A DNA stretch of 54,765 bases, from contig JAWXBZ010000112.1 in assembly GCA_034440375.1 (NCBI GenBank), forward strand, positions 1 through 54,765. The letters run 5' to 3'. How positions within the stretch are numbered: the first letter of the stretch is position 1; each line of letters opens with the position of its first letter. This document shows positions 1-54,765 of the stretch, in pieces. The stretch is from Candidatus Eiseniibacteriota bacterium (GTDB taxonomy: Bacteria > Eisenbacteria > RBG-16-71-46 > JABDJR01 > JAWXBZ01). A program made the translations under genes and the position numbers. The notes beneath the pieces were generated by a model. It did no database searches and was not told where the DNA came from. It was given only the letters and a program-made list of their open reading frames with translations.

Positions 1-336
1 CGCCGCATGCGGCGCGATCTTCGGCGCCTCCAGCACCAGCGTGGCATCGACATTCACCACGACCGCCTTCCGGCTCCTGGCCCAGGTCATCACATGCGCC
101 AGCAACTTGAGACTGGCCGCATCCTTCCAGGTCGGATCACCGGGCGGAAAATGCTGTCCTATGTCGCCATCGCCCAGCGCCCCGAGTATCGCATCCGCGA
201 TGGCATGCGTCAGGACGTCGGCGTCCGAATGGCCATCCAGGCCCATGTCGAACGGGATGGCGACGCCCCCCAGCATCAACGGCCGGCCAGCCTTGAATCG
301 GTGGGCATCGTAACCGAAGCCGATGCGGTGGGTCAT
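1..336 (-). CDS. ispF: 2-C-methyl-D-erythritol 2,4-cyclodiphosphate synthase (3' end runs off the window)
   Basis: Manual reverse-strand translation from ATG 336 gives MTHRIGFGYDAHRF...LMLGGV...GHSDADVLTHAIADAILGA...GDIGQHFP, the IspF signature motifs. Not in the ORF track. Confidence 0.95.
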   Translation of the reverse strand, partial: MTHRIGFGYDAHRFKAGRPLMLGGVAIPFDMGLDGHSDADVLTHAIADAILGALGDGDIGQHFPPGDPTWKDAASLKLLAHVMTWARSRKAVVVNVDATLVLEAPKIAPHAA

Positions 337-343
337 GGGGGGA

Positions 344-1021
344 TCACTTTCCTGGTTTCTGATTCGCAAACTCGTTCAGCCGGATGATGAAGGAGTTGGC
401 GGAGATGTCGCTGCCAATTGGGGTGATAACAAAATTGGTGTTGGGCAGGTCATCACGGTGAACGCGCAGCTCGTAGACGCGGGCCTTTCCCATTATCCGG
501 CCCGGGACGGGGCATGAGGTGTGTGAATTTTGAAACGGTGACTGTGACTCCACGAGGACTGGGCGCGGGAATGGAATTGCCCCATCATGGCGTGGTCGCG
601 CTCGTGGCCTTGAAAGCTGTGCTTCGGCAATCCGCCGTTCCGATGTCAAGGACTCCGTCGGAACAACCCTCCGCACCACGACACTCCTCGATCCTTCCAG
701 TGTGCTGGGCTTGACGTGGGCCTCAGCTGGATCGTCCCAGACACTGAAGTGGGCCCGGGGAGGTTGATTGCCATGGCTTGTCATGGCGATATCAAATCGA
801 ATGAATCCCCCCGCCTCCTCCGTCACGCTCACCTGAAAGTCCGCCGATCCGTGGGAGACGTACTGCGGAGTGACTTCAATGATCATACTCAGGGCATTAG
901 CCGGACCTGCGCAGGGACAGACAGTCAAGTATCCAATCAGTACGAACCCAAACTGAGACCAACGGCCGGTCAGCCGGTAATCAACCGCGGCGGGACTTGC
1001 GCGCCGATTTCCGGACAGCAT
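344..1021 (-). CDS. hypothetical, possibly secreted protein (true start uncertain, probably further 3')
   Basis: ORF fills the gap between DUF2442 and ispF. Hydrophobic stretch ends ...AGPANA. No recognisable family. Confidence 0.45.
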   Translation of the reverse strand: MLSGNRRASPAAVDYRLTGRWSQFGFVLIGYLTVCPCAGPANALSMIIEVTPQYVSHGSADFQVSVTEEAGGFIRFDIAMTSHGNQPPRAHFSVWDDPAEAHVKPSTLEGSRSVVVRRVVPTESLTSERRIAEAQLSRPRARPRHDGAIPFPRPVLVESQSPFQNSHTSCPVPGRIMGKARVYELRVHRDDLPNTNFVITPIGSDISANSFIIRLNEFANQKPGK

Positions 1022-1304
1022 CTCTCACCTCAGGTTGCTTGCGGATGGCCGGGCTGGGCGCCGGGGTGCCATGAAGCATGCCGTCCACGCTGATGTCCTC
1101 GTCCACGTCGGGCCAGTTGATACCCTGACCGGTACCGACGATACGAAAGTTCGCCCGTTGGACCTGGGTGGCTTCGGACAGTCGCCATGACCAGGCCAGG
1201 GGAACACTGATCACCCGCCCGTCAAACAGATGAGCCGTGATCAAATCGCGGGTGACGCGCACCTCATGGATGCAACGCTCAATGGTTCGAGCCAGAATTT
1301 GCAT
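981..1304 (-). CDS. DUF2442 family protein (N-terminus probably non-native)
   Basis: DGRVISVPLAWSWRLSEAT..QRANF...GQGINWPDVDEDISVDGML is typical of DUF2442. Confidence 0.8.
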   Translation of the reverse strand: MQILARTIERCIHEVRVTRDLITAHLFDGRVISVPLAWSWRLSEATQVQRANFRIVGTGQGINWPDVDEDISVDGMLHGTPAPSPAIRKQPEVRDAVRKSARKSRRG

Positions 1305-1405
1305 ACCTTTCCCTCTCGCTCCACGTGGACATGGGGAGGCTCGGCTCAGTCAAAACTGGTGAAGTGCACCCGGTAGGGTCCTGGAATCCCCCTGACGCTC
1401 GGCAT
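1241..1405 (-). pseudogene. DUF4160 family remnant with in-frame TGA and lost C-terminus
   Basis: Translation from ATG 1405: MPSVRGIPGPYRVHFTSFD*AEPPHVHVEREGKVCKFWLEPL. The EPPHVHV and KFWL motifs are present, with a TGA at 1346-1348. Confidence 0.8.
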
Positions 1406-1476
1406 TCAGTTCCGCTGCCCCCGAATCGTACCACCGGGGATTGATTCGGCGGCATCAGGACGACGGGCAGCCGACC

Positions 1477-2208
1477 TCATCGCTTCTGCCCCTGCCGCGT
1501 CGCCAACAGCGCCTCCGCCAGCTCGAAGTCCGAGTCCAGCGTCAGCTTGATGTTGTCCGGTTCGCCGTTGACGAAGGCCACCGGGTGGCCGGCGCGCTGG
1601 ACGAGGCTGGCGTCGTCGGTGGCGTCGGTCTTCTCGGCGGTGGCCCTGGCATGCGCCTCGATGAGCCAGTCGCGGCGGAAGACCTGCGGCGTTTGAACGG
1701 CCCGCAGGCGCGACCGCTTCAACTCGCCGAGCAACAGGCCGGTCGTTTCGTCGACCTGGGCGATGGTATCACTCGGCGGGACGGCCGGAACGGCGGCGCC
1801 GACCGTGGCGGCGGTTTCGAGAAGCCGGACCAGCATCTCGTGACGATGCAGCGGTCGCGCGGCGTCGTGGATCGCCACGAGATCGATGGCATCGCGCAGG
1901 GCCGCCAGGCCATTGGCTACCGAGTCCTGTCGGCGGGGGCCACCGGCCACGACATGGATCCGGCGATCCGCGGGTGGGCCATCCGGAAAAGCTGCCTCCT
2001 CGAACTCGGTTTCGCGACCCGCCGGTACCACGAGGACGATGGTCGTGACACGGGGCTCGAGCAGGAACGGCTCCAGCGAATAGTGGAGAACGGTGCGACC
2101 GGCCAGCTTCTGAAGCACTTTGTCGGTGCGGCCGCCGGCCCGTTCGCCGCGACCCGCGGCCACGATGATGGCCGCCACCTGCATCGTCAACGAGTCGTCG
2201 ACCGGCAT
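1477..2208 (-). CDS. ispD: 2-C-methyl-D-erythritol 4-phosphate cytidylyltransferase
   Basis: AAGRGER, GGPRRQDSV, IHDAARP, VQTPQVF, TDDASL and NIKLT motifs. Start at ATG 2208 or 2184. Confidence 0.95.
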   Translation of the reverse strand: MPVDDSLTMQVAAIIVAAGRGERAGGRTDKVLQKLAGRTVLHYSLEPFLLEPRVTTIVLVVPAGRETEFEEAAFPDGPPADRRIHVVAGGPRRQDSVANGLAALRDAIDLVAIHDAARPLHRHEMLVRLLETAATVGAAVPAVPPSDTIAQVDETTGLLLGELKRSRLRAVQTPQVFRRDWLIEAHARATAEKTDATDDASLVQRAGHPVAFVNGEPDNIKLTLDSDFELAEALLATRQGQKR

Positions 2209-2210
2209 CT

Positions 2211-3701
2211 CTACGACTCGTTCCGGAACGGGTTGCGGCGGGGGTCTGCGTTGGCGCCGCCGCGCCGGGGCCCGCCGGTCGGCCCGAACACGGCATCCAG
2301 CGCCTGCCCGAGCGTCTTGACCGCGATCAACTCGAGGCCGCCGGCGGCGGCCATCCGACATTCGGCTTCGTTGGCGGTCGGCAGCACGCCGCACTGGAAG
2401 CCGAGCCGCTCTGCCTCGCGCAGGCGGAGGTCGGCCCGCTTCACGCGGCGGATTTCACCGCCCAGGCCAATCTCGCCGATGTAGACGGTGCGGTGGTCAA
2501 GCGGCAGACCGCGGTGAGCGCCCGCCACGGCCACGGCCATACCGAGATCAACCGCCGGATCGTCGAGCGAGAAACCACCGGCCACGCTGACAAAGACATC
2601 CCGATCGGTGAGATCGATGCCACAGCGCTGGCCGAGTACGGCCAGGAGCAGCGAGAGACGCCGCGCCTCGAAACCGGTGACCACCCGCTGCGGGTAGCTG
2701 AAGGCCTTGGGCGCCACCAGCGCCTGCACTTCGACCAGCAGCGGCCGCGTTCCCTCGAGGCTGGCCACGACGGCCACGCCGCTGGCCGGTTCGCCCCGGT
2801 CGCCAAGCAGCGCCTCGGAGGGATTCGATACCTCGGCCATGCCGTCGTCCTTCATTTCGAAGACGCCGACCTCGTGCGTGGCCCCGTAACGATTCTTGGC
2901 CGCGCGCAGGATGCGGTAATGATGGAAGCGATCCCCCTCGAGGTGCAGCACGGCGTCGACCATGTGCTCGAGCGTCTTCGGTCCGGCCACCAGGCCATCC
3001 TTGGTGACATGGCCGACCAGGATCAGCGCCGTACCGCTGGTCTTGGCCTGGCCGATCAGGGAGAGCGCACACTCGCGAACCTGGGCCACGCTGCCGGGAA
3101 TCGAGCCGAGTTCGGCGTGCCGCATCGTCTGGATCGAATCGATGATGGCCACCGTCGGCGCCCGCTCGACAAGCAGATCGAGCACGGCGCCGAGATCGGT
3201 TTCCGCCACGACAAAAAGTCCATCCGGGATGGATCCGAGTCGCCGAGCGCGCAGGTGAATCTGGCCGGCCGATTCCTCGCCGGAAACATAGAGGACGCTG
3301 ACCCCGGACTGCACCAGCTCGCGCGTCACCTGCAGGAGCAGCGTCGACTTCCCGATTCCGGGATCGCCGCCGAGAAGGACAGCCTCACCGGGCACGAACC
3401 CGCCGCCCAGGACGCGATCGAACTCGCCGATGCCGCTCTCGATCCGCACCAGCGGCGTCGCGGACATGCGGGAGAGATCCGAAGGTGTCGGCGCCGCACC
3501 GCCGGCCGTGGGGCGCATTGGGCCCAGTTCGCCGCCAACACTGGTGATGCCCCCGCCGCTCCGCCCCGGCTTCTTCACCACCTTCCGGCGAATCTCCTCC
3601 GTCAGGCTGTTCCAGGCCTCGCAGGAAGGACATTTGCCGAACCATTGTGGATGTTCGGCGCCGCACGACTGGCAGACGTAGATGGACCGGGTGATGGACA
3701 C
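2211..3701 (-). CDS. radA: DNA repair protein RadA/Sms
   Basis: C4 zinc finger CQSCG..CPSC, Walker A GDPGIGKST, KNRYG motif, Lon-like C-terminus. GTG start at 3701. Confidence 0.96.
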   Translation of the reverse strand: MSITRSIYVCQSCGAEHPQWFGKCPSCEAWNSLTEEIRRKVVKKPGRSGGGITSVGGELGPMRPTAGGAAPTPSDLSRMSATPLVRIESGIGEFDRVLGGGFVPGEAVLLGGDPGIGKSTLLLQVTRELVQSGVSVLYVSGEESAGQIHLRARRLGSIPDGLFVVAETDLGAVLDLLVERAPTVAIIDSIQTMRHAELGSIPGSVAQVRECALSLIGQAKTSGTALILVGHVTKDGLVAGPKTLEHMVDAVLHLEGDRFHHYRILRAAKNRYGATHEVGVFEMKDDGMAEVSNPSEALLGDRGEPASGVAVVASLEGTRPLLVEVQALVAPKAFSYPQRVVTGFEARRLSLLLAVLGQRCGIDLTDRDVFVSVAGGFSLDDPAVDLGMAVAVAGAHRGLPLDHRTVYIGEIGLGGEIRRVKRADLRLREAERLGFQCGVLPTANEAECRMAAAGGLELIAVKTLGQALDAVFGPTGGPRRGGANADPRRNPFRNES

Positions 3702-3973
3702 TAAGCGACTTTCAGGGGGGCGAGATCGGATTCTGTGATCGGCTCCGCACCGACTTGCTGAAGTATCCGGTTGATTGACTCGAGGGTGACGTGATCGGGA
3801 TCGAGCATCTCGATGCCGATCGCCCGGCCGTCGGCCGCGAAGTCGACGACGTATCCCAGGGCGACTTGTCTGGATCGGACGCTTTTCTCGCCTGGCTTCC
3901 GCGGCAGATACAGATAGGCCGCGATCCGGCACCCTTCATGATAGCTGACCTTCAGCCGCGGCTTTTCAAGCAT
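3701..3973 (-). CDS. DUF2283-like protein (putative antitoxin), copy 1
   Basis: AAYLYL...KSVRS...VVDFAADGRAIGIEMLD. Confidence 0.75.
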   Translation of the reverse strand: MLEKPRLKVSYHEGCRIAAYLYLPRKPGEKSVRSRQVALGYVVDFAADGRAIGIEMLDPDHVTLESINRILQQVGAEPITESDLAPLKVA

Positions 3974-4238
3974 GACTTGAGTACTCCACGAAAATCGTGA
4001 TGATCGTCAGTCGTTGCTCGATCAGATCGGGCGCGACGACGATTACCCATGTGTGCCCCCGGCGTGATACGCACACCTGCCACCGGCCGGGTCTAACATC
4101 AGGCCGGACCCGATGCGCATTCCAGAGCATTTCGCGCAGATTGATCTCGGAGAGATCTCGATCGCCGAGCCTGACCCAGACATGTTCGGTAAGCGTGATC
4201 TCCCAATCCCACCACGCAGGTCGCTTTCGCGGCGTCAG
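3966..4238 (-). CDS. DUF4258-like protein (putative toxin), CTG start; not in ORF track
   Basis: LTPRKRPAWWDWEITLTEHVWVRLGDRDLSEINLREML...GRWQV...WVIVVAPD...LTIITIF. GGAGGAG precedes the CTG, and the stop overlaps the DUF2283 start. Confidence 0.7.
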   Translation of the reverse strand: MTPRKRPAWWDWEITLTEHVWVRLGDRDLSEINLREMLWNAHRVRPDVRPGRWQVCVSRRGHTWVIVVAPDLIEQRLTIITIFVEYSSHA

Positions 4239-4331
4239 CGTCGCTCCTCCGGGACGGGAGGAATATTGGCGTTCAGTCTATCAACATGTGCGTCCGAGTG
4301 GTCAAGCGGTAAGGTCGGGCATTCAACACTC

Positions 4332-4607
4332 CTAGGCGACTTTCAGGGGGGAGAGATCGGACTCGGTAATCGGCTCCGCGCCGACTTGCTGAAGAATACG
4401 GTTGATTGACTCGAGGGTGACGTGATCGGGATCGAGCATCTCGACGCCGATCGCCCGGCCGTCGGCCGCGAAGTCGACGACGTAGTGAGTGGAAATCTCC
4501 TTGGACCTGGCACTCTTCTCTCCGGACACTCTCGGCAGATTGAGGTACGCGGCCATCATTCGCCCGTCATCGTAATAACTGACTTTCAGCGCTGGTCGAT
4601 TATCCAT
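4332..4607 (-). CDS. DUF2283-like protein (putative antitoxin), copy 2
   Basis: Paralog of 3701-3973 with a near-identical C-terminal half. Confidence 0.75.
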   Translation of the reverse strand: MDNRPALKVSYYDDGRMMAAYLNLPRVSGEKSARSKEISTHYVVDFAADGRAIGVEMLDPDHVTLESINRILQQVGAEPITESDLSPLKVA

Positions 4608-4611
4608 TTGC

Positions 4612-4725
4612 CTAACCCTCGTAAGCCGTGATGACTCTCAGTCTCATTTCCAGGTTGTCCGGCTCAACGACAACGATCCAACGACTCCCCCGACGTAGGA
4701 ATACCGGGAACAAGTCTAGCAACAT
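4612..4725 (-). pseudogene. C-terminal fragment of a DUF4258-like toxin
   Basis: ...RRGSRWIVVVEPDNLEMRLRVITAYEG* matches the C-terminus of the 3966-4238 product. The N-terminal half is absent. Confidence 0.65.
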
Positions 4726-4816
4726 TCGACTTCGACTCGTCAAGTCGGGGAAAGCCATGTCAGGCACGGGCTGTGTGAATCCTTGAACACACTCCAGCGC
4801 GGTGTGTGCGACCGTC

Positions 4817-5722
4817 TCAAAACACCGAAAATTTCAGATACCGCCGAGGATCCCGCTGGAAGTCGATGAGCAGCGAGTCCGTTCGCCCGGCGGCGGTCAG
4901 AAGCCGGTTGTAGAGAGTCCGGTCGGTCAGCATCGCACCAAGACTCGAGCTGTCGGAGTTGATGCGGGCGACGAGGGCCCGCAATTCGACTGACATGGCC
5001 GCCAGCTCGCGCGCCGTCGTATCGGCCTGGATCGTGGTCCGCTCGAGATTGTCGAAGGTGCGCCGCAAGGTCGGTCCCTTCTCGGTGAGGAGCGATTTCA
5101 ACTCTCCCGAGGCGGCCTCGAAGTTGGCCACGCTCGCCGCCAGTTTCGTGCGATTGTCATTGGTCAGGGCCGAGACATTGCCGGTGATCACTTCCAGATT
5201 GCCGATGGTGTGGCTGATCGACTGGGCTCCTCCGGTCGAATCGATGACCGCCAGAAACCGGTTCAGCCGATCGACCAGAAGATTGGTGGCTGCCAGGCTC
5301 TGCCCGACCTCGGTCATCATGTCACCGACGCCCGGCTGAAACTCGCCCATCATTGGTTTCGAGATATCAAGCGGCCCCGAAACGGGATTGCCCGGATCGA
5401 TGGCCACGAACTTCTGCCCCATCATCCCGTAATTGGCGATGGCGATGTGGGCGTCGGCGTACAACTCGGCGGTCTTGTTCATGTCGAGTTCCAGCCTCGC
5501 CCGTCCTTTTTCATAGACGAGCGCATCCACCTTTCCCTGCACGACACCGGCCACCTCGACCGGATCGCCGGTGTCGAGACCGGACGACTGCGGAAAATAG
5601 GCCACCAGCTTCCAGGTCTCGCGGCTGCTGGTGAACCCCTTGAACCAGAGGACGCCAAAGATCAGCAGCCCCAGGGACAGGAGTACCGTGATACCAATCG
5701 ACAGGTCACCGTATCGCTTCAT
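4817..5722 (-). CDS. mlaD: MlaD/MCE family lipid transport protein
   Basis: N-terminal TM, GLDTGDPVEVAGVVQGKV MCE motif, helical C-terminus, adjacent to mlaEF. Confidence 0.88.
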   Translation of the reverse strand: MKRYGDLSIGITVLLSLGLLIFGVLWFKGFTSSRETWKLVAYFPQSSGLDTGDPVEVAGVVQGKVDALVYEKGRARLELDMNKTAELYADAHIAIANYGMMGQKFVAIDPGNPVSGPLDISKPMMGEFQPGVGDMMTEVGQSLAATNLLVDRLNRFLAVIDSTGGAQSISHTIGNLEVITGNVSALTNDNRTKLAASVANFEAASGELKSLLTEKGPTLRRTFDNLERTTIQADTTARELAAMSVELRALVARINSDSSSLGAMLTDRTLYNRLLTAAGRTDSLLIDFQRDPRRYLKFSVF

Positions 5723-5785
5723 TCCATCTCCTCGATGGTCCCGCCAGGGCGCTCCGGCCGGGTCATCGTCTTTTCGGGGTGGCGG

Positions 5786-6562
5786 TTATCGATTTTTCCT
5801 GGTGGTGATCATCGGCGCGTCGTCGGTCAATGGACCATGCGATGAACCGGTGATGAACTGTTGAACCCTTGGATCGGGGCTGGCCTCTATCTCCGGAAAG
5901 CTGCCGTCGAAGATGAGTTGCCCGTCGTGGAGCATGCAGATCCGGTCCGATACATAGGCCGCGCTTTTCATGTCGTGCGTGACAACAATCGAGGTTATCC
6001 CCAGCTTCTGCTGGAGACTCTTGATCAGGACGTTGATCGTATCGCTCGTTATCGGATCAAGTCCGGTCGTCGGCTCATCGTACAGCACGCAGCGTGGCTC
6101 CATGGCGATGGCCCGCGCCAGCCCAACCCGTTTCCTCATGCCGCCGGACAGGCTGGAGGGCTTCAGATCCTCGAGGCCGGGGAGCCCGACCATGGCCAGT
6201 TTTTCTGCCACGCGGGTGGCGATCTCCGCCCTTTTGAGCTTCGTGTGCTCCTTGAGCGCCAGCCCGACATTTTCGCCGACCGTCATGGAGTCGAACAGCG
6301 CCGCCATCTGGAAGAGCATGCCGAAGCGGCGCCGTACCTCGTTCAGTTCATCGTACGGGAGCTTTGCCAGGTCCTGGTCGTCGACCAGAACGCGGCCACG
6401 ATCCGGCGGGATCAGACCGATGAGGTGCTTCAGGAGTACGCTTTTCCCGCTCCCGGAGCGGCCGATGATCGTGATGGCCTGTCCGTCGGGAATTGCGAGG
6501 TCGACCCCGCGCAGAACTTCCTTGGCTCCGAACCGCTTCCAGAGCCCTTCGCAGTGGATCAC
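5786..6562 (-). CDS. mlaF: Mla-type ABC transporter ATP-binding protein
   Basis: GRSGSGKS, LSGGMRKRV, YDEPTTGLDP, VTHD. Confidence 0.9.
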   Translation of the reverse strand: MIHCEGLWKRFGAKEVLRGVDLAIPDGQAITIIGRSGSGKSVLLKHLIGLIPPDRGRVLVDDQDLAKLPYDELNEVRRRFGMLFQMAALFDSMTVGENVGLALKEHTKLKRAEIATRVAEKLAMVGLPGLEDLKPSSLSGGMRKRVGLARAIAMEPRCVLYDEPTTGLDPITSDTINVLIKSLQQKLGITSIVVTHDMKSAAYVSDRICMLHDGQLIFDGSFPEIEASPDPRVQQFITGSSHGPLTDDAPMITTRKNR

Positions 6563-7359
6563 TTGAAGATCACCTGGAAAATGACCTCGGCCAGGAAATA
6601 ATCGGAAACCAGGATCATGACGCAGGAGGCCACGACGGCCCGGGTCGTGGCGACGCCCACCCCCTCGGCTCCCCCCTCCGTCTGAAATCCGTAGTAGCAG
6701 CCCATGATGGCGATGATCGTGCCGAAAACAAACGATTTGATGAGGCCGCCGTAGATGTCCTCGACTTCGAAGAAGAGTCTCATTCCCTTGAAGTACAGGT
6801 GCGGCGTCATGCCGATGCGAAAGACGGCCACCAAGAGGCCCCCGAGGATGGCCAGCGCGTCGGCAAAAACCGTGATCACCGGCACCATGAGTGTGGCGGC
6901 CAGCACCCGGGGCACGGCCAGGTAGCGTATCGGCGAGAGCGCCAGCGTTTCCAGCGCGTCGATCTGCTCGGTCACCTTCATGGTACCGAGCTCGGCGGCG
7001 ATCGACGAACCAACCCGGCCACCGACCACGAGCGCCGTCAGCACCGGCCCGACTTCAATGATGACCGACTTGGCCACGACCGAACCCAACCACAAGAGCG
7101 GCACATTGTTCTTGAACTGGTAGGCCGCCTGCAGCGCGGCCACGGCGCCCACGAAGAGCGACGTCAGTGCGACCAGCGGAATGCTGCCGATGCCGATGGC
7201 CCGGCACTGATCCATGAACAGGTGCCAGTAGCGGAGGCCGGGGATTGTCTGCGCCAGGAGCAGGCCAAGGAATCGCGAGAAACGCCCCACGCCGGCAATG
7301 GCATCAAGAATGGTGTTGGCCAGGCCGACGAACGGCGCGGCGAGCTCCCGGGTACTCAT
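6559..7359 (-). CDS. mlaE: Mla-type ABC transporter permease
   Basis: EVGPVLTAL, GRVGSSIAAELGTMKVTEQIDAL, GGAEGVG. Confidence 0.92.
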   Translation of the reverse strand: MSTRELAAPFVGLANTILDAIAGVGRFSRFLGLLLAQTIPGLRYWHLFMDQCRAIGIGSIPLVALTSLFVGAVAALQAAYQFKNNVPLLWLGSVVAKSVIIEVGPVLTALVVGGRVGSSIAAELGTMKVTEQIDALETLALSPIRYLAVPRVLAATLMVPVITVFADALAILGGLLVAVFRIGMTPHLYFKGMRLFFEVEDIYGGLIKSFVFGTIIAIMGCYYGFQTEGGAEGVGVATTRAVVASCVMILVSDYFLAEVIFQVIFK

Positions 7360-10043
7360 CCGGAGTAGGGTTCTTCCATCTCCGCCGGCGTGGGAAACGG
7401 CTCCCCGCCGTGCCGCCGATCCATCGAAGCAAAACGCGTCTGGTCCCGAAGAAATGTCAGGTGAATCGTATCCGTCGGACCATTCCGCTGCTTGGCCACA
7501 ATGATCTCCGCCACGTTCTCATTCTCATCCGTCTTGTCATACATGGCCGGCCGGTAGACGAACATGACGACGTCGGCGTCCTGCTCGATCGCGCCCGAGT
7601 TGTGACTGACAATGCCATCGGCGAGCCATGAGGCCGGCCCCGGCACGGTCAGGTCAAACACCTCCTCCTCGCCAGCCGGAGTGATGGAGACAATCTCATC
7701 CCAGAAGATGTCATTTGTTGCGAGGCACCTCAGTTGATCATCCTCAAGAATGTCTGCATAGCTCATCAACGTGTCACGCGATGGGGAAAACTTGAAGTGG
7801 GCCGCGCCGCCGTAGGACGTCCCGCGGAGCTCGGCCATTCGACGGGTCGTGATGCCCCGCTCCTGCATGCCCGAACGTACCTGACTGAACACGTCGACCG
7901 GAATAGTGTCGACATTGGTGGTGGCAACGGTCAGTTTCGAGTTCAGGGTGTCGAACAGTTCCTTGTGTGCTGTACATCGTGGGCCAAAGGAGCCAACGCA
8001 ATTCAGGAAGAGGCTCTGCTGACTCCTGCCTGAAACATCCACGGAGAACGATGGACGGTAGCCGCTTTTTTTCGTCTGTCGGACCCGAGCCTGGATCCCC
8101 AGGCGAAGCAATAGCGCGGATATGTCGAGCGCCAGGCCCGGAGAGTTTGTCGCGTAATAGACGCGATGTGATCCACGACGTGAGGCCGGCGAGTTCCAGA
8201 TGCATCCGTCCGTTGCCCATAGATGTTGGAGAAGAAGGGCGATCTGGCGATTGGAGAGCCCGAAGGCCGCAGTCGGAATTCGTTTCTGCCATGAACGCTG
8301 ATTGAATATCCCAAGCCCACGCAACCAGGCATTGACGCCCAGCGGGCTCCAGCGGGTGCCGTTGCCCGTGATCAGTAACTGGTGCCATGTCCGACGACCG
8401 ACGTATCGCTTGACCTCCTGATCGAACTCACGACGGACGGCTTCCGCGACCAACCTTGAGTTTTCCTCGCTGCTGGTTGTGTACCGAAGTGGTTGGCCGC
8501 TCAAGTAGCTGCCATCGCCTATCAATTGCCCGAGGAGTGCCACTCGATCGTCCGGCCATTCCACCGGTCGCGCAGGTTCAGGAATCAGTCTCGCCATGGC
8601 GGGACGGCTTCCGATTGACAAGTCTTCGACTCGCCTCCACCCATCAATTGTGAACAATCGGTGCCGACCGGTTGCCCGCAGGACCCGCCCGCTGGCCAGT
8701 GTGATTTCGACGATCGGCTTCACCCCCACCGACCAGATCTTGTCCGAAGCGGCGACGACGAGCCGGCCCGATTGGGTCATGGAAAGGACATCCGGCGTCT
8801 GACCGACGAGTTCCCGAATCGGACGGCGCTCACCGCTGGCCAGGCATACCAGCGTGTCGCCGGTCACGCATTCCCTCAAATCCGACAGCATCGGCCGCTT
8901 GTCGCCGCCACGGGACTCGACGGCGCGCGACAACTGGCTGAGCGCCACGACCGGCACTTTCAGTTCCTTGGCCAGCGCCTTGAGCGATCGGCTGATCTGG
9001 CTGATTTCCTGCTGTCGGTTTTCGATGCCGGGGCCACCGCGGACGAGCTGGAGATAATCGATGATGATCATGCCGAGATCCACCTCGGCCGAAAGACGGC
9101 GGGCCTTGGCCCGCATTTCGAGGACCGTCGGTGAGGGGGAGTCATCGATATAGATCGGCGCTGCCGACAGTCGGTTGGCCGCGGCCGCCAGGGCCGGCCA
9201 GTCGGAATCGCGCAGGAAGCCCGTGCGCAGACGCTGGCCCGACACGCGACTCTGGCTGGAAAGGAGACGACGGATCAACTGCTCCTTCGACATTTCGAGG
9301 CTGAAGATGGCCACGGGCCGGGCGAACTTGAGCGCGGCGTTTTCGGCCACGTTCAGGCAGAACGCGGTCTTTCCCATCGAGGGCCGCCCGGCCACGATGA
9401 TGAGATCCGAGGGCTGGAAGCCGCTGGTCAGGATATCCAGATCGGCGAAGCCGGTTTCGACGCCGGTGATCGGATTCTTGCGCCGGGCCTGCTCCTCGAT
9501 GCTTTCAAAGGTGCCCTTCATCATCTGGCGCAGGCTCGTGAACGCCTTCTTGTCACGCTGGTCGGCGATGGCGAAGATCGATTCCTCCGCCTTGTCGAGC
9601 AGTTCGCCCGAGGGGAGCCGCCCGTCGTAGGCTTCCGCAACGATGCTCCCGGCGGCCGTGATCAATCGGCGAAGGATGGCTTTCTCGAAGACGATCCGCG
9701 CGTGGTATTCCACATGCGCCGCCGTGCCGATCTCGCTGATAAGCCCCGAAAGATAGGAAAGCCCGCCGACTTCCTCGACCCATCCGTTCCGATCGAGTTC
9801 GTTGGAGACGGTAATGACGTCCACCGCCTCACCCCGGTCGTACAGCGTGATGAGTACCTGGTAGATGCGCTTGTGGGCTCGGCGGTAGAAGCAGTCTTCG
9901 TCCAGGACCTCGATGCCGCGCCCGATCGCCTCGCGATCCAGCATCATGGCGCCGAGGACCATCCGCTCGGCGTCGAGCGCCTGGGGCGGGACGCGGCCGC
10001 CCGGCTCGGCGGAACCGGAATCCGGCATGTTGATCATGCTCAC
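7356..10043 (-). CDS. dnaB: replicative DNA helicase containing an intein
   Basis: GRPSMGKT, FSLEMS, IDYLQL, LSQLSR, RPMLSDLRE|SGAIEQDAD, KQRNGP. Confidence 0.96.
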   Translation of the reverse strand: MSMINMPDSGSAEPGGRVPPQALDAERMVLGAMMLDREAIGRGIEVLDEDCFYRRAHKRIYQVLITLYDRGEAVDVITVSNELDRNGWVEEVGGLSYLSGLISEIGTAAHVEYHARIVFEKAILRRLITAAGSIVAEAYDGRLPSGELLDKAEESIFAIADQRDKKAFTSLRQMMKGTFESIEEQARRKNPITGVETGFADLDILTSGFQPSDLIIVAGRPSMGKTAFCLNVAENAALKFARPVAIFSLEMSKEQLIRRLLSSQSRVSGQRLRTGFLRDSDWPALAAAANRLSAAPIYIDDSPSPTVLEMRAKARRLSAEVDLGMIIIDYLQLVRGGPGIENRQQEISQISRSLKALAKELKVPVVALSQLSRAVESRGGDKRPMLSDLRECVTGDTLVCLASGERRPIRELVGQTPDVLSMTQSGRLVVAASDKIWSVGVKPIVEITLASGRVLRATGRHRLFTIDGWRRVEDLSIGSRPAMARLIPEPARPVEWPDDRVALLGQLIGDGSYLSGQPLRYTTSSEENSRLVAEAVRREFDQEVKRYVGRRTWHQLLITGNGTRWSPLGVNAWLRGLGIFNQRSWQKRIPTAAFGLSNRQIALLLQHLWATDGCIWNSPASRRGSHRVYYATNSPGLALDISALLLRLGIQARVRQTKKSGYRPSFSVDVSGRSQQSLFLNCVGSFGPRCTAHKELFDTLNSKLTVATTNVDTIPVDVFSQVRSGMQERGITTRRMAELRGTSYGGAAHFKFSPSRDTLMSYADILEDDQLRCLATNDIFWDEIVSITPAGEEEVFDLTVPGPASWLADGIVSHNSGAIEQDADVVMFVYRPAMYDKTDENENVAEIIVAKQRNGPTDTIHLTFLRDQTRFASMDRRHGGEPFPTPAEMEEPYSG
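7599..8870 (-). mobile_element. 424-aa intein with LAGLIDADG homing endonuclease
   Basis: Starts CVTGDT, has the ATGRH block B, LLGQLIGDG and LLQHLWATDG endonuclease blocks and VFDLTV, and ends SHN followed by +1 Ser. Confidence 0.93.
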
Positions 10044-10059
10044 ATCTCCCGGCGGCCGG

Positions 10060-10998
10060 TCATTCCGCCACCGGATCGGCGCCGCGCTTCGGGGCCAGGT
10101 AGATATCGCGAACTAGCTTCACATCCTCCCACGCCGCCCGCTTAAACGACGGGCTGCGCAGAAGAAACGCCGGATGGTACGTCGGCACGACCGGAATCCC
10201 CTTGTAGTGAAAGATCTTTCCCCGCAGGGCGCCGATTGTAGACTTCGGCCCCGCGCCGGTCAGCAACTGGGCCGAGTATTTTCCGAGCGTGCAGAGGACA
10301 CGCGGCTGCACCAATTCGATCTGCTGTTCCAGCCAGGGCCAGCACGCTTCAATTTCGTGCGGCAGCGGGTCGCGGTTTTCAGGTGGCCGGCACTTCAAGA
10401 CGTTGGCGATGTAGACGTCGTTCCGATCGAACCCCATCGCCGTGATGATGTCGGTCAACAATTGACCCGCCCGTCCGACGAACGGCACACCCTGCTGGTC
10501 TTCGTGAAACCCGGGAGCCTCGCCGACAAACATGATGGCATGCCGCGCCGTTCCGCCGGAAAAGACCACCTGTGTTCGACCCTCGCAGAGGCCGCACTTC
10601 GGGCAGGTCGAGGCTTCGATCCGCATCGCCTCGAGCGCGGCCGTCATGACCGCAAGATCCCGGGTGTCGTCGACGGGAATGGTAACGGGAGGCAACGCCG
10701 TACCGCCAGAGCGCGACACCGGCTCGGCGACGGCCGGCGAGATCGGCGCCCTGGGCAGCGGCGTCCTGGTCGTCGCCGGTGCGACCGGTGGCGTATCGGC
10801 GGACAACAATCGGGAGCCCGGAGGCGACACCCGCCCAGAGGCAACGAGGCGCGGCCCGGCGGCCACTCTTGCGCCCTGTGCCATCCAGTCGGTCAGCTCC
10901 GAATCAACGATGGTCGAACGCCCCACCCTCTTTTCGTGATCGACATGACGCCGCACATCACGGACAAGCCTTGCCAGTTCCGAGCACTCGTCGCTCAT
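10060..10998 (-). CDS. family 4 uracil-DNA glycosylase
   Basis: CPKCGLC, VGEAPG, PFVGRAG, NVLKCRPPENR, TYHPAFLLR. Confidence 0.92.
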   Translation of the reverse strand: MSDECSELARLVRDVRRHVDHEKRVGRSTIVDSELTDWMAQGARVAAGPRLVASGRVSPPGSRLLSADTPPVAPATTRTPLPRAPISPAVAEPVSRSGGTALPPVTIPVDDTRDLAVMTAALEAMRIEASTCPKCGLCEGRTQVVFSGGTARHAIMFVGEAPGFHEDQQGVPFVGRAGQLLTDIITAMGFDRNDVYIANVLKCRPPENRDPLPHEIEACWPWLEQQIELVQPRVLCTLGKYSAQLLTGAGPKSTIGALRGKIFHYKGIPVVPTYHPAFLLRSPSFKRAAWEDVKLVRDIYLAPKRGADPVAE

Positions 10999-12263
10999 CG
11001 GGAAGTCGTGGCGCCGTCAAGGAGGCCGACGACGCGATCGAAGATGGCCCGTGCCACCTGGCGCTTGGACTGGAGCGGCAGCTTTTCGGTGGCGCCGCCG
11101 GCCGCGATCAACGTGACTTCGTTGGTATCACCGCCGAATTCAGAACCGGATCGGGTTGGATTGTTGAGCACGATCAAGTCGACCCCCTTGTCGGCCAGTT
11201 TCTTTCTTGCCGATTCCAGTTCCGAACTCGTTTCGAGAGCGAACCCGACCATGATCTGCCCCTTTTGCCGCCGGCCCGCAGCCTCTTTCAGGATATCAAT
11301 CGTTGGCTCGAGTTCGATGGCGTCAAGGCCACCGGTGCGTTTGATCTTGTCGGTGGCCGGATTCATCGGCCGAAAATCGGCCACGGCCGCGGCGGCAACC
11401 AGGATGTCGGCATCCTTCATGGCATCGAGGACTGCACCCCGCATGGCAAGGGCGGTCGTTGCGGACACGATTGAAACCCCGGCCGGCGGCTCGACGGACA
11501 GGACACCGCTCACCATCACCACGCGGGCCCCGCGATCCCGAGCTTCCTCGGCCAGCGCCACACCCATCCGCCCGCTGCTCCGGTTGGTCAGGACACGTAC
11601 CGGATCGATCGGCTCCTCGGTGCGACCGGCGGTGAGGACCACCGTACGACCGGCAAGATCGTTCCGGCGAATGAGTCCCGCGCGAAGGCTCTCGTGAATC
11701 TCGGTCGGCTCGGCCATCCGTCCGACCCCCGTCTCGCCGCAGGCCTGGTAGCCGGCTCCCGGTTCGATGATGACAGCGCCGCGCGAACGCAGCAGGGCCA
11801 GGTTGGCCTGCGTGGCGGGGTGATTCCACATGCGGTGGTTCATGGCCGGGGCAAGGAATACGCGCGGGCCGGCGGCCAGGAGCACGGTGGTCAGGGCATC
11901 ATCGGCCAGGCCGTGTGCGACTTTGGCCAGGAGGTCGGCGGTGGCGGGCGCCACCACGACCAAGTCTGCGTCCTTGATGATGTCGATGTGCTCGATGCCC
12001 GGGGCGATTTCGTCCGGGGCCCAGCTATCGGGCGCGCCGTCGGGCCTCATGCCCGGCGCCGCATCCGATTCGAACAGGTGCACCAGCACCGGATGGCCCG
12101 ACAGGGTGCCGAGCGTCAAGGGCGTCACGAAGCGGGTGGCGGCGCGGCTCATGACCACGCGCACGTCCATCCCGTCCTTGACCAGGAGTCGTACCAGCTC
12201 GGCCGATTTGTATGCGGCGATGCCGCCGCTGACGCCAAGCACGATGCGAGGTTCTGCACTCAC
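10995..12263 (-). CDS. coaBC: phosphopantothenoylcysteine decarboxylase/ligase
   Basis: GGIAAYK, APATAD, PAMNHRM, ACGETGVGRM, IDPVRVLTNRSSGRMG, AAVADFRP, GFALET. Confidence 0.95.
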   Translation of the reverse strand: MSAEPRIVLGVSGGIAAYKSAELVRLLVKDGMDVRVVMSRAATRFVTPLTLGTLSGHPVLVHLFESDAAPGMRPDGAPDSWAPDEIAPGIEHIDIIKDADLVVVAPATADLLAKVAHGLADDALTTVLLAAGPRVFLAPAMNHRMWNHPATQANLALLRSRGAVIIEPGAGYQACGETGVGRMAEPTEIHESLRAGLIRRNDLAGRTVVLTAGRTEEPIDPVRVLTNRSSGRMGVALAEEARDRGARVVMVSGVLSVEPPAGVSIVSATTALAMRGAVLDAMKDADILVAAAAVADFRPMNPATDKIKRTGGLDAIELEPTIDILKEAAGRRQKGQIMVGFALETSSELESARKKLADKGVDLIVLNNPTRSGSEFGGDTNEVTLIAAGGATEKLPLQSKRQVARAIFDRVVGLLDGATTSR

Positions 12264-12294
12264 CGCGACACTCCCCGAAAAGGAACGACGCGGA

Positions 12295-12525
12295 TCAGGT
12301 CGTCGGCGGCAGTGCCGGCGGCGGCGGCGGCGGCTCGTAACGATACTTCACTTCGCCGCTCAGGTAGCGCCTCATGGCGATGTCGGTGACCCGCCCCTTC
12401 AATTCGCGCCCCTGTTGATGCGCCAACTCGTTCAGTCGCCGCGCTTCGCGCCCGGCCACTACCACCATTTCATACTTGTTGATCATCGATTCCGGCGGCG
12501 TCGTCCTGATCTTGCTATCCGGCAC
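12295..12525 (-). CDS. rpoZ: RNA polymerase omega subunit
   Basis: NKYEMVVVAGREARRLN motif, position between gmk and coaBC, SD AAAGGAG before the GTG. Confidence 0.85.
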   Translation of the reverse strand: MPDSKIRTTPPESMINKYEMVVVAGREARRLNELAHQQGRELKGRVTDIAMRRYLSGEVKYRYEPPPPPPALPPTT

Positions 12526-12758
12526 GTGTCACTCCTTTAAGATGGTAAGAGGGCAAGAAGGATACCACGGGTGGCGGAGGCTGGGTATCCGGGTGTCGCA
12601 GGTGTCAGATTCTGGAAGGCGGCGCTCATCGACACATCTTGAATCCTGACCGCTTAGTCATTTGAACACAAGCACTTGCGTGTTGGACTGTCCGCCAACT
12701 ACTAAAATTATTGACGTCAGTAGTTGGTCCCTCATCGGGGCGGGCATTGGCTGCAGTC

Positions 12759-13376
12759 CTAGCCCAGCAGCCGCCCCGTCCGGTGCCGCTCCCCCCGCAA
12801 CACATCCCGTACCCGCTCCACCGTCTCCTCCAATTCCGCGTTGACGACCAGGTAGTCGTAGGCCGGCGATGTGGCGATTTCGCCGCGGGCGTTCGTCAGG
12901 CGGCGTTGGATGGCTTCCTCAGAGTCACTGGCCCGACGGCGCAACCTTGCTTCCACGACGGCCATCGATGGCGGCAGGATGAAAATGAGGACGGCGTCCG
13001 GGCGCGCTTTCTGGATCAGGAGACCCCCCTGCACATCGATGTTCATGACCACGCCGCGACCGGCGGACAGGTTGGCTTCGAGCGGCGCTTTTGGCGTGCC
13101 GTAGTAGTGGTCGTGGACGCGGGCCCACTCGAGGAAGCCGTTGGCGGCAATGAGCGCCTCGAACTGGTCGTCGGTTTTGAAGTGGTAGTGAAGTCCGTCT
13201 GCTTCGTAGGCGCGGGGTTTTCGGCTGGTGGCGGAAATCGAGCAGACGAGCCACGGCTCCAGTTTCAGCAGCCTTTCGATGAGCACGGTCTTCCCCACGC
13301 CCGAGGGGCCGGAAATCACGATCGGGAAGACAGGAGTGCCGGGGCGGGCGTCGAGGGGGTCCTTCGGCGTCATCAA
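12759..13376 (-). CDS. gmk: guanylate kinase
   Basis: SGPSGVGKT, SATSRKPR, FLEWARVHDHYYGT, IDVQG, ILPPS. Confidence 0.95.
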   Translation of the reverse strand: MMTPKDPLDARPGTPVFPIVISGPSGVGKTVLIERLLKLEPWLVCSISATSRKPRAYEADGLHYHFKTDDQFEALIAANGFLEWARVHDHYYGTPKAPLEANLSAGRGVVMNIDVQGGLLIQKARPDAVLIFILPPSMAVVEARLRRRASDSEEAIQRRLTNARGEIATSPAYDYLVVNAELEETVERVRDVLRGERHRTGRLLG

Positions 13377-14258
13377 CTACTCGATGTTCTGGACCTGTTC
13401 GCGGATCACCTCGATCTCCTCCTTGACGACAATGACTTCGCGGGCGATGTCGACGTCGTTGGATTTGGAGCCGATGGTGTTGACCTCACGATTCATTTCC
13501 TGGACAAGGAAGTTGAGCTTGCGTCCGGCGGGCTCGGGTGCGGCAGCCAATTTCTTGAACTGGTCGCAGTGGGAACGGAGGCGGACGGCTTCCTCGGTGC
13601 AGTCGAGGCGGTCGGCGAGGAATGAGGCTTCGACCACGATCCGTTCCTCGGGGATCTCGGCCTCGCCGGCGAGGAGCTGGTTGATCCGGGCCCGCAGCTT
13701 TTCCTTGAGCTCGGTGACGCGGACCGGCGAGCGCGTGACAATCAACTCGAGGCGGGTCAGGATCGTGTCGACACGGGTCTCGAGATCGCGACGCAGGGTT
13801 CTTCCCTCTTCCTCACGCATGCGGAGCAGGTCGGTCAGGCAGGCCGCGGTCAGTTCGTCGAGGATCTCGGCGGCCAGGGCTTCGTCGACGGAGGGCTCGC
13901 GCCAGCGGAAGACATCGGGCAGGCCGACCAGCGTCTTCAGATCGACCGCTTCCGCGAACTGGAACTGCTGCCGAAGACTGTTCAGGGCATTGACGTACTG
14001 CGCCGCCAGCGCCTCGTCCACGGTCAGCACGCCTTCCTGATCGCGTCCGTCCTTCCACCCGATGGTGATGTTGACCTTGCCGCGGGTGAGCGTTTCCTGA
14101 ATTTTTTGACGGACGCGCGGTTCGAGATTGGAGAGCGATCGCGGGAGGCGCGCCGACACCTCACAAAATTTGTGATTGACGGTTCGAACCTCGGCGGTCA
14201 AGGCAAGCCCGTCCCGGTCGATTTCGGCGCGGCCGAAGCCAGTCATGCTACGGATCAT
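13377..14258 (-). CDS. yicC: YicC/YloC family endoribonuclease
   Basis: MIRSMTGFG, RTVNHKF, GRKLNFLVQEMNREVNTIGSK, REQVQNIE. Confidence 0.93.
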   Translation of the reverse strand: MIRSMTGFGRAEIDRDGLALTAEVRTVNHKFCEVSARLPRSLSNLEPRVRQKIQETLTRGKVNITIGWKDGRDQEGVLTVDEALAAQYVNALNSLRQQFQFAEAVDLKTLVGLPDVFRWREPSVDEALAAEILDELTAACLTDLLRMREEEGRTLRRDLETRVDTILTRLELIVTRSPVRVTELKEKLRARINQLLAGEAEIPEERIVVEASFLADRLDCTEEAVRLRSHCDQFKKLAAAPEPAGRKLNFLVQEMNREVNTIGSKSNDVDIAREVIVVKEEIEVIREQVQNIE

Positions 14259-14285
14259 GGGTTGGCACGATATCATACAAGCCTC

Positions 14286-16040
14286 ATGGAATCCCTGACC
14301 CTTCGCGCCATCCGACGCGAGATTGAAACCCGCCTGCCGATCACGGTTCGCGCCCTTCGGCCCGGACCGGCCGGCGCTGGCATGGAGCTGGTGCTGGGTG
14401 ATGGCACGATCATCCTTGATGCGGACGGCCGGAGGCCGGCCCTTCGGACGCTTCCGGCGCCGGCGGGTACCGGCCGATCGACCGGGCGCAAGCCAGAGTT
14501 TGAGTGGACCGGAGCACCGGCTTACCACGAGATCGCCTGGCACCTGGGCACGCGGGCCGTTGGTGGTCGGCTGGTGTCCATCTCCGGCCATGGACTCGAT
14601 CGAATTCTGGGCCTGACGTTCGAGCAGAAAGACCGCTTCGGCGATGCGCGGCGGACGACGCTGGTAATCGAGATTTTTGGTGCCTTCGTCAATTTTCTCG
14701 TGCTGGACGGGGGATTCGACGGGGCGATTCTCTCGCGACTGCGCGACGACAACCGCGGGTCAGCGGGGACGCGACTGGGACGCGGGCGCCGCTACGAACC
14801 GCCGGCGCGCGATCGCATCGACCTGGAGCTGGACGGGGCAGCGGCCCTCATCGAGCGCCTGCGGATTGAAGGGCGGCTGGACCGCGCGGCGGTCGGCGTC
14901 GGCCCGCTCGTCCATCGGGAAATCCTCGCACGGGCCGGCGGGGTGACTCCCGAGGCCCTGGCCGACGCGCTGGCCGATCTGGTCCGCCAGGTCGACGAGC
15001 GCCCGGAACCGGGCGTTTCCGGGGGCCGGGCGCTCCCCTTTCGACCGCTGGAGTCCCCGGATTGGTGCTCAGCCCCTTCATTTGACGAGGCGCTGGACAT
15101 GGTCAACGCCGCGGCGACTCAGCCAAAGAAAATCGAGGCCGGCGGCGCGGCACGGCGCGAACTGGCGGCGGAACTGGCGCGGCGGCGCGCGGCGGCCGCG
15201 AAGCGCCTCGATCAACTGGAGAGCGAACGCGAACGCCACCCCGACGAGACGACACCGCGACGCTACGCCGAAACCCTGCTGGCCGCCTCCGACCGCGTGC
15301 CGCGCGGGGTGAGCGAGGTGCTCCTCGCTGCGGCAGATGGCGAAGGGGAGTTGACCATCCCCCTTGATCCCGGAAAGTCCGTGCCGGAAAACGCCGATCG
15401 CTGGTTCCGGGAGGCCAGGAAAGCCCGCCAGTCGGCCGAGCGGCTACCCCGCGAGATCGAGCGGGCGAAACGCGAGGCGGAGCGCTGGACCGCCTTCGAG
15501 GCCCGACTGGCCCAAATCCCCGACCAGGATGCCGCCAGTGCCAGAGCGCTGGCCGGCGAGATCTATGGCCAACCAGGCCCGGCAGGAACAAGACTCACCA
15601 CCCCATCCTCGAAACAGGGCCCGGCCAAAGGCGCGGGCCGCCAGGGCGAAATCCCGGCAAACCTGCTACCCAAACGATACATTTCTCGGGGCTGGACGAT
15701 CCTGGTCGGCCGGAGCCAGGCGGGCAACGATTTCCTGACGCATCGCCTGGCCGAACCACACGATCTCTGGTTTCATGCTCACGGCTGCGCCGGATCGCAT
15801 GTTGTCCTGAAAGCGCCCGACCGAAAGATCGAACCGGACCGGGCGATCCTCGAGGCGGCGGCGGCCCTGGCCGCCCTGAACAGCAAGGCCAGGAATGCAG
15901 CGCGTGTGCCGGTCATCTATGCTGAGAAGCGTCATGTGCGAAAACCCCGGGGGTCCAAGCCGGGTCTGGCGGCCGTGACGAACGAAAAATCGCTGATGGT
16001 GAAGCCGGGCGAGCCGGCCGGGACCACGGAGGACGGATGA
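14286..16040 (+). CDS. NFACT family (RqcH/FbpA-like) ribosome quality-control protein
   Basis: DRILGLTF, LVIEIFG..N, ENADRWF, VGRSQAGNDFLT, WFHAHGCAGSHV, VRKPRGSKPGL. Confidence 0.88.
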   Translation: MESLTLRAIRREIETRLPITVRALRPGPAGAGMELVLGDGTIILDADGRRPALRTLPAPAGTGRSTGRKPEFEWTGAPAYHEIAWHLGTRAVGGRLVSISGHGLDRILGLTFEQKDRFGDARRTTLVIEIFGAFVNFLVLDGGFDGAILSRLRDDNRGSAGTRLGRGRRYEPPARDRIDLELDGAAALIERLRIEGRLDRAAVGVGPLVHREILARAGGVTPEALADALADLVRQVDERPEPGVSGGRALPFRPLESPDWCSAPSFDEALDMVNAAATQPKKIEAGGAARRELAAELARRRAAAAKRLDQLESERERHPDETTPRRYAETLLAASDRVPRGVSEVLLAAADGEGELTIPLDPGKSVPENADRWFREARKARQSAERLPREIERAKREAERWTAFEARLAQIPDQDAASARALAGEIYGQPGPAGTRLTTPSSKQGPAKGAGRQGEIPANLLPKRYISRGWTILVGRSQAGNDFLTHRLAEPHDLWFHAHGCAGSHVVLKAPDRKIEPDRAILEAAAALAALNSKARNAARVPVIYAEKRHVRKPRGSKPGLAAVTNEKSLMVKPGEPAGTTEDG

Positions 16041-17467
16041 GAAGTCCGATCAAAGGCGCGACAAGTCGCATGATCCCGGTGATGGCTGCCCTCCTCTCGG
16101 CCGGCTGCAGCGGGGATGGGGGCGGAGGAAATGGTCCCGGGAACCGCGCACCGGTCATCGAGCGGATCGTGGCCGCGCCGTCGACCGTGCCCCGGGGTGG
16201 TTTCAGCCAGTTCAGCGCACTGGCAAGCGACGCCGATGGCGACAGCCTCCGTTACGCCTGGACAGCCGAGGCCGGCACCTTCTTCAGCACCGACCTCGCT
16301 CGCGTCGGCTGGACCGCCCCGAATACAGCGGGCATCGTTCAGGTCCGCGTGGTGGTCAGCGACGCTGATGGCGCCGATTCGGCCCTGGCCAACATCGTGG
16401 TCGGTTCCGGCGCCTTGATTGTCGATAGTAACCCGCCGGGGGCCCTGGTTTATCTGAACGCAAGCCTCCGGCCGGGGAAGACCCCGATTCAGTTCAACAG
16501 CCTGGCCGCCGGCGATTACAACGTGCAACTGGCCAGCCTCTACTTCCGGTACGAACCGATCGAGATCGATGCCACGGTGACGGACGGCGAGACGACGCGG
16601 GTCCTGTTTTCACTGCCCGCCCCGCTGACTGAAATCGTCGACCTGGGGCCCGGTTCATACGAGGAGATCGGCGGTATCGCCTACACCGAGGGGGGATTCG
16701 GATTGGTGTACAGCGCCCGGACGGGAAACAACACCAATCTCCATGCCGCGAGCCTCGTCCCGACCCATGTCGGCACCAACGGCCGGGTTCTCCACCCGGA
16801 CGCCACGCTGATCGAACCGATGAGCTTGAGGGTCATCCCCTTCGCGCCCGAGCTGGCATTCGTGGCCGGCGACGACATCCAGATCGGCGTGCTGAACGAC
16901 GTCAACCTGGACGGCCTCATGGAATCGATCGAGCCGGTGCGGCGGTTGAACGGCACCAGTGGCTCGGCCTTCGCGCCGGCTTTCAACGCGGAAGGCAACC
17001 TGCTGGCATTCAGTCTCATGCCCTCGTCGCAGCCAAACAGCAGCGACCTGATGCTCGAGGGAGACTTTGACAGCTCACGAGTCAGCCGCGTGCGGCTGGT
17101 GTCCCCCCGGGGCGGCAATTCCCCCGGCTACCGACCCGACAACTCGCTCATCTATGAGTCGGGCGGCGAGATCTACCACGTGTATGTCGACACGCTGAGA
17201 CCCACGCTGCCCATCAAACTGACCGACACGGGGGGATTCGTTCGTTCACCGGTCGTTTCCCCGAACGGCGACCATATTGCCTACTTGGACTCACGCGGGC
17301 AGCTTCGCGTTTTCATACCGGACATTAATGTGACGACGACCCTGCTCCAGAACGTTCGATCCCACCGGGTGGCCTGGTCGCCGGACAGCCGCGAGCTCAT
17401 CATCGCCGACAACCCTCCGGGAGGTCCGGCACGCCTTTTGCTCATCAAGGAACTGCCGTTCCCCTGA
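16037..17467 (+). CDS. lipoprotein with Ig/PKD-like, PEGA and TolB-like propeller segments
   Basis: Lipobox LLSAGC, NRAP..DADGD.L.Y.W, VDSNPPGALVYLN (PEGA), SPNGD and WSPDS repeats. Confidence 0.75.
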   Translation: MRSPIKGATSRMIPVMAALLSAGCSGDGGGGNGPGNRAPVIERIVAAPSTVPRGGFSQFSALASDADGDSLRYAWTAEAGTFFSTDLARVGWTAPNTAGIVQVRVVVSDADGADSALANIVVGSGALIVDSNPPGALVYLNASLRPGKTPIQFNSLAAGDYNVQLASLYFRYEPIEIDATVTDGETTRVLFSLPAPLTEIVDLGPGSYEEIGGIAYTEGGFGLVYSARTGNNTNLHAASLVPTHVGTNGRVLHPDATLIEPMSLRVIPFAPELAFVAGDDIQIGVLNDVNLDGLMESIEPVRRLNGTSGSAFAPAFNAEGNLLAFSLMPSSQPNSSDLMLEGDFDSSRVSRVRLVSPRGGNSPGYRPDNSLIYESGGEIYHVYVDTLRPTLPIKLTDTGGFVRSPVVSPNGDHIAYLDSRGQLRVFIPDINVTTTLLQNVRSHRVAWSPDSRELIIADNPPGGPARLLLIKELPFP

Positions 17468-17556
17468 GCGAGGCTGCATTTATAATGAGGTCCTCCAGCT
17501 TTTCCCGGGGTAAGTCCGCCTGTCCAATTTTCAAAAACATCCAGAGGGACTTTTCG

Positions 17557-20037
17557 ATGACGATGATCCGTAAGTCGATGATCCAGGCTACTTTGGCCAT
17601 TTTGATTTCCGGGATTGTCGGAATCTCCGAAGCGCAGGTCAGTCGCAACGTGACACTGCTGGCGCATATCGACAGCTACAGTGAGTATGCCGCCGGCTGC
17701 TCATACGTTCACGCGGACGGTCGGGAGTACGCCTGTATCGGCACCAATACCGGTACGGCCATCTATCGGATCACGGTGCCCACGGCGCCGGTCCTCGTGG
17801 CCTTTATCCCGGGGCCCGCGTCCAGCTGGCGCGAGATGAAACCGTACGGCGATCATGTCTACATCGTAAGCGAGGGCGCCGGCGCCGGAGCTGGCCTCCA
17901 GATCGTGCGCATGACCAATCCGGACGCACCGGTCCTCGCCGCCACCTGGACTGGACAGTTCACCACAGCGCACACCGTGACCATCGACAAGGATCGGGCG
18001 ATCCTCTGGGCCAACGGCGCCAACGGGTCGACGGGCGGCATGCACGCGCTGTCACTGGCTAATCCCGAGGCACCGGTATGGCTCGGGGCCTACTTCAACC
18101 ACTATGCGCACGACAGCCATGTGCGCGGCAATCGCCTCTTCGTGGCCTCCATCTATCAGGGCCTGGAGGTCGTCCTCGACGTGACGAACCCGGCGAGCAT
18201 CATCGAGCTGGCCCAGTGGTCGACACCCGGCCAGTTCACGCACAACAGCTGGTTGTCCGACGATGGCCAGTATCTCTTCACGACCGACGAAAACTCGACC
18301 GGCTACCTGACGGTGTATGACGTATCCAATCTCCCCGCCGTGACCGAGGTGGCCCAGTATTCGGCCAACCCCAACGCCATCGTCCACAACGTCCGCGTGA
18401 AAGGCGACACGGCCTTTGTGTCCTACTACACCGAAGGCGTACGGCTCCTGGACATTTCCGACCCGACGACACCGGCGGAGTTCGGCTACTACGACACCTG
18501 GCCCGGCGCATCGGGCGGTTCCAATGGCAACTGGGATGTCGATCCGTTCTTCGCCTCGGGGGTCTTCATGGTCACCGACATCCAATCAGGGCTCTGGCTC
18601 TTCCGCGCCGAACCTGACTACGGGATCATCGAGGGAACAGTGACCGAATCCGGGCCGGGAACGCCGGTGGCCGGCGTTGATGTGTCGGTCGAGGGGACCA
18701 GTTCACGCTTCCTGACGTACGACTCGGGACGTTACGCGTTTGCCCTGGATGCCGGCAGCTGGACGCTCGACTTCGACAAGTTCGGCTTTTTCCCGGCCAC
18801 GGAAACGAGATCGCTCAGCCTGAACCAGACGGTGATCCTGGACAAGGCAATCATCCGCATGCCGGTCGGGGCGATCAGTGGCGTCGTGACCGGCGGCGTT
18901 GCCGAGACGCCGCTCGTCGGCGCGCAGCTTCATTTGCATGAAACGCCGCTGAAAACGACCAGCGTGGCTCTCGGGGCCTACAACTTTCCCGATGTACCGG
19001 AAAACAGCTGGCTCCTCGAGGCCGAACGGCCAGGCTACCTTCCCGCCACCCGTCAAGTTCAGGTTACCGGCGGCAACACGACCACGGTCGATCTCAACCT
19101 CACGGCGCTCAATTTTTACTACGATGTCGAATCGGCTGCCGGCTGGGCCCTGTCCGCCACCGGTGACAACGCCACCACGGCGGGGCGCTGGATACGCGCC
19201 GATCCGGTCGGCACCGGTCCGCAGGCGCCTGCCGTTGTGCCATTGCGGGGCTCCGTGAACCCCCAGCACCACCCGGAATACGAGAGCGGCCCGCAAAGCG
19301 GTCAGCCGGAGAACGATAATACGCCGGCCCCGGGCACCTTCTGCTTCATTACCGGCAACGGCGTGCCGGGCGGCTCGATTGGCGCCGCCGATGTGGATGG
19401 TGGTCGGACGACCCTCGTCTCGTCGAACATCAACATGGCCGGAACGACCGATCCACACATCACGTTCTACTACTGGTTTGTGAACGACGTCGGCTCGAAT
19501 CCGGGCGAGGACGCGTTCGACATCGCCATCTCCAGCGACGGCGGCACGATCTGGGTGCCGGTGGCCTCCATCCTCCTCTCCAACCACGAATGGACGGCCT
19601 ACGACTTCCGGGTGCTCGACTTTGTGACGCCGACCGCCACCATCAAGGTGCGGTTCATCGCTCAGGACCTGCTTGGCGGTTCGGTCGTCGAGGCCGGTGT
19701 CGATGACTTCGGCTGGTACGAACCGGTGCCGCAGTCGGGCACGCCGGATCGACCCGTGCCGATCGTGGCCGGCGCGCTCACCGCCGGACCGAATCCGTTT
19801 CTCGTGGCCGCCGAGCTCTCGCTCACCATGGCCTCGGCCGGACGGCTGGAGGTGCGTGTGTTCGATGCCGCGGGACGGCTGGTTCGCACGCTGCATGACG
19901 GGGAGGCCTCGTCCGTCTGGAGCGCCCGCTGGGACGGACACGACGACCAGGGACGCTCGGTGCCGCCGGGAATCTACTTCGTCCGAGCGGCGGGGAACGA
20001 CTTTGAGCGATCGACGCGGGTCGTCCGGCTTCGTTGA
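17557..20037 (+). CDS. secreted LVIVD/choice-of-anchor-B-like protein with carboxypeptidase-regulatory-like repeats and FlgD-Ig C-terminal domain
   Basis: Signal peptide, WREMK, YAHD, THNSWLS..TTDE, IVHN, SYYTEG, and C-terminal GPNPF..VFDAAGRLVRTL..WDG.D..GR.VPPGIYFVR. Confidence 0.8.
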   Translation: MTMIRKSMIQATLAILISGIVGISEAQVSRNVTLLAHIDSYSEYAAGCSYVHADGREYACIGTNTGTAIYRITVPTAPVLVAFIPGPASSWREMKPYGDHVYIVSEGAGAGAGLQIVRMTNPDAPVLAATWTGQFTTAHTVTIDKDRAILWANGANGSTGGMHALSLANPEAPVWLGAYFNHYAHDSHVRGNRLFVASIYQGLEVVLDVTNPASIIELAQWSTPGQFTHNSWLSDDGQYLFTTDENSTGYLTVYDVSNLPAVTEVAQYSANPNAIVHNVRVKGDTAFVSYYTEGVRLLDISDPTTPAEFGYYDTWPGASGGSNGNWDVDPFFASGVFMVTDIQSGLWLFRAEPDYGIIEGTVTESGPGTPVAGVDVSVEGTSSRFLTYDSGRYAFALDAGSWTLDFDKFGFFPATETRSLSLNQTVILDKAIIRMPVGAISGVVTGGVAETPLVGAQLHLHETPLKTTSVALGAYNFPDVPENSWLLEAERPGYLPATRQVQVTGGNTTTVDLNLTALNFYYDVESAAGWALSATGDNATTAGRWIRADPVGTGPQAPAVVPLRGSVNPQHHPEYESGPQSGQPENDNTPAPGTFCFITGNGVPGGSIGAADVDGGRTTLVSSNINMAGTTDPHITFYYWFVNDVGSNPGEDAFDIAISSDGGTIWVPVASILLSNHEWTAYDFRVLDFVTPTATIKVRFIAQDLLGGSVVEAGVDDFGWYEPVPQSGTPDRPVPIVAGALTAGPNPFLVAAELSLTMASAGRLEVRVFDAAGRLVRTLHDGEASSVWSARWDGHDDQGRSVPPGIYFVRAAGNDFERSTRVVRLR

Positions 20038-20849
20038 CGCGCCATGCGCGCCGGTTTGGGCGCCGGATTCCTGATCACTTTTCGAATCTGTTGCGGTTGA
20101 TGGTGCTGGCCGCGGTCGTGTTGTTCACCGCGGTCGGCGGTGCCGCCCGGGCCGCCCACGCAGAAGCTATCCTCACCCCGATCAACCCGGGCACGGCGCT
20201 GCCGGCCATCGATGGAATCCGGGACCCCGTCTTCGAGCAGTTGCTGCGATTCAACCTCGGCATGCCCTCGGGCCACTTCAGCGGGGCCGAGTTGATTCGC
20301 CGCGTCGATTCCAGCGGCCGGCCCTCTCCGATCCCCTATCGCGGGGTCATCTGGCAACGGCGCACGCCCCTGGCGGATTCCAGCGGCACATCCGTGGAAA
20401 CCGTCTTCGATCGTCCGATCGACCTGCCGGTGCCGTACGACATCCTGGGCTATCACCCCGGTTCGTTCCGCACGACGGGTCGCTTCGTCCTGCGCGAGGA
20501 GAGGCTGGGCGATCTCTTGCTGCCTGATGATCGCGAACGGCCGGCGACGCCGATTCCGCCGGTCACGATCACGGATGTCCACCTCTTCGTCCTGACCGAA
20601 GGCGCGCTCGACATTGACATCGACGGCTGGCTGGACAAACTGGCCGGCGGAAACCTCGACGATACGACAATTCGGGCCCTGTCGGTCTTCCGGCGCGATG
20701 GCCGCTGGTATGGGCTGGCGCTCGGCGTGAATCCCGAGGGGCAGGGACGCTCGGGGGTTTTTGATTTCGGCACCGAAAAGGTTCTGTACCCGACGCCCGA
20801 GGACTTCAAGATCGTGGCGCGTTACCTGAGGCGGCAGCTCCGCCAGTAG
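20034..20849 (+). CDS. hypothetical exported protein (start may be ATG 20100)
   Basis: Signal-like N-terminus, coupled to the upstream gene, no recognised family. Confidence 0.6.
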   Translation: MTRHARRFGRRIPDHFSNLLRLMVLAAVVLFTAVGGAARAAHAEAILTPINPGTALPAIDGIRDPVFEQLLRFNLGMPSGHFSGAELIRRVDSSGRPSPIPYRGVIWQRRTPLADSSGTSVETVFDRPIDLPVPYDILGYHPGSFRTTGRFVLREERLGDLLLPDDRERPATPIPPVTITDVHLFVLTEGALDIDIDGWLDKLAGGNLDDTTIRALSVFRRDGRWYGLALGVNPEGQGRSGVFDFGTEKVLYPTPEDFKIVARYLRRQLRQ

Positions 20850-21376
20850 TTGCTCACCGCGGCCAGGAAGCGTGTGATGGTCTGCGGGTCGGACAGTTCG
20901 GTCTCGTCCACGATAGGAAGATCCGGAAAGCGGTTCATGAGTGCCCGTGCGAAGAGGCCGGTACCGGTGAGTTGGGCCGCACCCCGGAGTGGAGCGATGT
21001 CACCCGCCGAGAGCGCCTCCGCGGATACCGGCACGCGCGGACCGCACGACGGCGAACGCACCTTGAGTACGTAGCCCGACAGCTCGTACCGATCCAGTTC
21101 CTCGAGGCGAACGGCGGCCCACTCCTGCATCAAACCGGTCAGAACCCGGCGGCTCTCGACGGCGATCAGCCCGGGCGCTCGGGATTCTCCGACCAGCTCG
21201 ATTGCCTCCCGCGGCACGCCGAGGCCAATCTCCAACTCGGGGCAGACGGGAATCCACTCGACCGACCGACCGATGTCTTCCGCCACCGCCGCCGTCCACT
21301 TGTGGCCCCCGGCATGGCGAACTTCCCAGCCGATCAGACAGGCGGAGACACCGACGCGGGGTTTGCTGGAGGTCAT
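20822..21376 (-). CDS. DUF523 (2-thiouracil desulfurase-like) protein
   Basis: VSACLIG, PVCPELEIGLGVPRE, LKVRSPSCG, GTGLFA. Confidence 0.85.
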   Translation of the reverse strand: MTSSKPRVGVSACLIGWEVRHAGGHKWTAAVAEDIGRSVEWIPVCPELEIGLGVPREAIELVGESRAPGLIAVESRRVLTGLMQEWAAVRLEELDRYELSGYVLKVRSPSCGPRVPVSAEALSAGDIAPLRGAAQLTGTGLFARALMNRFPDLPIVDETELSDPQTITRFLAAVSNYWRSCRLR

Positions 21377-21383
21377 GGCAGGA

Positions 21384-21620
21384 TCAGGGACGTCGCAACC
21401 AGCGATTCATGGCCTGTCGGATATAGGCCGATCGCGCTTCGCCGGTTGGATAACGGCGGCGAAACCAGCGGGCAAGCTCCAGATTCTCTTCGATCTCTTC
21501 GAACGTCAACGGAATTGACCTCTCCCGATCGAATTCTTCCAATCGCAATGGGCGTTCGTTGAGTTCGCGGAGCTTCCGAATTGTCTCAGCGGATGGCGGG
21601 GCAATCGAGGGCCGAATCAG
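21384..21620 (-). CDS. small hypothetical partner of the nucleotidyltransferase, CTG start; not in ORF track
   Basis: 78-aa ORF ...EEIEENLELARWFRRRYPTGEARSAYIRQAMNRW. AAGGAGG upstream and a CTGA overlap with the NTase stop. Confidence 0.65.
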   Translation of the reverse strand: MIRPSIAPPSAETIRKLRELNERPLRLEEFDRERSIPLTFEEIEENLELARWFRRRYPTGEARSAYIRQAMNRWLRRP

Positions 21621-22090
21621 GGATCCTCCTTCCGCAACGACTCGAGCAGGCGAATATCCTGCATGTCCTTCGGGCGCGCCGAGAACTTCTTGGTAAGAAT
21701 CAAGTCATCGATCGATGGAACAGCGATCTCAATACTGCTCGAGTAAACAACGGACTGACGCCTTGACCAGACGTCTTCCATGGCCACGTTGATGCCATCA
21801 ATGGTGGGGACAGCACGAGCAACAAGGACATCCACATGCTCGTCATTGCAGAGGACGTATCGACCCTTGCGCCGTGCCTCTTCCGGAGTCCTCGAAGGAT
21901 GCAAATCAAAGGGCTCCAACGCCGCATTGAATATTTCCATGTCGTCGATGTGGAGCCAGAAGTCATAATCGGCGGTCATGACCGGCAGACCGAGAAACAC
22001 CAGTGCCCGGCGTCCTATGACCAGCGCCCGGGCGCCGGAGTCGCGTATGGCCGCGAAGAAGGCGGCTTCGTCGAATTGGGAGCCTCTCAT
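21617..22090 (-). CDS. nucleotidyltransferase-fold protein (DUF6036/AbiEii-like)
   Basis: VIGRRAL...TADYDFW, VDVL, SIDDLILTK..SARPKDMQDI. Confidence 0.75.
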   Translation of the reverse strand: MRGSQFDEAAFFAAIRDSGARALVIGRRALVFLGLPVMTADYDFWLHIDDMEIFNAALEPFDLHPSRTPEEARRKGRYVLCNDEHVDVLVARAVPTIDGINVAMEDVWSRRQSVVYSSSIEIAVPSIDDLILTKKFSARPKDMQDIRLLESLRKEDP

Positions 22091-22187
22091 GGCTGAAGAT
22101 TCTACCCCATTCGCATTCCAGTTGATGACGCTCCGGCTCGGCCCGCATGCCAACCCGTGTTGGGAGGCCATCGCTCGACCGGACGGT

Positions 22188-24275
22188 TCAGTCCTGAACC
22201 GTGTTCTCGATGAGGACTTCCGGCGACCGTGGGATGACCGGCTCGAACGGATCCCGGCCTGGCACGTCGATGACGGCCCGCGGCGGTGTCATTCCGAGGG
22301 TGACCGGGCCTGTCCAGCGGAACTGGCCAATGTCGGTGCCGTCCATCGTCACGAGTCCGGTGGCGACCCAGGAAGCGGGGCTGAGCACGAGTTCGTAGAA
22401 GCCGCAACGCGAATCGACATATCGGTTGATGTCACCGCTCACCGACCAGGCTGCCGAGCCGATGCCGGCACGGGTGTTGACGTGCCACTCCTGGTACAGA
22501 GTGGACTCCCCGGAGGAATGACAGTTGGACACGTACGAGATCATGAACCGCTCATCAAGCGAAAGCGGCACGCCGCCCACGGTTACCATGCCGACGAGTC
22601 GATGCTCGATCGCCCCAAAGTGAAACGACTCGTCGTAATTGCCGCTGTCATGCAGGTCGAGCGACCAGATCGTGCCGGTGTCGACTTCGCCGCTCAGGGT
22701 CCGATTGAAGTCCACGCCGCCAAAGCCCTGCGCGTCCTCGACGCCCGATGCGACAATCTCGAGGTCGACCAGGCCATCCACGTGGAGGCGGCATGCCAGG
22801 TAGCCCTTAAAATCACATCCGCCCATGACACCATTGAATGGATACGGGAGCCAGGCAGCCTGGAGACTGTCGATGGTCACCTCGACCTGGGGTCCCTCGC
22901 CCATCAATATGAGGCGGCGATCGCCGGGTGCCGGTGGTTCGTACACATAGTAGTCGTAGCCAAGGCGCCGGAGCGTTCCGACCGTCGTGAGATGCTGACC
23001 ATTAAGGTGGAAGGCGCGGGTCAGGCCGGTGATGACGAGGTTCATGGCCTGGTCGCTGATCATCGCCGCGCGATGACCACTGCGCGTCATGAGTTCCAGC
23101 GCCGCGAACAACTCGAGCTCAGGTGGGGGAGCGACAAGAGAGATGCCGGCCGACGCCCGGCTCAACGTATCGAACTGGCTCCGCGCCCAGACTCGAGCCT
23201 GGGGTGGATCAGGCAGCGTCGCGGGTGCCGTGTACAGCCCGGTCGGCGTGATCGAGCCAAAGTCTGAGCCACCCTCAACCCACCAATCGACGCCATCGTC
23301 TGGTGCGTTTTCGGCGGTACCTCTCAACTGGATTGTTCCACCTGCCGGCACGTGAACCACTGACGGAAAGATGACGACGGTGACCGGTCCGGCCAGACGA
23401 ATCGTCGCGGTGGTGCTGGCGGCAGGGCCGGCATGGCTGATGGCCCGGATGGTGGCGACCGGTGGATTTGGAAGCGTCGCGGGAGCTACATACAAGCCGG
23501 ATTCGTTGATGTCACCCCGGCTTTCCCCTTCGACGACGCTCCAGGCCACCGCCTGATCCGACGTGCCAAACACGTGAGCCGCGAATTGTCTGGTGCGCCC
23601 GATCGGCACATCGATTGATTCCGGAGAGATCTGGACGGTTACTCCGTCGAGATGGACGATCACTTCGGCGAAACGGGTCGGATCGGCCACGCTCCGGGCA
23701 ATGACCGTCACGGTCGGTGGATCGGGGGGGTGTCGCGGGGCCGTGTAAAGCCCCTGCGAATCGACGCTTCCCCGCAGTCCCGCCTCCGCTCCACCGCTTT
23801 CCACGAGCCAGTCAACATCACGATTCTCGGCTCCGACCACGATCACCGTGATCTGGGACGAAGCACCCGGCCGAAGGTGAACCACCGTGAGAGGTGCCAC
23901 GACGGCCACACCCTGTCCCGGGTTCTCGGTCACGACGTCAAGAGTCGAGTCGACATCCCCCCGGCCATTTGTCGCCACCAGCCGCAACCGATGCCGCCCG
24001 TTCAATATGTTTCGCGTGTCCCAGGTCAGGTGGTACGGCGTCGGCGCTTCGGCGACGGGTTGATCATCGGCAAAAAGCGCCACTCGATCGGCAAAAAAAG
24101 CCTCGACCTGGACCGTGACACTCCCCGCCACGACCTGCCAGGCGGCCGGCGTGATGACACCGATTGTGGGGAGTTCCGTGGCCCCGGGCCGGGACGGCTC
24201 GTCCTTGCCGCAATTCACGACGAGAAGGATCGAGAGCATCAGCAGGAGTGCCCGTATGGGGCGACGAAGCAACAT
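22188..24275 (-). CDS. lipoprotein with tandem Ig-like repeats
   Basis: LLVVNC lipobox-like sequence, a WDTR..NG.H.L Ig domain, and three V.W.V.GG..G.I...GLY.AP..P.PP repeats. Confidence 0.75.
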   Translation of the reverse strand: MLLRRPIRALLLMLSILLVVNCGKDEPSRPGATELPTIGVITPAAWQVVAGSVTVQVEAFFADRVALFADDQPVAEAPTPYHLTWDTRNILNGRHRLRLVATNGRGDVDSTLDVVTENPGQGVAVVAPLTVVHLRPGASSQITVIVVGAENRDVDWLVESGGAEAGLRGSVDSQGLYTAPRHPPDPPTVTVIARSVADPTRFAEVIVHLDGVTVQISPESIDVPIGRTRQFAAHVFGTSDQAVAWSVVEGESRGDINESGLYVAPATLPNPPVATIRAISHAGPAASTTATIRLAGPVTVVIFPSVVHVPAGGTIQLRGTAENAPDDGVDWWVEGGSDFGSITPTGLYTAPATLPDPPQARVWARSQFDTLSRASAGISLVAPPPELELFAALELMTRSGHRAAMISDQAMNLVITGLTRAFHLNGQHLTTVGTLRRLGYDYYVYEPPAPGDRRLILMGEGPQVEVTIDSLQAAWLPYPFNGVMGGCDFKGYLACRLHVDGLVDLEIVASGVEDAQGFGGVDFNRTLSGEVDTGTIWSLDLHDSGNYDESFHFGAIEHRLVGMVTVGGVPLSLDERFMISYVSNCHSSGESTLYQEWHVNTRAGIGSAAWSVSGDINRYVDSRCGFYELVLSPASWVATGLVTMDGTDIGQFRWTGPVTLGMTPPRAVIDVPGRDPFEPVIPRSPEVLIENTVQD

Positions 24276-24388
24276 GGTCCCTTCTCCTTCAGCATTCCGA
24301 CGTCGAATCCCGAGATGGTCAGGGAGGAGGATCGGAAGCGGTATTGCCAGCCAACAATTGTAGCACCGCCGGCCAAAGGTGCCGGGCC

Positions 24389-25378
24389 CTACCCCCTCAC
24401 CACATCCAACGTCCGCCGGACCCACACCGACACCATCTGCTTGCGCCAGAGACGGTCGTGATCCGTGTTATCCATCGGCCGCGCCGGGTGGGCGGCTTCG
24501 TCGGCGGCGGCCTGGATGACTTCGTCGGTCAGCAGTTTGCCTTCGAGGAGCGCCTCGGCCTCGAGGCAGCGGATCGGCGCGGACGCGATGCCGCCGATGA
24601 AGATGCGGGCAGATTCGACATGGAGCGATTCGGCGGCGGTGAACTTCATCCATGCCCCGACGCCCAGCACGGGAAAATCAAACGCGCCGCGGCGGCGCAG
24701 TTTGCGGTAGGCCGCGCGCCAGCCGTTGGTGGGCGGCAACTTGATGGCGGTGATCAACTCGCCGGGCTGCTTGTGCAGGTAATTGATGCCGTCGTTGTTG
24801 TACATCTCCTCGGCGCGGACTTCGCGCTGGCCTTCGGCCGATTCGAGTACAAAACGCGCGTCCATGGCGCACAGAATCGGAATGGCATCGCTGGAGCTGA
24901 CCGCGAGGCACTTGGGGCTGGAGAGCGCCACCCAGCAGACATCCCCATCCTTCTTCATGCAGAAGTTGATTCCCTTCCGCCACTCGTAGTTCTGGTCGTA
25001 ATAATTACAGCGAGTGTCGAGACAGAGGTTGCCGCCGATGGTGCCCATGTTGCGAAGTTGCGGCGTGGAGATGGTCCTCACGGCATCGGCAAAGCCGGGG
25101 TAGGACTCGTTCAGCATTTGATGCGATTCGAGCTCGGTCAGGGTCAGGCCGGCGCCGATGGTCATGCCGGCCGTCGGCGTCCACTCCAGCATCCGCAAGT
25201 CGGCGATCCGGTTGAGTCCGATGACCGTGGTCGGCGTTTGCTGCCGACGCTTCATGTTCGGGTAGAGATCGGTGCCACCCGCCACGTACATGGCCGTCGG
25301 CCCTTCGCCCGCGGCGATGGCCACCGCTTCGGCCACGCTGGTCGGCCGGCGGTACGCGAACTTCGGCAGACGCATCAT
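24389..25378 (-). CDS. xanthine dehydrogenase family FAD subunit with [4Fe-4S] insert (HcrB-like)
   Basis: AGGTDL, RNMGTIGGNLC, and four-Cys insert RCNYY...FCMKKDGDVC...KC. Confidence 0.88.
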   Translation of the reverse strand: MMRLPKFAYRRPTSVAEAVAIAAGEGPTAMYVAGGTDLYPNMKRRQQTPTTVIGLNRIADLRMLEWTPTAGMTIGAGLTLTELESHQMLNESYPGFADAVRTISTPQLRNMGTIGGNLCLDTRCNYYDQNYEWRKGINFCMKKDGDVCWVALSSPKCLAVSSSDAIPILCAMDARFVLESAEGQREVRAEEMYNNDGINYLHKQPGELITAIKLPPTNGWRAAYRKLRRRGAFDFPVLGVGAWMKFTAAESLHVESARIFIGGIASAPIRCLEAEALLEGKLLTDEVIQAAADEAAHPARPMDNTDHDRLWRKQMVSVWVRRTLDVVRG

Positions 25379-28008
25379 GGGCGGGATTTCCCCGCCGGCT
25401 GCGCCATACCACCGACCGGCGTCCGACGCCGCGCTGTCGGCTCACTCACGGGCCGCCCATCGCCTCCCTCGGCCGGAGTCTTCATCTTGATCGGCTCGGG
25501 CCAGTCAAACGATGGAAATTTCTTCGGGCCCACGCGCCCGGGCCGACCGGCGGCCTTCTCCCGCAATGCCTTCCACACCTTGTCCGGTGTCACCGGAATC
25601 TCGTCGATGCGGACGCCGACGGCGTCGTACACGGCGTTGGCCACGGCCGGCATGATCGGCAGGAGCGGCCCCTGGCCGACTTCCTTGGCGCCGAACGGGC
25701 CGTTGGGATCGGGATCCTCGATCAGGTAGGTGATGACGTCTGGCATCTCCATCGTCGTCAGGCTCTTGTACTCGAGGAGGCTTGGAATCTTGTGGACGAC
25801 GTTTCGATTTTCGCGATACGTCATCTCCTCCATCAACGCCTCGCCGAGTCCCATGTACACCGAGCCTTCGACCTGCCCCACCGTCAGGATGGGGTTGATG
25901 CACTGGCCGATGTCGTGGGCGATCCAGATTTTCGGCACGGTGACGATGCCGGTCTCGGGGTCGACATCCACCTCGACGACCGCGGCACTGTACGAGTACG
26001 CCGGTGATGGCCCGACGCCCGCGCCCTTGTAGTGCCCGGCCGATGGCGGCGGAACATAGCTGCCGACTGTACCGATCGTGCCGAATGTCGTTTCGGCGGC
26101 GATGACCGCCTCGGCAAAGCTCATCCCCCGCTCGGGATCCTCCGCATCAAAGACACGGCGGCCGGCAAATACCAGCCGCGACGCCGGAACCCTGGTCGGT
26201 GGTGGTCCGGCCGCCTCGCCGTGACGCGGTTTCTTCGGTGCGGAGAGTTTTTCGGAAGCCGCCCTGGCCAGCATCTCCCGCGCCCGCTCGGCCGCCTGGA
26301 TGCAGGCGTTGCCGGTCATGATCGTGACGCGGCTGGAATAGGAGCCGAGATCGACCGGAGTGAGATCGGTGTCGGCGGTCACGATGCGGATGTCGAACGG
26401 ATCGACGCCAAGGATTTCGGCGACGATGTGCGCCAGGATCGTATCCGATCCCTGGCCGATCTCGGTGGAGCCGCAGAAAACCGTGACGCCACCTCCGCGA
26501 TCGCACTTGAGCTGCACGCCCGAGTGAGGCATCGCGTTCCAGTAGATCGGCAGACCCGCGCCGGTGATGTACGAGGAGCAGGCCAGGCCGAGCCCCTTGC
26601 CGAAGGGGAGCTTTCGGAAGCGATTCTTCCAATCGGATCCCGCCACCACCTTCTCGATGCAGGCACCTAGGCCCATCGAGCCGACCTTGAGGTAGTTGGC
26701 CGTGAGCGTATTGGCCGGGTGAAGTGTTCGCAGGCGCAGGTCGGCCGGATCCAGCTCGAGCGCCTCGGCGATCTTGTCGAGATGCACCTCGAGGGCAAAG
26801 CGGGGCTGAGGCGTGCCGTGGCCGCGCTTCGGGCCGCACGGCGGCTTGTTGGTGAAGCAGCGGGCGCCTTCGAAGCGGTAGGTCGGCACCTGGTAGGTGA
26901 CCGTTTGCAATGCGCCGGTGTAAAAAGTGGAGGCCACGCCGTACGACCCGTAACCGCCACCGTCGAGCATCGACCGAAAGTGCATGCCGGTGATCGAGCC
27001 GTCTTTCCTGACGCCGGTCTTGATCCACATCAGCACCGGATGACGTCCGCGATGGCAGTAGAAAACTTCCTCGCGGGTCAGCGTCACCTTGACGGGACGT
27101 CCGGTCATCATCGAGAGCTTTGCCACCACTATCTCATGATTGAATGGATCGCTCTTGCCACCGAAGCCACCGCCATTGGGCGTGGCGATGATCCGCACAT
27201 GGCTCGGGGGCATCTCAAGGACCTTGGACACCGCCTTGTGCAGGTAGTGCGGCGTCTGCGTCGAGGACCAGAGGGTCAGCTTGTTGTCGGCATCGCAAAA
27301 CGCCAGCGTGGCATGCTGCTCCATCGGCAGGTGGGTGTTTCCCTCGAAGAACATCGTGTCCTCGAACACCCGGTCCGCACCGTCGATGGCCGCGTCCACA
27401 TCGCCAAATTCGAGCGCCACCAGCTTGTGGATGTTTCCCTCGTCGGCGTAGTCGTGGATCTGGGGCTCCGGTGTATTCAGCGCATCCTCGATGCTGCCGA
27501 TCACCTTCAGCGGCGCGTATTCAACCTTGATGAGGTTCATGGCATCGAACGCGGTGTCTTCGTCGATGGCGGCCACGGCCGCCACCGGATCGCCGATGAA
27601 GCGCACCTTGTCATAGCACAGGGCATGCTCGTCCTGGCTGACCGGCAGGATGCCGAACGGGATCGGGAAGTCACGGCCGGTGACGACGGCGAAGACGCCC
27701 GGCATGGCCTCGGCGGCGCTGGTATCGATGGAGACGATTCGTGCATGAGGCACGTGGCTGCGGAGCAACTTGGCGTAAATCATCCGCGGCATCGTCAGGT
27801 CGTCCGCAAACTTCGTGAGGCCGGTCACCTTGGCGCGGCCGTCGACGCGGCGAAAGGCCTTGCCGATGGCCTTGAAGCCTTCGCGTTCGGCGCGGGTGGG
27901 GCGGTGATCTTTTGGACCTACGAGCGGGGTCGGAGCGCCCGGAATCTCTTGACGCGGAGTTGGGCGGACGGACGGCTTTTTGCCGCCCGCCGGATCATGG
28001 TTGTCCAT
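25375..28008 (-). CDS. xanthine dehydrogenase family molybdopterin-binding subunit (HcrA-like)
   Basis: KVTG, STQTPH, GGGFGGK, KRGHG, EIGQG, SYSSRVT, GQVEG, GAKEVGQ. Confidence 0.9.
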   Translation of the reverse strand: MDNHDPAGGKKPSVRPTPRQEIPGAPTPLVGPKDHRPTRAEREGFKAIGKAFRRVDGRAKVTGLTKFADDLTMPRMIYAKLLRSHVPHARIVSIDTSAAEAMPGVFAVVTGRDFPIPFGILPVSQDEHALCYDKVRFIGDPVAAVAAIDEDTAFDAMNLIKVEYAPLKVIGSIEDALNTPEPQIHDYADEGNIHKLVALEFGDVDAAIDGADRVFEDTMFFEGNTHLPMEQHATLAFCDADNKLTLWSSTQTPHYLHKAVSKVLEMPPSHVRIIATPNGGGFGGKSDPFNHEIVVAKLSMMTGRPVKVTLTREEVFYCHRGRHPVLMWIKTGVRKDGSITGMHFRSMLDGGGYGSYGVASTFYTGALQTVTYQVPTYRFEGARCFTNKPPCGPKRGHGTPQPRFALEVHLDKIAEALELDPADLRLRTLHPANTLTANYLKVGSMGLGACIEKVVAGSDWKNRFRKLPFGKGLGLACSSYITGAGLPIYWNAMPHSGVQLKCDRGGGVTVFCGSTEIGQGSDTILAHIVAEILGVDPFDIRIVTADTDLTPVDLGSYSSRVTIMTGNACIQAAERAREMLARAASEKLSAPKKPRHGEAAGPPPTRVPASRLVFAGRRVFDAEDPERGMSFAEAVIAAETTFGTIGTVGSYVPPPSAGHYKGAGVGPSPAYSYSAAVVEVDVDPETGIVTVPKIWIAHDIGQCINPILTVGQVEGSVYMGLGEALMEEMTYRENRNVVHKIPSLLEYKSLTTMEMPDVITYLIEDPDPNGPFGAKEVGQGPLLPIMPAVANAVYDAVGVRIDEIPVTPDKVWKALREKAAGRPGRVGPKKFPSFDWPEPIKMKTPAEGGDGRPVSEPTARRRTPVGGMAQPAGKSRP

Positions 28009-28522
28009 AAATCGATTCTTCGCTCGGCTCGGCCGTTTCGCCCCGCATCCGCGCGGCCGCCAGTTCCACCGCTTCGTAAATCTTGATGTAGCCGGTGCAG
28101 CGGCAGAGGTTGCCGGACAGCGCGTTACGGATTTCATCGCGCGTTGGCGACGGCGTCGCGGCCAGCAGTGCCTGCGCCGTGAGCATGATCCCCGGCGTGC
28201 AATAACCGCACTGCGCCGCGCCAAGGTCGGCGAATGCCGCCTGCAACGGATGGAGATTCGGGCCGTCGGCCATCCCCTCGACGGTCGTTACTTTTCGACC
28301 CTCGACATCGAGGCCGAGCACCAGGCAGGAGAGGACCGGCACGCCATCCACCAGGACGGCGCAGGTACCGCATTCGCCGAGTTCGCAGCCATGCTTCGTG
28401 CCGGTGAGATTCAGGTCTTCGCGCAATACCTCAAGCAGCGTCTTGTGTGCCGCAAACGTGGCACGACAGGGCTCGCCGTTGAGTGTGAAAGCGATGGGGG
28501 AGTTGTTCGGAAGATCGTTCAC
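27995..28522 (-). CDS. xanthine dehydrogenase family 2x[2Fe-2S] subunit (HcrC-like)
   Basis: GCELGECGTC, SCL, QCGYCTPG, NLCRCTGY. Confidence 0.92.
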   Translation of the reverse strand: MNDLPNNSPIAFTLNGEPCRATFAAHKTLLEVLREDLNLTGTKHGCELGECGTCAVLVDGVPVLSCLVLGLDVEGRKVTTVEGMADGPNLHPLQAAFADLGAAQCGYCTPGIMLTAQALLAATPSPTRDEIRNALSGNLCRCTGYIKIYEAVELAAARMRGETAEPSEESIYGQP

Positions 28523-28556
28523 GGGGCCGGGAGTATGGCGGTCGGGCCGTACCGGG

Positions 28557-31247
28557 TCAAGATTTGGGAATCAGCGCCTGCCAGCCGAGAATGGCCTCGA
28601 AGGCGCCCGTACCGTGCTGCCACTCGATCACCGGCACCAGCACGCGGGTTCCTTCGGCCTCGAAAGTGACCGCGTTCGCCTCGCCGGGAATTGGAAAACA
28701 GCGACGGGGAGGCCCGAACTCGAGGCCGGAGCCTGACTGGATCGCCAGGGTCCACAATTCGTGACGGGAATCGATGTAGGCCAGCCGGTGCCCCTTGTCC
28801 ACCCACTCGACACGGAGAGCCCCGTTCGAGGAGGCCTGGTATCGCGTGTCAGCCTCGGGAAAAGACTCGACGAAGGCCTCGTTCCGCCCTGTTTCCGAGG
28901 AGAGATACGCCAGCCAGCGACCGTCGGGTGAGAGGCGGGCACTTTCCCGTCCGGCGGGCCTCGGGTCGTGAATCCGTGGCTGGCCCCCCTCCGTCATCGG
29001 CACGACATACAGTTGGAACGTGCCGGTGGAATCGGAGGCGGTGGCCAGCAATTCGCGGCCACCGGACAACCACCCGACCGGCGAACAGAAGAGCCCCGGC
29101 CCCTGGAACAGGATCCTCTCCGGGCCGACGCCGTCAACGGACTTGATGCGGATCTCGTACGCCGCATTGCTGCCGGGGCGCTGGGCGGAGTACAGGAGAT
29201 TTCGTCCATCCGGCGACCAGAGAAATTGCCACTTGTAGTTGCCATCGAACGTCAGTCGCCGCTTGCCGCCGGACGCGAGGTCCCGCACCCAGACGTCGAA
29301 CGGATCGCCGAGCACCATCGCCACCCGGCGACCGTCGGGCGACAGGCTCAGGTCGGTTATGTTTCGCTCACGGCCGGCCACCGCCGTGGACCCGTCGGCC
29401 ATGTCCCGCCACTCCAATCGGGCCTCGATTTCGGTGACCCGCTGGACGACGATGAGATCGGAACTGGCGGCCACATTGAGATAGGCGATGTTGGAGGCGT
29501 GGATGTCATTTACGATCCGGCGCCCCGGAGCGGCCAATCGAAGCGACTTCGAATCAAGCCGCTGAATCTGGAGGTTGGGTTCATCGGCGCCCGACCCATC
29601 CATGGTCAGGAGGTAGTCGCCCACCGGCATTCCGGCCGACCTCGACTCGCCGATGTCGGTCACGCCCCCGGTGGTGATGTTGACGGCCTGAATGTGATGA
29701 CGACCGTCGCCTCGAATCGAGGCGAACAGGACATTCCGGCCATCCGACGAAAGACTCGGATACCGGTGGCCCAGCTCGCCGCTGCCCGTATCGGGCCGGG
29801 TAACCGGCGCCACCTGCCCGCCGCCGGCGCTGACCCGATGGAGTCCACCCTGGCGATTGGGCGCAAAGATGATGTCGTCATTCGGCAGCCAGACACCGCC
29901 GCGGGCATCCGGGGCCGGCGCGACCAGAACGGGGCTGCCGCCGTCGACCCGTACCTTGCGGAGCCCCTCGTCGGCGAAGTAGGCGATCCACTCACCATCC
30001 GGCGACCAGAAGGGGAGATTTGCCCGCTCGGTACCCGGCAGGAGCCGTGATTCGATATTGTCCAGGCTGCGCACGCAGAGGTGGCGCGTGCCGAGGCTGT
30101 CGATGCCGCAGAAGGCAATGCGGCGGCCATCCGGTGCGAGCGCCGGCTCCGCGGAAACGGCCAGAGACAAGCCGTTGCCCGGTTCCATTTCGAACCGGAG
30201 GAGCGGCGGTGCGACGGGCGCGTGCCGCCCGGGTGTCGTGGCGGCCATCATGGCCGCGGCACCGATGCCGAAGGCCGCGAGAAGAAGTGCCCAGGTCGGG
30301 ATGGCGAAACGCTTCCTGGCCACCACCGGCGTCGGCACCGAACCGGAACTCCCCGGAATGACGCCACTCGGCAGCGACACGCCGCCGCTCCCCGCCAGTT
30401 CCCGCAGCTCGTGCATCAGATCCCGCGCGCTCTGCCACCGGTCGTCCGGGTCCTTGGTCAGGCAGCGGTCCACCAGGCGGACCAACCCCGGCGGACAGTC
30501 GGGCACGATCGTCGAGACCGGCGTGGGCGTTCGTTCCAGGATCGCGGCAATCAACCCGGCCTGACTCGGCGCCTGGAAAGGACGACGGCCGGTCAACATC
30601 TCGTAAAGAATGAGGCCCATCGCCCAGAGATCGGTGCGGGCATCGGTTTCCTTTCCCTCGAGCTGCTCCGGGGCCATGTATTCCAGCGTGCCGACGATGG
30701 CTCCCTGCGTGGTCAGCGGCGTCGTCATGGTCGGCGTCTGGGAGAGGCCACCGGTGGTTGCGGAAAGCCCCGCCCCGCGCGCGAGGCCAAAGTCGAGCAG
30801 CTTGGCGCCCCCCTTGGTCAGCATGATGTTGGCCGGCTTCAGATCACGGTGGGTGATTCCCTGGCGATGCGCCCGGTCGAGCGCATCGGCCACCTGCGCG
30901 GCGATCCGCCCCGTCTCAGGTATCGATAGCGGGCCACGCTGCAGCCGCTTGGCCAGCGTTTCCCCCTCGAGGAACTCCATGACGAGAAATTCGATGTCGT
31001 CCTCGCGCCCCACGTCGAACAGCGTGCAGATGTGGGGATGATTCAGCGAGGAGATGACGCGCGCCTCGCGTTCGAAGCGCGCCCGAGCCTCCGGCGTATC
31101 AGCCAGCTCCGGCGGGATGACCTTGATGGCCACGAGCCGGTCAAGACGGGTGTCCCGGGCCTGGTACACCTCACCCATGCCGCCCGCGCCGATGGGGGAT
31201 TCGATCAGGTAATGGCCCAGCCGGACGCCGGGAGTCAGTCGGCTCAC
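28557..31247 (-). CDS. Hanks-type Ser/Thr kinase with TM segment and TolB/PD40 propeller
   Basis: GAGGMGEV, HRDLKPAN, DFG, GTLEYMAPE and WSPDG repeats. GTG start at 31247. Confidence 0.9.
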   Translation of the reverse strand: MSRLTPGVRLGHYLIESPIGAGGMGEVYQARDTRLDRLVAIKVIPPELADTPEARARFEREARVISSLNHPHICTLFDVGREDDIEFLVMEFLEGETLAKRLQRGPLSIPETGRIAAQVADALDRAHRQGITHRDLKPANIMLTKGGAKLLDFGLARGAGLSATTGGLSQTPTMTTPLTTQGAIVGTLEYMAPEQLEGKETDARTDLWAMGLILYEMLTGRRPFQAPSQAGLIAAILERTPTPVSTIVPDCPPGLVRLVDRCLTKDPDDRWQSARDLMHELRELAGSGGVSLPSGVIPGSSGSVPTPVVARKRFAIPTWALLLAAFGIGAAAMMAATTPGRHAPVAPPLLRFEMEPGNGLSLAVSAEPALAPDGRRIAFCGIDSLGTRHLCVRSLDNIESRLLPGTERANLPFWSPDGEWIAYFADEGLRKVRVDGGSPVLVAPAPDARGGVWLPNDDIIFAPNRQGGLHRVSAGGGQVAPVTRPDTGSGELGHRYPSLSSDGRNVLFASIRGDGRHHIQAVNITTGGVTDIGESRSAGMPVGDYLLTMDGSGADEPNLQIQRLDSKSLRLAAPGRRIVNDIHASNIAYLNVAASSDLIVVQRVTEIEARLEWRDMADGSTAVAGRERNITDLSLSPDGRRVAMVLGDPFDVWVRDLASGGKRRLTFDGNYKWQFLWSPDGRNLLYSAQRPGSNAAYEIRIKSVDGVGPERILFQGPGLFCSPVGWLSGGRELLATASDSTGTFQLYVVPMTEGGQPRIHDPRPAGRESARLSPDGRWLAYLSSETGRNEAFVESFPEADTRYQASSNGALRVEWVDKGHRLAYIDSRHELWTLAIQSGSGLEFGPPRRCFPIPGEANAVTFEAEGTRVLVPVIEWQHGTGAFEAILGWQALIPKS

Positions 31248-31993
31248 TGTTTCCAGATCTCGCGGATACCGGCCATCATGGCGGTGCCGAAGAGGACGGC
31301 CCCCAGCAGGAAGCATCCACAACAGACGAGGATCGGCAGGAAGATGGCGGCGAACGCGCGGCCCCGGCTCATGCCATGAACGACGGCCAGTCCGTTCGTC
31401 TGGAAGACGAGGCCGGCCGCAAAGTTGAGCAGACCGCCGACCAGCGGGATGAGCAGGAAGAGCGACGCCGTCATCGAGTACGAAAGTACTCGAAAGGTGG
31501 CCGTCCATCCTTGTCGGCCGCCGCCCAGAAGGAGCAGCATGAGATGAGTGATCGAGGCCCCGATGACAAGGATGACTGGGATAAGCAGCGGCGCGAAGAA
31601 GAGCCCGATGACTCCGCCCACGGCACCGAAAAGGGCATCCTTCCGATCGGCAAACATCGGGAGTAATTGTGTCATGACGGTACTGAAAACGGTGTCATAG
31701 ACCGTCTGTGCCACCACGCCAATCATTCCCACAATCAGCGCGTAGAGGACCGGCCGCAGCAGTTCGGAATTCAGCGGCATCCGGGCGAAGGCTTCGCTGG
31801 GACTCGTGACGACCAGCTTGATTGTCTCGAAGAGGGCCGAACCGATTGGCCGCCCCGGCTCCTCCCATGGGATGGGAGGGAGCGACGGAGGTGGCGGCGT
31901 GGGTGGCGGTTCGAACGGCGTGGGTGGCGGTGTGCCGCTGAACTCGGAGCTGCCGGTCCCGGCTACCGTGGGTGGCGTGAACGAACCTTCCAT
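31244..31993 (-). CDS. YIP1 family membrane protein
   Basis: Pro-rich N-terminus, PWE motif, ATFRV..YS, five TM segments. Confidence 0.75.
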   Translation of the reverse strand: MEGSFTPPTVAGTGSSEFSGTPPPTPFEPPPTPPPPSLPPIPWEEPGRPIGSALFETIKLVVTSPSEAFARMPLNSELLRPVLYALIVGMIGVVAQTVYDTVFSTVMTQLLPMFADRKDALFGAVGGVIGLFFAPLLIPVILVIGASITHLMLLLLGGGRQGWTATFRVLSYSMTASLFLLIPLVGGLLNFAAGLVFQTNGLAVVHGMSRGRAFAAIFLPILVCCGCFLLGAVLFGTAMMAGIREIWKQ

Positions 31994-32148
31994 CCGACCC
32001 CCCTCTTTCCGTTGACGACTGTCTGAAGTATTCAACGACGATCATTAAGGCGCCGCAGTATACACGCTGCCCCGCCTGCTAGAATCCGCACGCCACCTCA
32101 ATCGCGGACCGGCTGACCACCGGCCAAAGGAGCCGGACGCCCGCCCAG

Positions 32149-33447
32149 ATGCCACCGCCCCTCCTTGATGAGCTGAGCCCGATTCACTCCCGCCCGCCGC
32201 TCTCGCGCGTGTCACGCTACACCGCCCGCTTTCACCTGCCGGCCGCGGCGTTCGATGGGCTCGTGGCCGGAGCCTTCACGTTGAGCGATGTCGTCCTGCG
32301 CAAGACCTTCGGCGCCAGTGCGCTGCTCATCACGTTGATGGTCATGGCGCAGCCGGTCTCGCAGCTGCTGGCCATCGTCTGGGGGCGGTTGATGCACGGC
32401 CGCTCCAAGAGGCCCTTCATCCTCGGGTTCGGCGGCATCGGACGCCTGTCACTCATCCTCGTGGCATTTGCCGGAACGGCCGTCACTTTTGCGGTGCCGA
32501 TCGTGGTGTCCATCGCGCTGGCGGTGGCCATCATCCCGGCGCTCAACGCGCTGTACCAATCGAACTACCCGAACTCCGAGCGCGGCCGGGTCTTCGGCCA
32601 GGTGCTGTCGATGACGGCGGTGGCCACGATTGCCTCGTCCATGGCGGCCGGCTGGTGGATGGATCACGACGCGGGTGCCTACCGGATCATCTACCCCCTG
32701 ACCGGCATCATCGGCCTGGCCGGCATCTATCTCTACTGGCGAATCCGCCCCCGCGCGGGTCTGCCGGCCGATGACTCGTCCGACCAGAAGGAGGACCTCT
32801 CGGCATCCGACTGGTTCGAAGCGGTTTACGATGCGGTGCGCCATCCGTTCCGCGGCGCGAAAACCATCTTCACGACCGACCCGAACTTTCTCCGTTTCGA
32901 GATCGGATACATGCTGTACGGACTCGGCTTCATGATGTTGCAGCCGGTTCTGCCGCTCTACCTCGTCGATGAAATCCATGTCCAGTACTCGGAAGCCGCC
33001 ATCGCGCGTGGCCTGATCTTCTGGGGGATGATGGCCATCGTATCGCCCATCTTCGGCCGGCTGCTCGACCGATGGAACGCCGTCCGGTTGTCCATCTTCG
33101 GCTTCGCCTTCCTCATGGTCGTGCCGCTGCTGCTGGCGATCAGCCACTCACTGCCGGGCGTCTACCTGGCGTTCGCCGTCTTCGGCTTCGCCATGTCACC
33201 GGTGAACATCGCCTGGACAATGGGCCCAATCCTCTTCGCCGGCCGGCGCGACGCCGCCACCTACATGGGCGTACACGTCACGATGGTGGGCATCCGCGGC
33301 CTGATCGGCAATCCAATGGGCCTGATCCTGTTCAAGACTTTCGGCAGCCGCCCAACGTTCCTCGTGGCCAGTCTTTTCTTTGCACTGGCGATGGTGGTCA
33401 TGATCCGGCTGAATCGGCGGCTGACAAGAGACGGCCGGCCGGCCTGA
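32149..33447 (+). CDS. MFS transporter
   Basis: About 12 hydrophobic segments, WGRLMHGRSKR and FGRLLDRW loops, YP..ERGRVFG. Confidence 0.85.
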   Translation: MPPPLLDELSPIHSRPPLSRVSRYTARFHLPAAAFDGLVAGAFTLSDVVLRKTFGASALLITLMVMAQPVSQLLAIVWGRLMHGRSKRPFILGFGGIGRLSLILVAFAGTAVTFAVPIVVSIALAVAIIPALNALYQSNYPNSERGRVFGQVLSMTAVATIASSMAAGWWMDHDAGAYRIIYPLTGIIGLAGIYLYWRIRPRAGLPADDSSDQKEDLSASDWFEAVYDAVRHPFRGAKTIFTTDPNFLRFEIGYMLYGLGFMMLQPVLPLYLVDEIHVQYSEAAIARGLIFWGMMAIVSPIFGRLLDRWNAVRLSIFGFAFLMVVPLLLAISHSLPGVYLAFAVFGFAMSPVNIAWTMGPILFAGRRDAATYMGVHVTMVGIRGLIGNPMGLILFKTFGSRPTFLVASLFFALAMVVMIRLNRRLTRDGRPA

Positions 33448-34032
33448 TCAGACCGGCGCCACCATCGGCCGACCACGCAGAAGAAACCAGCCGATTGCCG
33501 TGAGGACGACCACGGCGACGACCGAGAGATCGCCGTACTGGTTCATGCTGTTCATGGCGGCGGCCAGGCGCTCGTTGAGATCTTCGCCTGAGAGGCTGGT
33601 TTGTGCGAGGAGGGCGGCGGCGCGATGGGCGGACATGGTGAGGAGGGCTACATGGATGATGTAGAGCAGGGTCGTAGTTCCTGCGGCCAGGAGCAGGCGG
33701 CGGCGCCATCCCAGGCCAAGGAGCGATAGCGACAGAGCGATGCCCAGCGGTACGTCCGGCAGGTTCAGGAGACGTTGGGGGACGCGGGCGGTTCCGCCGG
33801 TGCGTGGGTCGGACAGAAAATATTCGAACTGCACGCTGCGGGCCGACTTCAGCCGGACATCGCCTTGAATTCCGGTCAGTGGCATGCCGATGGTGCTGGC
33901 CCCGGCCGCCACGCCACGCCCCCAGAGTGTGTCGATACGAATCCAGATTGGCAGCATGAAGCCGTAGAGACCGAGCGCGAGGAGGAAGATCAGGACGATT
34001 TGTTTCGGCGCGGTTCGTTCCACGACAGCCAT
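33448..34032 (-). CDS. membrane protein, probably exosortase-H-associated
   Basis: Overlaps the exosortase gene, several TM segments, WRRRLL helix, no GCSG catalytic motif. Confidence 0.6.
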   Translation of the reverse strand: MAVVERTAPKQIVLIFLLALGLYGFMLPIWIRIDTLWGRGVAAGASTIGMPLTGIQGDVRLKSARSVQFEYFLSDPRTGGTARVPQRLLNLPDVPLGIALSLSLLGLGWRRRLLLAAGTTTLLYIIHVALLTMSAHRAAALLAQTSLSGEDLNERLAAAMNSMNQYGDLSVVAVVVLTAIGWFLLRGRPMVAPV

Positions 34033-34556
34033 ATCCCCCAGGCAGCAACGGTTCCGATGATGACGACGACCTGGCCGACGTAAACGTGGGCCATGTCAAA
34101 GAGGCTCGGATGATGCCGGCCGACCCACCAGAGCCCGGCAATCCGGAGCACGTTCAATACAAGCACGGCCGGGAGTATCCACAATAGTCCGGTGAGGCGC
34201 CGCGCCCACGTCACCGGCCAGGCCAGGACGGCCGCCGCCGCGAGTGTCAACGCCGCGAAGCCGCTGCACCCTTCACCAACTTCGCAGGTAAAGCCGCCGC
34301 CGGCAAGCGTCAGACCGGTCAATTCAACCTTCTGTCCCGCGAGCCGCAACAAGGTTTCAGCAAGAGAGGCCTGAACGGCCGTTGCCAGGTAGACGAACCG
34401 GCCGATCGGCGGGATGACGCTGTCCGCGCGGAAAATCCAGTAAAGAAGTCCGAACAGCAGGGCACCGAGCAATGCGAATCGCGCGGCGGGATCGGTCCAT
34501 ATGGAAACCGCGCCCCGGTTGTTAGCCGGGGCGCGGTTCGAATCCGGGAGGGACAT
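33990..34556 (-). CDS. xrtH: exosortase H (IPTL-CTERM-specific)
   Basis: Catalytic triad contexts EGCSG, NVLRI and AHVYVGQ. Directly downstream of an IPTL-CTERM gene. Confidence 0.85.
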   Translation of the reverse strand: MSLPDSNRAPANNRGAVSIWTDPAARFALLGALLFGLLYWIFRADSVIPPIGRFVYLATAVQASLAETLLRLAGQKVELTGLTLAGGGFTCEVGEGCSGFAALTLAAAAVLAWPVTWARRLTGLLWILPAVLVLNVLRIAGLWWVGRHHPSLFDMAHVYVGQVVVIIGTVAAWGIWLSWNEPRRNKSS

Positions 34557-34575
34557 CAGGAGATGTTCACGGGCG

Positions 34576-35130
34576 TCAGGCAGTTCCCCACGGACCGGCC
34601 GCCGTGCGGCGGCGCAGGTACCAGGCGCCGCTGCAAAGGAGAAGGAGCGAGAGGAAGATGAGCCCCCACTCGGACAGTGTTGGAATGGCGCCCGCATCGA
34701 CTTCCATCACCGACTGTCTCGGGATGTTGTCCGAGAGCATGGTGAAGTTGAAGGCTCCGCCGCCGGTGTAGTCAATCTGAACCGAGGAACCACCGCCGAC
34801 GAGTGTGGCAACAAAACTCGGAGAGAGCTGCACATCGAGGGAGTCGCGCAGCTTGGTGGCCGTCTGGATGCAATTCGAAGGGCCGGTGATCGTGCAGCTC
34901 ACCGGCATGAGCACATTCAGCGTGCCGCCACCCCGACCGCTCCTGGATCCGGTGATGTCCGGCTTGTTGAACGTTTCGATGGTGATCTTGCCGTTGTCGC
35001 CAAGCAGGGCATCGCCATTGACCTGGAGATACCGGGTGTTCGCGGCCTGGGCAATGCCCGCGAGGAGGAGGAGCGAGGCCGTCAAAACGACGGCAGCGAG
35101 AGGGGAAATCGCGCGACGAACCAGTGCCAT
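34576..35130 (-). CDS. secreted IPTL-CTERM surface protein
   Basis: Signal peptide ending AQA, C-terminal AIPTLSEWG + TM + RRR, SD GGAGG. Confidence 0.9.
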   Translation of the reverse strand: MALVRRAISPLAAVVLTASLLLLAGIAQAANTRYLQVNGDALLGDNGKITIETFNKPDITGSRSGRGGGTLNVLMPVSCTITGPSNCIQTATKLRDSLDVQLSPSFVATLVGGGSSVQIDYTGGGAFNFTMLSDNIPRQSVMEVDAGAIPTLSEWGLIFLSLLLLCSGAWYLRRRTAAGPWGTA

Positions 35131-35180
35131 GATGGACCTCCAGAAAAAGCGGCCGGTGAGGTGGGGCACCCGGACAAGCT

Positions 35181-35209
35181 AGTCTAGGTGACGATCGTCA
35201 TCGGGGCAA
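35181..35209 (-). promoter_or_regulatory. sigma70-like promoter with palindromic operator candidate
   Basis: TTGCCC-17bp-TAGACT, with the perfect palindrome TGACGATCGTCA at 35189-35200 in the spacer. Confidence 0.5.
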
Positions 35210-35230
35210 CGCAGAACTGGGTTGATGGCA

Positions 35231-38200
35231 TCAGGGGATCGGGAACGGAGCCCGGTTGAAATCAGGCATTGCCGGAAAATCGGCCGGCACCTGTTGCAGA
35301 AGCCAGCCGACAAGTTCGGCTCGCCGGGCCGTGTCGCCGGGGTTCCCGCCGGTGGCGGCCTCCCGAAGGACCAGCACCCGTAACTCAAGGAGCGGCAGCC
35401 TTCCGGCGGCCACGCGAGGAAGGATGGCGTCCAGTTCCCGGGCGGCATCCTCCCGCCGGCCGGCATACAGGAAGGCCTGGGCCAGGCCGATCCGGGCCGA
35501 GGCGAATTCCGGCAACGCGCCAGCCGCCTCGGCTTCCAGGGCCGCCTGGCGCAGGATCGCTTCCGGCTGGTCGCGGGCGGCCGGCCCGGCCGCCAGCCCT
35601 TCGTACAACCGGCGGGTGGCGATCAACGTCGGTTCGTCGAGTTCCAGACCGGCCAGTTCGGCCACCAGGGCGCGGGCCGGCTCGTGCTCCCCCCGCCACA
35701 GGAAGTCGAGGGCCCGCGAGAGCAGGGCCCGGGCCAGCCGCCGGTCATCGCCCAGCTCGCGGGCCAGGGCTTCGGCCTCCGCATACAGCCTGGCCGCACC
35801 ATCCCGATCGCCCAAGATGCCCAGCAGATGCCCCACGTTCAACGATGACTCCGCCTGGCCGGGGCGATCGCCCAGCTGTGCCCGCTCCGCCAGCGATCGG
35901 CGCGCATGGTCGAGCGCCTCCGACCACCGCCCCAGGTAGTATTCGACCACGCCCAGATTATCGAGCACGTTGGCCGCGCCCCAGCGATCGCCGGCCTGTT
36001 CGCGGGCCGTCAGCACCTGTCGATAGTGACCGGCCGCCTCTTCGAACTCCCCGCGCATCGTGGCCACGTTGCCCAACGCCATGGTGCTCTGCGCCACACC
36101 GCGCAAATCGCCGATCTCAAGGAAGCGATGGAGCGCCTCGCGGTAGCTCCGGTCCGCCACATCCAACTCGCCCCGCACGAGGTGCACGTTGGCGATGTTG
36201 GCCTGCAGGCGAGCCGACTCCTGCAGGTGACCGATCTCGCGGGCCAGCGCTCGCGCCTTCATGAAGATGTCGAGCGCGGCCGCGGATTCGCCCCGCTGAA
36301 ACTCGACACTGCCAAGCCAGTTCAGGGCCCGAACCTGTCCCGGCCGCTCGCCGGCCGCCGTCAGCTGCTGGTGCGCCGCGGCGAAACATTCCCGGGCCTG
36401 GTCGTAGCGCCCCTGGCGGACCAGCACAACCCCCGCATCGAGGCGCACGTAAGCCACGCCGGTTTCGTCGCCCAGACGCTGACAGGCCAGCCGCGCCGCT
36501 TCCAGCCGCTCGAAGGCGGCTTCGTAGTCGCCGCGCAGGACCAGCAGTTCACCCAGCTTCCGCTCGGCCCGCGCGGCCCACGCCCAGTTCAACCCCGCCG
36601 TCGCCATCGCCAGCCCTTCCGAGAGCCAGGCATCCGCCGCCGCGTGATCGCCCTGCGAGAGGGCCGCCTCGCCCAGCCAGATGGTGGCCAGCGTCCGCGC
36701 GTCGTCGTTGCCGTCGGCCACCGCCCGCTCGCGCTCGGCCAGTGCCGCCGCGCGCGCGGCCTCCGGCCTGCCGGAATCGAGCAACGTCTCGCAGCGGGCC
36801 CGCGCGATTTCCTGACGCCGATCACCGTTCAGCCCCGCCCGATCCAGTGCCCCGAGCGCCTGATCCAGGAATTCCAGCGCCCGCTCGGACAGGAAAAGCC
36901 GACGCGCCTCGAAGCCGGCCCGGGTGAGGTACGAAACCGACTCCGCGAAGCGCCCCCCCTCGAAGAAGTGATGGCCGATTCGCCCGGCGTAGTCGGCACG
37001 ATCGGCATATCCGTTGGACAGGGTCCCGGCCACCGCGGCGTGATACTCGCGCTTCAGCTCGAGCGGAATTTCTTCCAGCAGCACCTCCCGGATGAGCCCG
37101 TGCGAGAACCGGTGCCCTTCCTCCGTCGGCGCGATGAGATGGTGCCCCTGTGAAAGGACCCGCAGCCGCTTGAGCAGCGTCACGCGGGAAAGGCCCGTAC
37201 CCGCTTCCAGGACATCGGTGTGAAAGACCTCCCCCTCGACGGCCGCCATCTCAAGGATTTCCCGTTCCTCAACGGAGAGGCGGGCGAGCCGGCGGTTCAG
37301 GACATCGGCAATCGTGCCGGGAAGTCCCGAAGCATCGGCCCGCTCCAGGCGGGCCATCTCAAGGGCGAAAAATGGATTGCCCATCGAACGGTGGTGAAGC
37401 CCCTCGAGCCAGGCATCGGACAGGTTGTCATCAAGGAGCGCCGAACGGATCAGGCGTGCCGTTGCCTTCGGATCGAGCGGCGCCAGTGGCATCACGCCGA
37501 AGCGGTCCGAACTCGAAAGGCTTCGAAGAAGATCGACGAGTGGGGGCTCCATGTCACCAGCCCGCACCAGGTCCTCCGGCCGGTACGCCCCGATCAGGAG
37601 GAGATGTGCCCCGGCATGATTCAGCGTCACGTGGTGAAGCAGCGACAGCGTTCCCTCGTCTGCCCAGTGCAGGTCGTCAAGGAAAAGAATCAACGGCTCC
37701 TTGCGTGCCATGCGCTTGAGCAGCGTGTCGACCAGGTGCCAGAGTTGCTCCTTGCTCTTCGGCTCGAGCGCCGGGTCATTCCCCGGATCAAGCAGCAGTT
37801 CGAGGGTCGGCAACACGGTGGCCAGTTCGGGATGCGAAGCGGTCAGCTCGGCGCTCCGCGCGCGCGAGCCGGCGGCCCGACGGGCGAACTCCTCGAGCGC
37901 CTCGACGAATGGCTGGAAATTGCGCCCGGCCTGCGGCGTGCACCGCCCGAACAGGCACAGCCTCCCTGTGGCCTCGGCACGGGAGCGAAACTCGTCCATG
38001 AGACGCGATTTGCCGCCCCCGGCCTCGGCAGCCAACACCAGCGTCCGACCGTGGCCCATCCGGGTTTCGTCGAGTGCGGCCTGCAAACGCGCCAACTCGG
38101 AGTCTCGTCCGATCAGCTGCGGGCGGGGCGGGGACAGCGTCGGTGCCGGCTCCGTGACATTGGCATCGGGCGGGGTCGCGGGGAAACCGACTTCTGTGTC

Positions 38201-39040
38201 AACGGGCGCCGCGGGAGGGGCCGCCTTTCGTCCCGCCAGTTCCTCGTCGATCTCCGACAGGTACCCTTCCACCTCTGCGGCCGAGGCAAATCGATCGGCC
38301 GGTTCCTTCGCCAGGAGCCGCAGCACCACCGTTTCGAGCGCGGCCGGCAACGACTCGTTGATTGAACGGAGGGGTGGTGGTGCGTCGTGAAGGATCGAGT
38401 AGAGGACGGCCACCCCTTCGCCATTCCACGGCGCGACTCCGGTCAGCGCGCGGTGCAGGATGACACCGAGCGCGAAGAGATCGCCGCGTGCATCCATCCC
38501 CTGACCCTTGATCTGCTCCGGGCACATGTAGGCCGCGGTGCCAAGGATGACGCCGGTGGCGGTATGGAAGTTGGCATCACGCACCTTGGCCAGGCCGAAA
38601 TCGGTCAGCTTGATCGAACCGTCCAGGCCGAGCAGGATGTTCGAAGGTTTCAGATCGCGATGGACGACGTTTCGGCCGTGGGCATGATCGAGGGCCCGAC
38701 ACACCTGGATGGCGATCTTGACCACATCGCCCGATGTGGGCGGCATCGTCAGGAGCCGCTCTTCGAGCGTGGTCCCGTCGACGAACTCCAGGCTGATGCA
38801 GCCGCGTTCCGCGTCGAAATCGAAAAGCGTGGTGATGTTGGGATGGTGGAGAATCGCGGCGGCCCGGGCCTCGAACTCGAAGCGTTGACGGGCAGTCAAG
38901 TCGGTCAGGTACTCGGGCTTGAGGAATTTCAGGGCCACCTGGCGGCCGAGACGTTGATCGACCGCCAGGTGCACTTCGCCCATGCCGCCGACGCCCAGCC
39001 GGCGGACTAATCTGTAGTGCGCAAAATCGCCCGCAATCAT
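35231..39040 (-). CDS. Ser/Thr kinase - STAND/AAA ATPase - TPR protein (paralog B)
   Basis: HRDLKPSN, DFG, AEAGGGKSR, LFLDDLHWAD, GNPFF, C-terminal TPR repeats, no TM segment. Confidence 0.9.
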   Translation of the reverse strand: MIAGDFAHYRLVRRLGVGGMGEVHLAVDQRLGRQVALKFLKPEYLTDLTARQRFEFEARAAAILHHPNITTLFDFDAERGCISLEFVDGTTLEERLLTMPPTSGDVVKIAIQVCRALDHAHGRNVVHRDLKPSNILLGLDGSIKLTDFGLAKVRDANFHTATGVILGTAAYMCPEQIKGQGMDARGDLFALGVILHRALTGVAPWNGEGVAVLYSILHDAPPPLRSINESLPAALETVVLRLLAKEPADRFASAAEVEGYLSEIDEELAGRKAAPPAAPVDTEVGFPATPPDANVTEPAPTLSPPRPQLIGRDSELARLQAALDETRMGHGRTLVLAAEAGGGKSRLMDEFRSRAEATGRLCLFGRCTPQAGRNFQPFVEALEEFARRAAGSRARSAELTASHPELATVLPTLELLLDPGNDPALEPKSKEQLWHLVDTLLKRMARKEPLILFLDDLHWADEGTLSLLHHVTLNHAGAHLLLIGAYRPEDLVRAGDMEPPLVDLLRSLSSSDRFGVMPLAPLDPKATARLIRSALLDDNLSDAWLEGLHHRSMGNPFFALEMARLERADASGLPGTIADVLNRRLARLSVEEREILEMAAVEGEVFHTDVLEAGTGLSRVTLLKRLRVLSQGHHLIAPTEEGHRFSHGLIREVLLEEIPLELKREYHAAVAGTLSNGYADRADYAGRIGHHFFEGGRFAESVSYLTRAGFEARRLFLSERALEFLDQALGALDRAGLNGDRRQEIARARCETLLDSGRPEAARAAALAERERAVADGNDDARTLATIWLGEAALSQGDHAAADAWLSEGLAMATAGLNWAWAARAERKLGELLVLRGDYEAAFERLEAARLACQRLGDETGVAYVRLDAGVVLVRQGRYDQARECFAAAHQQLTAAGERPGQVRALNWLGSVEFQRGESAAALDIFMKARALAREIGHLQESARLQANIANVHLVRGELDVADRSYREALHRFLEIGDLRGVAQSTMALGNVATMRGEFEEAAGHYRQVLTAREQAGDRWGAANVLDNLGVVEYYLGRWSEALDHARRSLAERAQLGDRPGQAESSLNVGHLLGILGDRDGAARLYAEAEALARELGDDRRLARALLSRALDFLWRGEHEPARALVAELAGLELDEPTLIATRRLYEGLAAGPAARDQPEAILRQAALEAEAAGALPEFASARIGLAQAFLYAGRREDAARELDAILPRVAAGRLPLLELRVLVLREAATGGNPGDTARRAELVGWLLQQVPADFPAMPDFNRAPFPIP

Positions 39041-39078
39041 GGCGGGAAGTTTACGTCATGCCCGATCGCGGAGGCAGC

Positions 39079-39564
39079 TCAAGAGCGGAGGCGAATCCAC
39101 CCCTGTGACTTGAGCAAACTCCAAGTGGACGGTACCTGTGGAACGGCCCCATCCTCAACCTGGATCGTCTGCCCCTCGACATTGACCTCGATGTTGATGT
39201 TCCAGCCGACGGACCCGCTCGGCGGGCGGCTGACATAGATGATGCAGGCGTTCGTCGGCGCGATCTGGACGGTATAGAGCTCCGGCAGCGAGGCGACCAA
39301 TTCGGCATACATGGCCGTTGTCGTCTGCGCGCAGGTCCAACCCGGAAGTACCGTGACGATGATGTCGAAAAGCGCGGCCGGCTGGCTGAGCGGCCCGATC
39401 GGGTCGTGGCGGCCAGGCTTGCCGAAGTCCTCGATGGTGATGTGGACGCTTCCACCGCCGGTTGAATTGCCGCCGGTCGTGATGGAACGAATCTGGGCGT
39501 CAGCGGCAACCGTCGTCACCACTGCGAGGACACTGGAAAGCATGAGTGTTTTCAAGAGATGCAT
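39079..39564 (-). CDS. small secreted protein homologous to the IPTL protein, with TWxxLK-type tail
   Basis: Signal peptide ending ADA, SD GGAGGGAG, shared ITIExFxKP and CxQTxT motifs, tail VPSTWSLLKSQGW. Confidence 0.8.
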   Translation of the reverse strand: MHLLKTLMLSSVLAVVTTVAADAQIRSITTGGNSTGGGSVHITIEDFGKPGRHDPIGPLSQPAALFDIIVTVLPGWTCAQTTTAMYAELVASLPELYTVQIAPTNACIIYVSRPPSGSVGWNINIEVNVEGQTIQVEDGAVPQVPSTWSLLKSQGWIRLRS

Positions 39565-39760
39565 CGGCTCCCTCCAAGGGGGAATCAAGAAACCGGCGGC
39601 GCCAATTGTCCCCAATCAATTGCGCGTGGGCGCGATGCCGGCAGGCTGCTGCAACCGGTTTATACCCAACCGGTGCGCCAGTGAGAGGAAGTCTAACTCA
39701 CTTCCCACTTCAGCGCCCCATGCAAAAGAGGATTTGCCCTGTCTCCAGCCTGATTTTGGC

Positions 39761-42700
39761 CTACGGAAGGGGAAGCATTTCCCAGTCCGCCTCGGTCCTC
39801 GGGGCCTGGCCTGGCGGCAGATGCAAGTTAAGGGCGGCCAGGATCTCGGCCGCTCCTGGCCTCGGTGCCCCGGCACTTTCAAGCAGGCGGTGAGCCAGGA
39901 GCCGGAGCGTCGGCAGGGCGCCAACCGGCAGCCGGTCAATGACTTCTCCAGCTTCACGGGCGGTCTCCAGGGGGTCCCGGATCAGCAGGTGGCGCCCACG
40001 AGCCAGCCGGGCCGCCGCCAGTTCCGGGAGCGCCTTCGATCGCTCGCCGGCCGCCACCGCCTGGTCGAACCGCTCCCCCGTCAGGACCGGGTCGCCGCCG
40101 GCTCCGGCCATGGCCTCGAGGAGCTGACCCCGGGCCAGAAGGGCCGGATCCGACACCTGACGGGCGTTGGACAACAGGAGCTGCTCCGCGGCCGCCGCGG
40201 CGTTTCCCTTGAAGAGTTCGAGCCCGGCCAGCATGAGCCTCGCCTTCACCTCGCGATCCGCGTCGCCCATCTCCATGGCAAGGATCAGTGCGTCCTTGAA
40301 AAGTTTTCGCGCCAACGCCGTGCCGCCCAGCACCTGGTACAACGCCCCGACATTGAGGGACGATTCGATCTGCCCGGGCCGGTCGCGCAACTCCTCGCGG
40401 ATCGTCTGGGCATGCAGCATGTGAACGCGGGCATCTTCCCAGCGGCCGAGCCGGTATTCGGTGACCCCGAGATTGTCCAGCCCATTGGCCATGCCCCAGC
40501 GGTCCTTCATGGTTTCACGGGGCACCAGCGATTGTCGGTAGGACTCGGCAGCCGCCTCATACTCCCCGCGAAGGAAATTGACATTGCCCAGCGCCATCAG
40601 GGCCTGGGCCTCGCCACGATGATCGCCGATGCCGTGGAATCGTGTCCGCGAATCCTCGTACGCCGCCTCGGCCCGGGCGATGTCGCCCCGCGCCAGGTGG
40701 ACGTTCCCGATGTTGGCCTGGAGATTGGCCACCCCCTGCCGGTCGCCGATCCGACCGGCAACCGGCAGAGCCGCCTCGCAAGTGGCCAGGGCCTCATCGA
40801 GATTCCCCCGTCGCCGGAACAGGCTGCCAAGGAACGACAGCGTGCGCGCCTCGCCGTGACGATCACCCAGCGAGCGGAACTCGGCCAGCGCAGCCTCGAG
40901 GCTTTCCCTGGCGGCCTCGAACTCGCCGCGCCGTGCGTGAAGTGCCCCCATGTCCATCCGGACCTCGGCCACCCCCTGCCGGTCGTCGGTTGCCTCGAGT
41001 CGTTCGCGCGCCGCGGTGTAGCGAGTCACCGCCGAATCGAAATCGCCGCGCCGCAGGGAGAGTGTCGCCAGCTTGCGCTGGCTCCTCGGCACGCCGGTGG
41101 AAGCCGATTCATCCTGTTGATAGTGCTCGAAGGCCAGCTGGAGATGCGCTTCGGCCGCGTCGTAATCACCCGCCTCGAGGGCGGCCTCCCCCAGGATCTC
41201 CTCGGCCGCCGGCCGATCGGGATGATCCGGCGTGGCCGTTGCATCCGCCAGCATCAACTCGGCCGCCTGGCGCGCGTCGGCCGGCCGCCCCAGCTTGACC
41301 AGCACCGCGGCCCGCGCCCCGAGGATTTCCGTCCGCCGCGGCGTCAGACCGACCGATCCCTGATGCGCGGTCAGCGATCGGTCGAGATAAATCAACGCCC
41401 GGTCGTACAGGAAGAGGCGGCGGGCTTCGGCGGCCGCGCGCCACAAGTATGGCAATGCTTCCTCCAATCGTCCGGCGCGATAGAGATGCCCGGAAATCTG
41501 CCCCGCGTAGTCCGACCGGTCCGCGTAGCCCTTGAGGAGATAGGACGCCACCACGGAATGGCACTCCTGCCGGAGGTCGGCAGGAAGCTCCTTGAGCAGC
41601 ACTTCCCGAATCAATCCCTGCGTGAAGCGATATCCCTCGGCGATCGGCTCGACCAGCTCATGTGTCCTGGACAGATCGCGCAGCCGGGACAGGAGCTTGA
41701 GGCGCGGCATGCCGGTGGCCTCGGCGATGATGTCGGCGTGGAACGTGGCTCCCTCGACGGCGGCCACGTCGAGAATCTCGCGCTCCTCGTTGCTGAGTCG
41801 CGCCAGGCGTCGCGCCACGACATCGGCGATGTTCCGCGGCAGAAGCGCCTTGCTCGACTCGTCGGTCGATTGGTCGGCGGACACGGCCGTTGGGTCCGGC
41901 GTCGAGATGAGCCGCAGAATCTCCACCGTGAAGAGCGGATTTCCCTGTGCCCGCCGGTGAATCAGCGGCGCCATCGAGGCGGCCAGTGGACTGTCGGGGA
42001 AGGCCGCCTTGATGATCAACGCCGTGCCGGCCTCGTCGAGCGGCGGTAGTTCGATGACCTCGAGATTCGAGCCCTCGGCCAGGCCGCGCACCATCTCCCC
42101 CGATTCGCGCGTCCGCCCCGCCGGATCGACCAGTTCCTCCGGTCGGTACATGCCAAGGAGCATGAGCCGGGATTCGGCGATATTTCGCGCCAGGTGCCAG
42201 GAGAGCGCCACGGTTCCCTCGTCGGCCCAATGGAGATCGTCGATGATCAGGACGAGCGGCACCACTTCGGCAATTCGCTTCAGCACCGATTCGAGGAGGA
42301 ACCAGAGTTCCTCACGGGTCCTGGGCTGTCCGCCGGCCGGCGCGTCGTCCAGCAGCAACTGCAACGTCGGCAGGAGCGAACCCAATGCCTCCGGATCCGC
42401 CGACAGATCGGCCAGGTAGCGATCGCCGCCATCCACGACGCCGTGGGCAAATCCCTCCAGCGCGTCGACCAACGCGCCGAAGTTGCGGTTCCCCTGCTGG
42501 TGGCAGATCCCCTTCAGAAACAGGACTCGCTTCTTCCGACTCCGTCGGGCCACCTCGTCGACGAACCGGCTCTTCCCCGCGCCGGCCGTGCCACGGATCA
42601 AGACCGGGCGGCCGATGCCGGTCTCCATTTCCGTCAGGAGTTCGTCCATCTTGAGGAGAGCCTCGTCCCGCCCGACGAATGGAAGTTCGGATCGCTCTCC

Positions 42701-43621
42701 CTCGCGTGGCGGAACTGCCCTTGGCGCGGGGGTCGTCGACGCTTGCGACCCCTTCGCCGGTTTCGGTGCGGGTGGTGCCGGGGTGGCTACGGCGGGACGC
42801 ATCTCGGGCGGCAGGAGCAGCCAGGCCTCGGCCTCAAGCAGGTAGGATTCCGCAAGGCTGGCCGAACCGAGACGAGTTTCGGGCTCCTTGTCCATGAGAC
42901 GCGTCACCAATTCATCCAGTGACGGCGGCGCATCCGGCGCGACCAGGCTCAATGGCTCCGGCTCGTGCTGCAGCACGGCGAACAGGACTTCCATGAGGCT
43001 CTCGCCAGGCCAGGGCAGCCGGCCGACCATCGCGCGATAAACAAGCACGCCCAGCGCGAACAGATCGCCGCGATGATCCGAACCAAGCCCCGAGATCCGC
43101 TCCGGCGCCATGTAGGCCGGTGTCCCCTGCGCGATCTCCTGGGTGGCCTGCGCCAGCGCATCCCGCACCTTGGCCAGGCCAAAGTCCGAAAGCTTGACGC
43201 TTCCGTCCTTGCCAAGAAGGACGTTGGCCGGCTTCAGATCGCGGTGAACGACATTGCGGCCGTGGGCATGGGCCAGCCCGCGACAGATGGCCAGGCAGGT
43301 CTGCACGGCCAGGAGCGGGTCCATCGGCTGCTCCAGCCGATCTTCGAGCGTCTCCCCCTCCACGAACTCAAAGGAGAGGAATCCCTGCTCGCCGTCGAAT
43401 TCATACAGGGTCGTGATATGCGGATGATTGAGGATGGCGGCCGCCCGCGCCTCAAACTCCATGCGCTGCCGCGCCTTGGCATCCCCCAGGAGTTCCGGAC
43501 GGAGGAACTTGAGCGCCACCTGACGCCCCAGCCGCGTATCCTCGGCCTTGAAAACCTCCCCCATCGCCCCCGCCCCAAGGCGCCCGAGGATCTTATAGTG
43601 GGATACTTGCTCGGCGATCAT
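39761..43621 (-). CDS. Ser/Thr kinase - STAND/AAA ATPase - TPR protein (paralog A)
   Basis: HRDLKPAN, DFG, GTPAYMAPE, GTAGAGKSR, IIDDLHWAD, GNPLF, TPR repeats. Confidence 0.9.
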   Translation of the reverse strand: MIAEQVSHYKILGRLGAGAMGEVFKAEDTRLGRQVALKFLRPELLGDAKARQRMEFEARAAAILNHPHITTLYEFDGEQGFLSFEFVEGETLEDRLEQPMDPLLAVQTCLAICRGLAHAHGRNVVHRDLKPANVLLGKDGSVKLSDFGLAKVRDALAQATQEIAQGTPAYMAPERISGLGSDHRGDLFALGVLVYRAMVGRLPWPGESLMEVLFAVLQHEPEPLSLVAPDAPPSLDELVTRLMDKEPETRLGSASLAESYLLEAEAWLLLPPEMRPAVATPAPPAPKPAKGSQASTTPAPRAVPPREGERSELPFVGRDEALLKMDELLTEMETGIGRPVLIRGTAGAGKSRFVDEVARRSRKKRVLFLKGICHQQGNRNFGALVDALEGFAHGVVDGGDRYLADLSADPEALGSLLPTLQLLLDDAPAGGQPRTREELWFLLESVLKRIAEVVPLVLIIDDLHWADEGTVALSWHLARNIAESRLMLLGMYRPEELVDPAGRTRESGEMVRGLAEGSNLEVIELPPLDEAGTALIIKAAFPDSPLAASMAPLIHRRAQGNPLFTVEILRLISTPDPTAVSADQSTDESSKALLPRNIADVVARRLARLSNEEREILDVAAVEGATFHADIIAEATGMPRLKLLSRLRDLSRTHELVEPIAEGYRFTQGLIREVLLKELPADLRQECHSVVASYLLKGYADRSDYAGQISGHLYRAGRLEEALPYLWRAAAEARRLFLYDRALIYLDRSLTAHQGSVGLTPRRTEILGARAAVLVKLGRPADARQAAELMLADATATPDHPDRPAAEEILGEAALEAGDYDAAEAHLQLAFEHYQQDESASTGVPRSQRKLATLSLRRGDFDSAVTRYTAARERLEATDDRQGVAEVRMDMGALHARRGEFEAARESLEAALAEFRSLGDRHGEARTLSFLGSLFRRRGNLDEALATCEAALPVAGRIGDRQGVANLQANIGNVHLARGDIARAEAAYEDSRTRFHGIGDHRGEAQALMALGNVNFLRGEYEAAAESYRQSLVPRETMKDRWGMANGLDNLGVTEYRLGRWEDARVHMLHAQTIREELRDRPGQIESSLNVGALYQVLGGTALARKLFKDALILAMEMGDADREVKARLMLAGLELFKGNAAAAAEQLLLSNARQVSDPALLARGQLLEAMAGAGGDPVLTGERFDQAVAAGERSKALPELAAARLARGRHLLIRDPLETAREAGEVIDRLPVGALPTLRLLAHRLLESAGAPRPGAAEILAALNLHLPPGQAPRTEADWEMLPLP

Positions 43622-43739
43622 GGCGGTGGGAGAGTATCAGGAATGGCCACTGGCTACTGGCTCGCGATGTGAATATGCTGTAACTCAAGCTTTAACGCGA
43701 TATCTGATTTCGCAAGACAAACAGAAGGGAACCGCCGCC

Positions 43740-43976
43740 ATGCCAGGCACGAAAATCACGGTCCAGCCGAACGGATCCATCCGCATCGAAGGGGATTTTG
43801 AGATCGTTGATTCGACCGGGGCGGCCTATGGCTTGGCCGGGCGGAAAACTGTCTCGCTTTGCCGCTGCGGGCAGTCGAACAACAAGCCGTTTTGTGACGG
43901 CTCGCACAAGGCCTGTGGCTTTACGCACGGGCCGGTGGCCTTCGAGCTGCCGCCGCCGGCACGACCACCCTCATGA
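43740..43976 (+). CDS. CDGSH iron-sulfur domain protein
   Basis: LCRCGQSNNKPFCDGSH. Confidence 0.92.
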   Translation: MPGTKITVQPNGSIRIEGDFEIVDSTGAAYGLAGRKTVSLCRCGQSNNKPFCDGSHKACGFTHGPVAFELPPPARPPS

Positions 43977-44000
43977 TCCCTTCCTTCGCCGACCTGATCC

Positions 44001-45017
44001 CTACCGCTTCCCCGCCACGAAATCCGCGTATCGCCCCACGTCCTCGGTGCTGCCGATGATCAGCGGGGTGCGCTGGTGCAGCCCGTCGGGCACCTTGTCC
44101 AGGATGCGCTGGCGGCCGTCGATGGCGGCGCCGCCGGCTTGCTCGACGATGAAGGCCAGGGGGTTGGCCTCGTACAGCAGGCGGAGTTTACCCTCTGGAT
44201 TCCTGTTGTCGGCGGGGTAGAGATAGATGCCGCCGTACAAGAGCGTGCGGTGGATGTCGCAGACCATCGAGCCGATGTAGCGGCTGGAGTAGGGGCGGTT
44301 GTCGGACTTCTCCTCGGCCTTCACCCAGTCGACGTAGCGGCGCGTGGGCTCATCCCACCGGTGATAGTTTCCTTCATTCGTGGAGTAGATCTGGCCGCGC
44401 TTCGGGATGCGGATGTTCTCGTGGCTCAGGAGGAACTCACCAACGGAGGGGTCGAGCGTGAAACCGTGGACGCCGGCGCCGGTCGTGTACACGAACATCG
44501 TGCTGGAGCCGTACATCACGTATCCGGCGGCCACCTGCTTGAATCCCGGCTGCATGCAGTCGGTGGCGTCGCCCCGGCCGTCGCCGGGGGTGATGCGGCG
44601 CAGAACCGAAAAGATCGTGCCGATCGTGACGTTGGCGTCGATGTTCGAGGATCCGTCCAGCGGGTCATAGTTCAGTACGTACTTGCCGCACGGGTACGGG
44701 TCCGGAATATGGAGAACTTCCTCGTTCTCCTCGCTGGCCATCACGCACAAATGGCCGCCATGATCCATCGCCCGGAACATCGTCAGGTCGGCGAAGACAT
44801 CCAGCTTCTCCTGTTCCTCGCCCTGGACATTCACATCACCGGCCTTGCCAAGAATGTTGACCAGCCCGGCCTTGGTCACCTCGCGCTGAATCATCTTGGC
44901 GGCCAGCGTGATATCCGACATCAATCCCGAGAAATCACCGGTGGCGCCGGGGAAATTTCGCTCCATCTCCATGATGTGGCGTGAGATGGTGACGACCTTG
45001 GAAGTCATGAGCCCCAC
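44001..45017 (-). CDS. fbp: class 1 fructose-1,6-bisphosphatase
   Basis: NVQGEEQEKLD, SEE, DPLDGSSN, RYIGSMV, GKLRLLYE. Confidence 0.96.
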   Translation of the reverse strand: MGLMTSKVVTISRHIMEMERNFPGATGDFSGLMSDITLAAKMIQREVTKAGLVNILGKAGDVNVQGEEQEKLDVFADLTMFRAMDHGGHLCVMASEENEEVLHIPDPYPCGKYVLNYDPLDGSSNIDANVTIGTIFSVLRRITPGDGRGDATDCMQPGFKQVAAGYVMYGSSTMFVYTTGAGVHGFTLDPSVGEFLLSHENIRIPKRGQIYSTNEGNYHRWDEPTRRYVDWVKAEEKSDNRPYSSRYIGSMVCDIHRTLLYGGIYLYPADNRNPEGKLRLLYEANPLAFIVEQAGGAAIDGRQRILDKVPDGLHQRTPLIIGSTEDVGRYADFVAGKR

Positions 45018-45026
45018 TCCTCCCTC

Positions 45027-46346
45027 CTAACGCGAAAGGTCCGCGAGGACCTTCTTGATGATGCCGATTCCTTGTTCGATCTCGGAATCGGTGACGGTGA
45101 GGCTCGGGCGGAAACGCACCGAAGTGGCGCCGCAGGGGAGGACGATCAGCTTTCGGTCGAAGCAGTCGTCGATGAACTTCGTGCGTTGGTCGGGCGATGG
45201 CAGGTCGAACGCGCACATGAGGCCGCGGCCGCGCGCCTGGCTGATCAAGAGCGGGAAATCGCGCTGCAATTCCTCGAGCTGTTCGACGAGGTAGTGGCCG
45301 CGCAGGTGGCTGTTCTCGACCAGCTTTTCCTCATGGATGATCTCCAGGTAGCGCTGGCTCCGGGCCATGTCGACCAGGTTGCCGCCCCACGTGGAGTTGA
45401 TGCGGCTCGGAACCTTGAAAACCGAATCGATCTCATTGATGCGATCGGTGGCCATGAAGCCGCAGATCTGCATCTTTTTTCCGAAAGCCAGGAGATCGGG
45501 CACCACCCCGAAATGCTCGTACGCCCACATTTTTCCGGTCAAACCGACGCCCGTCTGCACCTCGTCGAAGATGAGCAGGAACTCGTGCTGGTCCGCCAGG
45601 CGGCGCAATTCGCGCAGGAACTCGCCGCGTACATGGTTATCGCCCCCCTCGGCCTGGATCGGTTCGATGATCAGCGCGGCGATGTCGTCACCGTGCCGCT
45701 CGATGGCCGCCTCGATCTCAGCCAGCGAATGCTGTTCGGCCTGCATGGCCGCTCGGAGATTGGCGTCGTCCAGCGGGAAGCGGCAACGGGGATGGCTGAT
45801 CCGTGGCCACTCGAACTTCGGGAAGTACTGGGTCTTGTTCGGGTCGGTGTTGGTCAGGCTCAGGGTGTAGCCGGTGCGGCCGTGAAACGCGTGGCGGAAG
45901 TGGATGATCCGGCTCCCCAGTTCCTCTTCATACCCCTTGGCCGCGTTCTTGCGAACCTTCCAGTCAAACGCCGCCTTGAGCGCATTCTCGACACCGAGTG
46001 CACCGCCCGAAATCCAGAAGACATGCGGCATTTCGGCTGGCTGCGCGAGGCGGCGAAACGTGTCGACAAAGTCGGCCATCACCGTCGTGTAGAAATCGGC
46101 GTTCGAGGGATTGTGGATGGCCACCGCCCCCATGTGACGCTTGAACTCCGCGTTGTTGACCCGGGGATGATTGTGGCCGATCGGGTTCGTCGCGAAGTAG
46201 GAGAAGAAGTCGAGGTATTCGTCGCCGGTCACGGCATCGACCAGGAACGAGGAGTGGCTCTTCTCAAGATCGACGACCAGCGGATAGCCGTCAATCAACA
46301 TGGTTTTCTTCAGGGTCTCGTGGACTTCGGGCACGCGGACGGTCAT
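45027..46346 (-). CDS. lat: L-lysine 6-transaminase
   Basis: GALGVENALKAAFDWK, AFHGRTGYTLSLT, EPIQAEGGD, DEVQTG, FGKK, SRINSTWGGNL. Confidence 0.88.
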   Translation of the reverse strand: MTVRVPEVHETLKKTMLIDGYPLVVDLEKSHSSFLVDAVTGDEYLDFFSYFATNPIGHNHPRVNNAEFKRHMGAVAIHNPSNADFYTTVMADFVDTFRRLAQPAEMPHVFWISGGALGVENALKAAFDWKVRKNAAKGYEEELGSRIIHFRHAFHGRTGYTLSLTNTDPNKTQYFPKFEWPRISHPRCRFPLDDANLRAAMQAEQHSLAEIEAAIERHGDDIAALIIEPIQAEGGDNHVRGEFLRELRRLADQHEFLLIFDEVQTGVGLTGKMWAYEHFGVVPDLLAFGKKMQICGFMATDRINEIDSVFKVPSRINSTWGGNLVDMARSQRYLEIIHEEKLVENSHLRGHYLVEQLEELQRDFPLLISQARGRGLMCAFDLPSPDQRTKFIDDCFDRKLIVLPCGATSVRFRPSLTVTDSEIEQGIGIIKKVLADLSR

Positions 46347-46647
46347 GTCGATTCCTTTCATTCCAATCGGTGGGGCCGTGGGGCCCTCCGGAAGCTGCGG
46401 CACTCGTTGGACGGTTCGGGGAACGGTGTGAAGCCCGCCATCGAGCGGGCCGGTCGGTTGCCCGCTTGTTATCGGGCGGACGAACCGCTTAGCCCCAACC
46501 CCGGTACGCGCAAAGCCGGAATGACAGGTGCGGGCGAAGGAGGTGGAAGGAATTCACCTGACTCGTCATGCCGGCCCCCGGATCGGTCAATCAATCGATA
46601 CGACGGAATGCGGATGGCTCCACGCACGCCGACCATTCATGATGCAT

Positions 46648-46677
46648 ATGGTAGCATTCCGCCGCCAGTCAGGTCAA
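46648..46677 (-). promoter_or_regulatory. sigma70-like promoter upstream of lat
   Basis: TTGACC-18bp-TACCAT with an extended TGn element. Confidence 0.55.
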
Positions 46678-46725
46678 AGGGATCTGGCGCTGTAAACCAT
46701 TGATACGGTTGATGTTGCCACCAAT

Positions 46726-47616
46726 ATGGCCCACGACACTCAGAGCCGAAAACTGGATGGCCTCCTGGCCTGCCCCGATTGCCGGTCCCCCCTGGCAACC
46801 ATTCCCCTGGCGTGCCCCGGGTGTGGTCGATTTTTCGAGGCGCCGGGGGGCGTTCCCCGCCTGCATCCGAAGGGATCGGACAGCGACAAGGCGGGCCAGC
46901 GCTTCTTCCTGGACGAACCTGGCCGCATGGAGCAACTGAGGCGGCGGCACGCCTGGCTGGCGCGGCTTCTGGAACTGCCTGATTTCACATCACCGAGCCG
47001 GGCGCTGCCGGGGTGCCGCGAGTGGCATCGAACGCAGGTGCGGGAGGGGCGCCCGGGGTATCGCGTCCTGAACCTCGGTTCGGGGGTGCACAAACTCTAC
47101 GCCAACCCGGGCCTGGTCAACTTTGATATCGCCGGCCATGACAACGTGGATGTCATCGGCGACGGCGAGCATCTCCCATTCCAGGACGGCGTGTTCGACG
47201 GCGTCGTGCTCGATGCCGTGATCGAGCATCTGGCCCGGCCGCGGCTGGTCGTGGACGAGGTGCGACGGGTGCTGAAGCCCGGTGGCACCGTGCTGGCGCA
47301 GGTGCCGTTTCTCTACCCGTTTCATGCGGCGCCGCATGACTATCAGCGATACACGCCGGCCGGCCTCGCCATGCTGTTCGAGTCCTTCGAGTTGCTCGAG
47401 TCCGGTACCGACCGTCGCCCCGGCCGCGCCGTGCTGGAAGTCGTCACCGCCTGGGCGGCCGGCTTCAGCAACAACCGCAAGATTTCCTACGCGCTGCGCT
47501 GGCTGACGGCCTGGGCCTGGCTGCCGATCAAGTTTCTGGATCCGTGGCTGGCTGGCAAGGAACGGGCCGAGTACGTGGCGGCGAGTGCGTCGATCCTGGC
47601 GCGGAAACGGGACTAG
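46726..47616 (+). CDS. class I SAM-dependent methyltransferase with N-terminal CxxC/CxxC domain
   Basis: LACPDC..CPGC, VLNLGSG, LPFQDGVFD, RVLKPGG, PHDYQRYT. Confidence 0.85.
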   Translation: MAHDTQSRKLDGLLACPDCRSPLATIPLACPGCGRFFEAPGGVPRLHPKGSDSDKAGQRFFLDEPGRMEQLRRRHAWLARLLELPDFTSPSRALPGCREWHRTQVREGRPGYRVLNLGSGVHKLYANPGLVNFDIAGHDNVDVIGDGEHLPFQDGVFDGVVLDAVIEHLARPRLVVDEVRRVLKPGGTVLAQVPFLYPFHAAPHDYQRYTPAGLAMLFESFELLESGTDRRPGRAVLEVVTAWAAGFSNNRKISYALRWLTAWAWLPIKFLDPWLAGKERAEYVAASASILARKRD

Positions 47617-48371
47617 AACCGCACCACCACCGCCCCGACCAGGTAGTTGATCAGGGCGAAGTTGTAGACCTCGTCCGTATCGGCGCCACCTTCCAGGATG
47701 CGATAGCCAAGACGGATCGAACTTTGTTCATCGAAATCGCGCCGCACTCCGGCGAAGACATCCTCGGCGCGCCCCTGCGGCCCAGCGAGCACATCGCCCT
47801 CAACGACCAGCCACCACGACTCGTGCAACCGCGCCTCGACATCGAAATTGATCAGCGGTACGAAGCCGACGTTCTTCCTGGCCGTGGTGACGCCGCCGCC
47901 GGCCAGCTCGATTTCGGCATCGCGGATCTTGCCGGTGAGGCCAATCCCCCAGCGAAAGTTTCCGCTCGGATCGACGTCATAGCGCCAGGTGAACCGGTAA
48001 GAGTTGAAGCGATAACGGGCCGCCATGTCCGTGTCGGCGGCAAAGGTCTGGCCGTTGAAGTTCACGGGCTCGTCGAACGAACCGGATGATTCGATCGTGA
48101 GCGGCGCCGCAAGTGCCAGGAAACGGTGACGATCGTTCAGCCGGTAGCCAAGCTGGATGCGGCCGACCCAGTCTTCCTGGCTCTTCAGATCGTCGGTTAG
48201 CGAGAAGTCGGTACCCGCGTTGCCGGGAATGCGGACATCATTGGAGGCCGCATACGCGCGTCCAACCTCGATGTCGACGTGCCAGGGGTGTTCGATCTAA
48301 CCGGCGGCTGCGGATTGGATGCCTGTCAGGCCGACGGCCAGGGTCAGCAGCAGGAGTCGGGTCAGGCACAT
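47613..48371 (-). pseudogene. outer-membrane beta-barrel-like protein interrupted by an in-frame TAG
   Basis: MCLTRLLLLTLAVGLTGIQSAAAG*IEHPWHVDIE...NDVRIPG... continues in frame to a C-terminal Phe. The TAG is at 48297-48299. Confidence 0.75.
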
Positions 48372-48514
48372 GGATCGTGGGGCCTCCTCGAAAACGATGA
48401 CCGCCGGCTGGTCCGGCAGATCCGAGAGGATAGCCGAGCGGGGAACCGGCGTGTACGACCGGCGACCATCCGCCGTCTGTCACTCCGACCCCCCTCCTGA
48501 TACGATGACCGGCC

Positions 48515-50026
48515 ATGTCCCATTCCTTCCGCAAAGTCCTGGTGGCCAATCGGGGCGAAATTGCCGTCCGCGTGCTTCGGGCGCTGCGCGAGCTAGGCAT
48601 CCCCTCGGTGGCGGTTTACTCCGAGGCGGACCGACTGGCGTTACATGTCCGCTTGGCCGACGAGGCCTTCCTGATCGGGCCGGCCCCCTCGCGCGAGTCG
48701 TACCTCCGCCCGGATCGGCTACTGGAAACGGCCCGTGTCTCGGGTGCCGATGCGATACATCCCGGCTACGGTTTTCTTTCCGAGAATGCCGCCTTCGCCC
48801 GAGAGTGCCAGGCGCAAGGAATCACGTTCATCGGACCGCCCCCCGAGGCCATCGAGATGATGGGAAACAAGGTGGTGGCCCGCGCGGCGGCGCGGAGGGC
48901 CGGGGCGCCGGTCGTGCCCGGCAGTGACGGACCGGTGGTTGATGAGGCCGATGCGATGCGGGTGGGCGCTGAAATCGGCTATCCCGTCATGCTGAAGGCC
49001 GCCGCCGGCGGCGGTGGCAAGGGAATGCGCGTCGTCCGAAGCGATGCCGAACTCCGCTCCGCATTGGCCCTCACCAGGGGGGAGGCTGCCTCGGCCTTCG
49101 GCGACGACGAAGTCTATATCGAGAAGTACATCGAGCGGCCGCGCCACATCGAAGTGCAGGTGCTGTTCGACGGCAATGGAAACGGAGTTCACCTGGGCGA
49201 ACGTGAATGCACGATCCAGCGCCGCCACCAGAAGGTGATCGAAGAGGCGCCGTCACCGACCCTCACGGCGGAGCGGCGGGAGGAAATGGGACAGGCGGCG
49301 TTGGCCATCGGCCGGGCGGCGGGCTACGTCAACGCCGGCACCATTGAATTCATTTATGCCGCCGACGGCCGATACTTCTTCCTCGAGATGAACACCCGAC
49401 TCCAGGTGGAGCATCCGGTCACCGAACTGGTGTACGACGTTGACCTGGTCAAGGAACAGATTCATATCGCCGCCGGTGGCTCGATGCGTTTGAGACAGGC
49501 CGACCTGATTCCGCGGGGCTGGGCCATTGAATGCCGCATTTATGCCGAAGACCCGTACCGGGGGTTCATGCCGATGACGGGTAGGATCGTGCGCCTGCGG
49601 ATGCCGTCCGGGCCGGGTGTTCGCAATGACATCGGCTTCTACCAGGGGTACGAAGTTCCGATTCATTACGATCCGATGCTGGCCAAGCTGTCCGTACATG
49701 GTCAGGATCGTGAGGAGGCCCGGCGGCGGATGCTGCGCGCGCTGGCGGAGTACCAGATCGACGGGCTCAAGACCTCGATCCCGTTCCATCGTTGGATGCT
49801 GCAGCGCCCCGAATTCGTGCGAGGGGAGTTCGATACCGGCACGATCGAGCGTGATTTCAAGGGGCTGTTGCCGGAGATCGATCCCGAGGCCGAGGCGGCG
49901 GCGATGATCGCGGCCGTGATTCACGTCCACGAGGGGACGACCGGCGCGGCGGTGGCGACCAATGGCGGTCCGCGTTCGATGAGTGCCTGGAAGCTGGCCG
50001 GGCGGCCCGGGCGGTTTTCGCGATGA
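48515..50026 (+). CDS. accC: acetyl/propionyl-CoA carboxylase biotin carboxylase subunit
   Basis: ANRGEIA, HPGYGFLSEN, GGGGKGMR, ERECTIQRRHQK, EMNTRLQVEHPVTE. Confidence 0.92.
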   Translation: MSHSFRKVLVANRGEIAVRVLRALRELGIPSVAVYSEADRLALHVRLADEAFLIGPAPSRESYLRPDRLLETARVSGADAIHPGYGFLSENAAFARECQAQGITFIGPPPEAIEMMGNKVVARAAARRAGAPVVPGSDGPVVDEADAMRVGAEIGYPVMLKAAAGGGGKGMRVVRSDAELRSALALTRGEAASAFGDDEVYIEKYIERPRHIEVQVLFDGNGNGVHLGERECTIQRRHQKVIEEAPSPTLTAERREEMGQAALAIGRAAGYVNAGTIEFIYAADGRYFFLEMNTRLQVEHPVTELVYDVDLVKEQIHIAAGGSMRLRQADLIPRGWAIECRIYAEDPYRGFMPMTGRIVRLRMPSGPGVRNDIGFYQGYEVPIHYDPMLAKLSVHGQDREEARRRMLRALAEYQIDGLKTSIPFHRWMLQRPEFVRGEFDTGTIERDFKGLLPEIDPEAEAAAMIAAVIHVHEGTTGAAVATNGGPRSMSAWKLAGRPGRFSR

Positions 50027-50559
50027 GGGGCAGTTACGTGGTGCAGGCCGGTGAGCGCCGGGTGATGGTCGAGATTCACGAGGTCGGCGATCTCTACGAG
50101 GTCACCATCGACGGCGTCATTCACCAGGTCGATTCACGGCGGGTCGGGGGCACGGACGTGCGCTCGATGATCATCAACGGACGCTCCTACGAAGCCAACA
50201 CCGTCCAGGAAGGCGATCGATGCGATGTCTACCTGAATGGCGACCTCTTCTCGCTCGATGTCTTCGATGAACTGTGGGCCCGGGCCCGCGAAGGAAAGTC
50301 CGATGGCGCCACGCGCGGTGAAACCATCCTGGCGCCGATCCCCGGAGCGGTCGTCAAGCTCCTGGTGACAACGGGAGATATCATCGCGGCCGGACAGGCC
50401 GTGGCGGTGCTCGAAGCCATGAAGATGCAGAACGAACTGACGGCCACCTGGGGCGGCCGGGTCGAGGATATCAAGGTGGCGCTCGGCGACACCGTGGCCG
50501 CCGGCACGCCGCTCATGACCCTGACACCGATTTCCGTCGACGCGCCGGCGGAAAGCTGA
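50023..50559 (+). CDS. biotin carboxyl carrier protein
   Basis: EAMKM biotinylation motif. Confidence 0.92.
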
Positions 50560-50566
50560 GCAACGG

Positions 50567-52144
<1,578 letters not shown>

Positions 52145-52197
52145 TCGCACTCCAGCCCGGCTCCCGGCACCTGAAATGACTGAATCCGCCGAGGGTT

Positions 52198-53889
52198 ATG
52201 CCGATAACGGGGCTGATGACGCAACTTGCCTCGAACAGACCGGCGCCGGCGCGGGCAGCCGTGTGGTTCCCATTCGCGCGAATCGTCCTGCTTCTATTTC
52301 TCTCCCTCGTCTCCGGCTCGGCGGCACATTCACTGAATTCCATCGGGCAGAATGCAACGCCGCAGCGTGGGGGCGTGCTCCGCTTCGCCCAGGAACAGGT
52401 TTCAACACTCGATCCGATGGCGCTGGGCGATGTCTACTCGGCCACCGTGGCGGCCCAGATCCACCGCGGCCTCCTCTTCTACGGCACGAACCTGACGCCG
52501 ATGCCCGACCTGGCCGAAAGCTGGACCATCTCGCGGGACGGGCTCGATTACGTCTTCCGGATTCGGCAGGGCGCCCGGTTCCACAACGGCCGGGCTCTCA
52601 CGGTCCAGGATGTCATCTTCTCGTTCGAACGGATCTTCACGCCCGACGGTGACCCGGGGCTCGCGGGGCCATTCCTCAGTGTCATCGAGGGGGCCGACGA
52701 CTACGCCGCCGGCAGGGCCACACGGATTCGCGGCCTCACCGTCCTGTCGGAGCGCCATCTCCGTATCCGGCTGGAACGCCCGGCGACGCACTTCCTGTGG
52801 GCGCTGGCCATGACGCCGGCCGCGGTCGTCCCTCGAGAGGAGATTGCGCGGCTTGGCGAGGCCGGATTCGCCCGGCATCCGGTGGGCTGCGGGCCGTTTC
52901 GCCTGATTGCCGTCGATGACAGGCAGCTCACGCTGGTCGCATGGAAGGACTACTACCGGCGCACCGCCTGGCTGGACAGCCTCATCTTCATCACCTCCGA
53001 AGCCGCCGACCAGGACGCCACGGTAAAGGGGCTGCAGATGGGTCGATATGACATCACCGAGGTGCCCGGTACCCACCGGGAGTCGGTGGCCCGCTCGAAA
53101 ACAGTACGGCTGATAAGCCGGCGCGAGCTCTCGCTGTCTTTTCTTGCCCTCAATGTCAAACTTGCCCCATTCAAAAACCCCCTGGTCCGCCAGGCCATCG
53201 CCATGAGCACGGACCGGGCCGCCATTCTTCGACTCAATCCATCCGGCCAGGTAGTGGCCACCGGCGTCCTTCCGCCGGGGATGAGCTGCTATTCCCCGGA
53301 TGACAAGACGTACCCATTCGACATCGAGGGAGCCCGCCGCAAGCTGGCCGAGGCGGGTTTTCCGGGGGGACGCGGACTCAAACCGATTCCATATTGCACA
53401 TCGACCCGATCGGCCCGGGCGCAGGCCGTCGACTCGCTCCTGGTATCCAACTGGCGCAAGGCGGGACTGCCGGTCACTCATACCACGCTCACCTGGGTCG
53501 AACTGCAGCGGCGGATCGACGCCTTCGACATGCCGCTTTTTTCGCTGGCATGGGTGGCCGACATTCCCGACCCCGATTCCTTCGTCGGATCGCTGTTCGG
53601 GTCGACCTCGCCGAGCAATTACTCCCGGTACGCCAACGCCGAAGTTGATTCCCTGATCGCACTGGGGCGGATCATGGTCGATCCGCGGGCACGCCAGCTC
53701 ATCTACGGCCGTATCGAAAGGCTGGTGGTGCAGGACGTCCCGATTGTCCCCCTGTACACGACCACATCGGCCTACGGCGTGCGTCGCGGGATCTACGGTC
53801 TTGAGCTGACGCCGTTGGGTATCTCGTGCGTCGACCTGGCCAATGTCTGGATTGGAGAGCCGCAGGATGACCAGGCCCGGGTCAAGTAA
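52198..53889 (+). CDS. ABC transporter family 5 solute-binding protein
   Basis: LDP, PDLAESW..S.DGL.Y.F.IR...FHNG, PVGCGPF, VRQAI, WVADIPDPDSF. Confidence 0.88.
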   Translation: MPITGLMTQLASNRPAPARAAVWFPFARIVLLLFLSLVSGSAAHSLNSIGQNATPQRGGVLRFAQEQVSTLDPMALGDVYSATVAAQIHRGLLFYGTNLTPMPDLAESWTISRDGLDYVFRIRQGARFHNGRALTVQDVIFSFERIFTPDGDPGLAGPFLSVIEGADDYAAGRATRIRGLTVLSERHLRIRLERPATHFLWALAMTPAAVVPREEIARLGEAGFARHPVGCGPFRLIAVDDRQLTLVAWKDYYRRTAWLDSLIFITSEAADQDATVKGLQMGRYDITEVPGTHRESVARSKTVRLISRRELSLSFLALNVKLAPFKNPLVRQAIAMSTDRAAILRLNPSGQVVATGVLPPGMSCYSPDDKTYPFDIEGARRKLAEAGFPGGRGLKPIPYCTSTRSARAQAVDSLLVSNWRKAGLPVTHTTLTWVELQRRIDAFDMPLFSLAWVADIPDPDSFVGSLFGSTSPSNYSRYANAEVDSLIALGRIMVDPRARQLIYGRIERLVVQDVPIVPLYTTTSAYGVRRGIYGLELTPLGISCVDLANVWIGEPQDDQARVK

Positions 53890-54765
53890 GTCCGGCAAGC
53901 CCGGTAGCACCGTTCTCGAACGGCGCTTCATGCTGTCGATGACCGTCGTCATCCTGGCCCTCATGGGCCCGGCGATGGTCGTCGTGCAATTCCGGGCCGC
54001 CGAGCACTTCCAGGAGTCGGCCCAGGTCCGTGGCGCCTCGATGGCCCGCTCGATCGCGGCCGTCGCCACTCCCGCTCTGCTTGCCTACAACTACGTTGGC
54101 CTCGAGGACGCGGCCCGCGGGGCCAGCCAGGACGACGGCGTGGCCTATGTCATCATTCACGACAAGGAAGGGCTGGTGGCCGGTGACAGCCGCCGCCACG
54201 ACTTCGAAGCCACACGCAGCCGGGATCCGATCTCGGCCGCCGCCATTTCGGCACCCGAACTGCTGGTGCAGCGGGCCAGGTTCAACGGCCCCGCCGGCCC
54301 GGTCGATGTCCTTGATGTCGGCGTGCCGGTCTACGTGGCCAATTCCTCGGAGAAATGGGGCACGGTCCGGGTCGGCATCTCGCTCGAACCGGTGCGCCAG
54401 GCTGTCGGCCGGATCACCTGGAGCCTCGGCGCACTTGGGCTGCTCGGCTTCATTCTCTGTCTTCTGGGCGCCCGTTCCGCCTCGCGCAAGATCACCGGTC
54501 CCCTCCAGACGCTTCGCGAGGGAACCATGGTGCTGGCCCAGGGCAACCTGTCGCATCGCATGGAAATCGCCACCGGCGACGAAATCGAAGACCTGGCCTC
54601 CCACTTCAACCTGATGGCCGACCAGATTGGGGCCCGGGCCACCGAGGCGCGCGACGCCCGGGGAGCGCTGGAGGAGCTGAACGCCTCGCTCGAAAAGGAA
54701 GTGCGCCAGCGAACGGCCGCGCTCCAGAGTTCCGAAACACGCTATCGCGCCCTCGTCGAGGGATC
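53867..54765 (+). CDS. membrane sensor (probable histidine kinase) with periplasmic domain, HAMP and start of a PAS domain; truncated
   Basis: Manual translation from ATG 53867: two TM segments, GTVRVGIS, ITGPL..L...GNL....DEIEDLASHFNLM, SETRYRALVE. Confidence 0.8.
   Translation, partial: MTRPGSSKSGKPGSTVLERRFMLSMTVVILALMGPAMVVVQFRAAEHFQESAQVRGASMARSIAAVATPALLAYNYVGLEDAARGASQDDGVAYVIIHDKEGLVAGDSRRHDFEATRSRDPISAAAISAPELLVQRARFNGPAGPVDVLDVGVPVYVANSSEKWGTVRVGISLEPVRQAVGRITWSLGALGLLGFILCLLGARSASRKITGPLQTLREGTMVLAQGNLSHRMEIATGDEIEDLASHFNLMADQIGARATEARDARGALEELNASLEKEVRQRTAALQSSETRYRALVEG

Follow-up and report, generated by a model that had tools for sequence, protein, structure and literature searches.

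Conserved pairing of a PknK-like STAND kinase with a Sec-exported small protein in an uncultured bacterial phylum

The window, which is the whole 54,765-nt stretch of Candidatus Eiseniibacteriota DNA that was analyzed, carries a cluster in which genes for large kinases alternate with genes for small exported proteins (Table 1). The data support the kinase and small-protein pair as a real unit that has been duplicated and conserved. The reading that we favor, with somewhat better than an even chance of being correct, is that of an operon-level cassette, conserved within an uncultured phylum that is probably Eisenbacteria, in which a Sec-exported surface protein is accompanied by a PknK-like STAND kinase as control element, the cue for the latter being tied to biogenesis of the partner. 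One gene of each unit specifies the small protein, which evolves fast and would leave the cytoplasm by Sec and reach the cell surface through its C-terminal signal, and the other the soluble kinase. The window comprises two diverged tandem units, then a short exosortase that would cleave small B, and then a membrane protein. All six genes are located on the minus strand at the place that had been assigned to them in a preliminary description of the sequence.

Table 1. Genes of the cluster in the window. The coordinates of small A assume a start at the ATG behind GGAGGG.
Gene	Coordinates	Strand	Features
kinA	39761..43621	minus	Pkinase + AAA_16 + TPR, 1286 aa
small A	39079..39564	minus	Sec signal peptide, 161 aa; C-terminal 'VPxVPxTWSxIK' tag, without membrane anchor
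kinB	35231..39040	minus	kinA paralog, 1269 aa, same Pkinase + AAA_16 + TPR architecture
small B	34576..35130	minus	Sec signal peptide, 184 aa; IPTL-CTERM = TM helix + RRR
short-form exosortase (XrtH/XrtX-like)	33990..34556	minus	188 aa; PF09721 + TIGR04178
membrane protein	33448..34032	minus	194 aa, three hydrophobic segments (hydropathy)

Both kinA and kinB matched the Pkinase family of Pfam (PF00069) with 151.3 and 140.6 bits, respectively, against a cut-off of 31.7, which identifies Hanks-type Ser/Thr kinases. The VALKF, HRDLKP and DFG motifs are found in each protein, and the kinase residues K38, D129 and D147-G149 are nearly invariant in an alignment of 19 kinases. The AAA_16 family was matched with 71 bits by kinA and 93 bits by kinB (cut-off 32.6, Pfam). 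The Walker residues G341, G343, K344 and D455 are invariant among the 19 kinase sequences; the first glycine of Walker A is replaced by alanine in kinB. Matches to TPR_12 (132 bits for kinA, 104 bits for kinB) were far above the cut-off, and TPR_MalT (PF17874, cut-off 45) was matched just over the cut-off by kinA at 46.7 bits and under it by kinB at 40.6 bits. The closest relative of kinB is the kinase of locus L050, to which it is 53% identical. Hydropathy analysis detected no transmembrane segment in either kinase, the sole hydrophobic peak in kinA (residues 441–460) corresponding to the Walker B strand, and DNA-binding families were absent among the Pfam matches of the two proteins. Both kinases are soluble and cytoplasmic. 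Together with an end-to-end alignment of kinA and kinB at 44% identity over 1246 columns, these profiles bear out the earlier portrayal of the pair as ~1270-aa full-length paralogs that lack transmembrane segments and any obvious DNA-binding domain.

The kinases resemble PknK of Mycobacterium tuberculosis, in which a Hanks kinase is fused to a MalT-like STAND region: in each case the protein is soluble and cytoplasmic, with a Ser/Thr kinase at the N-terminus, an NTPase of the AAA_16 type behind it and then a TPR/MalT-like region. The likeness is one of architecture. The kinases described here fall in clades that are defined by linkage to a small protein, and we know of no exported partner or exosortase that has been described alongside pknK. 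In their AAA_16 core with Walker A and B motifs and their TPR_MalT match, the kinases also are akin to STAND ATPases of the MalT and PH0952 type, whereas the effector is a protein kinase instead of a DNA-binding domain. PknK is cited in a study of MalT as a STAND protein and in work on its substrates (PMC4381067, PMC9045387, PMC12239584). The switch expected of such ATPases is one in which inducer binding opens the core and leads to oligomerization, MalT also being held in check by the membrane-transport component MalK (PMC6468293). Among NCBIfam models, the STAND region was matched best by the TOMM kinase/cyclase fusion (TIGR03903), with 235.5 and 244.3 bits across model positions 479–930. 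This family similarly comprises large STAND signaling proteins with genes for small exported products alongside. Identity with it was rejected: the model has a cut-off of 705.75, which the bit scores miss by far, Pfam gave no match to a cyclase domain, and no TOMM maturation genes are nearby.

Small A and small B were aligned by plain BLASTP through their N-termini alone (E 6e-6). When A-type and B-type sequences were compared as profiles with hhalign, a probability of 96.5% was obtained (E 8.4e-10, 129 columns), and the motifs ITIE.F.KP, C.QT and GA[IV]P show little or no variation in 13 A-type and B-type sequences. Small A and small B are true paralogs of significant similarity, in keeping with the initial suggestion, made from shared motifs, that the whole pair was duplicated. 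A search of 1,835,955,588 proteins yielded 53 representatives of the family at E<=1e-3. Its broad alignment (A4) was built after 11 of 64 proteins had been left out, namely fragments (P0003, P0011, P0025, P0053, P0064), a near-copy of P0009 (P0010), proteins with N-terminal extensions (P0032, P0035) and long multi-stretch matches (P0019, P0029, P0061). In every aligned member, a signal peptide is followed by a ~115-aa domain and by a signal at the C-terminus. A-type and B-type proteins alike have conserved cysteines, two of them aligned in each copy, which may form a disulfide. The small proteins evolve fast.

The C-terminal signals differ within the family. Small B was matched by IPTL-CTERM models PF18203 (35.7 bits, cut-off 20.8) and TIGR04174 (37–40.9 bits, cut-off 20.5). 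Small A matched neither IPTL-CTERM nor any other family in Pfam and NCBIfam; its only hydrophobic segment is N-terminal, with none at the C-terminus, and its tail recurs in eight homologs that are 46–100% identical. A membrane anchor is missing from small A and from 13–14 of the 53 family members. In related substrates, the motifs that precede the anchor vary (for example VPxLG or DAPxxSPxG), and a loosely shared WG[STN] ends the B-type tails and the L050 tail after RRR. Within the family, the C-terminal sorting signals are interchangeable: some members end in an anchor of the exosortase type, be it IPTL-CTERM or a variant of it, and others in an anchorless 'TW[SG]xIK' tag. Separately, the C-terminal tag of the small A type was noted to mark ~60 proteins in this genome.

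Structure prediction with AF2 yielded a model of small B (pLDDT 83.9) in which a domain at residues 32–144 is arranged as strand-strand-strand-helix-four-strand and is followed by a helix at 154–177. The model of small A (pLDDT 83.6) has the same fold with a tail of low confidence. The folded domain of the partner, which spans ~115–120 residues, is predicted at pLDDT above 90 and, as modeled, is similar in fold to domains that phage sheath, flagellin and FliD expose. A Foldseek search of the PDB with the fold gave no matches at E<=1e-3, and the small proteins are in no named cluster of the ESM Atlas (feature scores 0.85 or lower). The predicted fold similarity to phage sheath and flagellin domains, the fast evolution of the partner, and matches of the kinase domain to the PADLOC models PD-T4-6, mad6 and Stk2 would fit anti-phage or stress defense, with an Avs-like or Stk2-type STAND kinase that detects an invader and a surface protein that serves as a mask or decoy for receptors. 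However, the best 25 of 33–34 matches in PADLOC 2.0 span the generic kinase domain only (~residues 5–350), PADLOC gave no match for the other four proteins of the cluster, and the genes that flank the cassette are housekeeping genes, neither defense nor mobile. A role in defense is very improbable.

The exosortase ATG is positioned 19 nt downstream of the small B stop codon, and the start of the membrane protein gene overlaps the end of the exosortase gene by 43 nt. The enzyme belongs to the exosortase superfamily (TIGR04178, 48 bits versus 23; PF09721, 49.2 bits versus 25.7). Residues C97, R138 and H157 (Cys, Asn/Arg, His), which we take to be catalytic, are invariant across five exosortases of module loci. 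The gene had been named xrtH: XrtH (TIGR04177) is indeed the best specific match, but at 73.6 bits the protein is under the cut-off of 86, and exosortases of sister loci scored 42–71 bits for XrtH with slightly higher values for XrtX in three of the four. The gene also had been called dedicated, which is in accord with its position beside small B and with its being the sole exosortase match in a 94%-complete genome, but not with a second IPTL-CTERM protein on contig C15 (TIGR04174, 32.7 bits, cut-off 20.5) that is predicted to be another exosortase substrate. The latter protein was rejected as a member of the small-protein family; its similarity to small B (26% identity, E 1e-6, tblastn) runs through the sorting signal alone. 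The cassette has in common with the XrtH/IPTL-CTERM system (TIGR04177, TIGR04174) a short exosortase that adjoins a bona fide IPTL-CTERM protein and possesses the conserved Cys, Arg and His. It differs in an exosortase that falls under the XrtH cut-off, with sister-locus enzymes about as close to XrtX, in the VPxLG or DAPxxSPxG motifs of the substrates, and in the inclusion of a STAND kinase. In the literature that was searched, IPTL-CTERM is mentioned in a single paper and exosortase H in a single preprint. A short exosortase is present within the cluster at five of 12 loci, the window included. The 194-aa membrane protein had no match in Pfam, NCBIfam or PADLOC. Multi-TM proteins of comparable size come after the exosortase at L052 and L055; no homology was detected between the 194-aa protein and its positional counterparts at L052/L056 or L055.

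The provision of dedicated cytoplasmic signaling with exosortase substrates is shared with PrsK/PrsR/PrsT of the XrtA/PEP-CTERM system, in which, unlike here, the regulator is a two-component pair instead of a Ser/Thr kinase. Sigma-54 activators adjoin family members or IPTL-CTERM genes at L050, L055 and on contig C15. These neighboring regulators were considered as PrsR or PrsK and rejected, with scores of 268–329 versus 502.6 for PrsR and 41–51 versus 300 for PrsK. The sigma-54 promoter pattern gave 20 matches versus 19 expected and none in the three intergenic regions of the window, and counts from a sigma-70 promoter and terminator scan were at or below chance.

Linkage of kinase and small protein was assessed at 11 loci outside the window, from eight genomes in three family-level groups of one phylum. 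The 40-odd metagenome representatives lay outside this sample, and G146, G048 and G172 were excluded because their matches to the family model are confined to its C-terminal portion. A same-strand Pkinase+AAA_16+TPR gene accompanies the small gene at eight of the 11 loci, in agreement with the preliminary description, from which kinase-AAA_16-TPR genes were expected beside homologs of the small proteins; two loci are devoid of the kinase and one is ended by the contig end. The kinase gene directly adjoins the small gene at seven loci (L050, L051, L052, L055, L057, L059, L060), across intergenic gaps estimated at ~10–200 nt, and at L056 the exosortase gene lies between the two. The L057 kinase was matched as Pkinase+AAA_22+TPR, without AAA_16. 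The kinase-less family members at L053 and L058 are in genomes that each hold another linked pair. From locus to locus, the flanking genes change and so does the order of small gene and kinase. In a metagenome relative that is 55% identical, the order kinA, small A, kinB is kept. The metagenome scan recovered the contig of the window and one relative and nothing else, and scans of one-genome-per-species contigs with alignments A1 and A5 recovered no relatives. The stretch from the 5′ end of kinB through small A into kinA is identical on contigs of two other runs, which may stem from the same sampling campaign. Apparent joints between the two kinase genes in the other-run contigs were dismissed, as they look like cross-mapping of the kinase domains. 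Among 21 runs checked for RNA evidence, none was an RNA run that contained the stretch. No paper in the literature searched combined exosortase, threonine kinase and TPR, and the paired system is, to that extent, undescribed as originally proposed.

The main split is common to the kinase tree and the small-protein tree (support 100 and 99, respectively), and family f10 has genomes in each of the two halves; the kinase tree is poorly supported at its deep nodes (support 67). Distances between kinases and between small proteins were correlated with a Mantel r of 0.63 that none of 5000 permutations reached, a value that, like the linkage counts, is inflated because of shared descent. The congruence of trees that had been put forward as a check on the pairs was thus found, with this qualification on r. 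On a kinase tree that includes eight unlinked sequences, the linked kinases cluster, with two label changes versus a shuffled mean of 6.2 (0 of 500 as low). The trees indicate that kinase and small protein have been inherited jointly. This pattern also might arise passively if the small gene were an exosortase substrate that shares an operon with an unrelated regulator, the two being kept together by descent and not by function. The context is confined to one phylum, the small protein is kinase-less at two loci, and partner-less kinases of the same architecture are encoded both elsewhere in the phylum and in the genome of the window itself (C94). However, the pairing outlasts changes in gene order, in sorting signal and in every flanking gene, the estimated gaps at the seven directly adjacent loci are short, and the two deep module types both occur within family f10. 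We consider passive linkage quite unlikely.

A further question is what the kinase would sense. The preliminary description had each STAND kinase sense, or control the deployment of, its own exported partner. Control of deployment may apply, whereas the data do not support direct sensing of the domain that is exported. The kinases stay in the cytoplasm, and each partner has a Sec signal peptide and conserved cysteines, which places the folded domain and the TPR sensor in different compartments. The analogy with RRNPP systems that had been drawn also does not hold. In RRNPP pairs, the partner is a short secreted propeptide and the output of the receptor is through an HTH or phosphatase. The present pairs are similar in that the gene for a cytoplasmic TPR protein lies beside that for an exported product and that they are duplicated as pairs, whereas the partner is a 161–184-aa protein with a folded surface domain of ~120 residues and a sorting signal, and the receptor is a kinase with a STAND core and no HTH. 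A cognate receptor-ligand relationship, in which the kinase TPR region binds its own small protein or a re-imported cleaved peptide, is doubtful. Duplication and divergence of the two genes together would suit it, as would the loosely shared WG[STN] after RRR in B-type and L050 tails and the location of the inducer site of STAND proteins in the TPR sensor (PMC6468293). Yet the partner is exported and the kinase has no transmembrane segment, the partner is predicted to be a folded ~115-aa domain and not a short propeptide, small A has neither anchor nor cytoplasmic tail, and no peptide importer (Opp) is encoded inside the cluster, the nearest SBP_bac_5 gene being ~9 kb away. Prediction of a complex between the kinB TPR region (690–1269) and small B, both supplied as alignments, returned a score of 0.00, which speaks neither for nor against contact.

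A two-piece receptor or checkpoint might alternatively be formed if the TPR sensor of the STAND kinase reads the basic tail of its own small protein, before or after cleavage. The small protein would then be a single-pass surface protein, the anchor and short basic tail of which provide its only cytoplasmic part, and Ser/Thr phosphorylation would report surface-protein sorting to the cytoplasm in a form of stub-sensing akin to regulated proteolysis. The anchorless copies with 'TW[SG]xIK' would have branched off later and would signal in some different way. We give this arrangement a low probability. Since small A and 13–14 of the 53 members are anchorless, a cue from the cytoplasmic tail cannot be general. 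With the folded partner outside the cell, the cue is more likely to derive from biogenesis of the partner than from the mature exported domain. In the favored cassette model, the kinase would be the cytoplasmic control element and the cue would arise at the inner membrane face, be it from the sorting enzyme, from the partner precursor or from the anchor or tail at the C-terminus of the partner. By analogy with other STAND proteins, the TPR sensor would bind this cue, the nucleotide-binding core would open and oligomerize, and the oligomerized core would switch on the N-terminal kinase so that cytoplasmic targets are phosphorylated. The coupling of kinase and surface protein is inferred from this analogy.

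Exosortase systems are widespread and, to our knowledge, almost nothing is known of how cells control or monitor them; we also know of no inducers for bacterial STAND kinases of the PknK type. The co-inherited pairing provides a handle on both, in the shape of a candidate cue for the STAND kinase, namely partner biogenesis, and a candidate regulator for the sorting cassette. The small proteins form a new family of putative surface proteins in which an exosortase anchor and a C-terminal tag without a name of its own replace each other as sorting signals, and the presence of this tag on ~60 proteins of the genome hints at a further sorting route in the uncultured phylum. Overall the pairing suggests that surface proteins are under the control of a circuit that has not been described before.

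Six codirectional genes occupy the minus strand at 33448-43621 of the window, two large kinase genes (kinA and kinB) each being followed by the gene for its small exported partner, and a short exosortase gene and a membrane protein gene completing the cassette (Table). Intergenic gaps measure 196 nt between kinA and small A, 38 nt between small A and kinB, 100 nt between kinB and small B, and 19 nt between small B and the exosortase gene. A convergent MFS transporter gene lies at the 3′ end of the cluster, and an FBPase gene (44001-45017) is situated on the same strand just upstream of kinA. At two loci of the family-level genome group f6, a phosphofructokinase gene is located just downstream of the kinase gene (L052:14287-15591; L056:14708-15865). 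These neighbors of the kinases may reflect chance or old synteny. Both the window (17485-20037) and the L052 locus of a relative (15725-18262) also encode large secreted LVIVD and CarboxypepD_reg proteins with a terminal FlgD_ig domain.

Table. Features of the cassette and the second IPTL-CTERM protein of the same genome.
Feature	Location	Strand	Remarks
kinA	39761-43621	minus	1286 aa
small A	39079-39564	minus	161 aa; ATG start preceded by GGAGGG
kinB	35231-39040	minus	1269 aa
small B	34576-35130	minus	184 aa
short exosortase	33990-34556	minus	
membrane protein	33448-34032	minus	194 aa; overlaps the 3′ end of the exosortase gene by 43 nt
second IPTL-CTERM protein	L008 (contig C15) 7331-7885	minus	181 aa

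Pkinase, AAA_16 NTPase and TPR repeat matches above the Pfam cut-offs were obtained for both KinA and KinB, which retain the VAxK, HRD, DFG and Walker A/B residues. The proteins are 44% identical across 1246 columns; hydropathy analysis revealed no transmembrane segment and the Pfam matches included no DNA-binding family, in agreement with the preliminary description of full-length paralogs without either feature. The architecture is that of a PknK-like, MalT-related STAND protein. The best NCBIfam match of the STAND part was to a TOMM kinase/cyclase fusion, with a score far below the cut-off. The genome encodes ~40 Ser/Thr kinases, including a Pkinase and PD40 protein at 28557-31508 in the window.

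BLASTP alignment of small A with small B was confined to the N-termini. Profile-profile comparison of nine relatives of small A with five of small B gave a probability of 96.5% (E = 8.4e-10, 129 columns), and the shared motifs first noticed in the two proteins proved invariant or nearly so in both types. Judged by these sequence profiles, small A and small B are real distant paralogs with ~22% identity. The pair thus was duplicated as a unit, as had been proposed. As modeled with AF2, small B (pLDDT 83.9) and small A (pLDDT 83.6) share a fold of three strands, a helix and four strands, to which small B adds a C-terminal helix and small A a low-confidence tail. Foldseek returned no PDB match to this fold at E<=1e-3. 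Matches in a wide structural search included a cyanophage sheath protein (Z 11.9, 88 residues, rmsd 1.9), other sheaths (Z 10.8 and 10.4) and the flagellar proteins FliC (flagellin, 9.5) and FliD (9.1). By residue range, each match falls on a domain inserted into the target chain, and these inserted domains are surface-exposed. The modeled fold thus fits a surface-display domain and points to no enzyme function.

An exhaustive profile search of 1.84 billion proteins recovered 53 family representatives at E<=1e-3. All aligned members comprise a signal peptide, a domain of ~115 residues with the motifs TRYI..GTSTG.G...ITIE.F near the N-terminus and VPGQ.I.E near the end, and a C-terminal signal. 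When classed by script, the signals were an IPTL motif with anchor (8 of 53), another anchor with a basic cluster (30, one of which is of the tag type by eye), an anchorless W[GS]x[IVL]K tail (13) or truncated (2). The domain terminates longer exported proteins in P0032 and P0035, which have N-terminal extensions of 80-250 aa, and at L053:12-1976, where a C-type lectin match is present.

The small A tail (39079-39150) carries the tag PVxPxTW[SG]x[IV]K plus 2-12 residues. This tag ends 68 of 36,511 stop-to-stop frames of the genome (for example, L061:253-999, L064:77-853 and L063:76-975) compared with 6 in random internal windows. A stricter motif identified 63 frames, 42 with a signal-like N-terminus in a crude test. 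No Pfam or NCBIfam model covered the tag in 11 tagged proteins tested; among these is an NHL protein for which ScyF, a PEP-CTERM protein, was the top NCBIfam match. G021, a genome with no exosortase match, carries the tag as well. The small protein gene of G161 is followed by a gene (L051:10133-11371) for a ~285-aa secreted protein that ends in RRSWGQIKKAWSDRP, a tag of the same type; this gene is not an exosortase gene, and the short exosortase of that genome is 3 Mb distant. The tag looks like an unnamed sorting signal.

The family model matched 12 of 206 genomes of the phylum, the source genome included. Three (G146, G048 and G172) were set aside as the match was limited to the sorting-signal end, leaving nine genomes. 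Outside the window these hold 12 small genes at 11 loci, one with two tandem copies (L055), all of which were fetched and annotated. At seven loci (L050, L051, L052, L055, L057, L059 and L060) the small gene has a codirectional kinase gene with Pkinase, AAA_16 and TPR matches as its immediate neighbor, the L057 kinase having an AAA_22 match and no AAA_16 match. At L056 the same-strand kinase gene is one gene removed, the intervening short exosortase gene being on the opposite strand. The linkage anticipated in the preliminary description therefore was found at 8 of 11 loci. No kinase neighbors the small gene at L053, where the small domain ends a 655-aa frame, or at L058; the genomes of both also hold a linked pair. 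The L054 sequence stops 145 nt past the small gene and its neighborhood is unreadable. The order kinA, small A, kinB is kept in a metagenome relative (L002, 55% identical). The KinA homolog there spans two overlapping frames (1218-2780 and 2618-5065 within L002:1218-5065), reflecting a frameshift or sequencing error. Small gene and kinase gene order is not constant across loci, and flanking genes are distinct at every locus except the two f6 loci.

The kinase tree (support 100*) and small-protein tree (support 99*) share their main split. Genomes of family-level group f10 are present on both sides, and the split therefore represents two old module types and not species descent. Pairwise identities of kinases and small proteins were correlated (Mantel r 0.63, a value inflated by relatedness), and none of 5000 permutations reached this value. 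Divergence is much faster among the small proteins than among the kinases (for example, 33% versus 69% identity for L059/L060). Deep nodes were without resolution in an extended tree that added eight kinases of the same architecture without partner and C94, a contig-end copy. Linked kinases still cluster after this addition: the tree requires 2 label changes, compared with an average of 6.2 after shuffling, and none of 500 shuffles gave as few. C94, the third such kinase of the source genome, groups with the unlinked kinase of the sister genus.

The gene initially labeled xrtH encodes an exosortase by the general signature, but its XrtH score of 73.6 does not reach the cut-off of 86. Homologous short exosortases within the cluster at L050, L052, L055 and L056 have similar XrtH and XrtX scores, all under cut-off, and Cys, Arg and His are invariant among the module exosortases. 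The window exosortase is the sole one found in its genome, where small B and the C15 protein are the two IPTL-CTERM proteins; the designation "dedicated" thus was too strong. The C15 protein resembles small B in size and layout, but similarity is confined to the sorting signal, and its gene converges on a histidine kinase and sigma-54 response regulator pair. As 148 of 206 genomes of the phylum possess exosortase-family genes, mere exosortase presence is not discriminating.

A literature search found no publication combining exosortase, threonine kinase and TPR; matches for IPTL-CTERM, "exosortase H" or XrtH were mostly to unrelated words, IPTL-CTERM being named once, in a single paper, and "exosortase H" in a single preprint. 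Each part of the cassette is of a known kind; the conserved pairing appears undescribed, as had been suggested, and so does the small-protein family. STAND proteins stay closed until the sensor binds an inducer, whereupon nucleotide exchange and oligomerization activate the effector domain, and in MalT the transporter subunit MalK acts as an additional restraint (PMC6468293). Because the folded domain of the partner is outside the cell whereas the kinase is cytoplasmic, a cue at the cytoplasmic face of the membrane is more likely than direct sensing of the exported partner by the kinase, as originally envisaged. Candidates for such a cue are the precursor, its anchor or tail, and the sorting enzyme; as small A lacks an anchor, no single tail-based model suits both units. 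The data show that a surface protein, which is exported, and a STAND kinase, which is cytoplasmic, form a conserved and co-inherited pair, in which we infer that each kinase would be the control element of its own unit.
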